Assembly (NCBI RefSeq): GCF_050320075.1
Contig: NZ_CP190018.1
From: Escherichia coli
GTDB lineage: Bacteria; Pseudomonadota; Gammaproteobacteria; Enterobacterales; Enterobacteriaceae
Reading direction: 5' to 3' (one strand)
DNA: 64,000 nucleotides
Shown: piece after piece, positions 1 through 64,000 of the stretch
Position numbering within the stretch: the stretch's first letter is position 1
Layout of the letters: the number at the start of each line of letters is the position of its first letter
The notes under the pieces: model-generated
Databases searched by the model: none
What the model was told of the DNA's origin: nothing
Seen by the model: only the letters and a program-made list of their open reading frames with translations
Program-made: the position numbers and the translations under genes

Positions 1-1
1 G

Positions 2-448
2 CAATTAGGCTGGACGCCGCTTTATTATTTGAATCAGCATTTTGACCGTAAATTACTGATGAAAATATTCCGCTACTCTGACGTGGGCTTAGTGACGCCA
101 CTGCGTGACGGGATGAACCTGGTAGCAAAAGAGTATGTTGCCGCTCAGGACCCAGCCAACCCGGGCGTTCTTGTTCTTTCGCAATTTGCGGGAGCAGCAA
201 ACGAGTTAACGTCGGCGTTAATTGTTAATCCCTACGATCGTGACGAAGTTGCAGCTGCGCTGGATCGTGCCTTGACTATGTCGCTGGCGGAACGTATTTC
301 CCGTCATGCAGAGATGCTGGACGTTATCGTGAAAAACGATATTAACCACTGGCAGGAGTGCTTCATTAGCGACCTAAAGCAGATAGTTCCGCGAAGCGCG
401 GAAAGCCAGCAGCGCGATAAAGTTGCTACCTTTCCTAAGCTTGCGTAA
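2..448 (+). CDS. otsA: Trehalose-6-phosphate synthase OtsA, 3' end (gene starts upstream of window)
   Basis: Open frame enters from window start; translation matches OtsA C-terminus as I recall it; position upstream of uspC/flhDC as in E. coli. Confidence 0.85.
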   Translation, partial: QLGWTPLYYLNQHFDRKLLMKIFRYSDVGLVTPLRDGMNLVAKEYVAAQDPANPGVLVLSQFAGAANELTSALIVNPYDRDEVAAALDRALTMSLAERISRHAEMLDVIVKNDINHWQECFISDLKQIVPRSAESQQRDKVATFPKLA

Positions 449-454
449 GTGCGG

Positions 455-883
455 TTAATCTCCCGTAAGTGGAACTAACAGCACATCGACCTCACTTGAG
501 GCAATCACTCTTTTCGCCGAGCAGGATGCTCGCGAAAAGAAACTGTGATTGTGATTACCGCAAATCACCAAATCGAAATGATATTTGCGACAAACTTCCA
601 GAATATGTTCGCTTAACTCACCGTAGGCAATAAACGTCTTGTCAACGGGATACCCCGCATCCTGAATTAACTTATCAAGAAAGCTTTGCGTTTCTTCCTG
701 CATCACGCTGCGTAAATCTTCAAGCATCGGCGCAGCTAATTGATTGTACATTTCCGGGTCGGAAGCGAGAGTAATTAAACTGATGTGTCCCTTTACTGGC
801 CTGGCGATAGATACCGCTTTTGCCAGCAGTTGCTGACTTTCCGGTGTAACCGCAACGGCGACAAGAATATTGCTATAGCTCAT
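455..883 (-). CDS. uspC: Universal stress protein C
   Basis: 142-aa ORF, Usp-family sequence; divergent from flhDC as in E. coli. Confidence 0.9.
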   Translation of the reverse strand: MSYSNILVAVAVTPESQQLLAKAVSIARPVKGHISLITLASDPEMYNQLAAPMLEDLRSVMQEETQSFLDKLIQDAGYPVDKTFIAYGELSEHILEVCRKYHFDLVICGNHNHSFFSRASCSAKRVIASSEVDVLLVPLTGD

Positions 884-1385
884 AACCTGTTCCTTATTCT
901 GTGAACTTCAGGTGACATTAAAGCTTTACTCCTAATGGAGAAACGACGCAATCCCAACTCAGTCAAACAGGTAAATATTAGTCTGATTATTAGTAAAGAC
1001 AATTAATCAATCACTCTCGGTGATCATATGATTTCAACTGTAATTATAAGAAAATAATGTACTGATTCTCCATATTAAACAAGTGGTTAATATATGTAAA
1101 ACATTTTATTAACATTAAGTTGATTGTTGCCTTTCTTTGTATTTAATTAGTTTGTTGTGCGGTAAGTGTCTGTTTAAAAATAGCTTATCTGGTATTGCAT
1201 TAAAGCAATTATTTATAGCAGATGATTATTTACGGTGAGTTATTTTAACTGTGCGCAACATCCCATTTCGATTATTCCTGTTTCATTTTTGCTTGCTAGC
1301 GTCGCGAAAAACTTTTTAACAGATTGAAATACACCCAAAACAAAAGTATGACTTATACATTTATGTTAAGTAATTGAGCGTTTTG

Positions 1386-1401
1386 TGTGATCTGCATCAC
1401 A
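1386..1401. promoter_or_regulatory. CRP-binding site in flhDC regulatory region (TGTGA-N6-TCACA)
   Basis: Perfect TGTGATCTGCATCACA palindrome in the AT-rich 770-bp uspC-flhD intergenic region; flhDC is a known CRP-activated operon. Confidence 0.7.
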
Positions 1402-1663
1402 CATTATTGAAAATCGCAGCCCCCCTCCGTTGTATGTGAGTGTAGTGACGAGTAAAGTTGCGTCGATTTAGGAAAAATCTTAGATAAGTGTAAAGAACCC
1501 CTTCTATTTGTAAGGACTTATTAAATCCCAAAAAGGGGCTCTGCCTATTGCAGCTTATCGCAACTATTCTAATGCTAATTATTTTTTACCGGGGCTTCCC
1601 GGCGACATCACGGGGTGCGGTGAGACCGCATAAAAATAAAGTTGGTTATTCTGGGTGGGAATA

Positions 1664-2014
1664 ATGCATACCTCCGAGTTGCTGAAACACATTTATGACA
1701 TCAACTTGTCATATTTACTACTTGCACAGCGTCTGATTGTTCAGGACAAAGCGTCCGCAATGTTTCGTCTCGGCATAAATGAAGAAATGGCGACAACGTT
1801 AGCGGCACTGACTCTTCCGCAAATGGTTAAGCTGGCAGAAACCAATCAACTGGTTTGTCACTTTCGTTTTGACAGCCACCAGACGATTACTCAGTTGACG
1901 CAAGATTCCCGCGTTGACGATCTCCAGCAAATTCATACCGGCATCATGCTCTCAACACGCTTGCTGAATGATGTTAATCAGCCTGAAGAAGCGCTGCGCA
2001 AGAAAAGGGCCTGA
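1664..2014 (+). CDS. flhD: Flagellar master regulator FlhD
   Basis: Translation [25 protein letters not shown]...; ORF-track start at 1655 is an upstream alternative start, ATG at 1664 used. Confidence 0.95.
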
Positions 2015-2016
2015 TC

Positions 2017-2595
2017 ATGAGTGAAAAAAGCATTGTTCAGGAAGCGCGGGATATTCAGCTGGCAATGGAATTGATCACCCTTGGCGCTCGTTTGCAGATG
2101 CTGGAAAGCGAAACACAGTTAAGTCGCGGACGCCTGATAAAACTCTATAAAGAACTGCGCGGAAGCCCACCGCCGAAAGGCATGCTGCCATTCTCAACCG
2201 ACTGGTTTATGACCTGGGAACAAAACGTTCATGCTTCGATGTTCTGTAACGCATGGCAGTTTTTACTGAAAACCGGTTTGTGTAATGGCGTCGATGCGGT
2301 GATCAAAGCCTACCGTTTATACCTTGAACAGTGCCCGCAAGCAGAAGACGGACCGCTGCTGGCATTAACCCGTGCCTGGACATTGGTGCGGTTTGTTGAA
2401 AGTAGATTACTGCAACTTTCCAGCTGCAACTGCTGCGGCGGCAATTTTATTACCCACGCTCACCAGCCTGTTGGCAGCTTTGCCTGCAGCTTATGTCAGC
2501 CGCCATCCCGGGCAGTAAAAAGACGTAAACTTTCCCAGAATCCTGCCGATATTATCCCACAACTGCTGGATGAACAGAGAGTACAGGCTGTTTAA
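2017..2595 (+). CDS. flhC: Flagellar master regulator FlhC
   Basis: 192-aa ORF immediately after flhD, Cys-rich zinc site (CNCCGG...CSLC). Confidence 0.95.
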
Positions 2596-2621
2596 CTTAT
2601 ACGGTGTGGCGCAACATTCCA

Positions 2622-2653
2622 GCAGCGGTAACGACGTACCGCTGCTTTTTTTT
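2622..2653 (+). terminator. Rho-independent terminator after flhDC
   Basis: Stem GCAGCGGTA/TACCGCTGC with 6-nt loop followed by T8 run. Confidence 0.75.
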
Positions 2654-2721
2654 GCCCCAATCGCGCGTTAACGCCTGACGACTGAACATCCTGTCATGGT
2701 CAACAGTGGAAGGATGATGTC

Positions 2722-3605
2722 GTGCTTATCTTATTAGGTTACCTGGTTGTTCTCGGTACAGTTTTCGGCGGTTATTTGATGACCGGTGGAAGCCTTGGAG
2801 CACTCTATCAACCCGCTGAACTGGTGATTATTGCCGGTGCAGGGATTGGGTCGTTTATCGTCGGCAATAATGGCAAAGCGATTAAAGGCACGCTGAAGGC
2901 GCTGCCGTTGCTGTTTCGTCGCTCCAAATACACCAAAGCAATGTATATGGATCTGCTGGCTCTGCTTTATCGGTTGATGGCGAAATCGCGGCAGATGGGG
3001 ATGTTTTCGCTGGAACGTGATATTGAAAATCCCCGTGAGAGCGAGATCTTCGCCAGCTACCCACGCATCCTTGCGGATAGCGTCATGCTTGATTTTATCG
3101 TCGATTATCTGCGTCTGATTATCAGCGGTCACATGAACACCTTCGAAATCGAAGCCCTGATGGATGAAGAGATTGAGACGCACGAAAGCGAGGCAGAAGT
3201 CCCGGCGAACAGTCTGGCGCTGGTCGGGGACTCACTTCCGGCGTTTGGTATTGTCGCTGCTGTGATGGGGGTCGTTCACGCGTTAGGTTCAGCCGATCGT
3301 CCTGCCGCCGAGCTGGGGGCGCTTATCGCACATGCGATGGTGGGGACTTTCCTCGGTATTTTATTGGCTTACGGATTTATTTCCCCATTAGCGAGTGTTT
3401 TACGTCAGAAAAGCGCCGAAACCAGCAAAATGATGCAGTGCGTCAAAGTCACACTGCTTTCTAATCTGAACGGTTACGCACCGCCTATCGCCGTTGAGTT
3501 TGGTCGCAAAACGCTCTATTCCAGCGAACGTCCGTCGTTTATTGAACTGGAAGAGCATGTGCGTGCGGTGAAAAATCCGCAACAACAGACGACAACCGAG
3601 GAAGC

Positions 3606-3609
<4 letters not shown>
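2722..3609 (+). CDS. motA: Flagellar motor stator protein MotA (GTG start)
   Basis: 295-aa membrane protein [17 protein letters not shown]...; overlaps motB start. Confidence 0.95.
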
Positions 3610-6501
<2,892 letters not shown>

Positions 6502-6521
6502 ATGAGTAAAAAGGTAACAAT

Positions 6522-7025
6522 ATGACCGGTATGACGAATGTAACAAAGCTGGCCAGCGAGCCGTCAGGCCAGGAATTTCTGGTATTTACCCTTGGTGATG
6601 AAGAGTACGGTATTGATATCCTGAAAGTGCAGGAGATCCGTGGCTATGATCAGGTAACACGGATTGCGAACACGCCAGCGTTTATCAAAGGCGTCACGAA
6701 TCTGCGCGGTGTTATTGTGCCGATTGTGGACTTACGAATTAAGTTCAGCCAGGTGGATGTGGACTATAACGACAACACGGTAGTTATCGTCCTGAATCTC
6801 GGACAGCGGGTGGTCGGCATCGTGGTTGACGGCGTTGCAGACGTGCTTTCATTGACGGCGGAGCAAATTCGTCCGGCACCGGAATTTGCCGTGACGCTTT
6901 CAACAGAATATCTCACTGGACTGGGCGCACTGGGCGACCGGATGTTGATTCTGGTGAACATCGAAAAACTGCTGAACAGCGAAGAGATGGCGCTGTTAGA
7001 TAGCGCGGCGTCAGAAGTGGCGTAA
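6522..7025 (+). CDS. cheW: Chemotaxis coupling protein CheW
   Basis: 167-aa [14 protein letters not shown]..., immediately after cheA. Confidence 0.95.
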
Positions 7026-7169
7026 TTCTCCCGATTTCCTCAATTGCAATGAACCCGATGACCTGCGCATCGGGTTTTTTATTTCAGTTTCGCGGCGGGT
7101 GGCATCAGCAATAAAGTTTCCCCCTTCCTTGCCGATAACGAGATCAACTTGTTTTCAGGAAGGTGCCTT

Positions 7170-8831
7170 ATGATTAACCGTATCCGCGTAGTCACGCTGT
7201 TGGTAATGGTGCTGGGGGTATTCGCACTGTTACAGCTTATTTCCGGCAGTCTGTTTTTTTCTTCCCTTCACCATAGCCAGAAGAGCTTTGTGGTTTCCAA
7301 TCAATTACGGGAACAGCAGGGCGAGCTGACGTCAACCTGGGATTTAATGCTGCAAACGCGCATTAACCTGAGTCGTTCAGCGGTGCGGATGATGATGGAT
7401 TCCTCCAATCAACAAAGTAACGCCAAAGTTGAATTGCTCGATAGCGCCAGGAAAACATTGGCCCAGGCAGCGACGCATTATAAAAAATTCAAAAGCATGG
7501 CACCGTTACCTGAAATGGTCGCTACCAGTCGTAATATTGATGAAAAATATAAAAACTATCACACAGCGTTAACTGAACTGATTGATTATCTTGATTATGG
7601 CAATACTGGAGCTTATTTCGCTCAGCCAACCCAGGGAATGCAAAATGCAATGGGCGAAGCGTTTGCTCAGTACGCCCTCAGCAGTGAAAAAATGTATCGC
7701 GATATCATCACTGACAACGCAGATGATTACCGATTTGCCCAATGGCAACTGGCGGTTATTGCGCTGGTGGTGGTATTGATTCTGCTGGTGGCGTGGTACG
7801 GCATTCGCCGTATGTTGCTTACACCGCTGGCAAAAATTATTGCTCACATTCGCGAAATCGCCAGTGGTAACCTGGCGAATACCCTGACCATTGACGGGCG
7901 CAGTGAAATGGGCGACCTGGCGCAGAGCGTTTCACATATGCAACGCTCTTTGACTGACACCGTCACTCATGTGCGTGAAGGTTCAGATGCCATCTATGCC
8001 GGTACCCGTGAAATTGCGGCAGGCAACACCGATCTTTCCTCCCGTACTGAACAGCAGGCATCTGCGCTGGAAGAAACTGCCGCCAGCATGGAGCAGCTCA
8101 CCGCGACAGTGAAGCAAAACGCCGATAACGCCCGCCAGGCCTCACAACTGGCGCAAAGTGCCTCTGACACTGCCCAGCACGGCGGCAAAGTAGTGGATGG
8201 CGTAGTGAAAACGATGCATGAGATCGCCGATAGTTCGAAGAAAATTGCCGACATTATCAGCGTTATCGATGGTATTGCCTTCCAGACTAATATCCTCGCG
8301 CTGAATGCCGCTGTTGAAGCAGCACGAGCGGGTGAACAAGGCCGTGGTTTTGCCGTGGTGGCGGGCGAAGTGCGTAATCTTGCCAGCCGCAGCGCCCAGG
8401 CGGCAAAAGAGATCAAAGCCCTCATTGAAGACTCCGTCTCGCGCGTTGATACCGGTTCGGTGCTGGTCGAAAGCGCCGGGGAAACAATGAACAATATCGT
8501 CAATGCTGTCACTCGCGTGACTGACATTATGGGCGAGATTGCATCGGCATCGGATGAACAGAGCCGTGGCATCGATCAAGTCGCATTGGCGGTTTCGGAA
8601 ATGGATCGCGTCACGCAACAGAACGCATCGCTGGTGCAGGAATCAGCTGCCGCCGCAGCTGCGCTGGAAGAACAGGCCAGTCGTTTAACGCAAGCGGTTT
8701 CCGCGTTTCGTCTGGCAGCCAGCCCACTCACCAATAAACCGCAAACACCATCCCGTCCTGCCAGTGAGCAACCACCGGCACAGCCACGACTGCGAATTGC
8801 TGAACAAGATCCAAACTGGGAAACATTTTGA
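7170..8831 (+). CDS. tar: Methyl-accepting chemotaxis protein II (aspartate/maltose receptor) Tar
   Basis: 553 aa from [16 protein letters not shown]...; MCP signalling domain; C-terminal NWETF pentapeptide. Confidence 0.95.
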
Positions 8832-8876
8832 CGAGTATTTACTAACGCGGTCATTGCCGCCTGATGGGGAGCGTTG

Positions 8877-10478
8877 ATGTTTAATCGTATTCGAATTTCG
8901 ACCACGCTGTTTTTAATTTTGATTCTCTGCGGGATCTTGCAGATTGGCAGTAACGGCATGTCTTTTTGGGCATTTCGCGACGATTTGCAACGACTGAATC
9001 AGGTCGAACAGAGCAATCAGCAACGTGCGGCTTTAGCGCAAACTCGGGCGGTAATGTTACAGGCCAGTACCGCGCTGAACAAAGCGGGCACTCTGACGGC
9101 GCTTAGCTATCCGGCGGATGACATTAAAACGTTGATGACGACGGCGCGCGCCAGTCTGACGCAATCCACCACGCTGTTTAAAAGTTTTATGGCGATGACT
9201 GCGGGCAACGAGCACGTCAGGGCGTTGCAAAAAGAGACGGAGAAAAGTTTTGCCCGCTGGCACAACGATCTCGAACATCAGGCGACCTGGCTTGAAAGTA
9301 ATCAACTTTCGGATTTCCTCACTGCGCCGGTGCAGGAATCACAGAATGCGTTTGACGTTAACTTTGAGGCCTGGCAGCTGGAGATCAACCATGTGCTGGA
9401 AGCTGCCAGTGCGCAAAGCCAGCGTAACTATCACATTTCGGCGCTGGTGTTTATCAGCATGATTATTGTTGCAGCGCTCTACATCAGCAGTGCGCTGTGG
9501 TGGACGCGCAAGATGATTGTTCAACCACTGGCCATCATCGGTAGCCATTTTGACAGCATTGCTGCGGGTAATCTGGCGCGTCCGATTGCAGTGTATGGTC
9601 GCAATGAGATCACCGCCATTTTTGCCAGTCTGAAGACCATGCAGCAGGCTTTGCGTGGGACGGTAAGTGATGTGCGTAAGGGAAGCCAGGAGATGCACAT
9701 TGGTATCGCGGAGATTGTCGCAGGCAATAACGATCTCTCAAGTCGTACCGAACAGCAGGCGGCATCGCTGGCACAAACGGCCGCCAGTATGGAGCAATTA
9801 ACCGCCACGGTAGGGCAAAACGCCGATAACGCACGACAGGCGTCGGAACTGGCAAAAAATGCCGCGACAACGGCGCAGGCGGGCGGTGTTCAGGTCAGTA
9901 CCATGACTCACACCATGCAGGAGATCGCCACCAGCTCGCAAAAAATTGGCGACATTATCAGCGTTATCGACGGCATTGCTTTCCAGACCAATATTCTGGC
10001 CCTGAATGCGGCAGTGGAAGCGGCTCGCGCCGGAGAGCAGGGTCGTGGTTTTGCGGTAGTGGCAGGTGAAGTGCGCAATCTTGCCAGCCGTAGCGCCCAG
10101 GCAGCAAAAGAGATCAAAGGGCTGATCGAAGAGTCAGTCAATCGTGTCCAGCAGGGTTCGAAACTGGTGAATAACGCCGCCGCGACCATGACTGATATTG
10201 TCAGTTCGGTGACCCGCGTGAACGACATTATGGGAGAAATTGCTTCGGCCTCGGAAGAACAACGGCGGGGGATTGAGCAGGTTGCGCAGGCTGTCAGCCA
10301 GATGGATCAGGTGACACAGCAGAACGCCTCGCTGGTAGAAGAAGCGGCGGCGGCAACGGAACAACTGGCGAACCAGGCTGACCATCTTTCGTCGCGTGTG
10401 GCGGTATTTACCCTTGAAGAACATGAAGTAGCACGACATGAGTCGGCGCAGTTACATATTGCGCCAGTGGTATCCTGA
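8877..10478 (+). CDS. tap: Methyl-accepting chemotaxis protein IV (dipeptide receptor) Tap
   Basis: 533 aa from MFNRIRISTTLFLILIL...; MCP signalling domain near-identical to tar; no NWETF tail. Confidence 0.93.
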   Translation: MFNRIRISTTLFLILILCGILQIGSNGMSFWAFRDDLQRLNQVEQSNQQRAALAQTRAVMLQASTALNKAGTLTALSYPADDIKTLMTTARASLTQSTTLFKSFMAMTAGNEHVRALQKETEKSFARWHNDLEHQATWLESNQLSDFLTAPVQESQNAFDVNFEAWQLEINHVLEAASAQSQRNYHISALVFISMIIVAALYISSALWWTRKMIVQPLAIIGSHFDSIAAGNLARPIAVYGRNEITAIFASLKTMQQALRGTVSDVRKGSQEMHIGIAEIVAGNNDLSSRTEQQAASLAQTAASMEQLTATVGQNADNARQASELAKNAATTAQAGGVQVSTMTHTMQEIATSSQKIGDIISVIDGIAFQTNILALNAAVEAARAGEQGRGFAVVAGEVRNLASRSAQAAKEIKGLIEESVNRVQQGSKLVNNAAATMTDIVSSVTRVNDIMGEIASASEEQRRGIEQVAQAVSQMDQVTQQNASLVEEAAAATEQLANQADHLSSRVAVFTLEEHEVARHESAQLHIAPVVS

Positions 10479-10496
10479 AGTGATTGAGAAGGCGCT

Positions 10497-11357
10497 ATGA
10501 CTTCATCTCTGCCCTGTGGGCAAACGTCTTTATTGTTACAGATGACCGAGCGCCTGGCGCTTTCCGACGCGCATTTTCGGCGGATAAGTCAATTGATCTA
10601 TCAACGAGCCGGGATCGTCCTGGCCGACCATAAACGCGACATGGTTTACAACCGACTGGTTCGTCGTTTGCGTTCGCTGGGACTGACGGATTTCGGCCAT
10701 TACCTGAACTTGCTGGAATCTAATCAGCACAGCGGTGAGTGGCAGGCGTTTATCAATTCGCTGACCACGAATCTGACGGCATTTTTCCGTGAGGCGCATC
10801 ATTTTCCTCTGCTCGCGGATCACGCCCGGCGTCGTTCTGGCGAGTATCGCGTATGGAGCGCGGCGGCTTCGACCGGCGAAGAGCCGTACAGCATTGCGAT
10901 GACACTGGCTGACACATTGGGCACCGCGCCCGGACGCTGGAAAGTGTTTGCCAGCGACATTGACACCGAAGTGCTGGAAAAAGCCAGAAGCGGTATTTAT
11001 CGCCATGAAGAGTTGAAAAATCTGACGCCGCAGCAACTGCAGCGGTACTTCATGCGAGGGACGGGACCGCATCAAGGGCTGGTACGCGTGCGTCAGGAAT
11101 TGGCGAATTATGTTGATTTTGCCCCGCTGAATTTACTGGCGAAACAGTACACCGTGCCGGGGCCGTTTGATGCGATCTTCTGTCGTAACGTCATGATCTA
11201 CTTCGATCAAACTACCCAGCAGGAGATTTTGCGCCGCTTTGTTCCGCTCCTTAAACCCGACGGATTGCTGTTTGCGGGTCACTCTGAAAACTTTAGCCAC
11301 CTTGAGCGCCGCTTCACGCTGCGTGGTCAGACGGTGTATGCGCTAAGTAAGGATTAA
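10497..11357 (+). CDS. cheR: Chemotaxis protein methyltransferase CheR
   Basis: 286-aa ORF, SAM-dependent MCP methyltransferase sequence. Confidence 0.95.
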
Positions 11358-11359
11358 CG

Positions 11360-12813
<1,454 letters not shown>

Positions 12814-12823
12814 GGATGCGACT

Positions 12824-13468
12824 ATGATGCAACCATCAATCAAACCTGCTGACGAGCATTCAGCTGGCGATATCATTGCGCGCATCGGCAGCCTGACGCG
12901 TATGCTGCGCGACAGTTTGCGGGAGCTGGGGCTGGATCAGGCCATTGCCGAAGCGGCGGAAGCCATCCCCGATGCGCGCGATCGTTTGTACTATGTTGTG
13001 CAGATGACCGCCCAGGCTGCGGAGCGGGCGCTGAACAGTGTTGAGGCGTCACAACCGCATCAGGATCAAATGGAGAAATCAGCAAAAGCGTTAACCCAAC
13101 GTTGGGATGACTGGTTTGCCGATCCGATTGACCTTGCCGACGCCCGAGAACTGGTAACAGATACGCGGCAATTTCTGGCAGATGTCCCCGCGCATACCAG
13201 CTTTACTAACGCGCAGCTGCTGGAAATCATGATGGCGCAGGATTTTCAGGATCTCACCGGACAGGTCATTAAGCGGATGATGGATGTCATTCAGGAGATC
13301 GAACGTCAGTTGCTGATGGTGCTGTTGGAAAACATCCCCGAACAGGAGTCGCGTCCAAAACGTGAAAACCAGAGTTTGCTTAATGGACCTCAGGTCGATA
13401 CCAGCAAAGCCGGTGTGGTAGCCAGTCAGGATCAGGTGGACGATTTGTTGGATAGTCTTGGATTTTGA
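12824..13468 (+). CDS. cheZ: CheY-phosphate phosphatase CheZ
   Basis: 214 aa from [18 protein letters not shown]...; ORF-track start at 12794 is an upstream extension. Confidence 0.95.
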
Positions 13469-13474
13469 TTTGTA

Positions 13475-13540
13475 TTGCCTGATGTGGCGTGACTACGTCA
13501 TATCAGGCGGTCGTATAACGCGATGACGCCGCATCCGACA
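13475..13540. repeat. REP (repetitive extragenic palindrome) elements downstream of cheZ
   Basis: GCCTGATGTGGCG...CGTCATATCAGGCGG palindrome followed by GCCGCATCCGACA REP-type motif. Confidence 0.6.
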
Positions 13541-13669
13541 AACGCATACTATGCTTGATGTGTGGCAGTAAAAGCCCTAAATCCCGCCTGTTTTGCCCCT
13601 TACTCAAACCATTGAACGCTTTGCGCTCTGGCATCATTTACGCTTAATACTCTTTCCAGGATTGGCGAC

Positions 13670-14818
13670 GTGTCTGACGAGAGCGACGACAAAACAGAAG
13701 CCCCCACACCTCACCGACTAGAAAAAGCGCGGGAAGAGGGGCAAATCCCGCGTTCCCGTGAACTGACTTCACTGCTGATTTTGTTAGTGGGCGTTAGTGT
13801 TATCTGGTTTGGCGGTGTGTCGCTGGCCCGTCGATTGTCGGGCATGCTCTCCGCTGGGCTGCATTTTGATCACAGTATTATCAATGACCCGAATCTGATC
13901 CTCGGGCAAATTATTCTGCTGATCAGAGAAGCCATGCTGGCGCTGCTGCCGCTGATTAGCGGCGTGGTGCTGGTGGCGCTCATTTCTCCGGTCATGCTGG
14001 GAGGGCTGGTATTTAGCGGAAAATCCTTGCAGCCGAAGTTTTCCAAACTCAACCCGCTACCGGGCATTAAACGGATATTCTCGGCTCAGACTGGCGCGGA
14101 GTTGCTTAAGGCAATTTTGAAAACCATCCTGGTTGGCAGCGTGACGGGATTTTTTCTCTGGCATCACTGGCCGCAGATGATGCGCTTAATGGCCGAGTCT
14201 CCGATTACCGCCATGGGTAATGCGATGGATCTGGTAGGGCTATGCGCGCTGCTGGTGGTACTTGGTGTTATTCCGATGGTGGGATTTGACGTCTTTTTCC
14301 AAATCTTCAGCCACCTGAAAAAGCTGCGAATGTCGCGGCAGGATATTCGTGATGAGTTCAAACAAAGCGAAGGCGACCCCCAAGTTAAAGGGCGGATCCG
14401 TCAGATGCAGCGAGCGGCCGCACGGCGTCGGATGATGGCCGATGTGCCGAAAGCGGACGTTATCGTCAATAACCCAACTCACTACTCAGTGGCTTTGCAG
14501 TACGACGAAAACAAAATGAGTGCGCCAAAAGTCGTTGCCAAGGGCGCGGGGCTGGTGGCATTACGCATTCGTGAAATTGGCGCTGAAAATAACGTCCCTA
14601 CGCTTGAAGCGCCGCCGCTGGCGCGAGCGCTGTATCGACATGCGGAGATCGGTCAACAAATCCCGGGTCAACTGTACGCCGCGGTGGCGGAAGTGCTGGC
14701 CTGGGTCTGGCAACTGAAACGCTGGCGTCTGGCTGGTGGACAGCGCCCTGTACAACCTACTCATCTTCCGGTGCCGGAAGCCCTGGATTTTATTAACGAG
14801 AAACCGACCCATGAGTAA
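13670..14818 (+). CDS. flhB: Flagellar export apparatus protein FlhB (GTG start)
   Basis: 382 aa MSDESDDKTEAPTPHRLEKAREEGQIP...; NPTH autocleavage motif present. Confidence 0.95.
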   Translation: MSDESDDKTEAPTPHRLEKAREEGQIPRSRELTSLLILLVGVSVIWFGGVSLARRLSGMLSAGLHFDHSIINDPNLILGQIILLIREAMLALLPLISGVVLVALISPVMLGGLVFSGKSLQPKFSKLNPLPGIKRIFSAQTGAELLKAILKTILVGSVTGFFLWHHWPQMMRLMAESPITAMGNAMDLVGLCALLVVLGVIPMVGFDVFFQIFSHLKKLRMSRQDIRDEFKQSEGDPQVKGRIRQMQRAAARRRMMADVPKADVIVNNPTHYSVALQYDENKMSAPKVVAKGAGLVALRIREIGAENNVPTLEAPPLARALYRHAEIGQQIPGQLYAAVAEVLAWVWQLKRWRLAGGQRPVQPTHLPVPEALDFINEKPTHE

Positions 14819-16889
14819 TCTGGCCGCGATGCTGCGCCTGCCTGCAAACCTGAAATCGACACAATGGCAGATCCTTGCCGGACCGATTTTGATCCTGTTG
14901 ATTTTGTCGATGATGGTGCTGCCACTGCCCGCATTCATACTCGACCTGTTGTTTACCTTCAATATTGCCTTGTCGATCATGGTGTTGCTGGTGGCGATGT
15001 TTACCCAGCGCACGCTTGAGTTTGCTGCGTTTCCGACCATTCTATTGTTTACTACGTTGTTGCGTCTGGCACTTAACGTAGCTTCAACCCGCATCATTTT
15101 GATGGAAGGGCATACCGGCGCGGCGGCGGCTGGGAAGGTGGTCGAAGCGTTCGGTCACTTCCTCGTTGGTGGCAATTTCGCTATCGGTATCGTGGTGTTC
15201 GTCATTCTCGTGATCATCAACTTTATGGTCATTACCAAAGGTGCCGGGCGTATCGCAGAAGTGGGGGCGCGCTTTGTTCTCGATGGTATGCCGGGTAAGC
15301 AGATGGCGATTGACGCCGACCTTAACGCCGGATTGATTGGTGAAGATGAGGCGAAAAAACGCCGCTCCGAAGTGACTCAGGAAGCCGATTTTTACGGCTC
15401 AATGGACGGGGCAAGTAAGTTTGTTCGCGGCGATGCCATCGCCGGGATCCTCATCATGGTCATTAACGTTGTCGGCGGGTTGCTGGTCGGCGTGCTGCAA
15501 CATGGCATGAGCATGGGACACGCCGCGGAAAGTTATACGCTATTGACCATTGGCGACGGTCTGGTGGCACAAATCCCGGCGCTGGTGATTTCTACCGCCG
15601 CGGGGGTCATCGTTACGCGTGTCAGCACCGATCAGGATGTTGGCGAGCAGATGGTGAATCAGCTTTTCAGTAACCCGAGCGTTATGTTGTTAAGCGCCGC
15701 CGTGCTCGGTTTACTCGGCCTGGTGCCCGGAATGCCGAACCTGGTATTTTTGCTGTTCACTGCCGGATTGCTTGGGCTGGCCTGGTGGATCCGCGGACGT
15801 GAACAAAAAGCGCCTGCCGAACCAAAACCGGTAAAAATGGCAGAGAATAATACCGTTGTCGAAGCGACGTGGAACGATGTACAACTGGAAGATTCCTTGG
15901 GAATGGAAGTGGGTTATCGACTGATCCCGATGGTTGATTTCCAACAAGATGGCGAGTTGCTGGGCCGTATTCGTAGTATTCGTAAGAAATTTGCTCAGGA
16001 GATGGGGTTTCTGCCGCCGGTGGTGCACATTCGCGACAATATGGATCTGCAACCTGCACGTTATCGCATTTTGATGAAAGGCGTAGAGATTGGCACTGGC
16101 GATGCCTATCCGGGGCGCTGGCTGGCAATTAACCCAGGTACCGCTGCCGGGACGTTACCTGGTGAGGCGACCGTCGATCCGGCATTTGGCCTGAATGCTA
16201 TCTGGATTGAAAGTGCGCTTAAAGAACAGGCGCAGATTCAGGGGTACACCGTGGTTGAGGCCAGCACGGTGGTGGCAACGCATCTTAACCACCTCATTAG
16301 CCAGCATGCCGCAGAGCTGTTTGGTCGTCAGGAGGCGCAACAGCTGTTGGATCGCGTCGCCCAGGAGATGCCAAAGCTGACGGAAGATCTCGTTCCTGGC
16401 GTCGTCACGCTCACCACACTGCATAAAGTGCTGCAAAATCTGCTCGATGAAAAAGTGCCGATTCGCGATATGCGCACTATTCTCGAAACGCTGGCGGAAC
16501 ATGCGCCCATCCAAAGCGATCCACATGAATTAACCGCCGTCGTGCGCGTGGCGTTGGGACGGGCGATTACCCAGCAGTGGTTTCCTGGCAAAGATGAAGT
16601 TCATGTTATTGGCCTCGATACACCGCTGGAACGTTTGTTGCTACAGGCGTTGCAGGGCGGGGGCGGACTGGAGCCAGGGCTGGCGGATCGTTTACTGGCG
16701 CAAACTCAGGAAGCTCTATCCCGTCAGGAGATGTTGGGTGCGCCGCCAGTTTTATTGGTGAACCACGCGCTGCGACCATTATTGTCTCGCTTCCTGCGCC
16801 GCAGCTTGCCGCAGTTAGTGGTGCTGTCGAATCTGGAACTATCTGATAACCGACATATCCGCATGACGGCGACAATTGGCGGTAAATGA
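14811..16889 (+). CDS. flhA: Flagellar export apparatus protein FlhA
   Basis: 692 aa from MSNLAAMLRLPANLK...; overlaps flhB stop; ORF-track start at 14736 is an upstream extension. Confidence 0.95.
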   Translation: MSNLAAMLRLPANLKSTQWQILAGPILILLILSMMVLPLPAFILDLLFTFNIALSIMVLLVAMFTQRTLEFAAFPTILLFTTLLRLALNVASTRIILMEGHTGAAAAGKVVEAFGHFLVGGNFAIGIVVFVILVIINFMVITKGAGRIAEVGARFVLDGMPGKQMAIDADLNAGLIGEDEAKKRRSEVTQEADFYGSMDGASKFVRGDAIAGILIMVINVVGGLLVGVLQHGMSMGHAAESYTLLTIGDGLVAQIPALVISTAAGVIVTRVSTDQDVGEQMVNQLFSNPSVMLLSAAVLGLLGLVPGMPNLVFLLFTAGLLGLAWWIRGREQKAPAEPKPVKMAENNTVVEATWNDVQLEDSLGMEVGYRLIPMVDFQQDGELLGRIRSIRKKFAQEMGFLPPVVHIRDNMDLQPARYRILMKGVEIGTGDAYPGRWLAINPGTAAGTLPGEATVDPAFGLNAIWIESALKEQAQIQGYTVVEASTVVATHLNHLISQHAAELFGRQEAQQLLDRVAQEMPKLTEDLVPGVVTLTTLHKVLQNLLDEKVPIRDMRTILETLAEHAPIQSDPHELTAVVRVALGRAITQQWFPGKDEVHVIGLDTPLERLLLQALQGGGGLEPGLADRLLAQTQEALSRQEMLGAPPVLLVNHALRPLLSRFLRRSLPQLVVLSNLELSDNRHIRMTATIGGK

Positions 16890-17281
16890 TGAGAACCTTA
16901 TTAGCAATATTATTGTTTCCGCTGCTGGTGCAAGCCGCCGGGGAGGGGATGTGGCAGGCGAGTAGTGTGGGCGTTACGCTGAATCACCGTGGTGAGTCGA
17001 TGTCGTCAGCGCCTCTTTCTACTCGACAACCTGCTGCAGGATTGATGACGCTGGTGGCGTGGCGTTATCAGCTTATCGGCCCGACACCTGCAGGACTGCG
17101 GGTTCGCTTGTGTTCACAATCTCGTTGTGTCGAATTAGAAGGGCAGAGTGGAACCACCGTGGCCTTTTCCGGTATACCGGCGATAGAACCGTTGCGATTT
17201 ATCTGGGAAGTGCCTGGCGGTGGGCGGTTAATTCCGCCGCTAAAGGTACAACGGAATGAAGTGATTGTGAATTATCGTTAA
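16886..17281 (+). CDS. flhE: Flagellar protein FlhE
   Basis: 130-aa signal-peptide protein MMRTLLAILLFPLLVQA...; overlaps flhA stop. Confidence 0.9.
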   Translation: MMRTLLAILLFPLLVQAAGEGMWQASSVGVTLNHRGESMSSAPLSTRQPAAGLMTLVAWRYQLIGPTPAGLRVRLCSQSRCVELEGQSGTTVAFSGIPAIEPLRFIWEVPGGGRLIPPLKVQRNEVIVNYR

Positions 17282-17285
17282 TGAT

Positions 17286-17320
17286 AAAAAAGCCGATGTC
17301 TGCCATGACATCGGCTTTTG
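17286..17320. terminator. Bidirectional rho-independent terminator shared by convergent flhE and argS
   Basis: A-tract, stem AGCCGATGTC/GACATCGGCT, T-tract. Confidence 0.8.
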
Positions 17321-17333
17321 CCGTATAACGCGA

Positions 17334-19067
17334 TTACATACGCTCTACTGTCTCAATACCCAGCGTATCCAGACCCAGTTTCAGCGTCTTCGCCGTCAGT
17401 TGTGCCAGTTTCAGACGGCTGTTACGCACTTCTTCGTTTTCTGCGCTGAGGATCGGGCAGTGCTCGTAGAAGCCAGAGAACAGACCAGCCAGATCGTACA
17501 GGTAAGCACACATCACATGCGGCGTGCCTTCACGGGCAACCACGGTGAGGGTTTCTTCAAACTGCAGCAGGCGAGCTGCCAGTTGCGCTTCACGATCTTC
17601 ACGGATGATAACCGGAGCTGCAGCCAGTTGCTCTTCGTCAATTTCTGCTTTACGGAACACGGACAATACACGCGTGTATGCATACTGCATGTATGGCGCG
17701 GTATTACCCTCAAACGCCAGCATGTTGTCCCAGTCGAAGATGTAGTCCGTGGTGCGGTTTTTGGAGAGATCCGCATATTTCACCGCACCAATACCAACTG
17801 CGTTAGCCAGTTTTTCCAGCTCGTCGGCTGGCATATCCGGGTTCTTTTCTGCCACCAGACGACGTGCACGCTCCAGGGCTTCATCCAGCAGATCCGCCAG
17901 TTTCACTGTACCACCCGCGCGGGTTTTGAACGGTTTGCCGTCTTTGCCCAGCATCATGCCGAACATGTGGTGTTCCAGCGGTACGGATTCCGGTACATAG
18001 CCTGCTTTACGGACGATAGCCCACGCCTGCATCAGGTGTTGATGCTGACGGGAGTCGATGTAATACAGCACGCGATCGGCATGCAGTGTTTCATAACGAT
18101 ATTTCGCACAGGCGATATCAGTGGTGGTGTAGAGATAGCCACCATCTTTCTTCTGAATGATCACGCCCATCGGTTCGCCTTCCTTGTTTTTGAACTCATC
18201 AAGGAATACGACGGTCGCGCCTTCACTTTCTACTGCCAGACCTTTGGCTTTCAGGTCCGCCACGATACCCGGCAGCATTGGGTTGTAGAGACTTTCACCC
18301 ATGACGTCATCGCGGGTCAACGTCACGTTCAGACGATCGTAGGTGATCTGGTTCTGCGTCATGGTGATGTCGACCAGTTTGCGCCACATCTCGCGGAAAT
18401 ATTCGTCACCGCTTTGCAGTTTGACTACGTAGTTACGTGCACGCTCGGCAAACTCTTCATCTTCGTCGTAATGCTTTTTCGCATCGCGGTAGAAACCTTC
18501 AAGGTCAGCCAGCTCCATTTCACCGGCGTTTTCTTGCTGCTGCTTTTCCAACCACGCAATCAGCATACCGAACTGAGTACCCCAGTCGCCGACGTGGTTC
18601 GCGCGAATCACTTTGTGACCGAGGAACTCCAGAGTACGCACTGCCGCGTCACCAATAATGGTAGAGCGCAGGTGACCGACGTGCATCTCTTTCGCCACGT
18701 TCGGAGCGGAGTAGTCAACCACAATGGTCTGTTTTTCTGGCGTAGCAACACCGAGACGATCGGACGCCAGCGCCTGCTGAACATGATCAGCCAGGAAGGC
18801 TGGATCAAGAAAAATGTTGATAAAGCCTGGACCGGCGATCTCAACTTTGCTGGCGATACCGTTAAGATCCAGATGAGTCAGCACCTGCTCTGCTAATTGT
18901 CGCGGTGCCATACCCAGTTTTTTAGCAACTGCCATCATGCCGTTAGCCTGATAGTCGCCGAACTGAACTTTTGCTGACTGACGAACCTGCGGTTCGCAAT
19001 CCGCAGGCGCGCCTGCCGCAATCATGGCCTGACGGACTTTTTCTGAGAGAAGAGCCTGAATATTCAC
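17334..19067 (-). CDS. argS: Arginine--tRNA ligase (GTG start)
   Basis: 577 aa [19 protein letters not shown]...; class I aaRS HVGH and KMSKS-like motifs. Confidence 0.97.
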
Positions 19068-19282
19068 CGGAATACCTTACATTGATGAAGCGAGCAAAAA
19101 TTGCCCGCACCAGTTAAAGAAATTAGGGCGGGAGTATACTGCAAATGGCTGTTTTCGTCAGCAACGTGCGCGTGGCGTATTGCCGTTTTCACTATTGCAT
19201 CAGAAGCGGCGTGAAATCAGCGGTTGGTTGGCGCAGGGCAACAGGGTAAATTAACGCTTTTACTGAAAGACGAAGAGTGATT

Positions 19283-19849
19283 ATGGCGAACTGGCAATCT
19301 ATCGACGAGCTGCAGGATATTGCATCGGATTTACCGCGATTTACCCACGCATTAGATGAACTTTCCCGCCGTTTGGGGTTGGATATCACTCCGCTGACTG
19401 CCGATCACATTTCTTTGCGTTGCCATCAAAACGCCACCGCTGAGCGCTGGCGTCGCGGGTTTGAACAGTGCGGCGAGCTTTTGTCAGAAAATATGATCAA
19501 TGGCAGGCCGATTTGTCTGTTTAAATTGCATGAACCGGTACAGGTTGCGCACTGGCAGTTTTCCATTGTGGAGCTACCGTGGCCCGGGGAAAAACGTTAC
19601 CCGCACGAAGGTTGGGAACATATTGAAATCGTTCTGCCGGGCGATCCAGAAACGCTGAATGCCCGTGCGCTGGCATTGCTTTCTGATGAAGGACTCAGCC
19701 TGCCGGGGATCTCAGTGAAAACCAGTTCGCCAAAAGGTGAGCATGAGCGATTACCGAATCCGACGCTGGCGGTCACCGATGGCAAAACAACTATTAAGTT
19801 TCATCCGTGGTCCATTGAAAAGATCGTTGCCAGCGAGCAGTCGGCGTAA
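19283..19849 (+). CDS. yecM: YecM (VOC/glyoxalase-like fold protein)
   Basis: 188 aa from MANWQSIDELQDIASDL...; divergent from argS as in E. coli. Confidence 0.85.
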   Translation: MANWQSIDELQDIASDLPRFTHALDELSRRLGLDITPLTADHISLRCHQNATAERWRRGFEQCGELLSENMINGRPICLFKLHEPVQVAHWQFSIVELPWPGEKRYPHEGWEHIEIVLPGDPETLNARALALLSDEGLSLPGISVKTSSPKGEHERLPNPTLAVTDGKTTIKFHPWSIEKIVASEQSA

Positions 19850-19853
19850 TTAA

Positions 19854-20609
<756 letters not shown>

Positions 20610-20655
20610 TTTTTACCGTTGCATCATGTCGCCCAATATGATGCTTGCTCGTACC

Positions 20656-20688
20656 AGGCCCCTGCAATTTCAACAGGGGCCTTTTTTT
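20656..20688 (+). terminator. Rho-independent terminator after cutC
   Basis: Stem AGGCCCCTG/CAGGGGCCT followed by T7. Confidence 0.8.
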
Positions 20689-20994
20689 ATCCCTGAATAG
20701 TATAAAAAATGAACGATTACCGCGATCTGTTGAGCGGGTGACAGTGCACATAGCGTTGTGCTAAAAATTTTTATATATTCATATTAATTATGTAATTTAA
20801 ATTACTAAAACTGACAAATATGTATTCTAAATAACAACTGGGTTATTCCTTAGCAATTAATGATTACATTGTAATAAATCATATTCTTTATCGATTATTT
20901 CAGGCAGTGTTGTGCCGAATTATGCAAGCGGTCAATTCGTTGTATATTTAATTATACAATGATTTCGGTGTTCTGGAATTAATTAGAGGAATCT

Positions 20995-22095
20995 ATGCGA
21001 GGGAAAAAACGCATTGGGTTAATGTTTTTGCTGATAGCGGTTGTGGTTGGTGGCGGCGGGTTATTGCTGGCGCAAAAAGCCTTACATAAAACGTCGGATA
21101 CAGCATTTTGCCTTTCCTGCCACTCGATGAGTAAACCTTTTGAGGAATATCAGGGAACTGTCCACTTTTCGAACCAGAAAGGGATACGTGCGGAATGTGC
21201 CGATTGCCATATTCCAAAGTCAGGGATGGATTATTTATTTGCTAAATTAAAAGCATCTAAAGATATTTATCATGAATTTGTTAGCGGCAAAATAGACAGT
21301 GACGATAAGTTCGAAGCGCATCGTCAGGAAATGGCCGAAACAGTATGGAAAGAATTAAAAGCCACTGACTCTGCAACGTGCCGTAGTTGCCATTCTTTTG
21401 ATGCCATGGATATTGCCTCGCAAAGTGAATCTGCGCAGAAAATGCATAACAAAGCACAAAAGGGCGGCGAAACCTGTATCGATTGTCATAAAGGCATTGC
21501 TCATTTTCCGCCAGAAATAAAAATGGATGACAACGCGGCGCATGAGCTGGAAAGTCAGGCCGCTACTTCAGTGACTAATGGCGTACATATTTATCCTTTC
21601 AAAACTTCTCGCATAGGCGAGCTGGCTACCGTGAATCCTGGTACCGATCTCATCGTCGTTGATGCCAGTGGCAAACAGCCGATCGTTCTGTTGCAGGGTT
21701 ATCAAATGCAGGGCAGTGAAAACACGCTCTACCTGGCGGCAGGTCAACGGCTGGCACTAGCCACATTAAGTGAAGAAGGTATCAAGGCGCTCACGGTAAA
21801 CGGGGAATGGCAGGCTGACGAATACGGCAATCAATGGCGTCAGGCGTCTTTACAGGGTGCGCTTACCGATCCCGCATTAGCGGACCGTAAACCGCTATGG
21901 CAATACGCTGAAAAACTTGACGATACCTATTGCGCTGGTTGCCATGCCCCTATTGCCTCCGACCATTACACCGTCAATGCATGGCCGTCCATTGCCAAAG
22001 GAATGGGGGCGCGAACCAGCATGAGCGAAAACGAACTGGACATTTTGACGCGGTACTTCCAGTACAACGCCAAAGATATTACCGAGAAACAGTGA
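20995..22095 (+). CDS. torY: Pentahaem c-type cytochrome TorY (TMAO/N-oxide reductase system III)
   Basis: 366 aa with five CxxCH haem-binding motifs (CLSCH, CADCH, CRSCH, CIDCH, CAGCH); NapC/NirT-like. Confidence 0.93.
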
Positions 22096-22119
22096 TCCTC
22101 GTTGATCAGGGAGGAAGTT

Positions 22120-24549
22120 ATGACATTAACAAGACGTGAATTTATTAAACACAGCGGTATTGCCGCTGGGGCGCTGGTGGTGACATCGGCTGCACCGCTA
22201 CCCGCATGGGCAGAAGAGAAGGGTGGCAAAATCCTCACCGCGGGCCGTTGGGGAGCGATGAACGTAGAAGTGAAGGACGGCAAGATTGTTTCTTCAACAG
22301 GCGCGCTGGCGAAAACTATACCGAACTCCTTACAGTCTACGGCGGTGGATCAGGTACACACCACGGCGCGTATTCAGCATCCGATGGTGAGAAAAAGCTA
22401 TCTCGATAATCCACTGCAACCGGCGAAAGGTCGTGGCGAAGATACCTATGTACAGGTGAGCTGGGAACAAGCATTAAAACTGATTCATGAGCAACACGAT
22501 CGTATTCGTAAAGCTAACGGACCATCGGCCATTTTTGCCGGATCTTACGGCTGGCGATCTTCTGGCGTGTTGCATAAAGCGCAAACCTTACTGCAACGTT
22601 ATATGAACCTTGCGGGCGGTTATTCCGGGCATAGCGGCGATTATTCAACCGGGGCAGCACAGGTGATCATGCCGCATGTGGTCGGTTCTGTAGAGGTGTA
22701 TGAACAGCAGACCTCCTGGCCGCTGATTCTGGAAAACAGCCAGGTTGTGGTGCTGTGGGGGATGAACCCGCTGAATACCTTGAAAATTGCCTGGAGCAGT
22801 ACCGATGAGCAAGGGCTGGAATACTTCCATCAGCTGAAAAAATCTGGCAAACCCGTGATTGCCATTGATCCTATTCGCTCCGAAACCATCGAATTCTTTG
22901 GCGATAATGCCACCTGGATCGCGCCGAATATGGGCACCGACGTGGCACTGATGTTAGGGATCGCGCATACCCTGATGACACAAGGCAAACACGATAAAGT
23001 GTTCCTTGAAAAATACACTACCGGATATCCGCAGTTTGAAGAGTATCTGGCAGGCAAAAGCGATAATACGCCGAAGAGCGCGGCCTGGGCGGCGGAAATT
23101 TCTGGCGTACCGGAAGCGCAGATAGTCAAACTCGCTGAACTGATGGCGGCAAATCGCACAATACTGATGGCAGGCTGGGGAATTCAGCGCCAGCAATATG
23201 GTGAACAGAAACACTGGATGCTGGTGACGCTGGCGGCGATGTTAGGGCAGATTGGTACACCGGGCGGCGGGTTTGGTTTCTCTTATCATTACTCCAATGG
23301 TGGCAACCCGACGCGTGTTGGCGGCGTGCTGCCGGAAATGTCTGCGGCGATTGCCGGACAGGCCAGCGAGGCCGCTGATGATGGCGGAATGACGGCGATT
23401 CCTGTTGCCCGTATCGTCGATGCGCTGGAAAATCCTGGCGGCAAATATCAGCATAACGGTAAAGAGCAAACGTACCCAAATATCAAAATGATCTGGTGGG
23501 CGGGTGGCGGTAACTTTACCCATCACCAGGATACTAATCGTCTGATTAAAGCATGGCAGAAACCGGAGATGATCGTCGTTTCTGAATGCTACTGGACCGC
23601 AGCTGCTAAACATGCAGATATCGTATTACCGATCACCACATCGTTTGAGCGCAATGACTTGACGATGACCGGTGATTACAGCAACCAGCATATTGTACCG
23701 ATGAAGCAGGCTGTCGCTGCGCAATTTGAAGCGCGTAACGATTTTGACGTGTTTGCCGATCTTGCTGAATTACTCAAACCTGGCGGAAAAGAGATCTATA
23801 CCGAAGGTAGAGATGAAATGGCGTGGCTGAAATTTTTCTATGATGCCGCTCAGAAAGGTGCGCGTGCGCAACGCGTGACTATGCCGATGTTTAATGCTTT
23901 CTGGCAGCAAAATAAACTGATCGAAATGCGCCGCAGCGAGAAGAACGAACAGTACGTTCGTTATGGTGATTTCCGCGCCGATCCGGTGAAAAATGCGCTG
24001 GGTACGCCAAGCGGCAAAATTGAGATTTACTCCAAAACGCTGGAAAAATTTGGCTATAAGGATTGCCCGGCACACCCAACCTGGCTTGCGCCTGATGAGT
24101 GGAAAGGTTCCGCCGACGAGAAGCAGTTGCAGCTTCTGACCGCACATCCGGCACACCGTTTACACAGTCAGCTTAACTATGCGGAACTGCGTAAAAAATA
24201 TGCGGTTGCCGATCGTGAACCGATCACTATTCACACCGAAGATGCTGCTCGCTTTGGTATTGCGAATGGCGATCTGGTGCGTGTCTGGAACAGACGTGGT
24301 CAGATTCTGACAGGCGCGGTGGTGACTGACGGGATCAAAAAAGGCGTGGTATGCGTGCATGAAGGTGCATGGCCAGATCTGGAAAATGGCTTGTGTAAAA
24401 ACGGCAGTGCGAACGTGTTAACGGCGGATATCCCCAGCTCTCAGCTGGCAAATGCCTGTGCCGGTAACTCTGCGCTGGTGTATATCGAAAAATATACGGG
24501 CAATGCACCGAAGTTAACGGCGTTTGATCAGCCAGCTGTTCAGGCATAA
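22120..24549 (+). CDS. torZ: Molybdoenzyme TMAO/N-oxide reductase TorZ (BisZ)
   Basis: 809 aa from [17 protein letters not shown]... with twin-arginine signal; DMSO-reductase family; ORF-track start at 22102 is an upstream extension. Confidence 0.93.
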
Positions 24550-24554
24550 GACGT

Positions 24555-24583
24555 GAAAAGCGCCCGGAAACGGGCGCTAATCT

Positions 24584-24585
<2 letters not shown>
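24555..24585. terminator. Hairpin terminator between convergent torZ and cmoB
   Basis: Stem AGCGCCCG/CGGGCGCT with GAAA loop; T-run on the cmoB strand. Confidence 0.65.
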
Positions 24586-26731
<2,146 letters not shown>

Positions 26732-26783
26732 ACAAACTCCCTTTAAAATGGCCGATGGCACCTGTCTATGATAGGTGGCAAAT

Positions 26784-27130
26784 TCAGAAAAGAGAAGATT
26801 GCTGTGGAATAGCCGGAACTGCTCCGATCTCTGGAAGCGTTTTACGTAAGTCTTCCCACAGGGTATGTACCAGTTCCGGGGCCTGGGCAATATCTGGCGT
26901 ATGTAAAAAAAGATAAGGCGTAGTGGTCTGATGCCACTGCGCTAATTTTTGTAACCAGACCTGAAATAATTCCCGGTTTTGCGTCATATCATCACTACCG
27001 ATAAAACGGATCAGCGGATTTGTCGCCGTCAGTACAGCATGTACCGGAACTTTAGGTTTTTTTCGTTGAGCGTCGCGAATAGCTTCACTGTGTGGACGTG
27101 CTGCATGAACCGGGCGGCTGTCTAAAATCA
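26784..27130 (-). pseudogene. yecE: yecE 3' fragment (C-terminal ~114 codons), separated from its 5' half by a 12.2 kb insertion
   Basis: Translation ...ILDSRPVHAARPHSEAIRDAQRKK...QQSSLF continues in frame from the 5' fragment at 39369 once the insert is removed; the ORF-track start at 27134 is a TTG artefact. Confidence 0.85.
27124..27130. repeat. attL core (AAAATCA) of the yecE insertion
   Basis: Identical 7-mer at 39363-39369; left flank joined to right flank restores yecE codons ...NRVILDSR... Confidence 0.65.
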
Positions 27131-27189
27131 TCAAGGTCTAAATGCACTACATGGGCACCTAAACATATACATGTGATGTTGAGGTGTTA

Positions 27190-27210
27190 GAAAGGGGGCT
27201 GTTCAGCCCC
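27190..27210 (-). terminator. Rho-independent terminator for the 306-aa leftward gene
   Basis: On minus strand GGGGCTGAACAGCCCC hairpin followed by CTTTCT, immediately after the stop at 27219. Confidence 0.7.
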
Positions 27211-27218
27211 TGATAGAC

Positions 27219-28139
27219 TTAGTAATTATCCCTGACAACTTCATCATATCTTTCAATGAAGGTTAGTTGTTTATTACTTCCATTATAACTATCAACCCAT
27301 TTGTCTACAGCTTCATCGAATAGAAATAAAAAATCCGTATAATTTATATACACTACATTATCATAATATTGGGTTGGGTGACCTCTTTTACATACAGCAA
27401 TACTAAGACGTCTTTCTTTACCCTGAGTAACTTTGTGTGAATTAAGATTAGTCATGTGAAGCAATGAGTTCCTTAATTCATATAATTCGTCGGAAGTTAC
27501 TCCAAGTTTTTGTATATCTGAGTATGTATCTAACCAATTTTGAAAGACTCTTCTTTTGTTTCCAAACTCAATATAAGCTATAGTATCAATAAATGACATT
27601 AATAGCTTGAAGCTTGACAAGTAATGTTTTTTGTTAAACAGAAGCTTTATTGGTTCCATATGGTCATCATTAAGAAGTTCCTTAATGTGAAAACCATCAT
27701 CTTTCATATACTTATCAAGATAGTCTGGCAAGTCTTTTACACCTTCAATGTGATAGTTAGGTGTGTGCTTATTCCTTAATTGCTCTGACATTGATAACTG
27801 AATATCATATTGTAATTTGCCTTTAACAACGGGGGTGACTATAGCTAAAGGGTTTTCAGGTGCATTTTGAGCTTCTAATGCTAATTCAAACGGAGCAAAA
27901 GGATTACCAATCCGCAAATTTGCATTATATCTTTCAAGTGTCAATTTGTCATTTTCTAAAACAGAAGGGTGTATCCCATAAAATAAACGACAAGAAGCTA
28001 AGTCAATCTCCAAATTCCGCTTTAAAAAATCTAATTTTTGCGCATCATCGCCATCATGTTCGTGAGGTACTATTCCGGCATGTGTGATATGAACTCCATC
28101 AGGACTAAAGCAAAATATGTTGTAGATAATCTCTTTCAT
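27219..28139 (-). CDS. Hypothetical 306-aa protein, AT-rich, counter-oriented accessory gene in the element; has one R-x4-H (RNSLLH) motif
   Basis: Uninterrupted ORF with ATG start, own terminator, transcribed opposite to the rest of the element; no family recognised by eye. Confidence 0.6.
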   Translation of the reverse strand: MKEIIYNIFCFSPDGVHITHAGIVPHEHDGDDAQKLDFLKRNLEIDLASCRLFYGIHPSVLENDKLTLERYNANLRIGNPFAPFELALEAQNAPENPLAIVTPVVKGKLQYDIQLSMSEQLRNKHTPNYHIEGVKDLPDYLDKYMKDDGFHIKELLNDDHMEPIKLLFNKKHYLSSFKLLMSFIDTIAYIEFGNKRRVFQNWLDTYSDIQKLGVTSDELYELRNSLLHMTNLNSHKVTQGKERRLSIAVCKRGHPTQYYDNVVYINYTDFLFLFDEAVDKWVDSYNGSNKQLTFIERYDEVVRDNY

Positions 28140-28400
28140 ACCATTCTAACCTTCAGTGAAAATAAAGTTTTAACTATCATTAGATTATGAACAATCACAA
28201 TTGGCCTGTAAATAACAGGGCATAAACAGGTTCGTTTAGCTTGATTTTATCACTATAACTGTCTGATTTAACGGTAACTCACCAAGTATACACACAGTAA
28301 TTACACAATCCTGTTATTATGTAACTTATTGAAATATATAAATAATTTTTACATTCTTTGTTTGGGGTAAGCTGTGTAATGTTAGTCGTCCCTCTCCAGA

Positions 28401-28414
28401 CACTATATATAGTG
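28401..28414. promoter_or_regulatory. Perfect 14-bp palindrome CACTATATATAGTG in the 1.1 kb ORF-free spacer
   Basis: Read directly; embedded in a run of TATATA-containing repeats. Confidence 0.4.
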
Positions 28415-29102
28415 CTATATACAGGACTATATAACGATATATAGATGTTTGGTCACATGGTATAACTATCAAACCACTTAACGATTTCCTACGTGAAAGT
28501 TAGAAAGTGATAGTTATAGTTACCTTGTCAAATCTTCGTAGTCCCTTCTTAAAAAATCGTGAAAGGTAATCTTGTTATCTATACAGAATCTACGTAGATG
28601 CTTCTTAGTGCGCAAAACAGCTATTATGTTAAAAACGCACTGTATACGTATCAGTACTGATTTATAAGGGTTTTGTGTATTGGCTGATAAGAGGCTATAC
28701 AGCACCTTGAGAGCATGTCTTCTAAGTCATTGACATATAAGGTCACAGAAGTTTGTAGCTGTTACAGAGAAAACTGGATAGGACTTCACAGAACTATAAA
28801 ATGTTACAGCTATTGATAGGTGAAATCTTCTTGATAGATGCTTTGAAGTGTGGTGAAGGCTTTTTGAGGTGGGGCTAAACAGATATCATGAAGAAAGTCA
28901 ATAGTTGATTCGGTTTATCGAATAAACCTCATAGATATTTTAAAATTCTGCAAAGGGGGTCACATAGCTGGTGTGACGGGTACTTAGCAGCTACAGACAT
29001 CTATCAGATATTTTTGAAGATTTTTAGAAGGGGAATTTGAAGAGGGGCTACTACGATTTTATAAAAATTTTCAGATTCTGAAAAGTTACTGTACAGAATA
29101 TG

Positions 29103-29127
29103 TACAGATATCTTTAAAGTATCTGTA
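29103..29127. promoter_or_regulatory. Inverted repeat TACAGATA-N9-TATCTGTA (candidate operator) upstream of the MTase gene
   Basis: Read directly; adjacent direct repeats GTACAGA(A/T)AT and GATATCC x2. Confidence 0.4.
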
Positions 29128-29249
29128 AAAACTTTTAAGATAAAAGATAGATATCCCAGAAAGGATATCCGTTTAGAAAACCTATTAAGTATCTCTTAAA
29201 AGAGAGTAAACCTTGTCAAGAGTGATTGCAATAAAAATTTTTATTTCTT

Positions 29250-29912
29250 ATGTCAATTGAGTGTATTTTAATCGGGAAACATCATGGGGGTTCTGATTAC
29301 TGGAGAACTCCATTTTTGTTATTTAAGAACTTACACCGTGAATTTATTTTCAGTCTGGATGGTGCTGCAACTAAGCACGATACGTTATTACCCCGCTTTA
29401 CGGATGATATTCACAATCAGTCATGGGATGGTGAACGGGTATTCTGTAACCCACCATACAGCGACACTAAAACATTCCTCGTAAAAGCGTCTGAGGCAGA
29501 TTTATCGGTATTCCTGATACCGTACCGACCCCAAACCATATACTGGCTTAAGCACATCTTCACAAACCCGCTTTGCCATGAAATCCGTATTCTTCATCGT
29601 GCAGTTAAATACCTTCCACCAGCAGGGCATAACAGGCTTACTATTAGGTCGCCGTTTCCAAGTGCAGTCGTTGTTTTTAAAAAAGAACCACGCAGGCATG
29701 AAATTACGCAGATGGTTTGCTGTGCTGATACATTGCTACCGTTAACCATCATTAACAGAGGAGGCTTGAGAGGAAGGCCCACCATTTACCCACCTGAGAC
29801 GCTCGACAGCTTCATAAAACTATACAGGCAAGGCAAACCCATTAAGTGCATTGCAGATGCTCTCAGAATGCCTCTGAGCACGTCATACAGGATTGCTCAA
29901 AGGTTGAGCTAG
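29250..29912 (+). CDS. Phage-type DNA N6-adenine methyltransferase (Dam family) with C-terminal HTH-like tail
   Basis: SDYWRTPF...FSLDGAA...FCNPPY motifs typical of phage Dam MTases; C-terminal GRP...IADALRMPLSTSYRIAQRL resembles an HTH. Confidence 0.75.
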   Translation: MSIECILIGKHHGGSDYWRTPFLLFKNLHREFIFSLDGAATKHDTLLPRFTDDIHNQSWDGERVFCNPPYSDTKTFLVKASEADLSVFLIPYRPQTIYWLKHIFTNPLCHEIRILHRAVKYLPPAGHNRLTIRSPFPSAVVVFKKEPRRHEITQMVCCADTLLPLTIINRGGLRGRPTIYPPETLDSFIKLYRQGKPIKCIADALRMPLSTSYRIAQRLS

Positions 29913-30052
29913 AATTCTCATAAATATGGTCATTTACAAGACAGGTGATTTAGATATTAAGAGGTATCCCTGTGAACAATAAATGACCAATCAGTAATTA
30001 TCCTGTGAAATAATTGTTGCAATTTATAATCACACATGGTATAGTTTCATAG

Positions 30053-30197
30053 TGGACTGATAAAAAAGTTCATGTCTTGAAGTGGTAACACTTGGGGAGG
30101 TGTCAGATGATTGACGTATATTAACCTCTCATTCATGGTAATACCTCAGCGTTTTAATCATCGTACTGTTTCAGGCATGGACTTCTTTATCAGTCCA
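30053..30197. promoter_or_regulatory. 145-bp segment bracketed by a perfect 12-bp inverted repeat (TGGACTGATAAA / TTTATCAGTCCA) upstream of the initiator gene
   Basis: Read directly at 30053-30064 and 30186-30197. Confidence 0.4.
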
Positions 30198-30276
30198 TCA
30201 ATCCCCCAGATATTTTAATCACACAGGCTAATCGGTTTTATCCGGTTGGCCTTTTCACGTATGAGGTAATTTATGA

Positions 30277-31245
30277 ATGAAAAAAGAAACTAATGCTTTT
30301 ATTATGGTAGATAAACGAGTTGCACAATTCCCTAAAACATTAAAGCCAATTGACCGCTTGGTATATTTCACTATGCTGGATGGTGCTGATTATTACGAAT
30401 CTAAGTTCGGGAGATACGCACCAAGTATTGACTATTTGATGGTTATGTCTGGTGCTACACGTAATACAGTTATTGATTCACTTAAGAGACTTGAGTCACA
30501 CAGACTTATCGAAAAGACCAATGTAAAGGGTCAGCAAAGTATTTTTAAAGTATTCACGTTGGATGAGCGTCCAGAGGTCTTATCAGAACCTACCCTTGAT
30601 GAGCGTCGTAGAGCTAAATTATCAGGTCAACCAGAATCTGACAGTAACCCAACCAAAAATTGGTTACCTACCCAACCAGAATTTGGTTACCTACCTAACC
30701 AGAATTTGGTTACATGTAATACTGAATATAAAGACAAAAATATAAATACTGAAGAAGAAAGACTAAAAGGGAACTTTGAAGAAGAATCTCTTAAGAAGGG
30801 AGCTTCGCTCTGTGATTCACATGAATGTGATATTAAAGAAGATGACTTTCTTTCTTTGGATGAATTAAATGATTTTCTCTCTATGAATGAATCTGGCCTT
30901 GATAGTGAAGCTACTAAAGAGGCTGTTAAAAAGGAAGATAAAATCTCTGATGTGAATATCGATAGTGACCATAAAAACACACAGTGCCCCGCCACTGATG
31001 ATGAGATGGACCCCTTCGATGATTACCTTGATGAAGAGTCAGAGCGTGAAAAAGCCATTAAGAGGGTAGAGAAGAAAAAGAGATTCGAGCTTGCAAGACA
31101 AAAGAACAAAGTATCGGGTTTAGACCCATTCGATGACAGTGACGATGATGACTTTTCTTTCACACCAAGAAAGAAACAAACTCAGGATGACAAGAAGCAA
31201 AAAATTAAACCGAAGATGTATTTTGCTGGTGGAGGTATGCGCTAA
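30277..31245 (+). CDS. Putative replication initiator / replisome organiser (N-terminal winged-helix-like domain, acidic C-terminal tail)
   Basis: N-terminus resembles phage initiator DNA-binding domains; tandem iterons inside the ORF; highly acidic low-complexity C-terminal half. Confidence 0.55.
   Translation: MKKETNAFIMVDKRVAQFPKTLKPIDRLVYFTMLDGADYYESKFGRYAPSIDYLMVMSGATRNTVIDSLKRLESHRLIEKTNVKGQQSIFKVFTLDERPEVLSEPTLDERRRAKLSGQPESDSNPTKNWLPTQPEFGYLPNQNLVTCNTEYKDKNINTEEERLKGNFEEESLKKGASLCDSHECDIKEDDFLSLDELNDFLSMNESGLDSEATKEAVKKEDKISDVNIDSDHKNTQCPATDDEMDPFDDYLDEESEREKAIKRVEKKKRFELARQKNKVSGLDPFDDSDDDDFSFTPRKKQTQDDKKQKIKPKMYFAGGGMR
30641..30714. repeat. Tandem 23-bp direct repeats (iterons) inside the initiator ORF: TTGGTTACCTACC(C/T)AACCAGAAT
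   Basis: Two full units at 30660-30682 and 30683-30705 (1 mismatch) plus flanking partial units. Confidence 0.8.
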
Positions 31246-31541
31246 TGAAAGAATATCACGGTGAAAAGAGATACAAAGATTACCTGTTAAAGCGTTATAG
31301 CATTTCTCGTGAAGGCCACTTAATGAAGGATACTCACGGGGAAGTTTACCGGATTAGACCGAAGAAAGAAGGGAGGGATTATTTCTTTTACGATGGTGTG
31401 ACAGATTTAAAGATTGATGCTTTGAAGTTTGCGGCGCTGTATCATTATGATATCTGGGACTCAGTCCACCAGCTACGATTAAAAGACGGTGACCCCGGTA
31501 ATCTGAGGGCCACCAATATTATCAAGGGAAAGTGCCGGTAA
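31245..31541 (+). CDS. Small HNH_3/NUMOD4-like protein (98 aa), catalytic His not evident
   Basis: YSISREGHLMKDTHGEVYRIRPKKEGRDYFFYDG...LKDGDPGNLRATN resembles NUMOD4/HNH_3 layout; overlaps initiator stop. Confidence 0.45.
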   Translation: MKEYHGEKRYKDYLLKRYSISREGHLMKDTHGEVYRIRPKKEGRDYFFYDGVTDLKIDALKFAALYHYDIWDSVHQLRLKDGDPGNLRATNIIKGKCR

Positions 31542-31864
31542 GTCCACCAGCTATTTATTTATTGAAATCTCTATCTCAACACGAAGAAGTTTAAGTCGAA
31601 TTGTAAGCTTTGTCTTTTTTGTAATGACTCGATTCATAACGCAAAACACCAATAGCACAATAAATACCGCAAAGCCCAACGAGCTAAAACGATGAGATTC
31701 AATAATTGCTGTGAAAAAATCATGCATTAATTTTCCTTTTGCGAAAGGAAACAGCACCTGTATCAGCCCCTATAACCATAATATCATGTAAATGAGATGT
31801 TGACAATATGTTAAATAAATGTTATGATTGTAGTATGAGTAAGAGATTTAAGGAGATTTTTACA

Positions 31865-32155
31865 ATGACTCACACAGTTACGCGCCTTTTGCCAGAGGCA
31901 TTTGAACGACTGGCAGCAATCAAAGCCAAATATCCCGATATGAAGCACACAGCGCTTGTTGGAGAGCTTTTAAAAGAGTCGGTAACCCTGACCCCTTTCG
32001 ATAACGTTAAGGGCGTTGCAGAGGGTTCTAAGGCCATCAGAATCACAACGGACCAACTGGAACTACTCAAAGCACAGTCCGCAGTAGCAGGTTGCTCAAT
32101 GATTCAGGTGTTAAGCGCAAAGGTCCATCAATTAGCGGATAGGCTGGGGGTTTAA
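31865..32155 (+). CDS. Hypothetical small protein (96 aa)
   Basis: AAGGAG RBS 8 nt upstream of ATG at 31865; ORF-track start at 31808 is probably an extension; stop overlaps next gene (TAATG). Confidence 0.5.
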   Translation: MTHTVTRLLPEAFERLAAIKAKYPDMKHTALVGELLKESVTLTPFDNVKGVAEGSKAIRITTDQLELLKAQSAVAGCSMIQVLSAKVHQLADRLGV

Positions 32156-32580
32156 TGCTATGCACATTTGATTATCATGCGTTTTATCGCCATAGAGGCC
32201 ACCTTGTCCGTGAGAATAGCGGAACATGGAAAGATTTAACTCGTAATGCTGAACCCTTCACACACCAGCAATTAAAATCCCGCTTCTCCAGATGGAAGAA
32301 TGCACCAGCAGATACTGGTGATTTTGAGATTATCCATACCTTCGATTATGCCTCAGAAGATGACCTTCACGATGCAATTAAGCTGATTGAAGACTTCAAT
32401 ACCTCAGAAGATGTGGATGGTGACAAATATAAATCCCGTGGTAACCGCTATAACCGTGATGATATCACTCAGGCCATAAATGCTGGTCAATCTCAGCGAT
32501 ACATTACAGAAAAATATGGTATTTCACGGAGACAGTATTTCTACGTTAAATCATTGATTAATAAAGACAATTCAAAATAA
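32155..32580 (+). CDS. Hypothetical protein (141 aa) with C-terminal HTH-like segment
   Basis: Translationally coupled to upstream gene; C-terminus ...QSQRYITEKYGISRRQYFYVK resembles a Hin/resolvase-type HTH. Confidence 0.5.
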   Translation: MLCTFDYHAFYRHRGHLVRENSGTWKDLTRNAEPFTHQQLKSRFSRWKNAPADTGDFEIIHTFDYASEDDLHDAIKLIEDFNTSEDVDGDKYKSRGNRYNRDDITQAINAGQSQRYITEKYGISRRQYFYVKSLINKDNSK

Positions 32581-32741
32581 CCATCTCAGTAACGGTAGAA
32601 TGCACTTTACAGGCAGAGTTGCACCTTAATTTGATAAATTACCTTACCAGCCAGTGCAACTCCCTCTGTAACCCGCATGATTACTGGTCTCAGAATGGCT
32701 ATTTTAAGAGGTCTGAGATGTGTTTTGTAGGAGATTTAAAA

Positions 32742-33065
32742 ATGAACAACTTCCCATTACAGATTTTCGTTGATAACGACACCGCTATGATGGTGCAAAG
32801 CTTCAGTGATGCAGGTATTAGCATTGATTTTGACAGGCTGTTAAAGCTAATGGCTGATAATGAAGAAAACGTCTCTGACTTTATTCACTCGGTGGAGTTT
32901 AACGAGCCTCGAATGATGTTACCAATTACAGACAGTAATATGAAAAGATTGGTTATTGAGCAAACGAACAAATACAGTATTTCCCCAGAGCAATTTTTGA
33001 AAGGTGCTGTGACAATCCTGTACAGCGATAATATTTTGGTTACGGATTCCGTGAGGGTTCACTAA
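32742..33065 (+). CDS. Hypothetical small protein (107 aa)
   Basis: GGAG-type RBS before ATG at 32742; ORF-track start at 32619 is probably an extension. Confidence 0.45.
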   Translation: MNNFPLQIFVDNDTAMMVQSFSDAGISIDFDRLLKLMADNEENVSDFIHSVEFNEPRMMLPITDSNMKRLVIEQTNKYSISPEQFLKGAVTILYSDNILVTDSVRVH

Positions 33066-33359
33066 TGGGCTTAATAATTGCTTGGACGTTGCTTGGCTTA
33101 TTTGTTGGTTGCTGGGTAGGCAGCACAGTAAATAGAAATTGATGTTACCAATCTGTTAAAAAGCTGTTGACAAATAACCTTAAGCATGAGATGATGGTAA
33201 TAGGGGAGAGCAACTCTCTCTTATTTTTCTTTCAAAATAATCCGATGGATGGATATTCTGAATTGGAAAGGTGCAATGCTTTTCGTCATGGCCTTTCAGT
33301 TTAGTCTGAGAGGCTATCTCAAAAAGTGCTTAATCATTCATTGAACCCTTTACAGCTTT

Positions 33360-33387
33360 GCCCTAACTCATGATTAGGGCTTTCTTT
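33360..33387 (+). terminator. Rho-independent terminator-like hairpin
   Basis: Stem GCCCTAA/TTAGGGC with 7-nt loop followed by TTTCTTT. Confidence 0.55.
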
Positions 33388-33456
33388 AAGAGTTTTTAAA
33401 CAGAGCTTTTAAAGAAAGTTTTTCCTGAAACTTCGTTAACGTTAAAGCAAACCTTC

Positions 33457-33520
33457 AAAGCCCTTCACAGATGAGGATGATTCCATGAATATCCGAATCA
33501 CCTATGTTTAGGGCTTTTTT
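33457..33520 (+). ncRNA. Long-loop hairpin with U-tract (candidate small RNA 3' end or attenuator)
   Basis: Outer stem AAAGCCCT/AGGGCTTT enclosing inner GGAT/ATCC stem, followed by T6. Confidence 0.3.
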
Positions 33521-33636
33521 CAGCTTTTAAAAAGCATACTTGGCAAACGCCTTTTAAGCCTCTTCTAAGTTCGAGGATGTCAGGTGTGCTTTTTAAAAAC
33601 TGAAACATAAATTATCTTAGAAGAGGAAAGGTATTA

Positions 33637-34341
33637 ATGGCTATCCGTGATGAAAATGAAATGATTATTGAAAACAAACCAAGTGCACTTGATATTCACG
33701 AATTAAGTTTGCGTGAATCTTTTGATAGAGCTTGGCGGGAATCACACGAAGTAAATAAAGGTCCATATATTCCACCAGAACCACTCGAGATTCCAAGAGT
33801 TGAAATTGATTTTTCTATGAACGAACGGTGTGAACTTGATTTGAAGTTGAAGCTACAACGCCGATATTTCCAAGCTATTAAAGACTCTCAAGAAGCAATG
33901 AGAAGTGTTTATGAGAAAATTCAGTCCAAGCTTGAAGACGAAATTGACGAAATGGCTATTTTGATGGAGCTTCAAACCAATCCTTATGCTTATTTCTCTC
34001 GACTAGACCGTGACGGTTGGGGGTATGACCCTGTAGAGATTGGTAAAGTGATTGCAGATTTACCAGAAGGTCAAAGGGTTATTCGTACGGAAAGGGCCAT
34101 CAGAGCGCCACATCAACTGTCTCTAATTGTTGCTGATAAATCACAAGCTGAGCTTGAAGAAATTGCCAAAGAGAAACTGATGAAAGCAAGAGAAAATGAG
34201 ATTAATTTGCTGAAATCAAGACTGGCTAAGCTGATTAGTGACCATCAAGCGCTGGCTAAGGAGTACCGTCAAGAGTTGGCACAGATTATCAGCTTCAATG
34301 ATTTTCTGAGTGTTCCACGAGAATTTAGCAAGGCTGTTTGA
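33637..34341 (+). CDS. Hypothetical protein (234 aa), charged coiled-coil-rich
   Basis: ORF with ATG and GAGG-type RBS; no family recognised. Confidence 0.55.
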   Translation: MAIRDENEMIIENKPSALDIHELSLRESFDRAWRESHEVNKGPYIPPEPLEIPRVEIDFSMNERCELDLKLKLQRRYFQAIKDSQEAMRSVYEKIQSKLEDEIDEMAILMELQTNPYAYFSRLDRDGWGYDPVEIGKVIADLPEGQRVIRTERAIRAPHQLSLIVADKSQAELEEIAKEKLMKARENEINLLKSRLAKLISDHQALAKEYRQELAQIISFNDFLSVPREFSKAV

Positions 34342-34364
34342 TTATGAATTAAAAGAGGTGATTA

Positions 34365-34583
34365 ATGTATGAAGACCGTTTGGAAACTATCAAGGCAGTT
34401 TGTGAAAAACTTAAAAACCAACCACGTAAACCAAAAACGGTAAAGAGTAAGCATCAGCCTGTCACCTCAAACAGCAAAATAAAGATTCGCAAAATTCCTT
34501 CGTGGTGCATTGACCGTATTCCGGTTGGTTCAAGAATTATTCGTGAAGATGGTGATTATCATTGGGTATCAGTTGTTGGTTAG
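34365..34583 (+). CDS. Hypothetical small basic protein (72 aa)
   Basis: RBS GAGGTG before ATG; gene-dense context. Confidence 0.45.
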   Translation: MYEDRLETIKAVCEKLKNQPRKPKTVKSKHQPVTSNSKIKIRKIPSWCIDRIPVGSRIIREDGDYHWVSVVG

Positions 34584-34671
34584 TTAGTAAAAATCTACGG
34601 GAGAGATTATCGAGTGATATCGGTAGCTCTCCCTTTTTCGTATATGAACACTTAAGAGGTGAAAAATATGA

Positions 34672-36804
34672 ATGAGCAAATTCACAGTTGATAGTTTTAT
34701 CGTTGAATTAAGCTTCAATGAAAACATTATTAAGGGCTTGCAAAGAGTTGAAAAGGCAGCTTTGCAGTCAGCACAAAGAATTGAAAAGAACCTAAATAAA
34801 GGTTTCAGGATTAATACAAAGCAGCTTGATAGTAATTTAACGGCTTCTTTAGGGCAGCTTGAAAGGAAGTTTAATAAGGCCTTTGACAAGATTGAACAGA
34901 GAGCAAGAAATACTAAAGCTTTCCAGTTTACCACCAGATTTAATGACACTGTTAATCCTCCAAAACAACCGAGACAGCCACGAATTAGCGGCAACAGAGC
35001 AATCACAGCAGCTTACTCAGCGAATATGAGCAAGCTAAAAGGCTTTGACCCTATTTTGCAGAAATACATCAAATCTCAGTTTTACGGGCTATCTGCTAAA
35101 GCCGGTTCAATGGATTCTTCAAAATTCAATGAGAAGTTAGCTCAGTTAAACGCTTCAGTCAGAGAAGCAATTGCTAAAGCCAGAGGTCATACATCCACCA
35201 GCATTAATGGTGACAGAGCAGCTAATAGTCTTGATAACCTGTCTTCAGCAGCAGTTAAAACAGCAGGTGCATTTATCTCAATGCAGGCTGTATTAGCCAG
35301 TTATCAGAAGATTATGGAAATTGGTTTACAGCGTGCAAGTGCTGAACGTTCAATTGATTTCGTATTTGATAAAGATGCAGGTCAAGTAAAAGAGTTCACA
35401 AAGTCATTAGCTCAAACAACGGGTTTAGATATCGCTGAACTGCAATCACAGTTTGCTGGTTTTGGTGCTTCAGCTAAAGAGTCTATGGGCATTCAAGGTT
35501 CTGAAGAACTTTTTAAAAATATGATTGGCTATGCTCGTCTGATGGGGAGAAGTGAAGAAGAGATTAAGCGAGCACTGACAGCATTATCACAGATGGCTGG
35601 TAAGGGTCAGGTTATGGCTGAAGAGCTTAAGGGGCAATTAGCTGAAGCTGTTCCTGGTATGGTTCAGGTATTCGCTAAAGCAACCGGAAGGAATGAACAA
35701 GAGCTATTTGATGCCATGAAGAAGGGGGCTTTAAAATCTGCCGATACTCTTCAGAAGGTCACTCAGGAACTGAATAAACAAATCACCGCTAAAGGTGGCT
35801 GGAAAGCTATTTCAGAAAGTACACAGGCACAACTAGGGAACCTGAAAAACTCTTGGAATACCACGCTTGATAGTATCTTCAGAGGTTCTGAAGATGGTCT
35901 GCAAGATTTTACAAGAAGCTTAACAACGCTTTTAAACGCTCTTGGTGGAAGTGGTAAAAGTCTTGGTGAATCTCTTGGTAGTCTCATGACTTCTATGTCA
36001 CATGGTGTCGATTCATTGACTGATATCAGCTACAGGGTAAGAGCATTCTTCGATGAGGTGACATTAGCTTACCGTTCACTAAATGACACTCAGAAAAAAA
36101 TTGTTGATGGTTTATCTGATGGGTTAATTGATGGTTTGAAGATGCTTGCCGTAGCTGTTACTGCTCAAAAGGCTGCAAATGTAGCTGGAGGCTTGTTAAA
36201 CCTTGCAAATGCTGTTACTTCATTCGGTGATGCTGTTAATAAAGCTAAAGCTGGCAAGGCTGGTTCTTCAGGTGGTGCGCTAAATAAAGTTGGTAGAGTT
36301 GTTCTTTATGCTGAGTTGGTGAACTTTGCTCTTGATAATTTAAACCCTGAAGCGGCTAAGAATCCGAACTTACACCAATCAGGTATTGGAACAGAGACAA
36401 ACTTCAACCCTGAATACAAAGGCGATTCATCTAAACCAAACCAAATTAATGATGGATGGGCTAAGATTGGTAGTTCTATCGCTGACTGGTTTAATGGTGC
36501 GGCTAATAAAATTGCTAACTTCCAAGACCCGATGAATAACTTTGTTAATAACACACAATCAACTCCACCAGCTATCACAGGTGACATGGTTAATAGCAAT
36601 GCTCAACTTGCTATGGCTGTATCAGAGTTAGGAAGAAAGGTAGACGCTTTAACAGTAGAAGCTAAGAAGCCTTTATCAGTTAATATCAAAGGTGAAGCAA
36701 TTGTTAGACCGGATGAACCAGCTTTCTTTACTTTCAATCAATCAGCTAATGACCAGTTCACGCAGGATATGCTCTTAAGTTCAAGCTATCCAGAGGAAGA
36801 ATGA
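34672..36804 (+). CDS. Tape-measure-domain-like protein (710 aa)
   Basis: Central segment ...MAEELKGQLAEAVPGMVQVFAKATGRNEQELFDAMKKGALKSADTLQKV... resembles the conserved phage tape-measure domain; Ala/Gly/Ser-rich low-complexity C-terminal part. Confidence 0.55.
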   Translation: MSKFTVDSFIVELSFNENIIKGLQRVEKAALQSAQRIEKNLNKGFRINTKQLDSNLTASLGQLERKFNKAFDKIEQRARNTKAFQFTTRFNDTVNPPKQPRQPRISGNRAITAAYSANMSKLKGFDPILQKYIKSQFYGLSAKAGSMDSSKFNEKLAQLNASVREAIAKARGHTSTSINGDRAANSLDNLSSAAVKTAGAFISMQAVLASYQKIMEIGLQRASAERSIDFVFDKDAGQVKEFTKSLAQTTGLDIAELQSQFAGFGASAKESMGIQGSEELFKNMIGYARLMGRSEEEIKRALTALSQMAGKGQVMAEELKGQLAEAVPGMVQVFAKATGRNEQELFDAMKKGALKSADTLQKVTQELNKQITAKGGWKAISESTQAQLGNLKNSWNTTLDSIFRGSEDGLQDFTRSLTTLLNALGGSGKSLGESLGSLMTSMSHGVDSLTDISYRVRAFFDEVTLAYRSLNDTQKKIVDGLSDGLIDGLKMLAVAVTAQKAANVAGGLLNLANAVTSFGDAVNKAKAGKAGSSGGALNKVGRVVLYAELVNFALDNLNPEAAKNPNLHQSGIGTETNFNPEYKGDSSKPNQINDGWAKIGSSIADWFNGAANKIANFQDPMNNFVNNTQSTPPAITGDMVNSNAQLAMAVSELGRKVDALTVEAKKPLSVNIKGEAIVRPDEPAFFTFNQSANDQFTQDMLLSSSYPEEE

Positions 36805-36967
36805 TTTCTTATATATCCGTGTGCTACGTGATTTCTTCTGAACAGATATACCCACTAAAAATTATTTTTTACGTAGCTCACGCTTAACAGAGAAAATACT
36901 TATATATCAAAGGCTTGGTTAAAAATGATTAAAATACACTAAGCCTTTGAAATCAAAGGAGAATTTA

Positions 36968-37741
36968 ATGATTTACTCTAATCAGATTCGTTACAGTGGT
37001 AAAGATGGCGTTTACTTTCATCTACAAGGCCAGCCAGATAATTTCTTGTCACTATCAGCTACTGAGAACATGGAATTTGACAGCCCTATGATGGTTACCA
37101 CTCAAAATATGCAATCAGGGCAGACTGTCACAGATAATGTAATGCGTTCACCCAGAACTATTTCAATCAGTGGTGTGGTTGTAGTTGGTGAATCCGGTAG
37201 TATCCTTATCTCAAGAGATAATAAGCTGGTGGAAAACTTCATAGACACTCTTGAAAACTGGCGTGACCAGAAGCAAATTATCTCAGTTGTCTGTAAAGAT
37301 GGTATTAAGATTGACGACTCAATTATTACAAACTTTAAAGCCTCTAAAGATGTTGGTATTGCCAATGGTCTTAGAATCCAATTAACTTTTCAGGAAATTA
37401 ACTTTAAAGCTATTGTGGGTCAGACTGATATCTCGGCTGCGACCGGAAGGACTTCTACCACAAGTGATGGTGGTGCTACCAGTAAAAAGAATACAGGGAA
37501 CACTACGACAAGCTTAGGTAACGGTATGTTGATGTGTCAGGAGCTATATAATCGCTCTACGAGTGAACTTACTAATGAGCAACTTCAAGCCCGTATCAAT
37601 TGTGGTAAAAATGTCAGAGTTAAGAACGGAAAAAGCACCTTCTCAGATGCCGCTAATGAGCAAGCTTCAAAGGTGCTTAATAATGCTGGTACAGGTAGTA
37701 CTTTGAAGAAGTATTCTGTTAATCCTAACAAGCGATACTGA
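36968..37741 (+). CDS. Hypothetical protein (257 aa), possible virion/tail-associated
   Basis: AAGGAG RBS before ATG at 36968 (ORF-track start 36947 is TTG); directly follows the tape-measure-like gene. Confidence 0.45.
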
Positions 37742-37755
37742 CGATAGAATCTCAA

Positions 37756-39279
37756 CTATATGATAACCTCATCAACATCTATTAAACCCCTCTCAGTGAC
37801 TTCAGAAAGCGACTGTATAGCCTCTGTAACGTTGTCTGAGGGGTTTTCTGTTATTGGTAAGGTGATTGCTTTACCGTTGTGAAAAGTTACTTTACAGCGA
37901 CGTTTAGCAGTATTTAAAACGACCTCTTTAACAGCACTTTTGATTATCAGTTGTGCTTCAATCCTTCCCGCCTTTGTAGTCAAGTCACAATCAGACAAAC
38001 AACCCACATCAATAGATTTAAGGCGTTGTGTCTCCTTCTCGATATCCGCATCAACTTGTGATAGCTCATTCTTTAGTTGTCTTAGTTTGCTGGTAATAGC
38101 GGACAAGTCTTCAATTTCAAGTGATAGCTGTACCAGCTTTTCAATATTGCTTGAGATGTGTTCACGGTGTAGCTTCAGTGTGTCTATGGTATTCGTCATA
38201 TCGCTATCAAATCGGTCAAGACGAGATAGCAGGGCAAGCAATGTACCATCGGTTTGCTTACGTGAAAGTCCTTTAGCACTACAACGGTTTTCATTACGAA
38301 GAGGACAACGATAAATCCCGTTTCTTGTATCGCTAAAGCCTGTGATAATCAAAGCATGACCACATTCAGAACAACGGATAACACCTTTGAAAAGATTCAC
38401 AGCCATTGGCTTATCTGAAGCAGGTTTTCTACCGTAACGAGCATATGATAGTTGTTGAACTTTGTAGAATGTTGTTTCATCTATAATTGCAGGATAATAA
38501 CCAGATATCTCCTCACAGCCTTTAGGTGTGAAGTAACCAATTACAGAGCGATTCTTCAAAAGGTCTTGCACTGAGGTTTGACCAAACTTACCTGCTTTGT
38601 ACTGGTTAAGCGTCTGGTGACCTTCAGCATTAAGAGTTCTGACAATCTCCCAGATAGACTTACCCTCTAACCGTAGCTGAAAGCACCTCTTCACAGTCTC
38701 CACTTTCTCAGGTATCACAGAGAAGCTTTTACGGTCATCATTAAGCTTAAGCCATGCAGGACAACGCCTAGAAATCTTGATACCAGCTTTAGCAGCTTCT
38801 TTCTTTGCATCCCATGCAGCTTGTATACGCTCAGCCTTACGTAATGATTCCTCATGCGCCCTTTGCATTATCAAAATGCTTTTAATCAGAGCTAACGGGT
38901 CTTTAAGAGATTCCCTTGTGTAATGTTCACCATCGGACAGGGTGACTACATCTACACCAGAGCGAAGAATGTTTCTGAGTAGCTCACTTGCTTGGTCTAC
39001 GTCCTGACGTGAGAGACGGTCTAAACTCTCGATTAGTAGTGTATCACCAGCTTTAACAAGCCCTTTCTCGATAGCGGTTAAAAAGTCACCTAAGCCACCT
39101 TTCAAGTGCTTACCAGTGAACCCGCTAACGCCTAAATCACGAAAAGTAAGGGATTCATCCAGATAGTACTCAGGATGAGCCTTAAGCCAATCAGTGACCA
39201 TCTTAGCCTGTCGTCTTAATGAGTCGCCTCTGGATTGCTTCTCAGATGAAAACCGGATGTAACTGATTGCACGTTTCAT
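37756..39279 (-). CDS. Large serine recombinase (integrase)
   Basis: 507 aa; N-terminal resolvase-type catalytic domain (YIRFSSEKQ with catalytic Ser), recombinase domain, Cys-rich zinc ribbon (CSECGH...YRCPLRNENRC), C-terminal coiled coil; adjacent to attR. Confidence 0.9.
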   Translation of the reverse strand: MKRAISYIRFSSEKQSRGDSLRRQAKMVTDWLKAHPEYYLDESLTFRDLGVSGFTGKHLKGGLGDFLTAIEKGLVKAGDTLLIESLDRLSRQDVDQASELLRNILRSGVDVVTLSDGEHYTRESLKDPLALIKSILIMQRAHEESLRKAERIQAAWDAKKEAAKAGIKISRRCPAWLKLNDDRKSFSVIPEKVETVKRCFQLRLEGKSIWEIVRTLNAEGHQTLNQYKAGKFGQTSVQDLLKNRSVIGYFTPKGCEEISGYYPAIIDETTFYKVQQLSYARYGRKPASDKPMAVNLFKGVIRCSECGHALIITGFSDTRNGIYRCPLRNENRCSAKGLSRKQTDGTLLALLSRLDRFDSDMTNTIDTLKLHREHISSNIEKLVQLSLEIEDLSAITSKLRQLKNELSQVDADIEKETQRLKSIDVGCLSDCDLTTKAGRIEAQLIIKSAVKEVVLNTAKRRCKVTFHNGKAITLPITENPSDNVTEAIQSLSEVTERGLIDVDEVII

Positions 39280-39346
39280 TGTTCACCTCACCAATAGCAG
39301 TTGGGCTTGTACCAACCCCTAGATTGTATCGCTTTAGATGGTGTAT

Positions 39347-39841
39347 TTAAACGTGTCTAATAAAAATCACCCGATTAACGCCGCGCTGATGTAAACCGCG
39401 ATTAAGCGTTTGTTCCTCTTCCCCTTTGGCGAAAAACTGTGGATGGCGGACTTCCACACCATAATTAAATTCGCCGGGAAGGGAATCGAGAAAATGCCAA
39501 AGCGCAGGCAGATCCCGTGGGCCAAATGTGGCAGGCAGTTGCAGCCAGTATTGCCCAATGCGCGGCGCTAACGGTGACATGCGGGTCAAAAATTCAGTCA
39601 CTAAATCATCGCAATGCCGTAATGCTGCCTGATGCGAAATGGTCGCCGGAAACTTAAAACAGAAGCGAAAATTATCTGTGGTCTGCTCACGCCAGCGCAG
39701 GACAACCTCGGATTTCGGCAGGGCGTAAAGCGTGGTGTTGCCCTCCACACAGTTAAAGTGGCGGGCATACTCTTCAAGGCTGGTGATCCCCAACCGCACC
39801 CATTTAGGATGCGACCATTGCGGCAGACCGATGTAAATCAT
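39347..39841 (-). pseudogene. yecE: yecE 5' fragment (N-terminal ~158 native codons, reads 6 codons into the insert before a stop)
   Basis: Translation [29 protein letters not shown]... (DUF72); 158 + 114 codons reconstitute a 272-aa protein. Confidence 0.85.
39363..39369. repeat. attR core (AAAATCA) of the yecE insertion
   Basis: Identical 7-mer to 27124-27130. Confidence 0.65.
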
Positions 39842-40404
39842 AATGCGTTGAGGATCTCTTCCACACTGCGCACACGGGCGATGCGTGGGTAGATATGGTT
39901 GATGCTGTTATTGTGCTGCTCGGCGCTGGCGGCGCTGCAGGCGTCTTCGGCAATCACCAGATTAAAACCGAGTTCCCAGGCATTGCGGGCGGTGGATTCA
40001 ACACCGATATTGGTCGAGATCCCACATAATACTATTGTATCGATACCCCGGCGGCGTAATTGCAACTCCAGATCTGTACCGTAAAACGCCCCCCACTGAC
40101 GTTTGATGATTTCGATATCACTGTCAGTTGCACCTAATGCAGCAGGATGTTGCCACCAGTTTTCGGGCAACACTTTAGCGGGGGAAGGGGCATCAACCGG
40201 CTGTTTTAATGCTTCGGCGTAATCGGCAGACCAGCCAACGCGCACCAGAAACACGGGCTGACCGCTGGCGCGAAATTTCACCGCCAGCTTCCCGGCGCGA
40301 TTAACCACCTCATCGGCAGTATGTGGACCTCCGGCAAAAGGTAAGATGCCTTCTTGTAAATCAATCACCACCAGCGCGGTGGTTTTAGCATTAAGTTCAA
40401 GCAT
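39838..40404 (-). CDS. yecD: Isochorismatase-family hydrolase YecD
   Basis: 188 aa from [20 protein letters not shown]...; overlaps yecE start (ATGA). Confidence 0.9.
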
Positions 40405-40713
40405 GATGACTCCTGACAAAACAAAATCGTGCCTCTCACCTTAATGCGATTAGCCGATGGCGGAACGACAAATTTTGTTAATTTTTATGAGTTCGGGCAA
40501 CACCTTTATAGCAAACTGGCGTAGAGTCTGATTTCAGGCCCGATATAAAGTGGTAACGAGGCGTTCCAGCGCGGGCCAGACTCTTACGGTGCGGCAGAAT
40601 TTCCAGTATAATAGCCGCCTTTTTTCATTCAGTTGTGACATACAGCTAACGCTGCGACTTGGTCACCTGCGCAGCAGGGGGCATCCGCCGGCAGCTAAGT
40701 TAAGGGATATCTC

Positions 40714-42486
40714 ATGCGTACAGAATATTGTGGACAGCTCCGTTTGTCCCACGTGGGGCAGCAGGTGACTCTGTGTGGTTGGGTCAACCGTCGTCGTGAT
40801 CTTGGTAGCCTGATCTTCATCGATATGCGCGACCGCGAAGGTATCGTGCAGGTATTTTTCGATCCGGATCGTGCGGACGCGTTAAAGCTGGCCTCTGAAC
40901 TGCGTAATGAGTTCTGCATTCAGGTCACGGGCACCGTACGTGCGCGTGACGAAAAAAATATTAACCGCGATATGGCGACTGGCGAAATCGAAGTACTGGC
41001 GTCCTCGCTGACTATCATCAACCGTGCAGATGTTCTGCCGCTTGACTCTAACCACGTCAACACCGAAGAAGCGCGTCTGAAATACCGCTACCTCGACCTG
41101 CGTCGCCCGGAAATGGCTCAGCGCCTGAAAACCCGCGCTAAAATCACCAGCCTGGTGCGCCGTTTTATGGATGACCACGGCTTCCTCGACATCGAAACTC
41201 CGATGCTGACCAAAGCCACGCCGGAAGGCGCGCGTGACTACCTGGTGCCTTCTCGTGTGCACAAAGGTAAATTCTACGCACTGCCGCAATCCCCACAGTT
41301 GTTCAAACAGCTGCTGATGATGTCCGGCTTTGACCGTTACTATCAGATCGTTAAATGCTTCCGTGACGAAGACCTGCGCGCTGATCGTCAGCCTGAATTT
41401 ACTCAGATCGATGTGGAAACTTCTTTCATGACCGCGCCGCAAGTGCGTGAAGTGATGGAAGCGCTGGTGCGTCATCTGTGGCTGGAAGTGAAGGGCGTGG
41501 ATCTGGGCGATTTCCCGATAATGACCTTTGCGGAAGCAGAACGCCGTTATGGTTCTGATAAACCGGATCTGCGTAACCCGATGGAACTGACTGACGTTGC
41601 CGATCTGCTGAAATCTGTTGAATTTGCAGTATTTGCAGGTCCGGCGAACAATCCGAAAGGGCGCGTTGCCGCTCTGCGTGTTCCGGGTGGCGCATCGCTG
41701 ACCCGTAAGCAGATCGACGAATACGGTAACTTCGTTAAAATCTACGGCGCGAAAGGTCTGGCTTACATCAAAGTTAACGAACGCGCGAAAGGTCTGGAAG
41801 GTATCAACAGCCCGGTAGCGAAGTTCCTTAATGCAGAAATCATCGAAGCCATCCTGGATCGTACTGCCGCGCAAGATGGCGATATGATTTTCTTCGGTGC
41901 CGACAACAAGAAAATTGTTGCCGACGCGATGGGCGCACTGCGCCTGAAAGTGGGTAAAGACCTTGGTCTGACCGACGAAAGCAAATGGGCACCGCTGTGG
42001 GTTATCGATTTCCCGATGTTTGAAGACGACGGTGAAGGCGGCCTGACGGCAATGCACCATCCGTTCACCTCACCGAAAGACATGACTGCTGCAGAACTGA
42101 AAGCTGCACCAGAAAATGCGGTGGCGAACGCTTACGATATGGTCATCAATGGTTACGAAGTGGGCGGTGGTTCTGTGCGTATCCATAATGGTGATATGCA
42201 GCAGACGGTGTTTGGTATTCTGGGTATCAACGAAGAGGAACAGCGCGAGAAATTCGGCTTCCTGCTCGACGCCCTGAAATACGGTACTCCGCCGCACGCA
42301 GGTCTGGCATTCGGTCTTGACCGTCTGACGATGCTGCTGACCGGCACCGACAATATCCGTGACGTTATCGCCTTCCCGAAAACCACGGCGGCGGCGTGTC
42401 TGATGACTGAAGCACCGAGCTTTGCTAACCCGACTGCACTGGCTGAGCTGAGCATTCAGGTTGTGAAGAAGGCAGAGAATAACTGA
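40714..42486 (+). CDS. aspS: Aspartate--tRNA ligase
   Basis: 590 aa [31 protein letters not shown]...; class II aaRS. Confidence 0.97.
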
Positions 42487-42603
42487 TATGACTCAAATAC
42501 ACGAAATCATTCGCGTTGCATCGAGGCGGCAACTGAGTGAACTCCCATGAGCATAGATAACTATGTGAATGGGATGAGCGAAGGCAGTCAACGAAGAGGC
42601 AGC

Positions 42604-43056
42604 GTGAAGGATAAAGTGTATAAGCGTCCCGTTTCGATCTTAGTGGTCATCTATGCGCAAGATACGAAACGGGTGCTGATGTTGCAGCGGCGTGACGATC
42701 CCGATTTCTGGCAGTCGGTAACCGGCAGCGTGGAAGAGGGTGAAACCGCGCCGCAAGCTGCCATGCGCGAAGTAAAGGAAGAGGTCACCATCGATGTTGT
42801 CGCTGAACAACTGACCTTAATTGACTGTCAGCGCACGGTAGAATTTGAAATTTTTTCACATTTACGTCATCGCTATGCGCCGGGCGTGACGCGTAATACG
42901 GAATCATGGTTCTGTCTTGCGCTCCCGCACGAACGCCAGGTCGTCTTCACTGAACATCTGGCCTACAAGTGGCTTGATGCGCCTGCTGCGGCGGCGCTCA
43001 CTAAGTCCTGGAGCAACCGGCAGGCGATTGAACAGTTTGTAATTAACGCTGCCTGA
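42604..43056 (+). CDS. nudB: Dihydroneopterin triphosphate diphosphatase NudB (GTG start)
   Basis: 150 aa from (V)[19 protein letters not shown]...; Nudix box [21 protein letters not shown]. Confidence 0.9.
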
Positions 43057-43084
43057 ACAGGCAGGGCTATCTGGAGATATTTTT

Positions 43085-43825
43085 ATGGCAGGTCATAGTA
43101 AATGGGCCAACACCAGACATCGTAAAGCTGCGCAGGATGCTAAGCGCGGTAAAATCTTCACTAAAATCATTCGTGAGCTGGTAACCGCGGCTAAGCTGGG
43201 CGGTGGTGACCCGGACGCTAACCCGCGTCTGCGTGCAGCAATTGATAAAGCATTGTCTAACAACATGACCCGTGACACTCTGAACCGCGCAATTGCACGT
43301 GGTGTGGGCGGTGATGATGATGCAAACATGGAAACCATCATCTACGAAGGTTACGGTCCTGGCGGCACGGCAATCATGATTGAATGTCTGTCTGACAACC
43401 GCAACCGTACCGTTGCTGAAGTGCGTCATGCATTCAGCAAATGTGGTGGTAACCTCGGTACTGATGGTTCCGTAGCCTATCTGTTCAGCAAAAAAGGCGT
43501 GATCTCCTTCGAGAAAGGCGATGAAGACACCATCATGGAAGCAGCTCTGGAAGCGGGTGCTGAAGACGTTGTGACCTATGATGACGGCGCGATTGACGTC
43601 TACACTGCATGGGAAGAAATGGGTAAAGTACGCGACGCTCTGGAAGCGGCAGGTCTGAAAGCAGACAGCGCGGAAGTTTCCATGATCCCGTCCACCAAAG
43701 CTGATATGGATGCTGAAACCGCACCGAAACTGATGCGTCTGATCGATATGCTGGAAGATTGCGACGACGTGCAGGAAGTCTACCATAACGGTGAAATCTC
43801 CGATGAGGTTGCAGCGACTCTCTGA
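43085..43825 (+). CDS. yebC: YebC/PmpR-family transcriptional regulator
   Basis: 246 aa [27 protein letters not shown]... Confidence 0.95.
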
Positions 43826-43859
43826 TGGGGCCTGCTAAACAGCAAAACGGAGACGCGTG

Positions 43860-44381
43860 ATGGCTATTATTCTCGGCATTGACCCGGGTTCGCGCGTGAC
43901 CGGCTATGGCGTCATCCGCCAGGTAGGCAGGCAACTCTCCTACCTGGGTAGCGGATGCATACGCACCAAAGTGGATGATTTACCGTCTCGTCTGAAGCTC
44001 ATCTATGCGGGCGTGACGGAAATCATCACCCAGTTCGAGCCTGATTATTTCGCCATTGAACAAGTCTTTATGGCGAAGAACGCTGACTCAGCCCTGAAAC
44101 TGGGTCAGGCGCGCGGCGTGGCGATTGTGGCGGCGGTGAATCAGGAATTGCCGGTATTTGAATATGCGGCACGTCAGGTAAAGCAAACGGTGGTAGGTAT
44201 TGGTAGTGCTGAAAAAAGCCAGGTGCAGCATATGGTCCGCACCTTGCTGAAACTGCCCGCTAATCCACAGGCGGATGCTGCCGATGCATTAGCTATCGCG
44301 ATTACCCATTGTCACGTCAGTCAGAATGCGATGCAGATGAGCGAATCGCGGCTGAACCTGGCGAGAGGGCGACTGCGTTAA
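43860..44381 (+). CDS. ruvC: Holliday junction resolvase RuvC
   Basis: 173 aa from [18 protein letters not shown]... Confidence 0.95.
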
Positions 44382-44382
44382 G

Positions 44383-44985
44383 TTATACCGCCTCGGTCAG
44401 TTCCGGCTGAGGCGTTTCCACTCCCTCCGCATGAATCAACACCAAACCCGGATGATGCCACAAACTGGCTGGCGTGACGGTTTTACGCTCCCACGGAATA
44501 GAACCCAGGAACCAGAATTTCCAGAAAGTGAGTTTTGCATTCGGATTGCTATTTAACAATTCTCCAAACGTCTCTATTTCACCCACCGGAATACATAGCG
44601 CCTCTTTATAAATATCAAAAACAAATTTTGAACAGAACTGGCGCGAAGATTCGTATTTAAAACCGGTGTGGTAAAGTTTGCGTAGCCGGGAGGGAACCTG
44701 TTCAACAATTCGTTGTTTTTGTTGTTCTGTCAGCCCAGCGTCTAATCGCTTTATAGCATAGCGTTGATTAGACGAACGTTTAATAAAACGAGATAGCGTG
44801 GTGATGGTTGAAAGGGGAACCCGGCTTTCTGCAACCAGGAAGTCTTCACCGTTATGACCGATAATGATCCCGACGTGATTACTCCAGCAATTTGATGCAG
44901 CTGATATTTGACCAAATAAGGCAGCACCTATACATGTAAAGACGATATCTCCAATTTCATATTCAGCAGGGTAATTAATATTCAC
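44383..44985 (-). CDS. yebB: YebB (DUF830 family), GTG start
   Basis: 200 aa from (V)[19 protein letters not shown]...; ORF-track start at 45084 is an upstream extension. Confidence 0.8.
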
Positions 44986-45192
44986 GTTGTCATTCCATTG
45001 AAATAGATACGAATATACGTAATAGCATAAAAAATTTATTTTTTCAGGAGGCGCAATGTATATTTTTATTACGCATTTCTTCACTGAATATGTAATATTA
45101 AAATATTTGCTTCCAATATAACCTGTAGAACAAATTATACTGTGCCATTTTTCAGATCATCGGGACACCTCGCAAGTTTTCTTCATCCTTCG

Positions 45193-45208
45193 CTGGATAT
45201 CTATCCAG
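45193..45208. promoter_or_regulatory. LexA (SOS) box upstream of ruvAB: CTG-N10-CAG
   Basis: CGCTGGATATCTATCCAGCA, palindromic, ~55 bp upstream of ruvA start; ruvAB is SOS-regulated. Confidence 0.8.
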
Positions 45209-45259
45209 CATTTTTTTATCATACAGCATTATCTTTGATTCATTACGCAGGAGCGTCAT

Positions 45260-45871
45260 GTGATAGGCAGACTCAGAGGCATCATCATTGAAAAACAACC
45301 CCCGCTGGTGTTAATTGAAGTGGGCGGCGTAGGCTATGAAGTGCATATGCCGATGACCTGTTTTTATGAACTCCCTGAAGCGGGTCAGGAAGCGATCGTT
45401 TTCACCCACTTTGTGGTGCGTGAAGACGCGCAACTGCTGTACGGTTTTAACAATAAACAAGAGCGCACATTGTTCAAAGAGTTGATCAAAACCAACGGCG
45501 TCGGCCCGAAGTTAGCGCTGGCGATCCTCTCCGGAATGTCAGCGCAGCAGTTCGTTAATGCCGTTGAGCGTGAAGAAGTGGGGGCACTGGTGAAACTGCC
45601 GGGTATTGGCAAAAAAACCGCCGAACGCTTGATTGTTGAAATGAAAGACCGATTTAAAGGTTTGCATGGCGATCTCTTTACGCCAGCCGCCGACCTGGTA
45701 CTCACGTCTCCTGCCAGCCCGGCGACCGACGATGCTGAACAAGAAGCGGTTGCCGCGCTGGTGGCGCTGGGCTATAAACCACAAGAAGCAAGCCGCATGG
45801 TGAGCAAAATCGCTCGCCCTGACGCCAGCAGTGAAACATTAATTCGCGAAGCCCTACGCGCCGCGTTATGA
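45260..45871 (+). CDS. ruvA: Holliday junction branch migration protein RuvA (GTG start)
   Basis: 203 aa [28 protein letters not shown]... Confidence 0.95.
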
Positions 45872-45876
45872 GGTAA

Positions 45877-46890
<1,014 letters not shown>

Positions 46891-46894
46891 GTCG

Positions 46895-47035
46895 GATCGG
46901 TCGCTCGCGGCGCATCCGACACTGGCAGTGTTGCCTGATGCGCCGCTATTCGCGTCTTATCAGGCATATACCAGAGATAGCGAACCACAGGTCGGATAAG
47001 GCGCTCGCGCCGCATCCGACAAATGTGTTCAGCGA
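46895..47035. repeat. REP/BIME cluster between ruvB and znuB
   Basis: Multiple copies of GCCTGATGCG / CGCATCCGACA-type REP palindromes. Confidence 0.75.
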
Positions 47036-47039
47036 AAGA

Positions 47040-47825
47040 TTAGCTGGCCTGTTTTTTCATCATACTGAGAATAAATAACAGTGCCGCGCATAGCACCACC
47101 GACGGGCCTGCTGGTGTATCGTAAAATGCGGAAAAGGTTAAACCGCCAGTCACTGCCACCATCCCCACCAAAACAGCGACACCTGCCATCTGTTCCGGCG
47201 TGCGGGCAAAGCGACGTGCAGTAGCAGCAGGAATAATTAGCAACGAAGTAATAATCAACGCGCCGACAAATTTCATCGCTACACCAATCGTCAATGCCGT
47301 CACCAGCATCAACAACAATTTCACGCGCTGTAATTTCACACCATCAACAAACGCCAGATCCGGGCTAATCGTCATCGACAGCAAATTGCGCCATTGCCAG
47401 AACAAAATCGCCACCACGATGACCACGCCAATTGCAATAGAGATGAGATCTTCTGGCGTCACTGCCAGCAAATCACCGAACAGGTAAGCCATCAAATCAA
47501 CACGAATATTAGACATCAGACTAACGACCACCAGGCCCAGCGACAGGGCACTGTGCGCCATTATCCCTAATAACGTGTCGATCGCCAGCTGTGGACGCTT
47601 CTCCAGCCATACCAGACCGCCCGCCAGCAGCAGCGTAACTGCAATCACCGCATAGAATGGATTCACGTCCAGCAACAAACCAAACGCGACACCAAGTAAT
47701 GAGGCATGGGCCAGCGTATCACCGAAATAAGACATACGACGCCAGACCACAAACGAACCCAGCGGACCCGCGGCACAGGCGAGCATGATCCCGGCTAACC
47801 AACCGGGAAATAATAATTCAATCAT
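47040..47825 (-). CDS. znuB: Zinc ABC transporter permease ZnuB
   Basis: 261-aa polytopic membrane protein; overlaps znuC stop. Confidence 0.93.
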
Positions 47826-48577
47826 GAGCGATCATTTCCCCGACGCAAAACAATTCGTCCCTGTAAATCGTGACGATGATTATGATGATGGCGATAGATA
47901 CCCAGTTGTTCAGCACCACGAGGACCAAACATAGAAATAAACTCCGGATGCAGGGAAACAACTTCCGGTGTACCGGAACAACAAATGTGGTGATTCAGGC
48001 AAAGCACTTCATCGGTTTTTGCCATTACCAGATGCAGATCGTGAGAGACCATTAAAACGCCACAATCCAGTTCGCGACGCAACTGGTCAATAAGGTCATA
48101 TAACGCCACCTGACCATTCACATCCACGCCCTGAGTGGGTTCATCCAGCACTAATAATTGCGGTCGATTTAACAATGCTCGCGCTAACAATACACGCTGT
48201 GTTTCGCCACCCGAGAGCTTTTGCATCGGTGCGTTAATCAGATGCCCGGCCTGGACACGTTTCAGTGCAGGCAAAATATCTTCTTTATGTGTGCCAGGGC
48301 GTAAGCGTAAAAAACGGTTTACGGTAAGTGGCAACGTGGTGTCGAGATACAGCTTCTGCGGTACATAGCCGATGCGCAGTTTTCCGTTGCGCTTGATAAC
48401 CCCTTCATCGGGTGTTACCAGCCCGAGCACTACCCGTACCAGTGTCGACTTACCTGCGCCATTTGGCCCAAGTAAAGTCAAAATTTTTCCAGGTTTAAGT
48501 TCCAGCGACACATCAGAGAGGACGCGGCGTTGGCCAAAAGAAACCGAGACATTTTCCAGGGAAACCAGACTTGTCAT
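47822..48577 (-). CDS. znuC: Zinc ABC transporter ATP-binding protein ZnuC
   Basis: 251 aa; Walker [10 protein letters not shown] and ABC signature LSGGETQR. Confidence 0.95.
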
Positions 48578-48602
48578 GTTAATTTTAGTCTTGCAGTAGT
48601 CA

Positions 48603-48625
48603 TGAAATGTTATAATATCACACTT
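48603..48625. promoter_or_regulatory. Zur box in the divergent znuC/znuA promoter region
   Basis: TGAAATGTTATAATATCACACTT, palindromic AT-rich motif matching the Zur operator between znuA and znuCB. Confidence 0.8.
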
Positions 48626-48655
48626 CTCATATTCATTACGATGATTGGTCGCATT

Positions 48656-49588
48656 ATGTTACATAAAAAAACGCTTCTTTTCGCAGCATTATCCGCCGCT
48701 CTCTGGGGCGGTGCAACACAGGCCGCAGATGCTGCCGTTGTCGCTTCGCTTAAACCCGTTGGGTTCATCGCTTCTGCCATTGCTGATGGGGTAACAGAAA
48801 CGGAGGTTTTACTACCTGACGGCGCTTCAGAACATGATTATTCACTGCGTCCATCAGATGTAAAACGCTTACAGAACGCGGACTTAGTCGTTTGGGTTGG
48901 CCCGGAGATGGAAGCGTTCATGCAAAAACCGGTAAGTAAATTACCTGAAGCGAAACAGGTAACGATTGCGCAGCTAGAGAATGTGAAACCGCTGCTGATG
49001 AAAAGTATTCACGGCGATGATGATGATCACGACCACGCGGAAAAAAGTGACGAAGATCACCATCACGGCGATTTCAACATGCATCTTTGGCTTTCCCCAG
49101 AGATAGCGCGGGCTACAGCGGTTGCAATCCATGGAAAATTAGTGGAACTTATGCCGCAAAGTCGAGCCAAACTTGACGCCAACCTGAAGGATTTTGAGGC
49201 ACAATTAGCCTCAACCGAAAAGCAGGTTGGTAACGAGCTCGCGCCGCTCAAGGGGAAAGGTTATTTCGTTTTTCACGATGCTTACGGCTATTTCGAAAAA
49301 CAGTTCGGACTGACACCGCTTGGTCATTTTACCGTTAACCCTGAGATTCAACCTGGCGCGCAGCGTTTACATGAAATAAGAACACAGTTGGTTGAGCAAA
49401 AAGCAACCTGCGTTTTTGCTGAGCCACAGTTCAGGCCAGCGGTCGTTGAGAGCGTCGCACGAGGGACATCCGTTCGTATGGGAACGTTGGATCCCCTGGG
49501 GACGAATATCAAACTGGGTAAAACAAGCTATTCAGAATTCCTGAATCAATTAGCCAACCAGTATGCGAGCTGCCTGAAAGGAGATTAA
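48656..49588 (+). CDS. znuA: Zinc ABC transporter periplasmic binding protein ZnuA
   Basis: 310 aa from [23 protein letters not shown] (signal peptide); His/Asp-rich loop; ORF-track start at 48530 is an upstream extension. Confidence 0.93.
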
Positions 49589-49603
49589 TGAGGAAGTGAT
49601 TAC

Positions 49604-50926
49604 GTGCAACAGATAGCCCGCTCTGTCGCCCTGGCGTTTAATAATTTACCGCGACCACACCGCGTTATGTTGGGGTCGCTCACCGTTCTTACTCTGGCCG
49701 TCGCTGTCTGGCGGCCCTATGTTTATCACCGCGATGCCACGCCAATTGTCAAAACCATTGAGCTGGAACAGAACGAAATTCGTTCGCTCTTACCTGAAGC
49801 CAGTGAGCCGATTGATCAAGCTGCACAAGAAGATGAAGCCATTCCCCAGGATGAACTGGATGACAAAATCGCCGGTGAAGCGGGCGTGCATGAATATGTT
49901 GTTTCCACTGGCGATACGCTAAGCAGCATTCTCAATCAGTATGGTATTGATATGGGTGATATCACCCAACTGGCTGCTGCCGACAAAGAATTGCGTAACC
50001 TGAAAATCGGTCAACAACTCTCCTGGACATTAACCGCGGACGGCGAACTGCAGCGCCTCACCTGGGAAGTGTCTCGTCGTGAAACCCGAACCTATGACCG
50101 TACTGCCGCTAACGGTTTTAAAATGACCAGCGAAATGCAGCAAGGAGAGTGGGTCAACAATCTGCTGAAAGGTACCGTCGGGGGAAGCTTTGTTGCCAGC
50201 GCCAGAAACGCCGGTTTAACCAGCGCCGAAGTGAGCGCAGTGATTAAAGCCATGCAGTGGCAAATGGATTTCCGCAAACTGAAAAAAGGCGATGAATTTG
50301 CGGTGTTAATGTCACGAGAAATGCTTGATGGTAAACGTGAGCAAAGCCAACTGCTGGGCGTACGTTTGCGTTCAGAAGGTAAAGATTATTACGCAATCCG
50401 CGCTGAAGATGGCAAATTCTATGATCGTAACGGTACTGGTCTGGCGAAAGGATTCTTGCGATTCCCGACGGCGAAACAGTTCCGTATCTCGTCTAACTTT
50501 AACCCGCGTCGTACTAATCCGGTGACTGGTCGTGTTGCGCCACACAGAGGTGTTGATTTCGCCATGCCACAGGGTACGCCGGTGCTTTCAGTGGGTGACG
50601 GTGAAGTGGTGGTTGCCAAACGCAGTGGCGCAGCAGGTTATTATGTGGCTATTCGTCATGGTCGCAGCTACACCACGCGTTATATGCACTTGCGCAAGAT
50701 TCTGGTGAAACCGGGACAGAAGGTGAAACGTGGCGACCGTATCGCGCTTTCCGGTAATACCGGACGTTCAACCGGGCCGCATCTGCACTATGAAGTATGG
50801 ATAAACCAGCAGGCCGTAAACCCGCTGACGGCAAAACTGCCGCGTACCGAAGGGCTGACCGGCTCCGATCGTCGCGAATTCCTGGCGCAGGCCAAAGAGA
50901 TTGTGCCGCAGCTACGGTTTGATTAA
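49604..50926 (+). CDS. mepM: Murein DD-endopeptidase MepM (YebA), M23 peptidase with LysM (GTG start)
   Basis: 440 aa; LysM-like segment and M23 motifs (HRGVDFA...[14 protein letters not shown]). Confidence 0.93.
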
Positions 50927-51045
50927 TTAACATCCATTCGCAGCCGGTACGCAGTCAGTACCGGCTTTTTTTATTTGGTGCGGGGCAAGTTGCGCCGCTA
51001 CACTATCACCAGATTGATTTTTGCCTTATCCGAAACTGGAAAAGC

Positions 51046-52017
51046 ATGGAAACGAAAAAAAATAATAGCGAATACATTCCTGAGTTTGATAAATCCTTTC
51101 GCCACCCGCGCTACTGGGGAGCATGGCTGGGCGTAGCAGCGATGGCGGGTATTGCTTTAACGCCGCCAAAGTTTCGCGACCCCATTCTGGCACGGCTGGG
51201 ACGTTTTGCCGGACGCCTGGGAAAAAGCTCACGCCGTCGTGCGTTAATCAATTTGTCGCTCTGCTTTCCAGAACGTAGTGAAGCTGAACGCGAAGCGATT
51301 GTTGATGAGATGTTTGCCACCGCGCCGCAAGCGATGGCAATGATGGCTGAGTTGGCAATACGCGGGCCGGAGAAAATTCAGCCGCGCGTTGACTGGCAAG
51401 GGCTGGAGATTATCGAAGAGATGCGACGTAATAACGAGAAAGTGATCTTTCTGGTGCCGCACGGTTGGGCCGTCGATATTCCTGCCATGCTGATGGCCTC
51501 GCAAGGGCAGAAAATGGCAGCGATGTTCCATAATCAGGGCAACCCGGTTTTTGATTATGTCTGGAACACGGTGCGTCGTCGTTTTGGCGGTCGTCTGCAT
51601 GCGAGAAATGATGGTATTAAACCATTCATCCAGTCGGTACGTCAGGGGTACTGGGGATATTATTTACCCGATCAGGATCATGGCCCAGAGCACAGCGAAT
51701 TTGTTGATTTCTTTGCCACCTATAAAGCGACGTTGCCCGCGATTGGTCGTTTGATGAAAGTGTGCCGTGCGCACGTTGTACCGCTGTTTCCGATTTATGA
51801 TGGCAAGACGCATCGCCTGACGATTCAGGTGCGCCCACCGATGGATGATCTGTTAGAGGCAGATGACCATACGATTGCGCGGCGGATGAATGAAGAAGTC
51901 GAGATTTTTGTTGGTCCGCGACCAGAACAATACACCTGGATATTAAAATTGCTGAAAACTCGCAAGCCGGGCGAAATCCAACCGTATAAGCGCAAAGATC
52001 TTTATCCCATCAAATAA
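51046..52017 (+). CDS. lpxM: Lipid A myristoyltransferase LpxM (MsbB)
   Basis: 323 aa [27 protein letters not shown]... Confidence 0.93.
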
Positions 52018-52107
52018 AAAAAGCCTCTCGCGAGGAGAGGCCTCCGCCTTGTGATAAGTTCAAGTTTGCTTCAGAAGATTCGAAATCTGTTGAACTATAA
52101 TTGAACT

Positions 52108-52143
52108 GTAGGCCGGATGAGGCGTTTTCGCCGCATCCGGCAA
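52108..52143. repeat. REP element between lpxM and pykA
   Basis: GTAGGCCGGATGAGGCG...CGCCGCATCCGGCAA palindrome. Confidence 0.75.
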
Positions 52144-52148
52144 CGTAC

Positions 52149-53591
52149 TTACTCTACCGTTAAAATACGCGTGGTATTAGTAGAACCCACGGTACTCATC
52201 ACGTCGCCCTGGGTGACAATCACCAGGTCACCAGACATCAAGTAACCTTTATCGCGCAGCAGATTAACCGCTTCGCTGGCAGCTGCTACGCCGTCATTAG
52301 CGCTATCAAAGTGCACCGGCGTAACGCCGCGATAGAGAGCAGTCAGGTTCAGCGTACGTTCATGGCGTGACATGGCGAAAATTGGCAGACCAGAGCTGAT
52401 ACGGGAGGTCATCAGCGCCGTACGACCCGATTCGGTCATGGTGATGATCGCCGTAACGCCTTTCAGGTGGTTAGCCGCGTACATTGCTGACATGGCAATA
52501 GCTTCTTCCACATTGTCGAACTGCACGTCCAGACGGTGTTTAGAAACGTTGATGCTCGGGATTTTTTCCGCACCCAGGCAAACGCGCGCCATGGCTGCAA
52601 CAGTTTCTGAAGGATACTGACCAGCAGCAGTTTCTGCAGAAAGCATCACAGCGTCAGTACCATCCAGAACGGCGTTTGCTACGTCCATGACTTCTGCACG
52701 CGTCGGCATCGGGTTAGTAATCATTGACTCCATCATCTGGGTCGCCGTGATTACTGCGCGGTTAAGCTGACGCGCACGACGGATCAACGCTTTCTGAATG
52801 CCGACCAGTTCCGGGTCGCCAATTTCCACACCGAGGTCGCCACGTGCAACCATTACCACGTCAGAGGCGAGGATGATGTCATCCATTGCATCCTGGCTGC
52901 AAACGGCTTCCGCACGTTCAACCTTGGCAACAATTTTCGCATCACAGCCTGCATCGCGTGCCAGGCGACGGGCATAGTTCAGATCTTCGCCGCAGCGTGG
53001 GAAGGAGACAGCCAGGTAATCTACGCCAATTAACGCCGCAGTCTTAATGTCTGCTTTGTCTTTTTCGGTCAGCGCTTCAGCCGACAAACCGCCGCCAAGT
53101 TTGTTGATACCTTTATTGTTGGAGAGGGGACCACCGACGGTGACTTCGGTGAACACTTTCATGCCCTGAACTTCCAGTACTTTTAACTGGACGCGACCAT
53201 CGTCCAGCAGCAGGATGTCACCAGGCACGACGTCAGCAGGCAGGCCTTTGTAGTCGATACCGACTTTTTCTTTGTCGCCTTCACCTTTACCCAGGTTGGC
53301 GTCGAGCAGGAATTTATCCCCAATATTGAGGAAAACTTTGCCTTCTTTAAAGGTGGATACACGAATTTTGGGCCCCTGGAGGTCACCCAGAATAGCCACA
53401 TGACGCCCCAGTTTTGCGGCAATTTCACGAACTTTATCCGCGCGCATTTTGTGATCTTCAGGCGAGCCGTGAGAAAAGTTCATACGTACAACGTTGGCAC
53501 CCGCTGCGATAACTTTTTCAAGATTATTATCGCGATCTGTTGCTGGGCCTAACGTGGTAACGATTTTTGTTCTGCGAAGCCTTCTGGACAT
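52149..53591 (-). CDS. pykA: Pyruvate kinase II
   Basis: 480 aa from [19 protein letters not shown]...; ORF-track start at 53615 is an upstream extension. Confidence 0.95.
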
Positions 53592-53718
53592 GTAATACTC
53601 CGTTGACTGAAACAACCAGGTGTTGCTTGAACATGAAATCCGAATGAAATAACGCCGCGATGGCTATAAATTAATCTCATTCGGATGTCGTATAAGATTA
53701 GGACAGTGACAGTCGTTT

Positions 53719-54588
53719 TTAGCGATCGTCACTTAAATTAAGTAACTGCTTATCAAAACGCGATTCCTTCAGCGCTTCCTTGACCCGCTTCAAGTTATCT
53801 CTGAATTTTGCACCGCGTCGCAAAGTAAATCCTGTCGCCAGCACATCTATCACGGTCAGCTGTGCAAGTCGAGAAACCATGGGCATATAAATGTCAGTAT
53901 CTTCCGGTACGTCGAGGGTAATTGCTAGCGTGGCTTCCCGGGCGAGCGGGGTACCTGCAGAGGTGAGGGCAATCACCATGGCGTCGTTTTCGCGTGCCAG
54001 CTGCGCCAGCTCGACCAGATTTTTTGTTCTTCCCGTGTGAGAAATCAGCACCACCACGTCTCCGTCGCTACAATTCATACAACTCATGCGTTGCAGCACA
54101 ATATCATCGGAGTACACCACCGGAACATTAAAACGAAAGAACTTATTCATCGCATCGTGGGCAACAGCGGCAGAAGAGCCTAATCCGAAAAAGGCGATTT
54201 TTTTTGCCTGAGTGAGTAAGTCGACGGCGCGGTTGATGGCAGATTTATCCAATGAATGACGGACATGATCGAGCGTTGCCATTGCGGACTCAAATATTTT
54301 CCCCGTGTATGATTCAACGCTGTCATCTTCATTGACGTTGCGATTAACATAGGGAGTGCCATTCGCCAGACTTTGTGCCAGATGAAGTTTAAAATCAGGA
54401 AAACCGCGCGTGTCCATGCTGCGACAGAAACGATTCACCGTCGGTTCGCTAACATTGGCTTCCAGCGCCAGAGCAGCAATACTCGAATGGATCGCGTTAT
54501 CGGGCGAAGCCAGAATGACCTCGGCAACTTTGCGCTCTGATTTGCTCAAATGTTCCAGCTGAGACTGGATTTTTTCCAGCATATTCAT
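53719..54588 (-). CDS. hexR: RpiR-family transcriptional regulator HexR (YebK)
   Basis: 289 aa with N-terminal HTH and SIS domain; divergent from zwf. Confidence 0.9.
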   Translation of the reverse strand: MNMLEKIQSQLEHLSKSERKVAEVILASPDNAIHSSIAALALEANVSEPTVNRFCRSMDTRGFPDFKLHLAQSLANGTPYVNRNVNEDDSVESYTGKIFESAMATLDHVRHSLDKSAINRAVDLLTQAKKIAFFGLGSSAAVAHDAMNKFFRFNVPVVYSDDIVLQRMSCMNCSDGDVVVLISHTGRTKNLVELAQLARENDAMVIALTSAGTPLAREATLAITLDVPEDTDIYMPMVSRLAQLTVIDVLATGFTLRRGAKFRDNLKRVKEALKESRFDKQLLNLSDDR

Positions 54589-54925
54589 GATGTAAAGAGA
54601 CTCACGGGTAATGACGATTTCCGCACTGAAAGAAATCGAAATGCAGTTTTGTCAGATATTACGCCTGTGTGCTGTGTTAATGACAAAAGCAGATAAAAAA
54701 GTTGTTATTTTTTTTCATAACATGATCAGTGTCAGATTTTTACCCAATGGAAAACGATGATTTTTTTATCAGTTTTGCCGCACTTTGCGCGCTTTTACCG
54801 TAATCGCACGGGTGGATAAGCGTTTACAGTTTTCGCAAGCTCGTAAAAGCAGTACAGTGCACCGTAAGAAAATTACAAGTATACCCTGGCTTAAGTACCG
54901 GGATAGTTAACTTAAGGAGAATGAC

Positions 54926-56401
54926 ATGGCGGTAACGCAAACAGCCCAGGCCTGTGACCTGGTCATTTTCGGCGCGAAAGGCGACCTTGCGCGTCGTAAA
55001 TTGCTGCCTTCCCTGTATCAACTGGAAAAAGCCGGTCAGCTCAACCCGGACACCCGGATTATCGGCGTAGGGCGTGCTGACTGGGATAAAGCGGCTTATA
55101 CCAAAGTTGTCCGCGAGGCGCTCGAAACTTTCATGAAAGAAACCATTGATGAAGGTTTATGGGACACCCTGAGTGCACGTCTGGATTTTTGTAATCTCGA
55201 TGTCAATGACACTGCTGCATTCAGCCGTCTCGGCGCGATGCTGGATCAAAAAAATCGTATCACCATTAACTACTTTGCCATGCCGCCCAGCACTTTTGGC
55301 GCAATTTGCAAAGGGCTTGGCGAGGCAAAACTGAATGCTAAACCGGCACGCGTAGTCATGGAGAAACCGCTGGGGACGTCGCTGGCGACCTCGCAGGAAA
55401 TCAACGATCAGGTTGGCGAATACTTCGAGGAGTGCCAGGTTTACCGTATCGACCACTATCTTGGTAAAGAAACGGTGCTGAACCTGTTGGCGCTGCGTTT
55501 TGCTAACTCTCTGTTTGTGAACAACTGGGACAATCGCACCATCGATCATGTTGAGATTACCGTGGCAGAAGAAGTGGGGATCGAAGGGCGCTGGGGCTAT
55601 TTTGATAAAGCCGGTCAGATGCGCGACATGATCCAGAACCACCTGCTGCAAATTCTTTGCATGATTGCGATGTCTCCGCCGTCTGACCTGAGTGCAGACA
55701 GCATCCGCGATGAAAAAGTGAAAGTACTGAAGTCTCTGCGCCGTATTGACCGCTCCAACGTACGCGAAAAAACCGTACGCGGGCAATATACTGCGGGCTT
55801 CGCCCAGGGCAAAAAAGTGCCGGGATATCTGGAAGAAGAGGGCGCGAACAAGAGCAGCAATACAGAAACCTTCGTGGCGATCCGCGTCGACATTGATAAC
55901 TGGCGCTGGGCCGGTGTGCCATTCTACCTGCGTACTGGTAAACGTCTGCCGACCAAATGCTCTGAAGTCGTGGTCTATTTCAAAACACCTGAACTGAATC
56001 TGTTTAAAGAGTCGTGGCAGGATCTACCGCAAAATAAACTGACTATCCGTCTGCAACCTGATGAAGGCGTGGATATCCAGGTACTGAATAAAGTTCCTGG
56101 CCTTGACCACAAACATAACCTGCAAATCACCAAGCTGGACCTGAGCTATTCAGAAACCTTTAATCAGACGCATCTGGCGGATGCCTATGAACGTCTGCTG
56201 CTGGAAACCATGCGTGGTATTCAGGCACTGTTTGTTCGTCGTGATGAAGTGGAAGAAGCCTGGAAATGGGTAGACTCCATTACTGAGGCGTGGGCGATGG
56301 ACAATGATGCGCCGAAACCGTATCAGGCCGGAACCTGGGGACCCGTTGCCTCGGTGGCAATGATTACCCGTGATGGTCGTTCCTGGAATGAGTTTGAGTA
56401 A
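54926..56401 (+). CDS. zwf: Glucose-6-phosphate 1-dehydrogenase
   Basis: 491 aa [26 protein letters not shown]... Confidence 0.97.
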
Positions 56402-56480
56402 TATCTGCGCTTATCCTTTATGGTTATTTTACCGGTAACATGATCTTGCACAGATTGTAGAACAATTTTTACACTTTCAG

Positions 56481-56513
56481 GCCTCGTGCGGATTCACCCA
56501 CGAGGCTTTTTTT
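56481..56513 (+). terminator. Rho-independent terminator between zwf and edd
   Basis: Stem GCCTCGTG/CACGAGGC followed by T7. Confidence 0.75.
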
Positions 56514-56635
56514 ATTACACTGACTGAAACGTTTTTGCCCTATGAGCTCCGGTTACAGGCGTTTCAGTCATAAATCCTCTGAATGAAGCGCGTTGTGAAT
56601 CATCCTGCTCTGACAACTCAATTTCAGGAGCCTTT

Positions 56636-58447
56636 ATGAATCCACAATTGTTACGCGTAACAAATCGAATCATTGAACGTTCGCGCGAGACTCGCTCTGC
56701 TTACCTCGCCCGGATAGAACAAGCGAAAACTTCGACCGTTCATCGTTCGCAGTTGGCATGTGGTAACCTGGCACACGGTTTCGCTGCCTGCCAGCCAGAA
56801 GACAAAGCCTCTTTGAAAAGCATGTTGCGTAACAATATCGCCATCATCACCTCCTATAACGACATGCTCTCCGCGCACCAGCCTTATGAACACTATCCAG
56901 AAATCATTCGTAAAGCCCTGCATGAAGCAAATGCGGTTGGTCAGGTTGCGGGCGGTGTTCCGGCGATGTGTGATGGTGTCACCCAGGGGCAGGATGGAAT
57001 GGAATTGTCGCTGTTAAGCCGCGAAGTGATTGCGATGTCTGCGGCGGTGGGGTTGTCCCATAACATGTTTGATGGTGCGCTGTTCCTCGGAGTGTGCGAC
57101 AAGATTGTTCCGGGTCTGACTATGGCAGCCCTGTCGTTTGGGCATTTGCCTGCGGTGTTTGTGCCGTCTGGACCGATGGCAAGCGGTTTGCCAAATAAAG
57201 AAAAAGTGCGTATTCGCCAGCTTTATGCCGAAGGTAAAGTGGACCGCATGGCATTACTGGAGTCAGAAGCCGCGTCTTATCATGCGCCGGGAACATGTAC
57301 TTTCTACGGTACTGCCAACACCAACCAGATGGTGGTGGAGTTTATGGGGATGCAGTTGCCAGGCTCTTCTTTTGTTCATCCGGATTCTCCGCTGCGCGAT
57401 GCTTTGACCGCAGCCGCTGCGCGCCAGGTTACACGCATGACCGGTAATGGTAATGAATGGATGCCGATCGGTAAGATGATCGATGAGAAAGTGGTGGTGA
57501 ACGGTATCGTTGCACTGCTGGCGACCGGTGGTTCCACTAACCACACCATGCACCTGGTGGCGATGGCTCGCGCGGCCGGTATTCAGATTAACTGGGATGA
57601 CTTCTCTGACCTTTCTGATGTTGTACCGCTGATGGCACGTCTCTACCCGAACGGTCCGGCCGATATTAACCACTTCCAGGCGGCAGGTGGCGTACCGGTT
57701 CTGGTGCGTGAACTGCTCAAAGCAGGCCTGCTGCATGAAGATGTCAATACGGTGGCTGGTTTTGGTCTGTCTCGTTATACCCTTGAACCATGGCTGAATA
57801 ATGGTGAACTGGACTGGCGGGAAGGGGCGGAAAAATCACTCGACAGCAATGTGATCGCTTCCTTCGAACAACCTTTCTCTCATCATGGTGGGACAAAAGT
57901 GTTAAGCGGTAACCTGGGCCGTGCGGTTATGAAAACCTCTGCCGTGCCGGTTGAGAACCAGGTGATTGAAGCGCCTGCGGTTGTTTTTGAAAGCCAGCAT
58001 GACGTTATGCCGGCTTTTGAAGCGGGTTTGCTGGACCGCGATTGTGTCGTTGTTGTCCGTCATCAGGGGCCAAAAGCGAACGGAATGCCAGAATTACATA
58101 AACTCATGCCGCCACTTGGTGTATTATTGGACCGGTGTTTCAAAATTGCGTTAGTTACTGATGGACGACTCTCCGGCGCTTCAGGTAAAGTGCCGTCAGC
58201 TATCCACGTAACACCAGAAGCCTACGATGGCGGGCTGCTGGCAAAAGTGCGCGACGGGGACATCATTCGTGTGAATGGACAGACAGGCGAACTGACGCTG
58301 CTGGTAGACGAAGCGGAACTGGCTGCTCGCGAACCACACATTCCTGACCTGAGCGCGTCACGCGTGGGAACAGGACGTGAATTATTCAGCGCCTTGCGTG
58401 AAAAACTGTCCGGTGCCGAACAGGGCGCAACCTGTATCACTTTTTAA
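56636..58447 (+). CDS. edd: Phosphogluconate dehydratase
   Basis: 603 aa [28 protein letters not shown]... Confidence 0.97.
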
Positions 58448-58483
58448 GACGACAAATTTGTAATCAGGCGAGAGAAAACTCTG

Positions 58484-59125
58484 ATGAAAAACTGGAAAAC
58501 AAGTGCAGAATCAATCCTGACCACCGGCCCGGTTGTACCGGTTATCGTGGTAAAAAAACTGGAACACGCGGTGCCGATGGCTAAAGCGTTGGTTGCTGGT
58601 GGGGTGCGCGTTCTGGAAGTGACTCTGCGTACCGAGTGTGCAGTTGACGCTATCCGTGCTATCGCCAAAGAAGTGCCTGAAGCGATTGTGGGTGCCGGTA
58701 CGGTGCTGAATCCACAGCAGCTGGCAGAAGTCACCGAAGCGGGTGCACAGTTCGCAATTAGCCCGGGTCTGACCGAGCCGCTGCTGAAGGCTGCTACCGA
58801 AGGGACTATTCCTCTGATTCCGGGGATCAGCACTGTTTCCGAACTGATGCTGGGTATGGACTACGGTTTGAAAGAGTTCAAATTCTTCCCGGCTGAAGCT
58901 AACGGCGGTGTGAAAGCCCTGCAGGCGATCGCGGGTCCGTTCTCCCAGGTCCGTTTCTGCCCGACGGGTGGTATTTCTCCGGCTAACTACCGTGACTACC
59001 TGGCGCTGAAAAGCGTGCTGTGCATCGGTGGTTCCTGGCTGGTTCCGGCAGATGCGCTGGAAGCGGGCGATTACGACCGCATTACTAAGCTGGCGCGTGA
59101 AGCTGTAGAAGGCGCTAAGCTGTAA
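58484..59125 (+). CDS. eda: KHG/KDPG aldolase
   Basis: 213 aa [36 protein letters not shown]... Confidence 0.97.
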
Positions 59126-59129
59126 AAGT

Positions 59130-59162
59130 CAAAATGCCCGATCCTCGATCGGGCATTTTGGT
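59130..59162. terminator. Bidirectional terminator between convergent eda and purT
   Basis: A-tract, stem ATGCCCGATC/GATCGGGCAT, T-tract. Confidence 0.8.
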
Positions 59163-59179
59163 AGCGTTTTTCGCCGGGG

Positions 59180-60358
59180 TTAAGCTTGTACTTTTATCTG
59201 TGCTGCGGCGTGCTTTGCGCGCTCAATCGCTTCATCAACACTCTCAGCGGTCGCCAGCGCAACACCCAGACGACGGCTGCCATCAATTTCCGGCTTACCA
59301 AATAAACGAATCTGTAGGCCTGCGCCTACGGCATTCTGCACATTATCAAACGTGACATTCTCACTGGTCAGTTGTGGCAGGATAACGGCAGAAGCTGCAG
59401 GACCATACTGACGGATCCCGCCAACCGGAAGTCCGAGAAAGGCTCGCACATGCAGGGCAAACTCCGAGAGATCCTGAGAAATTAACGTCACCATCCCGGT
59501 ATCATGTGGGCGAGGGGAGACCTCACTGAAAATCACCTCATCACCACAGACAAACAGCTCGACACCAAACAGCCCATAACCGCCCAGTGCCAGCACCACT
59601 TTACGGGCAATTTCTTGCGCACGTTCCAAAGCCAGCTGGCTCATTTGCTGTGGTTGCCAGGATTCACGATAGTCGCCATCTTCCTGGCGATGACCTACCG
59701 GTGCACAGAAATGGACGCCATCCACCGCGCTGACGGTTAGCAGGGTAATTTCGAAATCAAACTTGACGACGCCTTCAACAATTACGCGGCCCGCTCCGGC
59801 GCGACCGCCTTGCTGAGCGTACTCCCATGCATGAGCAAGTTGCTCTGCAGAACGAATAAACGTCTGCCCCTTGCCGGAGGAACTCATCACCGGTTTAACA
59901 ATGCAGGGATAGCCGATTTCAGCAACCGCCTTGCGGAAAAGGTTTTCGTTATCGGCAAAACGATAAGTGGAAGTGGGCAGCTGCAGCTCTTCTGCCGCCA
60001 GGCGACGGATACCCTCGCGATTCATCGTTAATTTCGTTGCGCGCGCGCAGGGGACAACATTCAGTCCTTCCTCTTCAAGTTGGATCAGCATATCGGTGGC
60101 AATAGCTTCGATCTCCGGCACGATATAATGTGGTTTTTCCAGTTCAACCACACGGCGTAATGCATCACCATCAAGCATATTAATGACATGGGAGCGATGC
60201 GCGACATGCATAGCTGGCGCGTCGGCATAGCGATCGACGGCAATCACCTCTACGCCGAGACGCTGACACTCGATTGCCACTTCTTTACCCAGTTCACCGG
60301 AGCCTAATAACATCACGCGAGTTGCTGCCGGACGCAGCGCAGTGCCTAATAACGTCAT
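59180..60358 (-). CDS. purT: Formate-dependent phosphoribosylglycinamide formyltransferase PurT
   Basis: 392 aa [27 protein letters not shown]...; ATP-grasp. Confidence 0.95.
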
Positions 60359-60456
60359 AACGAATATCCCCTGATTAATTCCGCGCGCAGTATAAACGAA
60401 AACGTTTGCGCGTGTCTTTATTGCTGATATTGATTTTCCAACCGAAAAGAAATATA

Positions 60457-60472
60457 CTGTATAAAATCACAG
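60457..60472. promoter_or_regulatory. LexA (SOS) box upstream of yebG: CTG-N10-CAG
   Basis: TACTGTATAAAATCACAGTT ~20 bp upstream of yebG start; yebG is an SOS gene. Confidence 0.8.
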
Positions 60473-60491
60473 TTATTATGAGAGGCTGCAA

Positions 60492-60782
60492 ATGGCGGTT
60501 GAAGTTAAATACGTAGTCATTCGTGAGGGCGAAGAGAAAATGTCGTTTACCAGCAAAAAGGAAGCCGATGCTTATGACAAAATGCTTGATACGGCGGATC
60601 TGCTTGACACCTGGCTGACAAATTCTCCAGTGCAAATGGAAGACGAGCAACGTGAAGCCCTTTCGCTATGGCTGGCAGAACAAAAAGATGTGCTGAGCAC
60701 CATTCTGAAAACCGGCAAATTACCGTCCCCACAGGTCGTCGGTGCTGAATCCGAAGAGGAAGATGCCTCACACGCGGCCTGA
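60492..60782 (+). CDS. yebG: SOS-induced protein YebG
   Basis: 96 aa MAVEVKYVVIREGEEKMSFTSKKEADAYDKML... Confidence 0.9.
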   Translation: MAVEVKYVVIREGEEKMSFTSKKEADAYDKMLDTADLLDTWLTNSPVQMEDEQREALSLWLAEQKDVLSTILKTGKLPSPQVVGAESEEEDASHAA

Positions 60783-60800
60783 AGCAACTTGCGCTCCTGA

Positions 60801-61205
<405 letters not shown>

Positions 61206-61531
61206 TGGCTTCTGATAATTCGATTGACCGTTGGCGGATGCGGCGCGAGTGCCTTATCCGCCCCACAACGCACCACAATCGTAGGCCTGAGAAGACGCAA
61301 CAGCGTCGCATCGGGCAATCAGCATCAAACAGTGCTACTCAAAACGTCAAACTACTTTCACCTAAAATACCCTTATCATCTGATATACAGTGAACACCTT
61401 ACCTGGCGGGAATTTCTTTGAATAACGGCCAACCGCCCCGCTTATTTGCGCATCTTTTGTCTCGATATACATTTTCTGACATCCTCATCCGCTATGCTAC
61501 AGGCACTAAAAATGGTTATTGAGGAGCAAAT

Positions 61532-62191
61532 ATGGCTAACTGGTTAAATCAACTGCAATCCCTGCTTGGGCAAAGCAGTTCTTCTGCCTCCTCGTCTGCG
61601 GATCAGGGATTGGGCAAACTTTTAGTGCCGGGCGCATTAGGCGGACTGGCTGGGCTGCTGGTCGCAAATAAATCAGCACGTAAACTTCTTACGAAATATG
61701 GCACCAACGCGTTGCTGGTTGGCGGCGGAGCGGTAGCGGGTACGGTGCTGTGGAATAAATACAAAGATAAAATTCGCGCGGCGCATCAGGACGAACCGCA
61801 GTTTGGCGCGCAAAGTACGCCGCTGGATGAGCGTACTGAACGTTTGATCCTTGCGCTGGTCTTTGCCGCTAAAAGTGATGGTCATATTGATGCCAAAGAA
61901 CGTGCGGCAATCGATCAGCAATTGCGTGAAGCCGGCGTGGAAGAGCAGGGGCGTGTACTCATTGAGCAGGCAATCGAACAACCGCTGGATCCACAACGCC
62001 TGGCTACCGGGGTCCGCAATGAAGAAGAGGCGCTGGAAATCTATTTCCTGAGCTGCGCGGCTATTGATATTGACCATTTTATGGAACGCAGTTACCTGAA
62101 TGCACTGGGTGACGCGCTGAAAATCCCCCAGGACGTTCGTGAAGGCATTGAACGCGATCTCGAACAACAAAAACGCACTTTGGCGGAATAA
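61532..62191 (+). CDS. yebE: Inner membrane protein YebE (DUF533)
   Basis: 219 aa [28 protein letters not shown]... Confidence 0.9.
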
Positions 62192-62199
62192 TTCCGCTC

Positions 62200-62238
62200 T
62201 CTGGATAGCCTGAAGTTGACTATTTCGGGCTATCCAGA
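62200..62238. repeat. Subterminal imperfect-palindrome hairpin of the IS end (TCTGGATAGCC-N17-GGCTATCCAGA)
   Basis: 11-bp perfect stem, no flanking U-tract on either strand, so an IS-end structure fits better than a terminator. Confidence 0.5.
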
Positions 62239-62354
62239 ACCGCACAGCCATTTGAGCAGGCTGATTTTCTCTGTCTGCATAACATTCGATATCCGCGCCA
62301 TTACCTGTCATCATGTGACTGCTCCCCGCCCTGTCGGGCGAGGCTTCCCACTTC

Positions 62355-63524
62355 TTAAGCCGCAACCGTCTGTGTGACGGATTTACGCTGGCCTCCATGG
62401 GCAGAAACGACGAGTCCCGCCGCTTGTAATTCCAGTATGCCCTTGCGTTTGATGTTGAGCGCCGCGTTGATATCGCGGTCATGTTCAACTCCACACTCTG
62501 GACACTGCCAGATGCGCTTATGTAATGGCATCTCCGACATTTTGTGACCGCAGCAGTGGCAGGTCTTCGAACTGGCGAACCATTGATCCAGTTTCACCAG
62601 ATGCACACCTTTCTCTGTTGCTTTGTATTCCAGTTTTGTGATGAATCCAGACCATCCAGCATCGCCTATCGCACGAGCCAGATGGTGATTTTTCATCATA
62701 TTTGCCATTTTCAATGTCTCGACAATTACCGCTTGGTTTTCGTCAACAATTGCGCGAGATAACTTGTGCTGGAAATCGGCACGGGCACCGGCTACCCGTT
62801 CGTGAACGGCTGCAAGTTGTATTCTGGCTTTGCGCCTGTTTGCGCTCCCTTTTTTCTTACGGGACAGTGCTTTCTGCTTCCGGCGCAGGTTGCGACTTGC
62901 ATTGATTAGGTGGCGGGGACTGGCAATTTTATTGCCGTCCGATTTGATGACAAAATGCGCCAGCCCCATATCCAGCCCTGTCACATTTGATATCAGTGCG
63001 GGCTTTGCCGGCGCTTCCATCCCGTCGTCACAGAGTAACGACGCGTAGTATTTCCCGGTTGCGCTGCGGCTCAACGTGATACTTTTCAGCATTCCCGTAA
63101 TTTCACGATGTAAACGCGCTTCAATCGGCAAGATTTTCGGTATTTTTATCGCAGCATCAAGGACTTTTATGCCAACACAATGGTAGCTCGATTGTCTGCC
63201 GTGTTTACTTTTAAAGGTAGGTTTACCTGCTTTCAGTTTCGGATTGAAAAAGTTAGAAAAAGCCACGTCGAGGTTAATTACCGCCTGCTGCAACGCAATA
63301 GAATCATATTCTTTAAGCCATCCATACCGGCGGGATTTCTTCGCCACTGCAAGCAGTGGTTTGAGGTCTTTACGCGGGTTTAAATTTACGCGGTGCCGCT
63401 GGTAAGAATGTTTCTTGATATGCAGAGCTTTGTTGTACGCAAAACGCACTGCACCGAACTGGGCGTTGATAAATTCAGCCTGTTCTGGTGTCGGGTAGAT
63501 GCGTACTTTTGTTGCTCTTAACAT
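62355..63524 (-). CDS. tnpB: TnpB (IS200/IS605 OrfB; RuvC-like RNA-guided nuclease family)
   Basis: 389 aa; N-terminal MLRATKVRIYPTPEQAEF..., RuvC-like motifs and C-terminal zinc finger CHCCGH...CPECG. Confidence 0.85.
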   Translation of the reverse strand: MLRATKVRIYPTPEQAEFINAQFGAVRFAYNKALHIKKHSYQRHRVNLNPRKDLKPLLAVAKKSRRYGWLKEYDSIALQQAVINLDVAFSNFFNPKLKAGKPTFKSKHGRQSSYHCVGIKVLDAAIKIPKILPIEARLHREITGMLKSITLSRSATGKYYASLLCDDGMEAPAKPALISNVTGLDMGLAHFVIKSDGNKIASPRHLINASRNLRRKQKALSRKKKGSANRRKARIQLAAVHERVAGARADFQHKLSRAIVDENQAVIVETLKMANMMKNHHLARAIGDAGWSGFITKLEYKATEKGVHLVKLDQWFASSKTCHCCGHKMSEMPLHKRIWQCPECGVEHDRDINAALNIKRKGILELQAAGLVVSAHGGQRKSVTQTVAA

Positions 63525-63640
63525 AATCAGCGCTCATTGATATAATGCTTTTATTTTAACACTTTAGGTAAATATATCAATTGAGTAATCATGATGATTT
63601 ACTGGCGGGATTTCTCCGCAAACGACACAGTGTCAGTAAG

Positions 63641-64000
63641 CTGGTTGTGCACCTTATTTTTACGACAAAGTATCGACGCAAACTATTCGACAGTCAGATG
63701 ATCGCTCAGTTGCGTGAGGCTTTTGGCTCCGCTGCGGCAAAGCTTGAATGCGAAATTATTGAGATGGACGGGGAGCCAGACCATGTACACCTGCTGGTTG
63801 CCTACCCGCCAAAACTGGCGGTCAGTGTGATGGTCAATAATTTAAAATCGGTATCATCACGTTTGCTACGCCAGCAGAACGCGCATTTACGCATGCAGAG
63901 TAAAACGGGGCTTTTGTGGTCGAGATCGTACTTTGTCTGTAGCACCGGAGAGGCAACGATTGAAACGCTCAGAGCCTACGTTCAGAGTCAGTCAACACCT
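63641..64000 (+). CDS. tnpA: IS200-type Y1 transposase TnpA, partial (3' end beyond window; start codon unclear)
   Basis: Frame translates to ...LVVHLIFTTKYRRKLF...DHVHLLVAYPP...WSRSYF... (HUH motif and catalytic Tyr); no in-frame ATG between the upstream stop at 63569 and the HUH domain. Confidence 0.7.
   Translation, partial: MVVHLIFTTKYRRKLFDSQMIAQLREAFGSAAAKLECEIIEMDGEPDHVHLLVAYPPKLAVSVMVNNLKSVSSRLLRQQNAHLRMQSKTGLLWSRSYFVCSTGEATIETLRAYVQSQSTP

Follow-up and report, generated by a model that had tools for sequence, protein, structure and literature searches.

Why should an adenine methylase carried on mobile DNA end in the DNA-binding tail of a site-specific recombinase? The question arises from a gene in a 64,000-nucleotide stretch of the Escherichia coli chromosome (GCF_050320075.1, NZ_CP190018.1; referred to here as the window). 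The window is 100% identical to strain YZLc1-3, in which the product is annotated as a 'DNA N-6-adenine-methyltransferase' (WP_000020969.1). The original prediction, made from the sequence alone, had described the product as an orphan methyltransferase of the phage Dam type fused to an HTH-like tail. The gene and its catalytic part are laid out as follows.

29250-29912, plus strand: complete coding sequence of the methyltransferase-HTH fusion, 220 aa, an uninterrupted ORF starting at the first ATG following a stop
29292-29699, plus strand: catalytic domain, residues ~15-150, a minimal N6-adenine DNA methyltransferase core
29292-29309, plus strand: D-Y-W-R-T-P motif, residues 15-20, read from the sequence
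29448-29459, plus strand: N-P-P-Y catalytic motif IV, residues 67-70, read from the sequence

The DxWxTP and NPPY signatures named in the original prediction are present as D15-Y-W-R-T-P20 and N67-P-P-Y70. The profile search that it had proposed, against the Pfam Dam family, gave a match above the gathering threshold (PF05869, E=3.1e-14; 53.4 bits against a threshold of 28.1), with the alignment running over residues 15-84 and covering the first half of the profile (positions 9-83 of 169). The methylase was also matched by PHROG 111 'DNA methyltransferase' (2.4e-25, residues 15-151) and by the PADLOC orphan-methyltransferase model (oMTase, 1.3e-13). In contrast, the NCBIfam equivalog TIGR01712 (phage_N6A_met) gave only 37.5 bits, below its curated cutoff of 97.05, and since this score lies so far under the cutoff, the methylase should not be called an equivalent of the characterised phage enzymes. 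On its profile scores and motifs, we regard the protein as a divergent member of PF05869.

The threonine and proline of the D-Y-W-R-T-P motif (given as T20 and P21) are at least 90% conserved among 66 family members, and NPPY and D37, the latter being the acidic residue of the cofactor pocket, reach at least 90% in alignments of 18 and 66 sequences. N67, P68 and P69, at least 90% conserved in the family alignments, are invariant in 119 E. coli alleles. NPPY, D37 and the remaining family-invariant residues are intact in all members of the fusion clade and in 119 of the 119 full-length E. coli alleles examined. An HMMER search returned 2456 relatives, the majority of which are 140-190 aa long and align only to residues ~15-150. 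Since most relatives end near residue 150, the PF05869 core comes without a separate recognition domain. Small methylases of this family are widespread in phages, and the domain occurs even in DIRS retrotransposons; we know of no established account of how they recognise DNA.

AlphaFold2 gave a single confident model of the whole protein (pLDDT 91.9, pTM 0.81), in which the fold of the core resembles the catalytic domains of N6-adenine methyltransferases (Foldseek, PCIF1, E=4e-4). A sequence search of the PDB with the whole methylase as the query gave no significant match, and neither sequence nor fold searches returned a solved structure of the PF05869 family. The non-specific methylases of the Hia5/Hin1523 type were ruled out as the family of this protein, as their FxGxG before DPPY at ~194 marks a different class, and M.EcoGIX/EcoGVI were set aside as relatives, being plasmid-borne or unrelated. 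The phage Dam family (M.EcoT1Dam, M.EcoVT2Dam and HP1 Dam) shares with the methylase the small core with D-x-W-x-T-P and NPPY, carriage by phages or mobile elements, and orphan status. The methylase differs from this family in the diverged second half of its core and in an added DNA-binding tail of ~70 residues, which is found in about 7 representative clusters only. Furthermore, the characterised PF05869 relatives are phage-borne and methylate GATC (M.EcoVT2Dam and a relative of M.EcoT1Dam), a sequence that is absent from the element described here.

The tail consists of three parts.

29700-29771, plus strand: conserved beta-hairpin at the core-tail joint, residues 151-174 (CADTLLPLTIINRGG)
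29772-29780, plus strand: G-R-P arm (residues 175-177), a signature of the minor-groove arm in DNA-binding domains of serine recombinases
29793-29906, plus strand: three-helix HTH, residues 182-219

When the methylase was searched alone, HTH_7 (PF02796) gave a marginal score (21.4 bits against a cutoff of 23.8, E=2.8e-4, residues 175-215), whereas 6 of 8 fusion homologues matched this family, with a best E of 2.3e-6. A profile of the tail matched the DNA-binding domain of the Sin/Bin3 recombinase (2r0q; E=1.2e-6, G-R-P arm included), gamma-delta resolvase (4e-4) and Tn3 resolvase (8e-4), and the modelled fold matched the DNA-binding domains of Sin and Tn3 resolvase. The G-R-P arm aligns with 'KGVYKGRPLLY' of Sin/Bin3 2r0q and with HTH_7 positions 1-41. 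Within the fusion clade, G175 and R176 are invariant or near-invariant; by analogy with the established structures of Hin and resolvase, this arm would act in the minor groove. These matches suggest that residues ~173-220 form a serine-recombinase-type DNA-binding domain, an assignment that is solid at the level of the family and marginal for the single protein. The Hin/resolvase-type HTH of the original prediction is thus supported, at the family level, by the HTH_7 matches of the clade and the match of the tail profile to Sin/Bin3. In the known small serine recombinases (Sin/Bin3, gamma-delta and Tn3 resolvase, Hin), this domain is attached to a recombinase catalytic domain, whereas here it is attached to a methyltransferase.

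The AlphaFold2 model of the tail comprises a beta-hairpin at residues 153-169 (strands 153-157 and 164-169), a linker at 171-180 that was modelled with less confidence, and three helices spanning 182-219. D160, L165 and G171 of the hairpin are invariant across the fusion clade, and 82% of the hairpin positions are invariant among the E. coli alleles. We compared this allele with that of the ECONIH2 genome, and dN/dS came to 0.32 over residues 1-150 and to 0.058 over residues 151-220, with 0 nonsynonymous and 5 synonymous changes in the HTH. The tail is under stronger purifying selection than the catalytic core and is the most constrained part of the protein. The original prediction had asked whether the tail might be non-conserved and disordered in homologues; we found that it is the best-conserved part and is ordered in the model.

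Among the 2456 relatives, the tail-bearing ones form about 7 clusters, 36-63% identical and aligned through residue 219, from E. coli/Shigella, Pluralibacter gergoviae, Erwinia typographi, Franconibacter helveticus and Raoultella planticola. They share the tail motif CADTxLxL..RGGxRGRPTxY...LD..I.L...G....IA....P.ST..RI.QRL. In tblastn searches of phages, the catalytic part alone was matched and the fusion was found in no phage, and megablast against plasmids and phages gave no match. We found no earlier description of a fusion between a PF05869 core and a serine-recombinase DNA-binding domain. The Pluralibacter-like genome L013 carries a small resolvase adjacent to its copy of the methylase; the idea that the tail is a recent copy of this resolvase was ruled out, since the two DNA-binding domains are 26% identical (E=0.14).

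It is hardly credible that the fusion is an artefact of annotation or assembly, in which a methylase and a small HTH gene were joined by a frameshift, or that it is a decaying pseudogene. In the relative from E166, an extra G in the linker places the methylase and HTH parts in different frames, and some database entries are fragments. However, more than 100 E. coli alleles retain one continuous frame of 220-226 aa, as do four other genera, where identity is 36-63%; dN/dS is well under 1 in both parts, and the model folds as one unit.

A DNA-binding part added to a methyltransferase has precedents of other kinds. M.SsoII, M.Ecl18kI, M.EcoRII and M.MspI are C5-cytosine restriction-modification enzymes with an N-terminal regulatory HTH, CcrM has a C-terminal DNA-binding segment that is non-specific and is not an HTH_7 domain, and ParB-methylase fusions are further methyltransferases with extra DNA-binding parts. 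In the M.SsoII/M.EcoRII group and CcrM, the extra part, which they have in common with the present methylase, serves autoregulation or substrate binding. The gamma-class enzymes M.TaqI and M.BseCI and Type I HsdM, about 12-17% identical to the methylase, have a large recognition domain or an HsdS subunit, whereas in the present protein that place is taken by an HTH of 50 residues. The recognition domain of M.TaqI comes after its catalytic domain.

The explanation that we favour, at slightly under even odds (roughly 0.45), is that the protein is a site-tethered and/or self-regulating adenine methylase. It would be an orphan N6-adenine methyltransferase, predicted to be active, whose minimal core has no target-recognition domain of its own. 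The hairpin, the G-R-P arm and the HTH would anchor the enzyme at a specific site of ~12 bp in the manner of a resolvase, with the tail occupying the position that the recognition domain has in gamma-class enzymes such as M.TaqI. Methylation would then take place at or beside the bound sites rather than genome-wide, and binding in its own control region would limit expression of the methylase.

The genomic setting of the gene bears on this explanation and on its alternatives.

27135-39346, no strand: island of ~12.2 kb in yecE (DUF72), 38.7% GC, without GATC, flanked by the halves of the split yecE pseudogene
27219-28139, minus strand: variable cargo gene of 306 aa at the left end, no partner to the methylase
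30277-31245, plus strand: putative replication initiator, 322 aa, with an N-terminal HTH, adjoining the methylase downstream
34672-36804, plus strand: tape measure protein, Felix O1-related (Pfam TMP_3, 1.1e-18)
36947-37741, plus strand: Dit-like protein, homologue of Felix O1 ORF68, the gene after the tape measure gene
37756-39279, minus strand: large serine recombinase, 507 aa, the island integrase (Pfam Resolvase, Recombinase and Zn_ribbon_recom)

The 507-aa recombinase matched PHROG 95 integrase at 1.9e-79, and the 322-aa protein matched replication-initiator families (PHROG 270/428/678, 1.7e-7 to 2.9e-6; HTH_36 weakly); several small ORFs lie between the latter and the tape measure gene. 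The mobile element presumed in the original prediction is this serine-recombinase island in yecE. Its statement that no restriction endonuclease gene is adjacent held as well: the neighbours of the methylase gave no nuclease or defence match in Pfam, PHROG, PADLOC or NCBIfam, and the left neighbour is missing from other methylase-bearing islands. This 306-aa left-end gene, which matched no family in Pfam, PHROGs, PADLOC or NCBIfam, is absent from ECONIH2, where the methylase is the first gene within the island end; similarity to other islands starts at ~28322.

The element is not a generic prophage and belongs to a family of serine-recombinase islands of ~11-12 kb. Parts of these islands were found in 500 of 5426 complete E. 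coli genomes (~9%), as a mosaic family of 11-12 kb elements, which occupies other sites too (yciI/tonB in E166) and is also present in L013. The methylase gene occurs in 142 of the 5426 genomes, chromosomal every time, and thus in about 28% of the islands (142 against ~500 genomes). In the EC98 island, its slot is taken by an AP2/ERF-type DNA-binding protein, and in the E166 island, it lies beside a different downstream module, so that the methylase counts as accessory cargo with no fixed link to a particular replication module. The carriage of ~28%, together with the one frameshifted copy, indicates that it is dispensable for the island.

The island is linked by sequence to Felix O1-type phages. 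The Dit-like protein is 70% identical in amino acids to Felix O1 ORF68, and 260 phage records, nearly all of them Felix O1 relatives, cover at least 80% of it. Bas63 gp18 is a tube initiator (PMC12609058), and ORF68 would correspond to it, judging from its place beside the tape measure gene and from structural modules that are nearly identical (PMC12609058). The tape measure protein is 34-39% identical to Felix O1 ORF67. These two are the only structural genes on the island, and no Felix O1 counterpart was found for the other island proteins, the methylase included. The GC content is 38.7% in the island, 39.0% in Felix O1 and 51% in the flanks.

The island and the phage also share the complete avoidance of GATC, the sole 4-bp palindrome that is missing. 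The island has 0 GATC sites against 43-51 expected, with 236 observed in the flanking chromosome, and the 86 kb of Felix O1 has 0 against 283-303 expected. All islands of the family count as GATC-free, with or without the methylase (observed/expected counts of 0/39, 0/40, 0/42 and 3/41), and the part of L013 that lacks GATC matches the extent of the island. Where a fusion homologue sits in another kind of element, the gene itself carries 2-6 GATC sites, which indicates that the present allele has long been shaped by the constraint on its island.

With an integrase, a replication-initiator-like gene, no capsid, terminase or lysis genes, and sequence links to Felix O1, the island resembles a phage satellite whose helpers would be virulent Felix O1-like phages. 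The small size of the island, its integrase, replication gene, two helper-like structural genes, copied non-coding DNA and shared site avoidance would all fit such a lifestyle. The PLE of Vibrio cholerae is comparable in being small, in having a large serine recombinase and its own replication initiator, and in depending on a virulent phage, a dependence that we infer here for the island. The island, a putative satellite, differs from PLE in its host, no sequence relationship has been shown between the two, and the island carries tail genes (tape measure and tube-initiator homologue) and is GATC-free. Our literature search found no paper linking satellites to Felixounavirus or noting the absence of GATC, and the viral contigs of IMG/VR contained no relative with the methylase protein or with the conserved upstream 18-mer described below.

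The absence of GATC bears directly on the possibility that the protein methylates the host chromosome at GATC as a classical Dam-like enzyme would, for instance to raise or restore GATC methylation in infection. The family name and the characterised relatives point that way. However, neither the 12.2 kb island nor the 86 kb of Felix O1 contains GATC, which would leave a GATC-specific enzyme of the Dam kind without a target in cis. E. coli has a Dam of its own, and the TIGR01712 threshold was not reached; we consider this possibility very improbable. Of the 'phage Dam-type' label in the original prediction, the assignment to the PF05869-type N6-adenine methyltransferases stands, whereas the GATC methylation that it implies does not agree with a GATC-free island and a GATC-free Felix O1. 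As the host has its own Dam, and the island and its presumed helper have no GATC, the label is misleading as to function, and the methylase is probably not an ordinary Dam (GATC) methylase. The site-tethered enzyme that we favour would mark island DNA, and possibly helper DNA, at a non-GATC motif.

Next to the methylase lies a non-coding region, parts of which resemble Felix O1.

28322-29249, no strand: regulatory region conserved in the island family, AT-rich (33% GC) and free of ORFs
28934-29096, plus strand: homologue of the 1.6-kb non-coding repeat array of Felix O1, located between genes 23 and 24
29132-29189, plus strand: homologue of the divergent intergenic region of Felix O1 genes 40/41, 61-118 nt upstream of the ATG

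The 3.1-kb region around the methylase is 88% identical at the DNA level to ECONIH2. The whole ORF-free region of ~1.1 kb shows 87% mean column identity to the same genome, with its proximal ~750 bp at about 95% (alignment judged by eye), and part of it is kept in an island without the methylase. The segment 29132-29189 matches Felix O1 21633-21578 at 86% identity over 58 nt (E=1e-11), in the orientation towards gene 40; for the segment 28934-29096, the match is to Felix O1 13289-13452, with 70% identity over 171 nt (E=2e-8). In Felix O1, the non-coding regions of genes 40/41 and 23/24 separate transcription units (PMC3185647). In four island copies, the methylase is the first rightward gene after the conserved non-coding region; standing directly behind a control region that copies Felix O1, it is probably switched on with the island. 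An Rfam search of the island gave no match to an RNA family. The ORF-free region is enriched in TACAG (12 against 2.1 expected) and GATATC (4 against 0.4 expected).

The 17 nt before the ATG (aaaaatttttatttctt) contain no purine run resembling a Shine-Dalgarno sequence, in line with the weak one noted in the original prediction, and the sequence further upstream is A/T-rich only. A canonical sigma-70 promoter was not found directly upstream of the methylase. The lack of this promoter and of a Shine-Dalgarno sequence, as well as the half-profile match to PF05869 and the low TIGR01712 score, count against the explanation that we favour.

Several conserved motifs upstream of the gene were considered as binding sites of the HTH. 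Within the segment 28934-29096, blocks such as TCAGATATTTTTGAAGAT are identical in L013. This 18-mer and the AGATATTTT pair are conserved in all islands, the methylase-less one included, and the AGATATTTT pair and neighbouring upstream blocks occur in Felix O1 too. The AGATATTTT pair was rejected as an operator on account of its presence in the island without the methylase; both motifs, being kept there, probably serve other factors, which may be those of the phage or the host. An inverted repeat, GATATCC-N6-GGATATC, lies at 29150-29169 within the Felix O1-like segment and is common to Felix O1. It was rejected likewise, as it is absent from L013 despite a nearly identical recognition helix. 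The T-tract-GA layout of TCAGATATTTTTGAAGAT presumably resembles a Hin half-site and is retained as a lead; its 28 matches in IMG/VR were all unrelated chance matches. That no binding site could be assigned to the HTH is a further point against the favoured explanation, as is the dispensability of the methylase for the island.

Another view is that the protein is mainly a regulator of island transcription or replication, acting on the downstream replication operon or on the helper promoter that the island resembles, with the methylase activity secondary or lost. The HTH is the most constrained part of the protein, and the gene is placed as a first regulator would be, with the control region on one side and the replication gene on the other. 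Between the methylase and the replication-initiator gene lie a second promoter-like site and a 25-nt inverted repeat. The slot in EC98 holds a DNA-binding protein of the AP2/ERF type, and upstream sequence is homologous to the promoter region of Felix O1 genes 40/41. The PLE repressor CapR reportedly plays such a regulatory part for ICP1. We nevertheless consider this view rather improbable, because NPPY, D37 and the family-invariant residues are kept in all clade members and 119 alleles, which argues for catalysis, and because the gene is not linked to one replication module and is missing from most islands.

A plain anti-restriction orphan has stronger claims, and we regard it as unlikely but deserving of serious weight. 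Such an enzyme would methylate a short motif on all DNA in the cell, allowing the island to escape restriction in its next host, and the HTH would be a repressor of its own promoter only, comparable to the regulatory HTH regions of M.SsoII or M.EcoRII. The protein is an orphan borne on a mobile element and matches the PADLOC orphan-methyltransferase model, the characterised family members are phage-borne GATC methylases, and the accessory, dispensable distribution fits cargo. In addition, palindromes are located 60-100 nt upstream of the methylase ATG. However, a tail with a regulatory role only would not need a rigid conserved hairpin and a G-R-P arm, and no operator common to all methylase copies was found among the compared islands. 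Moreover, the island avoids GATC entirely and Felix O1-type phage avoids many 6-bp sites by sequence, so that site avoidance is evidently the route taken by this lineage. The strongly constrained DNA-binding domain suits site-directed or self-regulated methylation better than it suits blanket anti-restriction.

In a more far-reaching and, in our estimate, long-shot reading, the protein would be a natural 'DamID-like' methylase, lacking a recognition domain and directed to specific sites by its resolvase-type DNA-binding domain. It would serve a hitherto unrecognised, GATC-free family of satellites of virulent Felix O1-like phages, epigenetically marking satellite or helper DNA during hijacking. 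The mark could distinguish the phage-mimicking control/packaging region of the satellite from that of the helper, or it could silence the helper promoter that the island resembles.

With a resolvase-type domain of 50 residues in the place of a recognition domain, the fusion would show how specificity can be added onto a minimal methylase, and it would be a ready-made scaffold for targeted m6A writing. Felix O1-type phages are used in Salmonella typing, phage biocontrol and therapy. If the island is a satellite of these lytic phages, it would be the first candidate satellite for this group of phages and an E. coli parallel to PLE. Parts of it are present in about 9% of complete E. coli genomes. 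It could influence the outcomes of phage therapy, and it offers a directly testable explanation of total GATC avoidance.

The fusion gene lies at the edges of mobile elements in other genera as well. One homologue (L003) stands beside a tRNA end and another (L014) at the left end of a prophage-like region. Two (L007 and L008) follow a long non-coding region in tyrosine-integrase islands, of which the latter also has a capsid-like gene. The Franconibacter homologue (L005) immediately follows genes for a flagellin and an FljA-like repressor, and a serine recombinase lies nearby.

The insertion in yecE (window 27135-39346) looks like an undescribed satellite of virulent phages of the Felix O1 type. 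The island, which is ~12 kb long and matches Felix O1 in GC content, carries a large serine recombinase gene and its own replication-initiator-like gene. Its only two structural genes encode a tape measure protein, showing 34-39% identity to Felix O1 ORF67, and a Dit-like protein, showing 70% identity to ORF68. Parts of the island were present in 500 of the 5426 complete E. coli genomes, and our literature search found no paper connecting satellites with Felixounavirus.

We found that the island and Felix O1 (NC_005282) both lack GATC entirely, as compared with ~43-51 sites expected in the former and ~283-303 in the latter, and that GATC is the sole 4-bp palindrome absent from either. The chromosome flanking the island contains GATC at a normal level (236 sites). 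Felix O1 is further devoid of ATGCAT, CAGCTG, CCATGG, CTGCAG, GAATTC, GGTACC and GTGCAC. Possible explanations for the absence of GATC are a phage-encoded GATC-directed nuclease and the avoidance of Dam/MutH.

The island and the phage also share non-coding DNA, in the following two regions.

Window 28322-29249: ORF-free region of 0.9 kb, 33% GC
Felix O1 NC_005282, 12306-13927: non-coding region of 1.6 kb in which two transcription units converge

Across island variants, conservation is higher in the ORF-free region than in the genes. TACAG and GATATC are both enriched in this region, with 12 copies against an expected 2.1 and 4 copies against an expected 0.4, respectively. The region also contains a pair of AGATATTTT elements spaced 73 bp apart; the pair was found again in most of the islands examined, with a spacing of 99 bp in E. 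coli EC98, and three times in the gene 23/24 repeat array of Felix O1. An Rfam search of the ORF-free region gave no match; the region may be a mimic of an origin or packaging signal. The Felix O1 region, part of which is copied in the yecE island, is crowded with repeats of the CTTGTTAG, CTGTTAAG and CTTAAAAG types, and the searchable portion of the Felix O1 genome paper contains no discussion of it.

Two loci in islands of other E. coli strains are as follows.

EC98 island, 3829-4353, opposite strand: gene for an AP2/ERF-type DNA-binding protein
E166 island, 10970-11639: fusion gene with its two parts in different frames

The EC98 variant occupies the same yecE site but has neither the methylase nor the replication gene (322 aa); it has the AP2/ERF-type protein together with an HNH endonuclease module, so the stretch from the conserved non-coding DNA to the tail genes is a swap zone. 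The E166 island sits between yciI and tonB. A G-run in the linker of its fusion gene contains one extra G, which places the HTH tail out of frame with the methylase core; the gene is either a pseudogene or prone to slippage at this site, or the extra G is a sequencing error.

The fusion gene was also found at loci of other types.

L005, Franconibacter helveticus, 7777-13718: fusion-gene locus
L007, Erwinia typographi, 5099-10957: island with fusion gene
L008, 5465-19166: island whose fusion protein clusters with a Raoultella planticola sequence

The Franconibacter homologue (46% identical) follows, at a distance of 28 bp, a flagellin gene and a gene for a phase-1 flagellin repressor resembling FljA (PF03614), with an IS1 and a 564-aa serine recombinase nearby; this placement of a methylase bearing a resolvase-type HTH beside a cassette resembling those of flagellar phase variation is suggestive. 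L007, whose contig stops just after the methylase, and L008 have in common a 550-aa tyrosine integrase, ~0.8 kb of non-coding DNA and a small integrase-like gene (186-205 aa) divergent from the methylase. Further on, L008 encodes a DEAD-like protein of 485 aa, as well as a weak match to major capsid E. The L008 island has the look of a satellite-like element of another kind, with normal GATC content.

Two further features of the yecE island are as follows.

Window 27219-28139, minus strand: left-end gene, 306 aa, family unassigned by profile searches
Window 30017-30197: promoter-like site followed by an inverted repeat, a short distance upstream of the replication-initiator-like gene (30277)

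Searches of Pfam, PHROGs, PADLOC and NCBIfam gave no match for the 306-aa protein, and its gene, missing in most other islands of the same family, is variable cargo, possibly with a role in defence. The promoter-like site reads TTGCAA-17-TATAGT with a TG, and the arms of the 25-nt inverted repeat (30053-30077 and 30173-30197) are 88% complementary and 95 nt apart; this arrangement could represent paired operators or a structured leader.

What the first reader, a model, noticed from the sequence alone, without database searches (positions are those of the whole stretch)
30641..30714. Iteron-like 23-bp tandem repeats embedded in the initiator ORF (origin inside the rep gene, lambda-O style)
Two near-identical 23-bp units TTGGTTACCTACC(C/T)AACCAGAAT with partial flanking copies lie inside the coding sequence, encoding a PTQPEFGYLPNQNL linker. 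Downstream the protein becomes extremely acidic and low-complexity. An origin embedded in the initiator gene is a classic lambdoid arrangement and would mean the element replicates autonomously after excision.
Basis: partly seen in the sequence, partly recalled or inferred. Interest (0 to 1): 0.5.

Follow-up and report, generated by a model that had tools for sequence, protein, structure and literature searches.

The report
Replication origin inside a satellite-like island's initiator gene
A short DNA repeat inside a gene of a 12-kb mobile island in E. coli is very probably the island's replication origin, bound by the protein that the same gene encodes; the arrangement is known from plasmids and phage lambda, but the island looks like an undescribed relative of the cholera-phage satellite PLE.

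Summary
The repeat is real. There are three 23-bp copies (30647-30715) and one degenerate copy (30628-30640). It is the only strong tandem array in the 64-kb window. Each copy holds the palindrome AACCA-N5-TGGTT, and the three copies are read in three different reading frames.

The repeat lies in a 322-aa gene (30277-31245), directly after a confident winged-helix N-domain and directly before the most AT-rich 50 nt of the gene.

All seven diverged homologue types examined (20-47% N-domain identity) carry their own, unrelated repeats. Six have 22-24-bp arrays of 2.4-3.9 copies; the seventh has three copies of a motif spaced 32 and 23 bp apart. All sit at the equivalent position and are followed by the gene's AT minimum. 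In E. coli, "N-domain + repeats + AT stretch" is exchanged as one cassette while the flanks and the C-terminal half stay conserved.

The N-domain's best solved relative is the RepA N-terminal domain of the Vibrio cholerae satellite PLE. The layout matches RepA_N plasmids such as pSK41 and, by analogy only, lambda O/ori.

So the iteron and origin-in-gene reading is well supported but not proven. The lambdoid ancestry and "autonomous replication" are not supported.

The host element is a 12,232-bp serine-recombinase island in yecE. It carries tail genes and non-coding patches resembling Felix O1-like phages.

The parts
27131..39362 (.). 12,232-bp integrative island inserted in yecE. The 7-bp AAAATCA is present at both junctions (27124-27130 and 39363-39369).
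   Evidence: Alignment of both flanks to an intact yecE; PGAP annotation of split DUF72 halves; island GC 0.387 against 0.511 in the flanks.
30277..31245 (+). rep gene, 322 aa: basic winged-helix N-domain, disordered linker, acidic C-terminal half.
   Evidence: ORF; PHROG 'replication initiation protein' families at E 1.7e-7 to 2.9e-6; AlphaFold model; PDB and fold matches to PLE RepA N-domain and RepA_N initiators.
30277..30627 (+). Coding part of the N-terminal winged-helix DNA-binding domain (aa 1-117; pI 9.5).
   Evidence: pLDDT 82-95 for residues 10-110, last helix 107-116; 4RO3 profile match at E 1.2e-6; Foldseek 4ro3 TM 0.65, rmsd 3.4 over 107 columns.
30628..30640 (+). Degenerate iteron 0: left arm AACCA kept, right arm decayed; 22 bp upstream of iteron 1 in phase.
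   Evidence: Family D4.
30647..30669 (+). Iteron 1, ACCCAACCAAAAATTGGTTACCT (core AACCAAAAATTGGTT).
30670..30692 (+). Iteron 2, ACCCAACCAGAATTTGGTTACCT.
30693..30715 (+). Iteron 3, ACCTAACCAGAATTTGGTTACAT.
30714..30772 (+). AT-rich stretch directly 3' of the iterons; candidate DNA-unwinding element.
   Evidence: GC 0.217 at 30710-30769; lowest 50-nt GC is 0.20, the 0.24th percentile of coding windows in the island; the same feature follows the array in all seven types.
30280..30823 (+). Specificity cassette (N-domain + iterons + AT stretch) replaced as a unit in type-C islands. In type-B islands the replaced stretch is 30123-30772.
   Evidence: blastn of the window against L003-L005, L024 and L025: 89-96% identity upstream of the cassette, 80-90% downstream, and none inside it.
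30773..31245 (+). C-terminal half of rep (acidic, mostly disordered, two helices). It is shared between specificity types. Its inferred role is replisome recruitment.
   Evidence: no homologue in PHROGs or PDB.
29250..29912 (+). Dam-like N6-adenine methyltransferase gene immediately upstream of rep on the same strand.
   Evidence: PHROG 111 at E 2.4e-25; TIGR01712 partial match; PADLOC orphan MTase.
28934..29189 (.). Two non-coding patches similar to non-coding DNA of Felix O1-like (Ounavirinae) phages, upstream of the methyltransferase-rep genes. Candidate helper-responsive control region.
34672..36804 (+). Tape measure protein gene, distantly related over its full length to the Ounavirinae tape measure protein.
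   Evidence: PHROG 4036 at E 1e-79; tblastn 26-32% identity, E 2.6e-67 against phage 3HA14.
36947..37741 (+). Dit-like (distal tail/baseplate) gene, 65-70% identical to the Felix O1-like gene that directly follows the tape measure gene.
   Evidence: Pfam Dit_like on the identical product.
37756..39279 (-). Large serine recombinase at the island's right end.
   Evidence: NCBIfam XisF/CcrA-type partial matches; Pfam Resolvase + Recombinase; annotation.

Best explanation
The 23-bp repeats are iterons ('Rep boxes') of a theta-type origin that lies inside the initiator gene of a 12.2-kb integrative island.

Shown by sequence and comparison:
- The gene encodes a basic winged-helix N-domain, a disordered linker and an acidic C-terminal half.
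- The linker's DNA carries 3-4 phased semi-palindromic sites, followed by the most AT-rich stretch of the gene.
- Every homologue type has its own version of these sites.
- The N-domain, the sites and the AT stretch are exchanged together.

Inferred from the characterised relatives (pSK41-type RepA_N initiators, PLE RepA, lambda O):
- Dimers of the N-domain bind the AACCA-N5-TGGTT cores about two helical turns apart.
- They bend the DNA and open the adjacent AT-rich stretch.
- The C-terminal half recruits a replisome, either the host's or that of a helper phage.

Inferred from the island's content: firing is probably conditional on infection by a Felix O1-like phage rather than constitutive. 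The methyltransferase and rep genes lie in tandem behind phage-like control DNA, so infection would both supply Rep and drive transcription through the origin.
For: Repeat anatomy and significance.

The copies are read in three frames, so a repeated peptide cannot be the cause.

Position: the array starts at aa 118, just after the last N-domain helix (107-116), inside the segment with pLDDT <50.

The AT minimum of the gene lies immediately 3' of the array in 7 of 7 types. It is at or below the 1st percentile of the gene in 6 of them.

Independent arrays exist in all types:
- type B, ACCCACTGAGTCAAAATTCTTT x3-4
- type C, GACAAAATGACACCACTACCAGT x2.4-3.5
- L008, CTACACCTCTSARAGCAC x4
- L010, period 23-24, x3.4
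- L012, TCAAAATTTGAAGGGGGGTACT x3.5
- L013, ATACGGAAACCG x3
. N-domains are only 20-47% identical between types.

The type-specific motif occurs only inside the rep gene in 9-19 kb of context in all five loci tested, and in the window.

Cassette exchange has sharp boundaries, at 30280/30823 and at 30123/30772.

The central tract changed in concert in three copies between type B and its 80%-identical variant.

Relatives: the N-domain profile hits 4RO3, the PLE RepA N-domain, at E 1.2e-6, then DnaD-N. Foldseek ranks 4ro3 first and also finds the RepA_N structures 5kbj, 4pql and 4pt7.

Literature:
- pSK41 Rep (319 aa) binds four Rep boxes in the centre of its own gene, and the linker they encode is dispensable (PMC5703833).
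- The PLE RepA_N domain and the PLE ori covary and are swapped (PMC8263062).
Against: There is no experimental evidence of binding or of replication.

Pfam RepA_N and Phage_rep_O do not match. The only Pfam signals are generic winged-helix families: HTH_36, DnaD_N, DUF6945. A DNA-binding regulator with intragenic operators is therefore not excluded.

In PLE, the closest relative, the origin is intergenic and not intragenic.

The island has a 1.1-kb non-coding region with 10-12-bp periodic repeats and patches similar to phage non-coding DNA. This region could be an alternative or additional origin.

No plasmid or phage in the collections uses this initiator, so there is no independent sign of autonomous replication.

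No DnaA boxes lie near the array.
Confidence: 0.72

Rival explanations
1. The repeats are genuine Rep-binding sites but are not the origin. They would serve autoregulation, copy control (handcuffing) or a roadblock on rep transcription. Replication would start in the 1.1-kb non-coding region (28140-29250), as in PLE, where the origin is intergenic.
For: The PLE origin is in a non-coding region. The island's non-coding region has 10-12-bp periodic repeats. Two of its patches resemble non-coding DNA of Felix O1-like phages, one of them inside a 1.6-kb repeat-rich phage region of unknown role.
Against: That non-coding region holds no copy of the type-specific motif. It stays 83% identical in an island with a different Rep specificity, so it does not covary with the DNA-binding domain. 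The array is followed in all seven types by the gene's AT minimum, which an operator would not need. In the architecturally closest systems (pSK41, lambda) the intragenic array is the proven origin.
Confidence: 0.13
2. The protein is a winged-helix transcription factor or repressor, not an initiator. The array would be its operator, for example controlling the downstream genes of the island.
For: The only Pfam matches are generic HTH families, and NCBI names the protein 'helix-turn-helix domain-containing protein'. Many Foldseek hits are MarR-type regulators.
Against: The best sequence and fold matches are replication initiators: PLE RepA, RepA_N structures and DnaD-N. All five annotated PHROG hits, including the best, are replication-initiation families; the sixth, weakest hit has no annotated function. 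The three-part layout, the array position and the adjacent AT-rich block reproduce pSK41 Rep and lambda O almost residue for residue. No other candidate initiator is encoded in the island.
Confidence: 0.08
3. The repeat is a neutral duplication (replication slippage) tolerated in a disordered linker, or a packaging or recombination signal unrelated to the gene's product.
For: The array lies in a predicted disordered segment where protein constraint is weak. 3 x 23 = 69 bp keeps the reading frame.
Against: Seven lineages with unrelated repeat sequences all keep 3-4 copies at the same position. Six are 22-24-bp arrays; L013 has spacings of 32 and 23 bp. Most have internal dyad symmetry around an A/T tract. 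The array is nearly invariant within type A, with only single-base differences, while the C-terminal half diverges to 82-96% overall identity. It covaries with the DNA-binding domain, and its copies changed in concert between related variants.
Confidence: 0.04

Closest known systems
RepA_N theta replicons of Gram-positive plasmids (pSK41, pTZ2162, pAD1 type)
   Same: The size and three-part layout are almost identical. pSK41 Rep is 319 aa: N-domain 1-120 binds four Rep boxes in the centre of its own gene, a dispensable linker (121-199) is encoded by the origin DNA, and the C-terminal domain recruits replication proteins (PMC5703833). Here the protein is 322 aa, with the N-domain to about residue 117, the array at aa 118-147 and disorder from 121 to 186. 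[quoted passage not shown] The fold is similar to 5kbj, 4pql and 4pt7. N-domain + origin cassettes are exchanged, as in pPR9 versus pSK41.
   Different: There is no Pfam RepA_N match. The host is E. coli, not a Firmicute. The replicon sits in an integrated chromosomal island, not a plasmid, and no plasmid in PLSDB carries it. The C-terminal half is unrelated to anything known.
RepA and ori of the Vibrio cholerae phage satellite PLE
   Same: The PLE RepA N-domain is the closest solved relative of the N-domain, by sequence profile (4RO3, E 1.2e-6) and by fold (rank 1). The element type is similar: a 12-18 kb island with a large serine recombinase and no helicase or primase. The DNA-binding domain and its sites covary while the C-terminal domain is shared, with repeated module swapping (PMC8263062). 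There are hints of dependence on a virulent myovirus.
   Different: The PLE iterons are about 30 bp long and lie in a non-coding region, not inside repA. No other PLE marker gene was tested. This island carries tape measure and Dit genes. PLEs have been reported as specific to V. cholerae (PMC10085698).
Phage lambda O protein and ori-lambda
   Same: Lambda has four dyad-symmetric iterons around an A-tract at gene nt 349-433 (aa 117-145), spaced 20-24 bp apart and read in different frames, followed by an AT-rich block (GC 0.31). Here the array is at nt 352-439 (aa 118-147), spaced 22-23 bp, with GC 0.20 after it. The N-terminal half binds the iterons, and N-terminal halves and iterons covary among relatives (established knowledge of lambdoid phages).
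   Different: No detectable homology: hhalign probability 0.07%, and no Phage_rep_O match. Only a weak hit to a PHROG labelled 'O-like' (E 2.9e-6). No P-like or DnaC-like loader gene follows: the 98-aa product of 31245-31541 has no family match. The element is not a lambdoid prophage.

Membership tests
Lambdoid O-type initiator / ori-lambda | Sequence homology of the initiator to lambda O (Pfam Phage_rep_O) | tested here: not met
   No Phage_rep_O match for the protein or for any of 9 family members. hhalign of the N-domain profile against lambda O gives probability 0.07%. Only a weak PHROG 678 'O-like' hit at E 2.9e-6.
Lambdoid O-type initiator / ori-lambda | About four dyad-symmetric iterons in the middle of the initiator gene, followed by an AT-rich block | tested here: met
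   Three full copies plus one degenerate copy at nt 352-439, AT minimum directly after. Lambda values were read from NC_001416.
Lambdoid O-type initiator / ori-lambda | A helicase-loader gene (P or DnaC-like) immediately downstream | tested here: not met
   The downstream 98-aa product (31245-31541) and the other small island proteins have no PHROG, NCBIfam or PADLOC match.
RepA_N replicons (pSK41 type) | Match to the Pfam RepA_N domain model (PF06970) | tested here: not met
   Not among the Pfam hits of the protein or of the 9 members. Hits are HTH_36, DnaD_N and DUF6945. PLE RepA was itself assigned to this family by structure, not sequence.
RepA_N replicons (pSK41 type) | N-terminal winged-helix domain with the RepA_N / DnaD-N fold | tested here: met
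   Foldseek: 4ro3 rank 1 (E 3.7e-4, TM 0.65 on target), 5kbj at 2.0e-3, 4pql and 4pt7 at 3-5e-3. Profile hits: 4RO3 at 1.2e-6 and DnaD-N 2vn2 at 6e-3. Margins over generic MarR-type folds are small.
RepA_N replicons (pSK41 type) | Origin iterons located centrally within the rep coding sequence, encoding a linker between the N- and C-terminal domains | tested here: met
   The position of the array is shown. That the array is the origin is inferred, not shown.
RepA_N replicons (pSK41 type) | Semi-palindromic direct repeats converging on an A/T tract | tested here: met
   AACCA(A/G)AA(A/T)TTGGTT; type C TGACAAAATGTCA; L012 CTTCAAAATTTGAAG; L013 ATACGGAAACCGTAT. L008 has no obvious dyad.
RepA_N replicons (pSK41 type) | N-domain binds the iterons and the segment supports replication | not testable with these tools
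   Needs EMSA and replication assays.
PLE-type phage satellites | RepA-type initiator related to PLE RepA | tested here: met
   the identity of 4RO3 as PLE RepA is from PMC7145576.
PLE-type phage satellites | Integration and excision by a large serine recombinase | tested here: met
   The gene is present at the island end. The insertion in yecE is precise, with a 7-bp shared core. Activity itself was not tested.
PLE-type phage satellites | Origin iterons in a non-coding region | tested here: not met
   The cognate motif occurs only inside rep.
PLE-type phage satellites | Excision, replication and packaging triggered by a specific virulent helper phage | not testable with these tools
   Only indirect hints: tape measure and Dit homologues, and two non-coding patches shared with Ounavirinae.
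PLE-type phage satellites | Other PLE core genes (capR, nixI, lidI, tcaP and others) | not tested
   No PLE sequences were available in the collections used.

The most novel reading that the evidence does not exclude
The island is the founding member of an undescribed family of E. coli phage satellites. It would be the enterobacterial counterpart of the Vibrio cholerae PLE, parasitising virulent Felix O1-like (Ounavirinae) myoviruses.

On this reading it senses the helper through phage-like control DNA upstream of its methyltransferase and rep genes. It then fires the intragenic RepA_N-like origin, and uses its own tape measure and Dit proteins to build or redirect tails.

The three co-circulating 'N-domain + iteron' cassettes would record either incompatibility between islands or escape from origin-targeting helper nucleases, as in the PLE-ICP1 arms race.
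Probability: 0.4. Interest if true: 0.8.

Novelty: new member of a known kind. Interest (0 to 1): 0.55.

Why it matters
The replicon itself is a familiar design. An initiator whose binding sites and unwinding element sit inside its own gene is known from lambda and from RepA_N plasmids, so the iterons are not a new mechanism.

What matters is where the replicon sits. The initiator family is annotated only as 'helix-turn-helix' or 'hypothetical'. It is present in about 2.5% of complete E. coli genomes (130-149 of 5,426). Its nearest characterised relative is the RepA of PLE, a satellite family so far reported only in Vibrio cholerae.

Pinning down the origin and its three interchangeable specificity cassettes gives a concrete, cheap handle for several tests in the most tractable host:
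- whether E. coli carries PLE-like satellites of virulent Felix O1-type phages;
- what triggers their replication;
- why replicon modules are swapped.

It also gives a practical rule for annotating such origins: a 22-24-bp array whose period breaks the reading frame, followed by the gene's AT minimum.

Tried and rejected
- **Lambda O homology.** Tested directly with a profile-profile comparison against lambda O from NC_001416 and rejected.
- **Protein-level repeat.** Rejected, because the period of 23 bp puts the three copies in three different frames.
- **Extra Rep sites upstream of rep (autoregulatory operators).** None found in the window or in five related loci.
- **DnaA boxes near the array.** None; the window holds 4 matches against 6.5 expected, and none lies in the rep gene.
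- **Known RNA families in the island.** Only chance-level matches. No tRNA genes in the window.
- **Homologues of Rep in phage genomes, plasmids or IMG/VR.** None found. The alignment-based scan of viral contigs could not be run because no conserved stretch was available.
- **Function of the C-terminal half.** No PHROG or PDB relative.
- **Defence genes in the island.** Only the orphan methyltransferase matches PADLOC.
- **Synonymous-site analysis within type A.** Uninformative, because the whole N-terminal half is nearly invariant among the variants sampled.
- **Literature on this island.** Searches using yecE, satellite, Felix O1/Ounavirinae, PLE-like and tape measure found no description in the held library. 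yecE is known there only as an Stx-phage attachment site. Weaver et al. 2009 on RepA_N replicons is not held.
Full report
**1. The observation**

The stretch 30628-30715 holds a tandem array with a 23-bp period. Tandem Repeats Finder reports 30647-30713: 2.9 copies, 93% matches, score 113. In register the copies are 30647-30669, 30670-30692 and 30693-30715. A degenerate copy (CAACCAGAATCTG, 30628-30640) lies 22 bp upstream in phase. Each full copy contains the palindrome AACCA-N5-TGGTT around an A/T-rich centre (pair I14).

The array is the only one scoring 50 or more in the 64-kb window. None of 300 synonymous-codon shuffles of the gene reaches its score. The 17-nt core occurs three times here and nowhere else in the island.

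The copies start at codon positions 2, 1 and 3 of the ORF. They are therefore translated in three different frames (NPTKNWL / PTQPEFGYL / PNQNLVT). The repetition is a property of the DNA, not of the protein.

Directly 3' lies an AT-rich block. GC is 0.217 at 30710-30769. The lowest 50-nt window has GC 0.20, which is the 0.24th percentile of all coding windows in the island.

**2. The gene**

The array lies in a 322-aa ORF, 30277-31245. All five of its annotated PHROG matches, including the best, are replication-initiation families (E 1.7e-7, 2.6e-6, and 2.9e-6 for one labelled 'O-like'). Pfam gives only a weak HTH_36 match and NCBIfam gives nothing.

An AlphaFold model built on a 9-sequence alignment shows three parts:
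- a confident winged-helix N-domain (pLDDT 82-95 for residues 10-110, last helix 107-116);
- a disordered segment from 121 to 186;
- a mostly disordered C-terminal half with two helices.

The array starts at residue 118. The array and the AT block therefore encode exactly the disordered linker. The N-domain is basic (pI 9.5).

**3.

Within complete E. coli genomes the gene is found in 130-149 of 5,426. Many hits match only the 3' part of the gene, from nt 497 or 548 onward. Reading those loci showed three specificity types whose N-domains are 38-47% identical.

Each type has its own tandem array at the same position:

| Type | Repeat unit | Copies |
|---|---|---|
| A (the window) | ACCCAACCAGAATTTGGTTACCT | 3 + 1 degenerate |
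| B | ACCCACTGAGTCAAAATTCTTT | 3-4 |
| C | GACAAAATGACACCACTACCAGT | 2.4-3.5 |

A search of 1.84 billion cluster representatives found only 16 clusters, so the family is small. Three more distant members have their own 22-24-bp arrays of 3.3-3.9 copies at gene nt about 350-500 (L008, L010, L012). A fourth, on a phage-like contig, has three copies of ATACGGAAACCG(C/T)A at nt 336-406.

In all seven types the lowest-GC 50-nt window of the whole gene lies within 50 nt after the array. It falls at or below the 1st percentile of the gene in six of them. In every locus with context, the type-specific motif occurs only inside rep.

Between type B and an 80%-identical variant, the central tract of three copies changed in parallel (AAAATT to AAGAAA) while the outer arms stayed the same.

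**4. Cassette exchange**

Against type-C islands, DNA identity is 91-96% up to 30279 (the rep start codon is at 30277). It is absent from 30280 to 30823 and resumes at 30824. Against type-B islands the lost stretch is 30123-30772.

The exchanged unit is thus the N-domain, the iterons and the AT block, and nothing else.

Within type A the N-terminal half including the array is almost invariant, while the C-terminal half is mosaic.

**5. What it is related to**

A profile of nine N-domains finds as its best solved relative 4RO3 (E 1.2e-6), followed by generic winged-helix regulators and the DnaD N-domain 2vn2. 4RO3 is the N-terminal domain of RepA, the replication initiator of the Vibrio cholerae phage satellite PLE. 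Its authors assign RepA to the RepA_N family by structure (PMC7145576).

Foldseek with the model again ranks 4ro3 first (TM 0.65 on the target, rmsd 3.4 over 107 columns). It also lists the RepA_N initiator structures 5kbj, 4pql and 4pt7. Individual family members match Pfam HTH_36, DnaD_N and DUF6945, but not RepA_N or Phage_rep_O.

The published description of pSK41 Rep fits this gene closely. pSK41 Rep is 319 aa. Its N-domain (1-120) binds four Rep boxes in the centre of the rep gene, residues 121-199 are encoded by the origin and are dispensable, and the C-terminal domain binds DnaG (PMC5703833). RepA_N iterons are described as semi-palindromic direct repeats converging on a poly-A tract. 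This matches types A, C, L012 and L013, and partly type B. In PLE the RepA_N domain covaries with the origin, the C-terminal domain is shared, and modules have been swapped repeatedly (PMC8263062). That is the same pattern as seen here.

**6. Lambda**

I read lambda's O gene from NC_001416. Its four iterons lie at gene nt 349-433 (aa 117-145) and are spaced 20, 24 and 23 bp apart. They start at codon positions 1, 3, 3 and 2, and an AT-rich block follows. The resemblance in layout is striking.

The N-domain profile nevertheless does not align with lambda O (probability 0.07%), and no loader gene follows rep. 'Lambda-O style' is therefore a valid analogy of design, not a family assignment.

**7. 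The element**

The window is E. coli chromosome (MicL in cutC, C0465). The island occupies 27131-39362 (12,232 bp). It is inserted in yecE with AAAATCA at both junctions. The empty site is present in more than 5,100 genomes.

The island carries, in order:
- a 306-aa gene of unknown function;
- 1.1 kb of non-coding DNA;
- a Dam-like methyltransferase gene;
- rep;
- several small genes with no family match;
- a tape measure gene;
- a Dit-like gene;
- a large serine recombinase gene.

No helicase, primase, polymerase, capsid or terminase gene was recognised.

The tape measure protein aligns over its full length with that of Felix O1-like phages (26-32% identity, E 2.6e-67). The Dit-like protein is 65-70% identical to the phage gene that follows the tape measure gene. 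Two non-coding patches upstream of the methyltransferase and rep genes resemble non-coding DNA of these phages. 29111-29189 is 80% identical to a divergent intergenic region and contains a palindrome. 28934-29082 is 71% identical to part of a 1.6-kb repeat-rich non-coding region.

Distant rep homologues also sit in islands with serine recombinases and tape measure genes. Rep has no relative in the phage, plasmid or IMG/VR collections searched. Two public assemblies contain contigs that equal the island plus exactly 30 bp of flank on each side. This pattern is expected when occupied and empty sites coexist in a sample.

I found no paper describing this island. A 2023 survey reports PLEs only in V. 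cholerae (PMC10085698).

**8. Mechanism**

*Shown:*
- a DNA-level, phased, dyad-symmetric array;
- its position between a winged-helix domain and an AT minimum;
- its presence in every homologue type;
- its covariation with the DNA-binding domain.

*Inferred from characterised relatives:*
- N-domain dimers bind the arms, which are one helical turn apart, on sites about two turns apart;
- binding distorts the DNA and opens the AT block;
- the acidic C-terminal half brings in replication proteins.

*Inferred from context:* replication is probably transient and conditional on a Felix O1-like helper rather than plasmid-like. The initiator is never found on plasmids, and PLE RepA needs its phage.

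I put 0.72 on the array being the origin. The main rival (0.13) is that the array binds Rep but replication starts in the non-coding region. That region does not covary with Rep type: it is 83% conserved in an island of another type. It also contains no cognate motif.

**9. Verdict**

The iteron and origin-in-gene reading is well supported by seven independent lineages and by homology to proven systems, but no experiment backs it yet. The lambdoid label and the inference of autonomy are not supported.

As a replicon it is a new member of a known kind. The unexpected part is its home, a probable PLE-like satellite family in E. coli.

Noticed in passing
window 27131-39362: A 12,232-bp island is inserted precisely in yecE, with a 7-bp AAAATCA at both junctions. 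It carries a large serine recombinase, a PLE-RepA-like initiator, a Dam-like methyltransferase, and tape measure + Dit genes related to Felix O1-like (Ounavirinae) phages. It has no capsid, terminase or replisome genes. It looks like an undescribed satellite family; no description was found in the held literature.
   Followed up: partly
window 28934-29082 and 29111-29189: Two non-coding patches upstream of the methyltransferase and rep genes resemble non-coding DNA of phage vB_EcoM_3HA14 and more than 200 other Ounavirinae. They are 71% identical to phage 74418-74566 and 80% identical to phage 65190-65267. The second patch holds the palindrome AGATATCC-N6-GGATATCC. They may be a helper-responsive promoter or operator, a packaging signal, or a mimic of the phage origin.
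   Followed up: partly
window 28140-29250: This 1.1-kb stretch has no convincing ORF and holds several 10-13-bp periodic repeats (28402-28433, 29006-29030, 29077-29129). Part of it (28305-28902) is 83% conserved in an island with a different Rep type (L026). The matching phage non-coding region is also packed with 10-12-bp repeats. Function unknown.
   Followed up: partly
L029 (SRR25011127) and L031 (ERR4157936), whole contigs: Two public assembly contigs of 12,292 and 12,293 bp equal the island plus exactly 30 bp of yecE flank on each side. This is the signature of an assembly-graph bubble, meaning occupied and empty sites coexist in those samples through excision or a strain mixture. No circular junction was seen.
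   Followed up: yes
L006 977-2020 (E. coli SCU-484 and five other genomes, hits H83-H88): A decayed copy of the island lies next to dinB/yafN: a frameshifted type-C rep still carrying its iteron array, followed by a truncated Dit-like gene. This is a second, older insertion site.
   Followed up: no
L010 8933-9184 and L011 1165-1416: In a distant relative of the island, an 83-aa gene with T5orf172/MUG113 nuclease-family matches lies immediately 3' of rep. The same island carries a T6SS Hcp gene as cargo. T5orf172 is the domain that ICP1 fused to a RepA_N domain to make its origin-directed nuclease (PMC8263062).
   Followed up: no
window 31120-31170 (Rep residues about 282-298): The conserved C-terminal motif LDPFDDSDDDDFSF resembles, from memory, the acidic C-terminal tip of bacterial SSB (DFDDDIPF). 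It could be a replisome-recruiting mimic. The C-terminal half has no detectable homologue.
   Followed up: no
window 30053-30077 and 30173-30197: A 25-nt inverted repeat (88% complementary, 95 nt between the arms) lies in the intergenic region upstream of rep. The left boundary of the type-B cassette (30122) falls between its arms.
   Followed up: no
proteins P0133 and P0135: These are homologues of 122-127 aa consisting of the N-domain only. They may be truncated gene calls, or stand-alone DNA-binding proteins that could compete for iterons.
   Followed up: no
window 20381-20688 (+) and 7045-7122 (-): The MicL sRNA (inside cutC) and the C0465 sRNA are ordinary E. coli chromosomal features. 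They identify the window's host.
   Followed up: yes

Follow-up and report, generated by a model that had tools for sequence, protein, structure and literature searches.

In P22 immI (arc-ant) and in the CopG and Omega systems, a strong promoter, which overlaps a divergent one, reads first into a small ribbon-helix-helix (RHH) gene and then into an effector gene. Operators of the Arc/CopG/Omega type consist of repeated subsites about one helical turn apart. The pair of small genes described here, which we call gA and gB, has the same operon and operator layout, with a regulation that we infer. It differs from arc-ant and CopG in that those regulators act as dimers, whereas gA is modelled as a tandem single chain, and in that Ant is unrelated to gB. 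Tandem RHH repeats in one chain, as in the gA model, occur in F-plasmid TraY, AvtR, DndE and engineered single-chain Arc. However, TraY has a relaxosome role and is encoded together with a relaxase and oriT, whereas the island that carries gA has neither a relaxase nor transfer genes.

Two further groups of systems share single features with the locus. Toxin-antitoxin modules such as ParDE, RelBE, TacAT and MazEF-mt resemble gA-gB in gene size, order and overlap and in that the upstream gene encodes an RHH fold, but the antitoxin tail, the toxin fold and the obligate co-occurrence of ParDE-type systems are all missing in gA-gB. The Hin, gamma-delta and Tn3 resolvases (HTH_7) share their helix-turn-helix (HTH) with gB, in which an orphan domain replaces the serine-recombinase catalytic domain.

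For the island as a whole, the described counterpart is PLE of Vibrio cholerae, a serine-recombinase island with its own replication initiator and with tape-measure and baseplate-type genes (bioRxiv 10.1101/2025.01.29.635557). The present island is like PLE in gene layout, with a large serine recombinase, a replication initiator, and tape-measure and baseplate-type tail genes; it is unlike PLE in its Escherichia host, in having no known helper phage and in that no PLE-type genes were recognised in it. According to two preprints, Vibrio PLEs and Mycolicibacterium EPIPs are so far the only satellites with reported tape-measure genes. A literature search found no paper on this E. coli island.

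The island and its overlapping gene pair

The window, i.e., the whole 64-kb stretch of E. coli DNA that was analysed, contains a 12.2-kb phage-satellite-like island (27132-39364) with a GC content of 0.37-0.40, compared to about 0.52 in the flanks, which splits yecE (DUF72) into two fragments and was inserted there by a large serine recombinase. On its plus strand, the genes follow in the order Dam methylase, replication-initiator-like gene, 98-aa gene, gA, gB, 107-aa gene, 234-aa gene, 72-aa gene, tape measure gene and Dit-like gene (Table 1). The last two are the only virion genes of the island, in which no capsid, terminase, portal or lysis gene was found, nor any relaxase, transfer or nuclease gene. 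At the left end, a 306-aa gene (27219-28139, minus strand) matches nothing in Pfam, NCBIfam or PADLOC and is absent from the relatives L010 and L011; it is possibly cargo. Related islands with this gene order occupy two further positions on the chromosomes of E. coli and E. albertii. Therefore, the island family is mobile, and an earlier note on this DNA, which had placed the gene pair in a mobile element, is supported in this respect. DNA and protein searches of phage and plasmid collections returned no match.

The same note had described two small overlapping plus-strand genes, and both the open reading frames and the PGAP annotation, which agree exactly on the ends, confirm them; PGAP/RefSeq names each a hypothetical protein. 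A longer reading frame from 31808 was rejected as gA, given that it lies mostly upstream of the predicted transcription start. The TAATG overlap that had been reported at 32152-32157 is real, but its true place is one base later, at 32153-32157, where the gA stop codon TAA (32153-32155) and the gB start codon ATG (32155-32157) have one base in common. Such one-base overlaps are common in operons. Here, six relatives, with protein identities as low as 42%, retain the whole junction, GG(A/G)GGTTTAATG, and L014 has TGATG in place of TAATG. Both gA and gB are genuine genes under purifying selection: against relatives, dN/dS is 0.06-0.29 for gA and 0.14-0.34 for gB, and within gB both domains are constrained (0.11-0.24 for the N-terminal domain, 0.13-0.31 for the HTH).

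Table 1. Coordinates of the gA-gB operon, its control elements and neighbouring island genes (window positions, except where a relative is named)
Feature	Position	Strand	Remarks
Dam methylase gene	29250-29912	+	C-terminal HTH_7
58-aa hydrophobic protein gene	31551-31727	-	divergent from gA; unannotated; one hydrophobic segment
Divergent promoter-like site	31778-31806	-	TTGTCA-17-TATTAT; -35 overlaps the P1 -35
Operator-like array at P1	31798-31823	+	TGTT at 31798, 31809 and 31820, 11-bp phase; ATGTA at 31786
Promoter P1	31800-31828	+	TTGACA 31800-31805, 17-nt spacer, TATGAT 31823-31828, TG extension
gA	31865-32155	+	96 aa; AAGGAG at 31850-31855
gA parts (modelled)			repeat 1, residues 3-36; conserved linker, 39-55, low model confidence; repeat 2, 57-94
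Translational-coupling cassette GGGGGTTTAATG	32146-32157	+	gB Shine-Dalgarno inside gA; stop and start share one base
gB	32155-32580	+	141 aa; GGGGG at 32146-32150
gB N-terminal orphan domain	32155-32409	+	residues 1-85 (modelled ~4-82); strand-strand-strand-helix-strand-helix
gB disordered linker	32410-32445	+	residues 86-97; GNRY arm at end
gB C-terminal Hin/resolvase-type HTH and stop codon	32446-32580	+	residues 98-141; three helices at 101-140
Imperfect 25-nt inverted repeat/stem-loop	32600-32678	+	between gB and 107-aa gene; dG -29.7 kcal/mol, z -3.5
Third cistron, 107 aa	32742-33065	+	RHH reading by inspection
Fourth cistron, 25-aa hydrophobic peptide	33065-33142	+	unannotated; coupled to 107-aa gene by TAATG
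Promoter P2 and second TGTT x3 array	33143-33195	+	array 33143-33168 ends in -35 TTGACA (cTGTTGACA); -10 GATGAT 33190-33195
P2 leader region	33143-33392		5' hairpin 33203-33222, conserved structured stretch, terminator 33360-33380 with T-run
Terminator-like hairpin with T-run	33199-33225		directly downstream of 25-aa ORF, after P2
Tape measure protein gene	34672-36804	+	island
Dit-like 'baseplate' protein gene	36968-37741	+	island
Large serine recombinase gene	37756-39279	-	507 aa; island end; best NCBIfam match XisF
Short gB (N-domain only, 73-76 aa)	L010 7291-7521; L011 7291-7512; L012 2501-2731
90-aa HNH endonuclease gene	L012 2229-2501; L013 2229-2501		between gA' and short gB

Predicted folds and distribution of gA and gB

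gA is predicted to be a single-chain protein with two RHH repeats. Its AlphaFold2 model, computed from a 16-sequence alignment, runs strand-helix-helix twice (E3-7, H10-22, H28-36, then E57-61, H62-75, H79-94), and the paired units form a two-stranded antiparallel sheet, as in the RHH (MetJ/Arc/CopG) fold; the confidence of the model is moderate (mean pLDDT 66, pTM 0.62). In fold comparisons, gA agrees best with F-plasmid TraY and single-chain Arc, and DndE and AvtR were matched too, whereas ordinary RHH dimers, including many antitoxins, cover ~40-45 residues of gA, i.e., one repeat. Two arginines, R7 and R59, which are placed mid-strand in each repeat, are invariant, and gA', the 27%-identical counterpart in the second island subfamily, has both of them too. 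Since no significant sequence similarity was seen between the halves of gA, the tandem-RHH assignment rests on the model. At the level of sequence, gA lies outside every curated family: no Pfam RHH model reaches its threshold (Omega_Repress alone gives a score, E 0.13, with 13 bits where the cut-off is 33.3), and a PDB sequence search gave no match. NCBIfam and PADLOC likewise returned nothing for either member of the pair. The model contains no C-terminal toxin-neutralising tail, as the two RHH repeats and a 17-residue linker take up all 96 residues.

The AlphaFold2 model of gB (pLDDT 82.7) has three parts (Table 1). For the C-terminal part, the HTH-like segment noticed earlier holds up, and the PDB match, Pfam and the model all place it in the Hin/resolvase type. 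The gamma-delta resolvase HTH is the sole sensible PDB sequence match of gB, a weak one, and the rest is noise. The stretch comprising GNRY, a helix, GQSQ, a helix and the helix after S124 aligns with the arm and HTH of resolvase, giving a three-helix HTH behind a basic minor-groove arm, as in HTH_7. Among 11 members of the gB family, HTH_23 and HTH_28 each match nine and HTH_7 six (best E 6e-7); the gB of this window itself falls below the Pfam cut-off for HTH_7. PHROG scans of the family gave scattered weak HTH-type matches only. The island Dam methylase also ends in a Hin-type HTH (GRPTIY..., HTH_7 E 2.8e-4), the same kind of domain as in gB. In addition, two database proteins (P0058 and P0059) are chimeras in which the N-terminus of a 185-aa or of the 107-aa protein is fused directly to the gB HTH, which points to deletion or recombination events at the linker of gB in certain genomes.

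The N-terminal domain of gB is modelled with a block-mean pLDDT of 85-94 across residues 11-80. It has no match in Pfam, PHROG, NCBIfam or PADLOC, and structural and sequence searches gave no informative relative. When 1.84 billion cluster representatives were searched exhaustively with HMMER, only 13 gB-family proteins came up, and a profile built from the N-domains alone added no annotated relatives; the family is tiny, and every traced member is enterobacterial (Enterobacteriaceae). Several assignments of gB were tried and discarded. As a serine recombinase, gB lacks a PF00239 match, and the fold order of its N-domain is unlike any resolvase core. A small terminase subunit has an N-terminal HTH followed by an oligomerisation core; in gB the HTH is C-terminal, and the sole link to terminases is a weak PHROG match in one member. 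Foldseek returned weak matches to HNH, homing-endonuclease and T5orf172 proteins. However, gB has no Pfam match as a GIY-YIG or HNH endonuclease and no invariant catalytic residues, and a degenerate, I-TevI-like GIY-YIG N-domain was rejected as unsupported, at an hhalign probability of 0.2% against I-TevI.

Among 5,426 complete E. coli genomes, DNA of gA is present in 126 and that of the long gB, the type in the window, in 59. At least 36 other gA-bearing genomes have, again with a one-base overlap, an ORF of 73-76 aa after gA, which is the gB N-domain without the HTH (full-length hhalign alignment, E 3.8e-4); though conserved and translationally coupled, this short gB is unannotated in the RefSeq records examined. 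In L012 and L013, where the HNH gene stands between gA' and short gB, the HNH-gB junction has the same coupling cassette, i.e., the cassette moves with the 5' end of gB. Another HNH_3-AP2 gene is found in L015 (5195-5719). The short gB genes of L012 and L010 are 98% identical in DNA, whereas the upstream gA' is only 27% identical to gA.

Distant homologues of gB also occur away from any coupled RHH gene. In a Klebsiella prophage, one directly follows the portal gene and overlaps its stop codon; in a small integrase island, one stands alone between the replication module and the capsid gene, with the nearest RHH gene 435 nt upstream; and another, with no coupled RHH gene directly upstream, lies alone ahead of a replication-initiator-like gene. 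The check across genomes thus argues against obligate co-occurrence of the pair, with gB relatives that have no gA and one short allele found behind two gA types and behind the HNH gene. The order "RHH gene, then gB" is nevertheless retained in both island subfamilies. Given gB without gA and the mixing of alleles, the conserved unit is therefore an RHH gene followed by a gB N-domain gene in one operon. Judging from these sequences, gA and gB are not a co-evolving cognate pair, and the free combination of alleles argues against a specific gA-gB complex.

TGTT arrays at two predicted promoters and the proposed control circuit

The predicted promoter P1, directly upstream of gA, shares 11 of 12 positions with the sigma-70 consensus. 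Its operator-like array, in which ATGTT recurs at 31797, 31808 and 31819, overlaps the -35 and reaches the -10. L010 and L011 share the 72-bp block that contains it (31757-31828) at 100% identity, despite diverged flanks. The pattern TGTT-N7-TGTT-N7-TGTT occurs exactly twice in the 64 kb (both strands; 0.00 expected), at P1 and at P2, with differing geometry: at P1 it extends from the -35 to the -10, and at P2 it lies on and upstream of the -35. Four relatives have the exact triple pattern, which is confined there to positions equivalent to P1 or P2. The P2 block, with TTGACA and the repeats, is conserved in seven of seven relatives, including the 42%-identity subfamily and E. albertii, whose P2 repeats are degenerate (TGAT). 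A promoter-like site at 33167, with a hairpin behind it, had been considered a chance match; this was dropped, as the site is conserved in all seven relatives. In the divergent islands, (A)ATGTTAA repeats lie beside the TTGACA of the gA'-containing operon. The E. albertii relatives L014 and L015 have gA and no P1 array, which weighs against control by gA through these arrays. The same 11-bp-phased motif is seen once more as ATGTTAATAAAATGTT (1089-1116, minus strand) in the low-GC stretch that opens the window, which may be chance or the mark of a related element.

Which protein binds these repeats can be narrowed from the relatives. Since L010 and L011 keep identical arrays without the gB HTH, this HTH is unlikely to be the TGTT binder. 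The most likely candidate is gA, which is encoded directly behind P1 and whose asymmetric single chain would fit asymmetric direct repeats. The 107-aa product of the third cistron (PLQIFV..., MMLPITDSNMKRLVIEQTNKYSISPEQFLKGAV), which by eye also resembles a tandem RHH protein, might be the binder in its place; the gene combinations of the relatives fit both candidates.

The remaining elements of the locus lie on either side of the pair. On the far side of P1, the divergent promoter-like site faces the 58-aa gene, which is followed by a terminator-like hairpin (31551-31534). Positional counterparts of this gene were called in L002 and L015, and PGAP annotates one in L012; its product could be a small membrane effector governed from the same operator region. 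Downstream of gB, the stem-loop is nearly identical in E. albertii L015, where gB is only 82% identical, and its right half with the sequence that follows is present in 179 E. coli genomes, i.e., more than have gA. The fourth cistron encodes MGLIIAWTLLGLFVGCWVGSTVNRN, and similar peptides of 22-25 aa are found in the same place in L010, L011, L012, L014 and L015. Beyond P2, a leader or RNA some 185 nt long is predicted ahead of the tail genes. Two to three terminators lie within this leader, which is followed by the 234-aa gene, the tape measure gene and the Dit-like gene. Compensatory changes were seen in 7 of its 27 predicted pairs among five relatives, and its terminator stems persist with differing sequence in L002, L014 and L015. 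An Rfam scan across the island, P2 leader included, gave nothing credible.

Altogether, these results suggest that the locus is, on balance, probably an autoregulated regulatory operon of the mobile island, with gA the likely TGTT repressor and gB a separable second regulator. The earlier note had offered a regulator/anti-regulator module as one of its two readings, and the regulator part of it is supported by the predicted DNA-binding folds, by the strong promoter and by the operator-like repeats that recur at P2. The existence of the genes, their coupling and selective constraint, the synteny and the repeat statistics are directly observed. Whereas the folds are predicted, we infer the DNA binding itself, the identity of the TGTT binder, the direction of regulation and the role of gB. 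Specifically, P1 would drive four cistrons, encoding gA, gB, the 107-aa RHH-like protein and the 25-aa peptide. One chain of gA would do the work of an Arc/CopG dimer, and several gA monomers could line up along the same face of the helix, at TGTT subsites 11 bp apart. Occupation of the P1 array from the -35 to the -10 would result in negative autoregulation of the operon, and occupation of the P2 array, on and upstream of the -35, would make expression of the structured leader and of the tail genes behind it depend on gA as well. Translational coupling would lead to gB being made in a fixed ratio to gA. Within gB, the Hin-type HTH may be an optional DNA tether and the conserved N-domain the working part, which most likely serves island control as an effector or through protein interaction; given that the N-domain has no informative relative, its role is a guess.

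Alternative readings and significance

Four other readings of the pair have to be weighed against promoter control. All are less well supported, three of them (directionality factor, DNA processing and selfish insertion) because the repeats coincide with two promoters. That gA is an RHH antitoxin autoregulating P1 and gB the toxin of a type II module, the other suggestion of the earlier note, would account for two adjacent, co-transcribed small genes with the RHH gene first. However, the gA model lacks a neutralising tail; gB carries a DNA-binding domain and matches no toxin family or fold in Pfam, PDB, NCBIfam or PADLOC; and gB homologues occur without a partner, with alleles interchangeable between gA types. 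With tail, toxin family and obligate co-occurrence all missing, the toxin-antitoxin proposal is not supported and is very improbable. Scarcely better placed is the idea that one or both proteins serve as recombination directionality factor of the large serine recombinase. Directionality factors of serine integrases are small and diverse; the island has no other recognisable candidate, gB has a resolvase-type HTH, and XisF, the best NCBIfam match of the recombinase, needs two small accessory proteins. Against this, neither protein resembles XisH, XisI or any known directionality factor, an integrated element would not be expected to express its excision factor from a strong, constitutive-looking promoter, and the TGTT arrays are located at promoters rather than at the island ends. 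We therefore consider this role highly unlikely.

The two readings that we regard as unlikely concern DNA processing and selfish insertion. In the former, gA would be a TraY-like architectural DNA-bender at a cis site and gB a site-specificity factor resembling a small terminase or the partner of an HNH nuclease, the pair acting in replication or packaging, which would agree with the HNH insertions in sister islands and with gB homologues inside head and packaging modules. Yet the island has no terminase, relaxase or nuclease, the domain order of gB is reversed with respect to known small terminases, the HTH is missing from many sister islands, and repeats placed exactly on two promoters fit transcription control. 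In the latter, gB would be a selfish or accessory insertion, homing-endonuclease-derived or a "moron", that rides on upstream translation with no functional link to gA. Its polymorphism in the 126 gA-bearing genomes (59 with the long form, at least 36 with one short type, some with HNH plus short) is as expected of such an insertion, as are the coupling cassette that accompanies the gB 5' end even behind HNH, the homologue that overlaps the portal stop codon, and a layout of N-domain, linker and C-terminal HTH that recalls I-TevI-type enzymes, with weak Foldseek endonuclease matches. This is opposed by the lack of a conserved catalytic motif, of a GIY-YIG/HNH Pfam match and of hhalign similarity to I-TevI (0.2%), by purifying selection on both domains, and by the RHH-then-gB order in both island subfamilies; we think it improbable to a like degree.

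Regulation by gA at P1 and P2 thus remains the preferred reading. A more far-reaching version of it is conceivable but doubtful. In that version, gA and gB would form the central switch of a so far undescribed class of enterobacterial phage satellites that, as Vibrio PLEs do, have tape-measure and distal-tail genes of their own and a large serine recombinase; the single-chain RHH repressor would hold both TGTT-phased promoters, and the orphan domain of gB would act as the sensor or effector that links the island to a helper phage. The pair itself is a fairly ordinary regulatory operon, and a false toxin-antitoxin candidate has been removed; the surrounding island may be more novel than the operon. 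gA offers a predicted natural single-chain RHH protein with a testable putative operator of three to four TGTT subsites, present at two promoters in opposite geometry. The N-domain of gB is new, a true orphan, and the operon is a likely switch of an island family that occupies three or more chromosomal sites.

Follow-up and report, generated by a model that had tools for sequence, protein, structure and literature searches.

A conserved region with a probable promoter and structured leader RNA upstream of the tail genes of a mobile island in Escherichia coli

The window analysed here is a stretch of 64,000 nucleotides of Escherichia coli DNA (contig NZ_CP190018.1) that contains a mobile island of about 12.2 kb inserted in yecE. 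Within the island, the stretch at 33066-33636, referred to below as the gap, is conserved and carries no annotation; all features described here lie on the plus strand. The gene for a 107-aa protein (32742-33065) lies directly 5′ of promoter P of the gap, and a tail operon follows on the other side, in the order 234-aa gene, 72-aa gene, tape measure and gp74/Dit-like gene. The region sits at a mosaic boundary of the island. Of 5426 complete E. coli genomes, 477 (about 9%) contain it, and it is annotated in none of them. The original prediction described a structured, non-coding gap of about 540 bp; the structure is borne out, but the first 77 nt hold a conserved ORF of 25 codons (33065-33142). 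Tai tail-interference systems were also checked and are unrelated to the island.

The ATG of this ORF (MGLIIAWTLLGLFVGCWVGSTVNRN) overlaps the upstream TAA, and the peptide consists of one hydrophobic helix. The ORF, likewise without annotation, is intact in 18 of 18 aligned gaps and occurs in 22 peptide variants, one being a different hydrophobic allele of 21 aa (MELVIICFVLIGMIAGASIKV); its variable sites are distributed over the codon positions as 13/11/20, a bias towards the third. A type I toxin-antitoxin arrangement was rejected, as the small RNA discussed below would be made from the same strand as the ORF; a scan of the ORF region for the complement of the conserved core of that RNA returned none. 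Also rejected as coding were a 45-aa TTG ORF (33167-33304), the start of which is the -35 hexamer of promoter P, and the ATG ORFs at 33276 and 33288, which indels of 2 and 4 nt disrupt in relatives and which receive in-frame stops from other alleles of hairpin H3.

A comparison of 27 distinct elements identified 33066-33366 as the best-conserved part of an 8-kb span, with a fraction of identical positions of 0.78-0.87 as against 0.1-0.4 in most flanking genes; no other DNA of the island is conserved as well as this leader. Folding z-scores are -3.2 (33202-33390) and -4.4 (33388-33645), with none of 200 shuffles as stable, and a 5-kb scan returned seven terminator-like sites (3.5 +/- 2.2 expected), four of which fall in the gap and describe two hairpins, H1 and T1. 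Comparison of 110 distinct relatives argues that the features described below are conserved and functional and did not arise by chance. Most of these relatives were collected with the exact 20-mer of hairpin H2 as a probe, so that the set is biased towards that sequence; all are Escherichia, and the variation in their hairpins comes from a few alleles that recombine, which leaves only a small number of independent compensatory events. Rfam searches at gathering and permissive thresholds (E <= 10) yielded no family and only noise, such as miRNA-like hairpin matches; a tRNA/tmRNA scan of the gap found none; plasmid and phage sequences searched with the gap by BLAST, up to E = 10, gave nothing relevant, and none of 50,697 phage records resembles it at the DNA level. 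The literature was searched for the element, for its sequence and for satellites of Felix O1, with no result. The block of promoter and structured RNA is without annotation, Rfam family or mention in the searchable literature.

A TTGACA hexamer at 33167, which the original prediction had singled out as -35-like, is followed after 17 bp by a TG-extended -10 element, GATGAT (33190-33195), and together these form promoter P (33167-33195; 10/12 match to the sigma-70 consensus in a promoter scan). The -10 hexamer is CATAAT in about 85% of relatives, and TTGACA-17-CATAAT is kept in about 85% of the 110 variants, with invariant flanks. Transcription would start at about 33202-33203, and from 33196 to 33636 the promoter scan found no further sigma-70-like promoter on this strand. 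All alleles carry a second -10-like hexamer (TATATA, TAATTA or GGTAAT) 2 nt after the -10, a position unlike that of the pause elements of lambda and phage 82. P resembles the morphogenesis-operon promoter of the presumed helper phage at 27 of 31 positions.

Three direct repeats spaced by 11 bp (TGTTACCAA / TGTTAAAAA / TGTTGACAA; 33143-33175) precede and overlap P, with their TGTT units at about -59, -48 and -37, covering an A-rich UP-like tract and the -35 element; this block is practically invariant in the 110 variants. The array, missed by Tandem Repeats Finder, was found by pattern search. The early promoter of the island (31798-31828; TTGACA at 31800, 17 bp, TATGAT at 31823; 11/12 match in the promoter scan) carries the same TGTT-N7-TGTT-N7-TGTT array at about -37/-26/-15, an offset conserved in 33 related loci. 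Within the 64-kb window the pattern occurs only at these two promoters (0.00 expected), and in 1.09 Mb of relatives only at the corresponding positions. Short repeats one helical turn apart thus overlap both island promoters, and the array is operator-like, a putative operator.

A candidate for its binding partner is the 107-aa protein, which the window shares with all 17 relatives compared, at an amino acid identity of 67-90% in 16 of them and 29% in the other (L017). Its AF2 model (pLDDT 76.5) has the topology E-H-H-(H)-E-H-H, that is, beta-alpha-alpha twice, and the best PDB matches, weak ones (E 0.03, prob 0.8, TM 0.41), are F-plasmid relaxosome chains of about 110 residues, which we take to be TraY. 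Neither Pfam nor PHROGs gave a match. On this model the protein is weakly predicted to be a tandem ribbon-helix-helix DNA-binding protein, and that it binds the TGTT array is conjecture.

A series of hairpins follows P. The first, H1, with its U-tract (33199-33235; GGGGAGAG/CUCUCUCU), has a GNRA-like loop and 12 pairs in the terminator scan, with compensatory changes in four of five consensus pairs (103 sequences) and 31 G.U pairs against no A.C mismatch. The U-tract is seen in some alleles only, several being without it; H1 can be read as a possible terminator of the upstream small-gene operon and, at the same time, as the 5′-terminal hairpin of the P transcript. A (GATG)n microsatellite (33244-33254), present in the RNA in two to six copies among aligned relatives, leads to H2 (33266-33285), a 7-bp hairpin with a GCAAU loop formed by the 20-mer GAAAGGUGCAAUGCUUUUCG. 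This 20-mer is identical in all 18 gaps that BLAST or protein searches had turned up independently of it, while its invariance in the relatives collected later is so by construction, the exact 20-mer having been the selection probe. RNAalifold pairs H2, which shows zero variation, and the pairing consequently has no support from covariation.

Base pairing is supported in several ways in H3 (33288-33317), a 12-bp hairpin (ATGGCCTTTCAG / CTGAGAGGCTAT). All 31 sequence variants fold, with 10-13 bp and energies of -10 to -20 kcal/mol; paired cells amount to 97.3%, as against 38-54% with the partners slid; five of 11 pairs are compensatory; the covariation score is 0.416 versus 0.252, with none of 500 shuffles as high; and 47 G.U pairs stand against one A.C. 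Because MAFFT and RNAalifold on the raw core alignment misaligned H3, the pairing and covariation values refer to a stems-only alignment (A3) derived from RNAfold hairpins. After a (CATT)n microsatellite (33335-33342; one to four copies among aligned relatives) follows the intrinsic terminator T1 (33360-33387; GCCCUAAC...UUAGGGC, then UUUCUUU), for which the terminator scan gives a hairpin at 33360-33380 and the tail TTTCTTTAAG; its 18 variants have energies of -10 to -14 kcal/mol. The U-tract of T1 is also the 5′ arm of H5 (33381-33418), a 13-bp hairpin (CUUUCUUUAAGAG / CUUUUAAAGAAAG) with 15 variants (mean -13.9 kcal/mol), compensatory changes from G-C to G.U, and 37 G.U pairs against no A.C. 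T2 (33457-33520; AAAGCCCU...AGGGCUUUUUU) is a strong intrinsic terminator ending in U6, the arms of which are AAAGCCCT (33457-33464) and AGGGCTTTTTT (33510-33520); in the window its loop holds an insertion of about 30 nt with an inner GGAU/AUCC stem, found in about 10-20% of elements.

The claims of the original prediction on this part stand: a canonical terminator hairpin (33360-33387), a long-loop hairpin with a U-tract (33457-33520), a GGAT/ATCC stem inside it, seen in both sequence and fold, and repeated motifs AGGGCTTT/AAAGCCCT, which turn out to be the arms of the two terminators, the direct repeat D18. The hairpins are also conserved and covary among relatives. The prediction had passed over the small ORF, H1 (33199-33225), H2, H3, and, further downstream, H6, its anti-SD/SD pairing and T3. 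A long form of the region with T1 and H5 occurs in 71-75 of 110 elements; a short form, in 34 of 110, is without a block at about 33352-33463 (T1 and H5) and retains T2, so that T2 is present in both forms, and nearly all relatives examined have at least one strong terminator. H1, T1, T2 and the more distant T3 all combine a G+C-rich hairpin with a following U-tract, from which they are predicted to be terminators. An alternative pairing of T1 and T2 as terminator and antiterminator was rejected: it is possible co-transcriptionally, but the minimum-energy fold keeps T2, and the cross-complementarity is trivial because the arms are duplicated. CsrA-type GGA motifs were likewise discarded after inspection by eye, with about seven GGA in 444 nt, the chance level, and AGGAUG copies that are not conserved.

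Pooled over H1, H3, T1, H5 and T2, there are 125 G.U pairs versus one A.C mismatch, and the terminator scan places the U-tracts on the plus strand, both of which support a plus-strand RNA. A promoter followed by a structured, terminated plus-strand RNA is very likely on the grounds of sequence prediction and comparison. The same pattern bears on the idea that the region acts as DNA, as a packaging site (cos/pac), a replication origin or a recombination hotspot kept as a module boundary. HNH genes adjoin cos in HK97-like phages, and several relatives examined have an HNH endonuclease gene a few hundred bp 5′ of the region, which moreover lies at a mosaic boundary. Compensatory arm changes and G.U pairs confined to one strand are, however, unlike a protein-binding palindrome, none of the phage records is similar at the DNA level, and an origin of the lambda O type in the gap was rejected because the three 23-bp iterons that resemble an origin are within rep, at 30647-30715; such a site is extremely unlikely.

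A discrete RNA of about 185 to 320 nt, ending at T1 or T2, could be a functional sRNA acting in trans on host or helper genes, or could titrate a protein. A strong promoter followed by terminators would yield such an RNA, the identity of H2 in every independently found copy and the conserved tail after it are as expected of a seed or protein-binding site, and the U6 at the end of T2 is a typical sRNA 3′ end. In Stx phages, an always-active late promoter yields the regulatory sRNA StxS through early termination, which sets a precedent (PMC7547250). Against this, a search for cis targets showed that no 9-mer complement of the invariant core recurs elsewhere in 30 elements, so that no target is at hand, phage genomes gave no match even at E <= 10, and H6, its anti-SD loop and T3 are left unexplained. 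A regulatory role of this kind is possible but rather doubtful; it is compatible with a leader function and does not exclude it.

The last hairpin before the 234-aa gene is H6 (33522-33601), which has 24 bp, lies in the 5′ UTR of that gene and is the longest inverted repeat of the island (arms of 24-28 nt, 33518-33605). Its allelic types A, B and C all form stems of 16-24 bp (-22 to -36 kcal/mol), with 207 G.U pairs against 42 A.C. RNase III substrates have duplexes of about 20 bp or more that are nearly perfect; the H6 duplex of 22-24 bp (-25 to -36 kcal/mol) is a possible substrate by its length. The apical loop holds an anti-SD sequence, CCUCUUCUAAG (33559-33569), complementary to the SD region CUUAGAAGAGG (33616-33626) that precedes the start codon, at 33637 (33616-33639 in all), of the 234-aa gene, the first of the tail module. 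This complementarity persists when both sides change, and types A, B, C and 'other' provide four pairs that differ in sequence; a loop and its own SD form a duplex of -14 to -18 kcal/mol, as against -8.3 +/- 2.8 for shuffled SDs and -9.6 to -15.4 for combinations across types. The H6 loop would accordingly mask the SD of the 234-aa gene, a protein for which no phage homologue was found and which has no similarity to wV8 chaperones.

The tail genes point to a particular group of phages. The Dit-like protein is 70% identical to gp74 of wV8, a Felixounavirus, the tape measure is about 30% identical to Felixounavirus tape measures, and the island resembles a satellite of virulent phages of the Felix O1 type. 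The H6 loop was also considered as an antisense RNA acting in trans on the helper tape-measure mRNA, such that the satellite tape measure replaces that of the helper. Over 14 nt, CTCTTCTAAGTTCG (33560-33573) in the loop is the exact complement of positions -27 to -14 before the start codon of the wV8 tape measure, the target is identical in four Felixounavirus genomes, and the translation start region of the 234-aa gene resembles that of the phage tape measure. But 14-mer matches between the AT-rich gap and wV8 are near chance genome-wide, with four matches of at least 14 nt in 56 kb; the type B loop reads like a generic anti-SD, and type C pairs by only about 10 nt. A related pairing between the start and the 3′ end of the tape measure, seen in wV8 and the window, was rejected as not conserved in 50 element variants (-12.0 vs -10.6 +/- 3.0). 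The SD in cis accounts for the loop without any helper, and an antisense action is very unlikely.

T3 (34599-34638; GGGAGAGAUUAUCGA / UCGGUAGCUCUCCC, then U5) lies 33 nt before the start codon of the tape measure; this terminator-like hairpin was scored in 43 of 75 elements, the rest being cut off by the 110-nt window used, and has energies of -22 to -26 kcal/mol and compensatory alleles. The operons of wV8, the one Felixounavirus examined for such punctuation, show the same units of hairpin, T-tract, SD and ATG. It could be argued from this that the gap is an ordinary operon junction, in which H1 ends the small-gene operon, P is a plain promoter, T1 and T2 are leaky elements for stability or insulation, and the structures are kept for mRNA stability: terminator-like hairpins right before SD and ATG are common in Felix O1-type operons, the genes of which are nevertheless expressed, and several H1 alleles have no U-tract. 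Two to four consecutive terminators together with a covarying anti-SD loop exceed the needs of insulation, however, the region outdoes most surrounding genes in conservation, and one specific repeat array is common to P and the early promoter; a mere junction is unlikely.

As a whole, the gap is best explained as a regulated promoter and transcribed leader of the tail-gene operon of the island, a reading to which we give about an even chance. The original prediction of a regulated boundary between the small-gene and tape-measure modules, possibly encoding a small RNA, is partly supported: it fits all comparative evidence (a near-invariant promoter with a shared array, covarying plus-strand hairpins and terminators), the link to a helper or the SOS response being inferred. 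An island-encoded DNA-binding protein, with the 107-aa protein as the best candidate, would set promoter activity via the TGTT array. In uninfected cells, transcription would stop at T1 or T2, giving RNAs of about 185 nt or about 320 nt, respectively, and only a small RNA would be made for this reason; two to three intrinsic terminators would be met before the first gene, and T3 before the tape measure. RNA from leaky read-through would be silenced at translation by the anti-SD loop of H6. Upon infection by a Felix O1-like helper, the terminators would be read through by processive antitermination or a helper-modified RNA polymerase, and the SD would then be freed by RNase III cutting of H6, by ribosome or protein action, or by use of a start site 3′ of H6. 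In this way the satellite would have its own tape measure and gp74 homologue made alongside the tail proteins of the helper.

The tail genes of the island are thus probably kept silent by the region until infection by a Felix O1-type phage, while the complete switch of read-through and SD unmasking is a tentative proposal that falls slightly short of an even chance. Pfam and PHROGs gave no antiterminator candidate in the island, nothing being Q- or N-like, and a T4-type late promoter (TATAAATA) was rejected as the helper signal, with only two copies in 56 kb of wV8. It is quite unlikely that every part holds of the most specific version, in which an as yet undescribed family of E. coli satellites parasitises virulent Felix O1-like phages and uses the leader as a switch that senses the helper, with a helper-like promoter, terminators passed only by the helper's own means of read-through, and an H6 loop that both locks its own SD and pairs with the helper tape-measure start, leading to replacement of the helper tape measure. 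Phage therapy and biocontrol are possible uses of Felix O1-type phages. Should the model be right, the island would be a compact example of a satellite that silences its hijacking genes by stacked terminators and a masked ribosome-binding site, and the 20-mer GAAAGGTGCAATGCTTTTCG would be a sequence marker for finding such elements. It would also offer a route into a question raised by the Felix O1 genome paper, which describes the passage of transcription through the many terminators of that phage as unknown (PMC3185647).

Among known systems, the late switch of lambdoid phages (PR', 6S/StxS RNA, tR' and Q) has a similar layout: a strong sigma-70 promoter lies directly 5′ of structural genes and terminators follow within a few hundred nt, with a short RNA as by-product. 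The island likewise has a sigma-70 promoter and then terminators 5′ of structural genes, and as in the lambdoid case late genes would need read-through because terminators follow the promoter so closely. The short RNA of Stx phages has a regulatory function of its own (PMC7547250). The gap has no sequence similarity to lambdoid phages, no island protein matches the Q families of Pfam or PHROGs, and the island adds several tandem terminators and an SD lock; its presumed helper is a virulent myovirus. Unlike PR', P is probably not constitutive, since it carries an operator-like repeat array.

The PL-nutL-N leader of lambda resembles that of the island in its small GNRA-like hairpins near the 5′ end (H1 and H2 both have GCAAU loops), in a long duplex just before the first gene and in the control of translation by leader structure; it differs in that the island has no identified N-like protein and that the RNase III site in H6 is a predicted one. 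An N-type nut site was rejected: the loops of H1 and H2 are GNRA-like, but boxA (CGCUCUUA) is not conserved, the boxA-like CUCUCUUA being present in the window and some alleles only and not kept in others. The C4 RNA of P1/P7 and the CI RNA of P4 (Rfam RF01695) are immunity RNAs that derive from leaders of phages and satellites and bring about premature termination. With them the island shares a satellite-type element, a small structured leader RNA and termination as the control point; no covariance-model match was obtained at the gathering score or at E <= 10, and a search for internal complementary targets like seqA/seqC found none, no 9-mer complement of the conserved core recurring at a fixed place in 30 elements.

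The loop of H6 finds its closest likeness in the repA/repZ leaders of IncB/IncI-alpha plasmids and in ribosomal-protein operators: here too, a loop about 50 nt 5′ would pair with the SD region, and the pairing covaries. Activating loop-to-RBS pseudoknots are different in outcome: in the island repression is expected, because the pairing covers the SD itself, and the setting is the tail operon of a phage satellite, with no known antisense partner. At the level of the whole element, the likeness is to PLE of Vibrio cholerae, the satellite of the virulent phage ICP1: both are small islands that encode a large serine recombinase as well as a replication initiator, lack capsid and terminase genes, and have a link to a virulent myovirus. 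The E. coli island, the mobilisation of which is putative, stands apart from PLE in that it carries tape-measure and gp74-like tail genes.

The gap at 33100-33636 is a real, conserved and functional-looking feature, and its sequence supports a reading as a control region in which a promoter that looks regulated would be combined with a structured RNA of the plus strand, several terminators in a row and a Shine-Dalgarno (SD) lock; the whole analysis was carried out in silico. The surrounding DNA is E. coli chromosome (MicL at 20381-20688, C0465 at 7045-7122), 100% identical to strain YZLc1-3 across the window, in which yecE (DUF72) is split by an island of ~12.2 kb (about 27135-39340) that holds the gap. 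On its minus strand the island carries the gene for a 306-aa protein; it also encodes a Dam-like methyltransferase with an HTH, a lambda-O-like replication initiator whose own gene (rep) contains three 23-bp iterons (30647-30715) and a set of small genes; after the gap follow 234-aa and 72-aa proteins, a 710-aa tape measure, a 264-aa Dit-like protein and a 507-aa large serine recombinase. Capsid and terminase genes are absent among the island genes. Directly upstream of rep is an inverted repeat (I2, 30053-30197) whose 25-nt arms are 88% complementary and separated by 95 nt. Homologues of the 234-aa protein in three related loci (L012, L013, L135) are named 'transposase' by RefSeq (PGAP); Pfam returned only sub-threshold, coiled-coil-type matches and a phage homologue was not found, and the name looks unsupported.

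Relatives of the island are found in ~9% of complete E. coli genomes, at many different places in the chromosome. One metagenome contig of a related element (L037, ERZ506742 NODE-633; 11,233 nt) closes via a 55-nt terminal direct overlap into a circle of ~11.2 kb, which suggests an excised or replicating form; many further metagenome contigs of relatives measure 11-13.6 kb, approximately the length of a whole element. Felixounavirus wV8 gp74, whose gene follows the tape-measure gene in that phage, shares 70% identity with the Dit-like protein; between the tape measures of Felixounavirus and that of the island identity is ~30%, and the gene order of the tail module parallels wV8 (chaperone, chaperone, tape measure, gp74). 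With a large serine recombinase, an O-like Rep with in-gene iterons, a Felixounavirus-like tape measure and Dit-like protein, and neither capsid nor terminase, the island has the look of an undescribed phage satellite whose helpers would be virulent Felix O1-like myoviruses. The wV8 operons are rich in units of hairpin, T-tract, 10-30 nt, SD and ATG, and the island tail module carries the same punctuation; how transcription passes such terminators in Felix O1 was not known to the authors of its genome paper (PMC3185647). The early region of wV8 (L137 8100-12700) also contains numerous direct repeats, annotated as DR_1 to DR_9; at each of them a hairpin, ACTAAATAAAGTCC and an SD stand ahead of a small gene, a repeated regulatory cassette in the putative helper.

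The gap is present in 477 of 5426 complete E. coli genomes at 70-100% identity and is annotated in none. The 20-mer GAAAGGTGCAATGCTTTTCG (33266-33285, predicted hairpin H2) was identical in 18/18 gaps of the first alignment and was therefore used as an exact search probe; among 100,044 species genomes it identified Escherichia (E. albertii, one Escherichia sp.) and a single metagenome bin with the label Eubacteriales, and it also retrieved 13 viral contigs and 99 metagenome contigs. The resulting 110 distinct 605-nt versions (one chance match removed) are all Escherichia and a biased set, most having been collected with the exact 20-mer, so that its invariance in most relatives arises by construction. 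Among 27 distinct elements, the most conserved stretch of an 8-kb span is 33066-33366, with 0.78-0.87 of positions identical in all, against 0.1-0.4 in rep, the small genes and the 234-aa gene; only the tape-measure N-terminus and the Dit-like gene come near this level. In some relatives the downstream protein is down to 25-30% identity while the leader still retains 70-80% nucleotide identity. In strain EC2001 (L135, NZ_CP133811.1) an IS1 element sits in the gap, the promoter and small-RNA part are gone, and only the H6 untranslated region remains ahead of the 234-aa homologue; this locus represents a natural knock-out that can be compared with intact carriers.

The TTGACA hexamer noted at 33167 is indeed present and is followed by a 17-bp spacer and a TG-extended -10. 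About 85% of variants of this promoter (P, 33167-33195) read TTGACA-N17-CATAAT with the TG extension, and the GATGAT -10 of the window belongs to a minority (14/110). The invariant 25 bp upstream are built from three repeats spaced 11 bp apart, TGTTACCAA, TGTTAAAAA and TGTTGACAA. Across the 64-kb window the pattern TGTT-N7-TGTT-N7-TGTT has just two copies (0.00 expected from shuffles), at P (33143-33168) and at the early promoter (31798-31823), where it overlaps both -35 and -10; in 1.09 Mb of related loci it is confined to these two promoter positions, bar one stray match. The 107-aa protein encoded just upstream of P is modelled as two beta-alpha-alpha units (pLDDT 76.5), a predicted tandem ribbon-helix-helix (RHH) fold, and its best PDB matches, weak ones, are to F-plasmid relaxosome chains of ~110 residues that we take to be TraY. 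We infer that an island-encoded protein, through putative DNA binding, may co-regulate P and the early promoter. At 31778-31828 strong promoter-like sites diverge face to face (plus TTGACA-17-TATGAT, which has the TGTT array; minus TTGTCA-17-TATTAT), and this looks like the early control region of the island. The first gene of the early operon (31865-32155, 96 aa in RefSeq) lacks a Pfam match, shows two beta-alpha-alpha-like segments by eye and could be a second RHH-type candidate regulator. The upstream half of P also resembles the wV8 promoter heading the morphogenesis unit (local score 30; shuffles 19.4 +/- 2.4, maximum 29), a weak lead.

The original prediction of a structured, non-coding gap holds for the structure, albeit with H1 (33199-33225), H2, H3, H6 and the anti-SD loop overlooked, and fails for 33065-33142, a conserved, unannotated 25-codon ORF. 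Its ATG overlaps the stop of the 107-aa gene, to which it is translationally coupled, and it encodes a single-helix hydrophobic peptide, for which some relatives have an unrelated one of 21 aa, also hydrophobic; one possible function is that of a membrane toxin or a holin-like protein.

Folding z-scores of the gap are -3.2 and -4.4. In a 5-kb scan, 7 terminator-like sites were scored where 3.5 +/- 2.2 were expected; four of these entries lie within the gap and correspond to two hairpins, H1 and T1. H1 lies downstream of P in every element, with compensatory change in 4/5 consensus pairs (103 sequences) and a mostly GNRA-like loop (GCAA, GUAA, GCGA, GUGA, then a pyrimidine). In the window a U-tract follows and H1 scores as a terminator; it can therefore stop transcription of the small-gene operon upstream and also serve as the 5' hairpin of the RNA that starts at P. 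Beyond H1 comes a variable stretch, with a (GATG)2-6 microsatellite and, in some elements, small hairpin modules; the invariant H2 and then H3 follow. Both tetranucleotide microsatellites, (GATG)n at 33244-33254 (2-6 copies) and (CATT)n at 33335-33342 (1-4 copies among relatives), lie inside the RNA, and their copy number alters hairpin spacing. H3 (33288-33317) folds in 31/31 sequence variants with 10-13 bp; when only the stems are aligned, 97.3% of cells are paired, compared with 38-54% for slid partners, both sides have changed in 5/11 pairs, and its covariation score was reached by 0/500 shuffles. G.U pairs outnumber A.C mismatches 125 to 1 over H1, H3, T1, H5 and T2, which, together with the promoter and U-tracts, assigns the structure to the plus-strand RNA.

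Both predicted hairpins are present: T1, at 33360-33380 and followed by TTTCTTT, and the long-loop T2 at 33457-33520, which ends in U6 and encloses the GGAT/ATCC stem. The AGGGCTTT/AAAGCCCT repeats are there as well and are no more than the arms of these two terminators (direct repeat D18). T1 and hairpin H5 (33381-33418) occur in about two thirds of elements; the remaining third lacks this block and has T2 only, and the T2 loop insertion of the window is a minority form. A further strong terminator-like hairpin, T3 (34599-34638), lies between the 72-aa and tape-measure genes, 33 nt before the tape-measure start codon, and is conserved, with compensatory changes between alleles; at its base the stem (GGGAGAG/CTCTCCC) resembles H1. 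The hairpins vary among relatives as a small number of recombining alleles, so that the independent changes are few. A 27-nt mini-hairpin module, GAG(G)ATAGTCTTCTATCCGAAGTCTAT, is found at two insertion places that differ between elements, just after the P -10 (relatives such as L012-L016) or between T3 and the tape-measure SD, a behaviour like that of a small cassette that moves or recombines.

Between T2 and the start codon of the 234-aa gene lies H6 (33522-33601), the longest inverted repeat in the island. It exists as three very different sequence types, each with a 16-24-bp stem, and all three have an apical loop complementary to the SD region ~50 nt downstream (loop/SD pairs CCTCTTCTAAG/CTTAGAAGAGG, TTCACCTCT/AGAGGTGAA, CTTCTAAGTGT/ACACTTAGAGG and ATTCACCTC/GAGGTGAAT). 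The own loop-SD duplex amounts to -14 to -18 kcal/mol, compared with -8.3 +/- 2.8 for shuffled SDs. Loop and SD thus form a predicted covarying SD lock, formally a pseudoknot, and at 24 bp the stem is long enough to be a putative RNase III substrate. The type A loop is also a perfect 14-nt complement of the sequence immediately before the start codon of the helper tape measure; 14-nt matches are near chance for such AT-rich sequences, and a possible pairing is a weak lead. Within wV8, the region upstream of the tape-measure start codon contains a perfect 12-nt complement to the gene's own 3' end, directly ahead of the gp74 SD (43230-43243/45452-45463; L136 7231-7244/~9453-9464). The window's element has a similar 9-nt pair; as a general feature this pairing was rejected, since it is not conserved across 50 element variants.

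In uninfected cells, only an RNA of ~185 nt or ~320 nt would be made from P, and expression of the tail genes would need both read-through and SD unmasking, probably supplied in a Felix O1-type infection. The element hosting this control region is apparently undescribed. Membership in the lambdoid PR'/tR'/Q, N-type nut or C4/CI class fails: there is no Q homologue among the island proteins, no boxA conserved among the leader alleles and no Rfam C4/CI match to the gap. The closest known logic to that of the leader is nevertheless the lambdoid PR'/tR'/Q switch, and in Stx phages the short transcript of a PR'-type switch is itself a regulator (PMC7547250).

Follow-up and report, generated by a model that had tools for sequence, protein, structure and literature searches.

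In a 64,000-nt window of Escherichia coli contig NZ_CP190018.1 (assembly GCF_050320075.1), the gene yecE is interrupted by a 12,239-bp low-GC mobile island (27131-39369, counting one core copy) which is most likely, at a probability of roughly two in three, a phage satellite of virulent Felix O1-like myoviruses (Felixounavirus) that builds chimeric tails. We favor this reading because the island is a discrete integrative and presumably replicative element without other morphogenesis genes, because its tape measure protein (TMP) and tube initiator are orthologous to adjacent genes of virulent Felixounavirus phages and are under purifying selection, and because non-coding mimicry at the phage terminal-repeat boundary is joined by excised circles of family members. 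The initial annotation had already entertained a satellite with a tail-length protein of its own that takes everything else from a helper, and this is now the best-supported explanation; such an arrangement is less unusual than was then thought, since the PLEs of Vibrio cholerae now provide a precedent (PMC11838301 / PMC12987554). We found no description of this island family in the literature.

The borders of the island are sharply defined. A 7-bp core, AAAATCA, marks both the left junction within yecE (attL, 27124-27130) and the right island end (attR, 39363-39369), and in an empty-site comparison the sequences at 26900-27130 and 39363-39600 aligned with 100% identity to a yecE without insertion (L008), on which they overlap by 7 nt. 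GC content is ~38-40% inside the island and ~52% in the flanks. The flanking genes are core E. coli genes (cmoB, cmoA, yecN, yecD and aspS, with yecE annotated as split around the island) and not the degraded tail module that had been considered for these ORFs at the outset. Among complete E. coli genomes, yecE is uninterrupted in 5,139 of 5,426. At the right end, on the minus strand (37756-39279), lies the gene of a 507-aa large serine recombinase which matches the integrase family phrog_95 (1.9e-79) and, weakly, XisF and CcrA, and whose family homologues display Resolvase, Recombinase and Zn_ribbon_recom domains. Thus, the island integrates site-specifically by means of a large serine recombinase and 7-bp cores.

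The gene pair at the center of our interpretation is named 'tape measure protein' and 'phage baseplate protein' in RefSeq. The first gene (34672-36804, plus strand, ATG start) encodes a 710-aa protein whose assignment as a TMP is based on profile, sequence and structure-database matches: residues 234-400 match Pfam TMP_3 (PF20155, 1.1e-18), and the protein further matches TIGR02675 (3.1e-12; 46.6 bits versus a cutoff of 21.35), PHROG 4036 (phrog_4036, 1e-79) and PDB 9NDY, 'Tape measure protein gp017' (4e-65). The tape-measure domain first read from this ORF, with the proviso that a profile search might fail to find such homology, is thereby borne out. The protein aligns end to end with gp074 of phage wV8 (3e-71), with similarity concentrated at its two ends: residues 1-29 are ~73% identical and the last 12 nearly identical, and at the DNA level the first 95 nt and last 30 nt of the gene are 81% and 97% identical to the phage, respectively. 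The middle is highly diverged, such that the phage N-terminus and the hub-docking C-terminus are what has been kept. TMPs of the island family are 40-79% identical among themselves and 32-35% identical to the phage TMP, whereas those of wV8 and Felix O1 share 98% identity. Their length is conserved at 688-722 aa, 20-54 aa below the phage TMP, with 710 aa here compared to 742 aa in the phage.

The second gene, an ORF that had been noted as following the TMP gene, lies at 36968-37741 on the plus strand when counted from the RefSeq ATG start and encodes a 257-aa Dit-like tube initiator (a mechanical call from a TTG at 36947 gives 264 aa). Initially described as lacking a recognizable family, the protein in fact matches Pfam Dit_like (PF21821, 3.7e-19), PHROG 3721 (5e-128) and PDB 9NDY (9NDY_A), 'Tube initiator protein gp018' (6e-114), and is 70-73% identical to its Felix O1 and wV8 counterparts (72.5% for Felix O1 ORF68). 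The tube-like domain is kept, and a C-terminal extension of ~80 aa that spans the baseplate is 28-41% identical. Similarity declines from Felixounavirus through Suspvirus and Mooglevirus to Hafnia and Erwinia phages. Both order and orientation of the gene pair equal those of the adjacent genes ORF67-ORF68 in Felix O1 and gp074-gp075 in wV8, and the products of ORF67 and ORF68 were both found in the Felix O1 virion proteome. With dN/dS values of 0.13-0.31 for the TMP and 0.11-0.27 for the tube initiator, that is, well below 1, both genes evolve under purifying selection.

While the two phage genes abut, the island genes are separated by a 163-nt spacer (36805-36967, plus strand) with two conserved hairpins. 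An inverted repeat within this spacer, GTGTGCTACGTGA / TCACGTAGCACAC, is kept in all seven aligned islands, with some compensatory changes, and the predicted RNA fold has a z-score of -4.9. No Rfam match was obtained anywhere in the island.

Outside the gene pair, neither PHROGs and NCBIfam nor tblastn detected any other head, tail or lysis gene in the island, in line with the earlier impression that nothing else head- or tail-like lies nearby. Specifically, when the nine remaining island proteins were concatenated and searched by tblastn against 50,697 phage records, a Dam methylase match and weak replication-initiator matches were obtained, but nothing more, and the island showed no detectable tail assembly chaperone (TAC), capsid-size remodeling protein or small terminase. 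The methylase is an N6-adenine DNA methyltransferase of the Dam type (29250-29912, plus strand), so named in RefSeq and matching phrog_111 (2.4e-25) and the PADLOC orphan methyltransferase (1.3e-13), with TIGR01712 below cutoff. It is followed on the same strand by a 322-aa Rep-like protein (30277-31245) with weak matches to PHROG replication-initiation families (1.7e-7 to 2.9e-6) and to HTH_36. Inside this gene, a repeat search found three tandem 23-nt iterons (family D1; ACCCAACCAAAAATTGGTTACCT; 30647-30715, plus strand), 83-100% identical and spaced by 23 nt, which constitute a candidate origin of replication.

Three smaller proteins, all encoded on the plus strand, are conserved in the family. 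A core protein of ~105 aa (32742-33065) is present in all members inspected and has no PHROG match. The 234-aa core protein (33637-34341), predicted to combine a coiled coil with a small beta domain, is family-specific, as only 12 clusters were found among 1.84 billion representatives. Four diverged full-length homologues (21-43% identical) that we looked up all reside in islands with an identical gene order, three of them two or three genes upstream of a TMP and a Dit_like gene; in the fourth case (L010), the contig ends just downstream. Modeled with AlphaFold2 (pLDDT 78), the 234-aa protein did not significantly resemble any PDB or BFVD entry in Foldseek searches, and a scaffold role akin to Sid or TcaP is pure speculation. 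Directly upstream of the TMP gene, a 72-aa protein (34365-34583) carries a C-terminal motif, RKIP.WCIDR, that is kept across the family. We considered the 72-aa and 234-aa ORFs as tail assembly chaperones and dismissed the idea, as they show no similarity to wV8 gp072/gp073 and no TAC profile or fold match. The left end of the island serves as a variable cargo slot, here occupied by a gene for a 306-aa protein (27219-28139, minus strand) and by different genes in other family members; this protein has no Pfam, NCBIfam or PADLOC match and a marginal PHROG hit (phrog_12390, E 0.0068). In PADLOC, neither the TMP and tube initiator nor the island core proteins matched a defense system.

Related islands are common. 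The family occurs in ~500 of 5,426 complete E. coli genomes (~9%), in Shigella and E. albertii, and rarely in Salmonella; an alignment profile of the tube initiator scanned against genome contigs retrieved, among species representatives, E. albertii only. Strains YZLc1-3, Ec-U3 and JML285 are 99.9-100% identical to the present copy across the segment with TMP and tube initiator, and the YZLc1-3 copy is identical over the whole island. Family members occupy at least three att sites (yecE, mdtG/lpxL and yciI/tonB) with conserved gene order, and in every one of them, at every site, TMP and tube initiator are core genes in a fixed position, with cargo varying at the left end. Island sizes range from 11 to 12 kb, members other than the one described here measuring 11.25-11.5 kb. 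For comparison, the phage capsid holds 86-88 kb, and no capsid-remodeling gene was detected next to the 12-kb island genome. Seven island copies (~85.7 kb) per phage head would be arithmetic only, and we rejected this idea; members of 11.25-11.5 kb give no integer multiple.

Excised forms were found as well. Two circularly permuted whole-island contigs contain an attP junction: one (L025) is 82-92% identical to the yecE island over most of its length and uses the same att site, and the other (L013) is a family member at another att site. These contigs show excision or circularization of family members, not encapsidation. A search of IMG/VR viral contigs did not recover the attP pattern, and the loci there that match the 234-aa protein represent integrated islands adjoining prophages and not virion DNA.

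Could the gene pair represent the last relics of a decayed tail module in a degraded prophage? The phage-type RefSeq names would fit such an origin, and some copies of the island are indeed decaying, with internal stops in one (L006) and IS insertions in others. We nevertheless give this scenario hardly any credence, given the precise att borders and intact integrase, a compact architecture that recurs at several sites across hundreds of genomes, dN/dS values that do not suggest decay, the lack of further structural or lysis remnants, and the existence of excised circles. Moreover, the wV8 annotation lists no integrase, and phages of this donor group are described as lytic.

The connection with Felixounavirus extends to non-coding sequence. 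An island segment of ~160 nt (28934-29096, plus strand) shares ~71% identity with a wV8 locus (14903-15059) that is non-coding and occurs once in that genome, and it matches 254 phage records, all but one of which are named Escherichia, Salmonella, Shigella or Citrobacter phages or Felixounavirus, the sole outlier being a Staphylococcus record. In phages Pr103Blw (DTR 1-581) and CRP22 (exact 579-bp DTR), the match straddles the right end of the terminal repeat (DTR). The segment thus resembles the right boundary of the Felixounavirus DTR and is a candidate packaging or cleavage signal, with motifs M1 (GATATTTTAAAATTCTGCAAAGGGGGT) and M2 (ATTTTATAAAAATTTTCAGATTCTGAAAAGTTAC), the former recurring in islands at other att sites. 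Alternatively, a promoter, terminator or origin could lie in this region; the TTGTTA repeats of the phage terminal repeat are absent from the island. A second, hairpin-containing element (29128-29189, plus strand), situated 60-120 nt upstream of the island operon, is 86% identical over 58 nt to the reverse strand of wV8 (23920-23865) in the gp045/gp046 intergenic region, which by gene order appears to correspond to the divergent region between genes 40 and 41 of Felix O1. We consider this element a candidate phage-responsive promoter or operator.

That these similarities are to Felixounavirus only also bears on the identity of the helper. In principle, a temperate phage or a conjugative element could mobilize the island, with TMP and tube initiator merely being anti-Felixounavirus cargo; lambdoid prophages also use yecE and directly adjoin the island in two cases (L005 and L006), and the IMG/VR contigs likewise hold it beside prophages. 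We regard this as quite improbable, because genuine cargo in this family varies at the left end, whereas TMP and tube initiator are fixed everywhere, and because PHROGs and NCBIfam detected no relaxase, oriT, AlpA, primase or terminase-redirecting gene.

For a satellite of Felix O1-like phages, we envisage the following cycle. The island would remain silent in yecE until a Felixounavirus phage infects the cell, whereupon infection would switch on the rightward operon, as suggested by the promoter-proximal element that it has in common with a phage promoter region. It would then excise and circularize, as the attP junctions in two family contigs indicate, replicate from what we infer to be its own Rep/iteron origin, and produce its own TMP and tube initiator, which together would form the inner core nucleating a myovirus tail. 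In the cryo-EM structure of phage Bas63, the hub carries the tube-initiator hexamer, and the C-terminal 25 residues of the TMP lie on the hub and the puncturing apparatus (PMC12609058). By analogy, the island's initiator hexamer would be seated on the phage baseplate hub, and the TMP C-terminus would dock on hub and spike. Since the presumptive docking interfaces (TMP residues 1-29 and the last 12, and the tube-like domain of the initiator) are kept and the remainder has diverged, the island proteins can be expected to enter phage baseplates and give chimeric tails, which, with a TMP of 710 rather than 742 aa, should be slightly shorter than those of the phage. All remaining virion parts would be stolen from the phage, whose terminase probably recognizes and cuts island DNA for packaging at the DTR mimic. 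Diversion of baseplates and capsids would also lower phage yield, providing a narrow anti-Felixounavirus defense. Taken in full, namely that this Escherichia family excises, replicates, is packaged via the DTR mimic and nucleates chimeric tails on Felix O1-like phages as a counterpart of PLE with seemingly unrelated sequence and a fast-diversifying TMP and tube initiator, we hold the proposal to be probable, albeit a little less so than the satellite assignment as such.

The same divergence pattern has another possible explanation: a defense-only island, not packaged and spreading by other means, in which TMP and tube initiator act as dominant-negative decoys that cripple Felixounavirus tail assembly. 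Conserved docking interfaces in otherwise strongly diverged proteins would fit an arms race, the lack of packaging and capsid-remodeling genes would be expected, and defenses that target tail assembly are known, for example, Rta in PLE11. However, decoys would leave unexplained the putative Rep/iteron module, the excised circles and the mimicry of the DTR boundary, as well as a full-length, length-conserved TMP under purifying selection. In addition, interference and transfer occur together in PLE, and here too the interference function that the initial annotation had offered as an alternative may accompany transfer. On balance, we judge a purely defensive role unlikely and prefer the satellite reading.

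The closest known parallel to a tail-building satellite comes from V. cholerae, where PLEs, so far the only elements shown to make part of their own tail, supply TAC, TMP and baseplate hub themselves and assemble chimeric tails, and where the PLE TMP is incorporated into particles and required for transduction (PMC11838301 / PMC12987554). Like PLE, the E. coli element is a small chromosomal island with a large serine recombinase and its own replication initiator (a Rep-like candidate here), encodes its own TMP with a baseplate-core protein next to it, and would have a strictly virulent myovirus as helper, which for the E. coli island is presumed. In both, the satellite TMP is shorter than and distant from that of the helper (19-41% identity in PLE, 32-35% here). 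In contrast to PLE, the host is Escherichia and the helper lineage would be Ounavirinae; the family measures 11-12 kb and not ~18 kb; no TAC was detected, although one is conserved in all PLEs; and the TMP is accompanied by a Dit-like tube initiator that shares 70-73% identity with its counterpart in the presumed helper. Compared with PLE as known by description, no TcaP-like, NixI-like or other PLE-type gene was recognized in the E. coli island. A tblastn search with the tube initiator retrieved no Vibrio phage, even with a threshold of E<=10, which suggests that the two kinds of island originated independently.

As for the Felixounavirus tail core itself (Bas63 gp17/gp18, PDB 9NDY; PMC12609058), its genes are orthologous to the island pair, with the same order and orientation, but the island sits in the bacterial chromosome and has no TAC, tube, sheath, hub, spike or wedge genes. 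PICMI, PICI, cf-PICI and P4-like elements resemble it as small integrated islands that depend on a helper, a dependence that is proposed for the E. coli island. PICMIs of Vibrio likewise exploit virulent phages, carry no capsid-remodeling genes and package concatemers, and some cf-PICIs bear predicted tmp genes. Different from PICI, cf-PICI and P4-like elements, however, the E. coli island has no tyrosine integrase, AlpA or primase, no capsid, portal or terminase gene, and no psu, delta or sid, as judged by PHROGs and NCBIfam.

Vibrio harbors satellites that exploit strictly virulent phages (PLE and PICMI); our literature search turned up no such element in E. coli. The first demonstration that a satellite assembles chimeric tails (2025-2026; Nature 2026) concerned PLE, and it raises the question of why satellites replace the TMP. 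If our reading is true, substitution of the tail core would be a convergent and general strategy of satellites of virulent myoviruses, now accessible in a genetically tractable model host. Presumed helpers in the E. coli/Felixounavirus system are readily obtained, including Bas63 from the BASEL collection, wV8 and Felix O1, and a cryo-EM structure of the helper tail core together with hundreds of natural TMP variants would make the question of TMP replacement directly testable. Beyond this, the island is relevant to phage therapy and to Salmonella and E. coli phage typing: Felix O1-like phages are widely used, and ~9% of E. coli strains may bear a dedicated parasite of, or defense against, these phages. 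Our analysis also suggests that, where an island is otherwise free of phage genes, labels such as 'tape measure protein' or 'phage baseplate protein' can point to satellites that have so far escaped recognition.

Between roughly 27 and 39 kb of the window, GC content falls from ~52% to 37 to 40%, and the RefSeq annotation splits yecE into two pseudogene halves flanking this region. Comparison with the uninterrupted yecE of L008 placed both junctions at a 7-bp core, AAAATCA (27124-27130 and 39363-39369), thereby defining an island of 12,239 bp (27131-39369). The uninterrupted site is present in 5,139 of 5,426 complete genomes, and the reconstructed attP, ~46 bp with inverted-repeat ends, is what one expects of a serine integrase site. 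The island segment, chromosomal here, is 100% identical to that of E. coli strain YZLc1-3. Lower GC than the ~0.52 background was also seen elsewhere in the window, at 1-2000 (0.425) and 20001-22000 (0.462).

The leftmost island gene, on the minus strand, encodes a 306-aa protein without annotated function (27219-28139). It is followed by 1.1 kb of non-coding DNA and then, on the plus strand, by genes for a Dam-type methylase (29250-29912) and a replication-initiator-like protein, the latter gene containing three tandem 23-nt iterons. Several small ORFs separate these from genes for a conserved ~105-aa protein, a family-specific 234-aa protein and a 72-aa protein, directly left of a tape measure protein (TMP) gene (34672-36804, plus strand, 710 aa) and a tube-initiator gene (36968-37741, plus strand, 257 aa); a large serine recombinase of 507 aa (phrog_95, 1.9e-79) is rightmost, on the minus strand. 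When the remaining island proteins were searched with PHROGs, NCBIfam and tblastn (50,697 phage records), no additional gene for heads, tails, packaging or lysis came to light, in agreement with the initial annotation, which had seen no other tail or head genes. The flanks consist of housekeeping genes and thus hold no degraded tail module, which that annotation had named as grounds for doubt.

At its left end, the island has a slot whose cargo varies between members, which resembles the defense hotspots of P4 and PICI satellites. The 306-aa protein found there had no Pfam, NCBIfam or PADLOC match and one marginal PHROG hit, to a family without assigned function; other members (L006, L009, L011, L027 and L028) carry a small serine recombinase/resolvase (182 to 191 aa) or a 277-aa or 221-aa protein. 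Judged by eye, the C-terminal tails of the methylase and of a 141-aa protein (32155-32580) resemble resolvase-type helix-turn-helix domains. The methylase homologue in L009 gave weak Dam and HTH_7 Pfam matches, and an HTH_28 match of the 141-aa protein was nonsignificant (E 0.24); the island may encode two small DNA-binding regulators in these proteins.

The tape-measure nature of the 710-aa protein, as initially proposed, was confirmed by matches to Pfam TMP_3 (1.1e-18, aa 234-400), TIGR02675 (over the family cutoff), PHROG 4036 (1e-79) and PDB 9NDY "Tape measure protein gp017" (4e-65). The 257-aa protein had been described as having no recognizable family, a view overturned by matches to Pfam Dit_like (3.7e-19), PHROG 3721 (5e-128) and "Tube initiator protein gp018" of PDB 9NDY (6e-114), and by its identity to Felix O1 ORF68 (72.5%) and to gp075 of the related phage wV8 (70%). 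The TMP and tube-initiator genes of both phages adjoin in the same order as in the island, and the Felix O1 virion proteome includes both proteins.

A BLASTP alignment of the island TMP with the 742-aa TMP of wV8 spans both proteins from end to end at 27% identity, and global alignments of island and phage TMPs give 32 to 35%. This conservation is strongly uneven along the protein: aa 1-29 are ~73% identical to phage, the central domain 46 to 61%, and the last 12 residues, D[IM]LLSSSYPEEE, essentially identical, leaving 7 to 30% for the rest. At the DNA level, only three parts of the two genes are recognizably similar to phage; specifically, a 95-nt stretch at the start of the TMP gene, 11 nt of it upstream (81% identity), the final 30 nt of that gene (97%), and, in the initiator gene, the part for the tube-like domain (80% over 550 nt). 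The C-terminal, baseplate-spanning extension of the initiator is only 28 to 41% identical to phage. In the cryo-EM structure of the Felix O1-like phage Bas63, a hexamer of the tube initiator bridges the symmetry mismatch between trimeric hub and six-fold tube, and the C-terminal 25 residues of the TMP touch the hub and the puncturing apparatus (PMC12609058). Both island proteins have thus kept the surfaces required for entry into a phage baseplate. Tube-initiator homologues are confined to Ounavirinae-type phages, and identity drops along the taxonomy, from 70 to 73% in Felixounavirus through 68% in Suspvirus and 64 to 65% in Mooglevirus to 46 to 47% in Hafnia and Erwinia phages.

While the two genes abut in phage, a spacer (36805-36967) with two hairpins (RNA fold z = -4.9) separates them in the island. 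Its first stem, GTGTGCTACGTGA ... TCACGTAGCACAC with a loop of ~37 nt, is kept with some compensatory changes in seven aligned islands (yecE, yciI/tonB and L014 types); the L009 island is without the spacer. This element could be a processing site, an attenuator, an operator or a small-RNA element.

Related DNA occurs in ~500 of the 5,426 complete E. coli genomes, always in the chromosome. Inspected members share a gene order of variable left-end gene(s), methylase and/or Rep, small ORFs, proteins of ~105, ~235 and ~70 aa, TMP (688 to 722 aa), tube initiator (253 to 261 aa) and large serine recombinase, with the short contig L010 ending upstream of the TMP. At least three att sites are used (yecE, mdtG/lpxL and yciI/tonB), and the corresponding recombinases are 35 to 63% identical. 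Modules are shuffled, such that a 35% identical recombinase accompanies a 79% identical TMP and a 93% identical recombinase a 48% identical TMP. Among 1.84 billion representative proteins, the 234-aa protein accounts for just 12 clusters; all four diverged full-length homologues looked up lie in islands of the family gene order, three upstream of a TMP and Dit-like pair and the fourth on a contig that stops just downstream. Island TMPs are mutually 40 to 79% identical, compared with 98% between those of wV8 and Felix O1, and both TMP and tube initiator are under purifying selection (dN/dS 0.13 to 0.31 and 0.11 to 0.27, respectively). Close TMP homologues were found in E. coli, Shigella and one Salmonella, and a scan with one genome per species returned E. 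albertii only; the host range appears narrow.

Some members are inactivated by IS3, IS2 or IS100 in the recombinase or TMP gene (L026 12082-14941 and two further genomes), and L006 (7709-10789) has internal stops in both the 234-aa and the TMP gene, so decay and maintenance coexist in the population. Some strains carry a lambdoid prophage, equipped with a tyrosine integrase, in yecE right next to the island (L005 14258-15981, L006 13378-15103), placing two unrelated elements in tandem at this site and explaining why IMG/VR "viral" contigs contain the island.

Family members also exist as excised circles or concatemers. The 11,280-bp Logan contig L013 is a circular permutation of an entire yciI/tonB-type island, its right end joined to its left end via a 13-nt shared core. 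Similarly, when metagenome contigs were screened for the attP junction of the yecE type, one was returned, ERZ1090866 NODE-760 (11,473 bp), which is island sequence throughout and whose ends meet in the rep gene. This is evidence of circularization, as distinct from encapsidation.

Two stretches of the 1.1-kb non-coding region are similar to non-coding phage DNA. The first (28934-29096) is ~71% identical to a single-copy wV8 locus (14903-15059) and had 254 matches among all phage records, 253 of them named Escherichia, Salmonella, Shigella or Citrobacter phages or Felixounavirus, the exception being one Staphylococcus record; among the 60 matches listed, all but one small ORF fall in unannotated DNA or records. 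Phage Pr103Blw has a PhageTerm-defined direct terminal repeat of 581 bp; that of CRP22 is exact, measures 579 bp and shares its left end with the Pr103Blw repeat. In both phages the match spans ~50 nt inside to ~105 nt outside the right repeat boundary. Because terminases of phages with direct terminal repeats cut concatemers at the repeat boundaries (T7-type packaging), we infer that this stretch mimics a packaging or cleavage signal; alternatively, it could be a shared promoter, terminator or origin. An inner motif of the putative packaging mimic, M1, was also found in islands at other att sites. The left Felixounavirus genome terminus (L016 1-12) starts with GCCCCCTT, and M1, near the right repeat boundary in wV8 and at 28950-28960 in the island, ends with an inverted AAGGGGG, which could belong to an element recognized by the terminase; Pr103Blw has no G-run at this position.

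The second stretch (29128-29189) is 86% identical over 58 nt to intergenic DNA between the divergent wV8 genes gp045 and gp046, a region that, by gene order, appears to correspond to the gene 40/41 region of Felix O1, where the morphogenesis transcription unit starts. Given this similarity and its position, 60 to 120 nt before the first gene in the island's rightward operon, it is a candidate phage-responsive promoter element.

Among known systems, PLE of V. cholerae comes closest. PLEs parasitize the virulent myovirus ICP1 as satellites, carry a large serine recombinase and encode a tail assembly chaperone (TAC) and a TMP of their own, often together with a baseplate hub, 19 to 41% identical to the ICP1 counterparts (PMC11838301 / PMC12987554). 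PLE particles contain the PLE TMP and have tails ~10 nm shorter, and tmp deletion cuts transduction by 96 to 99.9%; outside V. cholerae PLE, predicted satellite tmp genes are limited to Vibrio PLE-like elements and some cf-PICIs (PMC11838301 / PMC12987554). On every feature examined, the E. coli island would work like a PLE. However, we did not file it as one, because it has no detectable TAC, the protein encoded after its TMP is a Dit-like tube initiator for which no homologue was found in Vibrio phages, and no PLE-type accessory genes were recognized. Modules that define PICI, cf-PICI and P4-like satellites are likewise missing (PHROGs, NCBIfam), and full-text literature searches yielded no published description of this element tied to Felix O1, Felixounavirus, Ounavirinae or yecE.

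The finding holds up and goes beyond a stray TMP gene, with gene identity, island borders, family distribution, selection, non-coding similarity to phage and circular forms all observed here. We give a probability of about two in three to the island representing a so far undescribed family of satellites that exploit virulent Felixounaviruses and assemble chimeric tails. As such a satellite, it would be induced by phage infection, have its DNA packaged via the terminal-repeat mimic, place its TMP and tube initiator into tails, and interfere with the phage. The main rival, that TMP and tube initiator are purely interfering decoys, fits most of the data, and interference and the building of chimeric tails may coexist.
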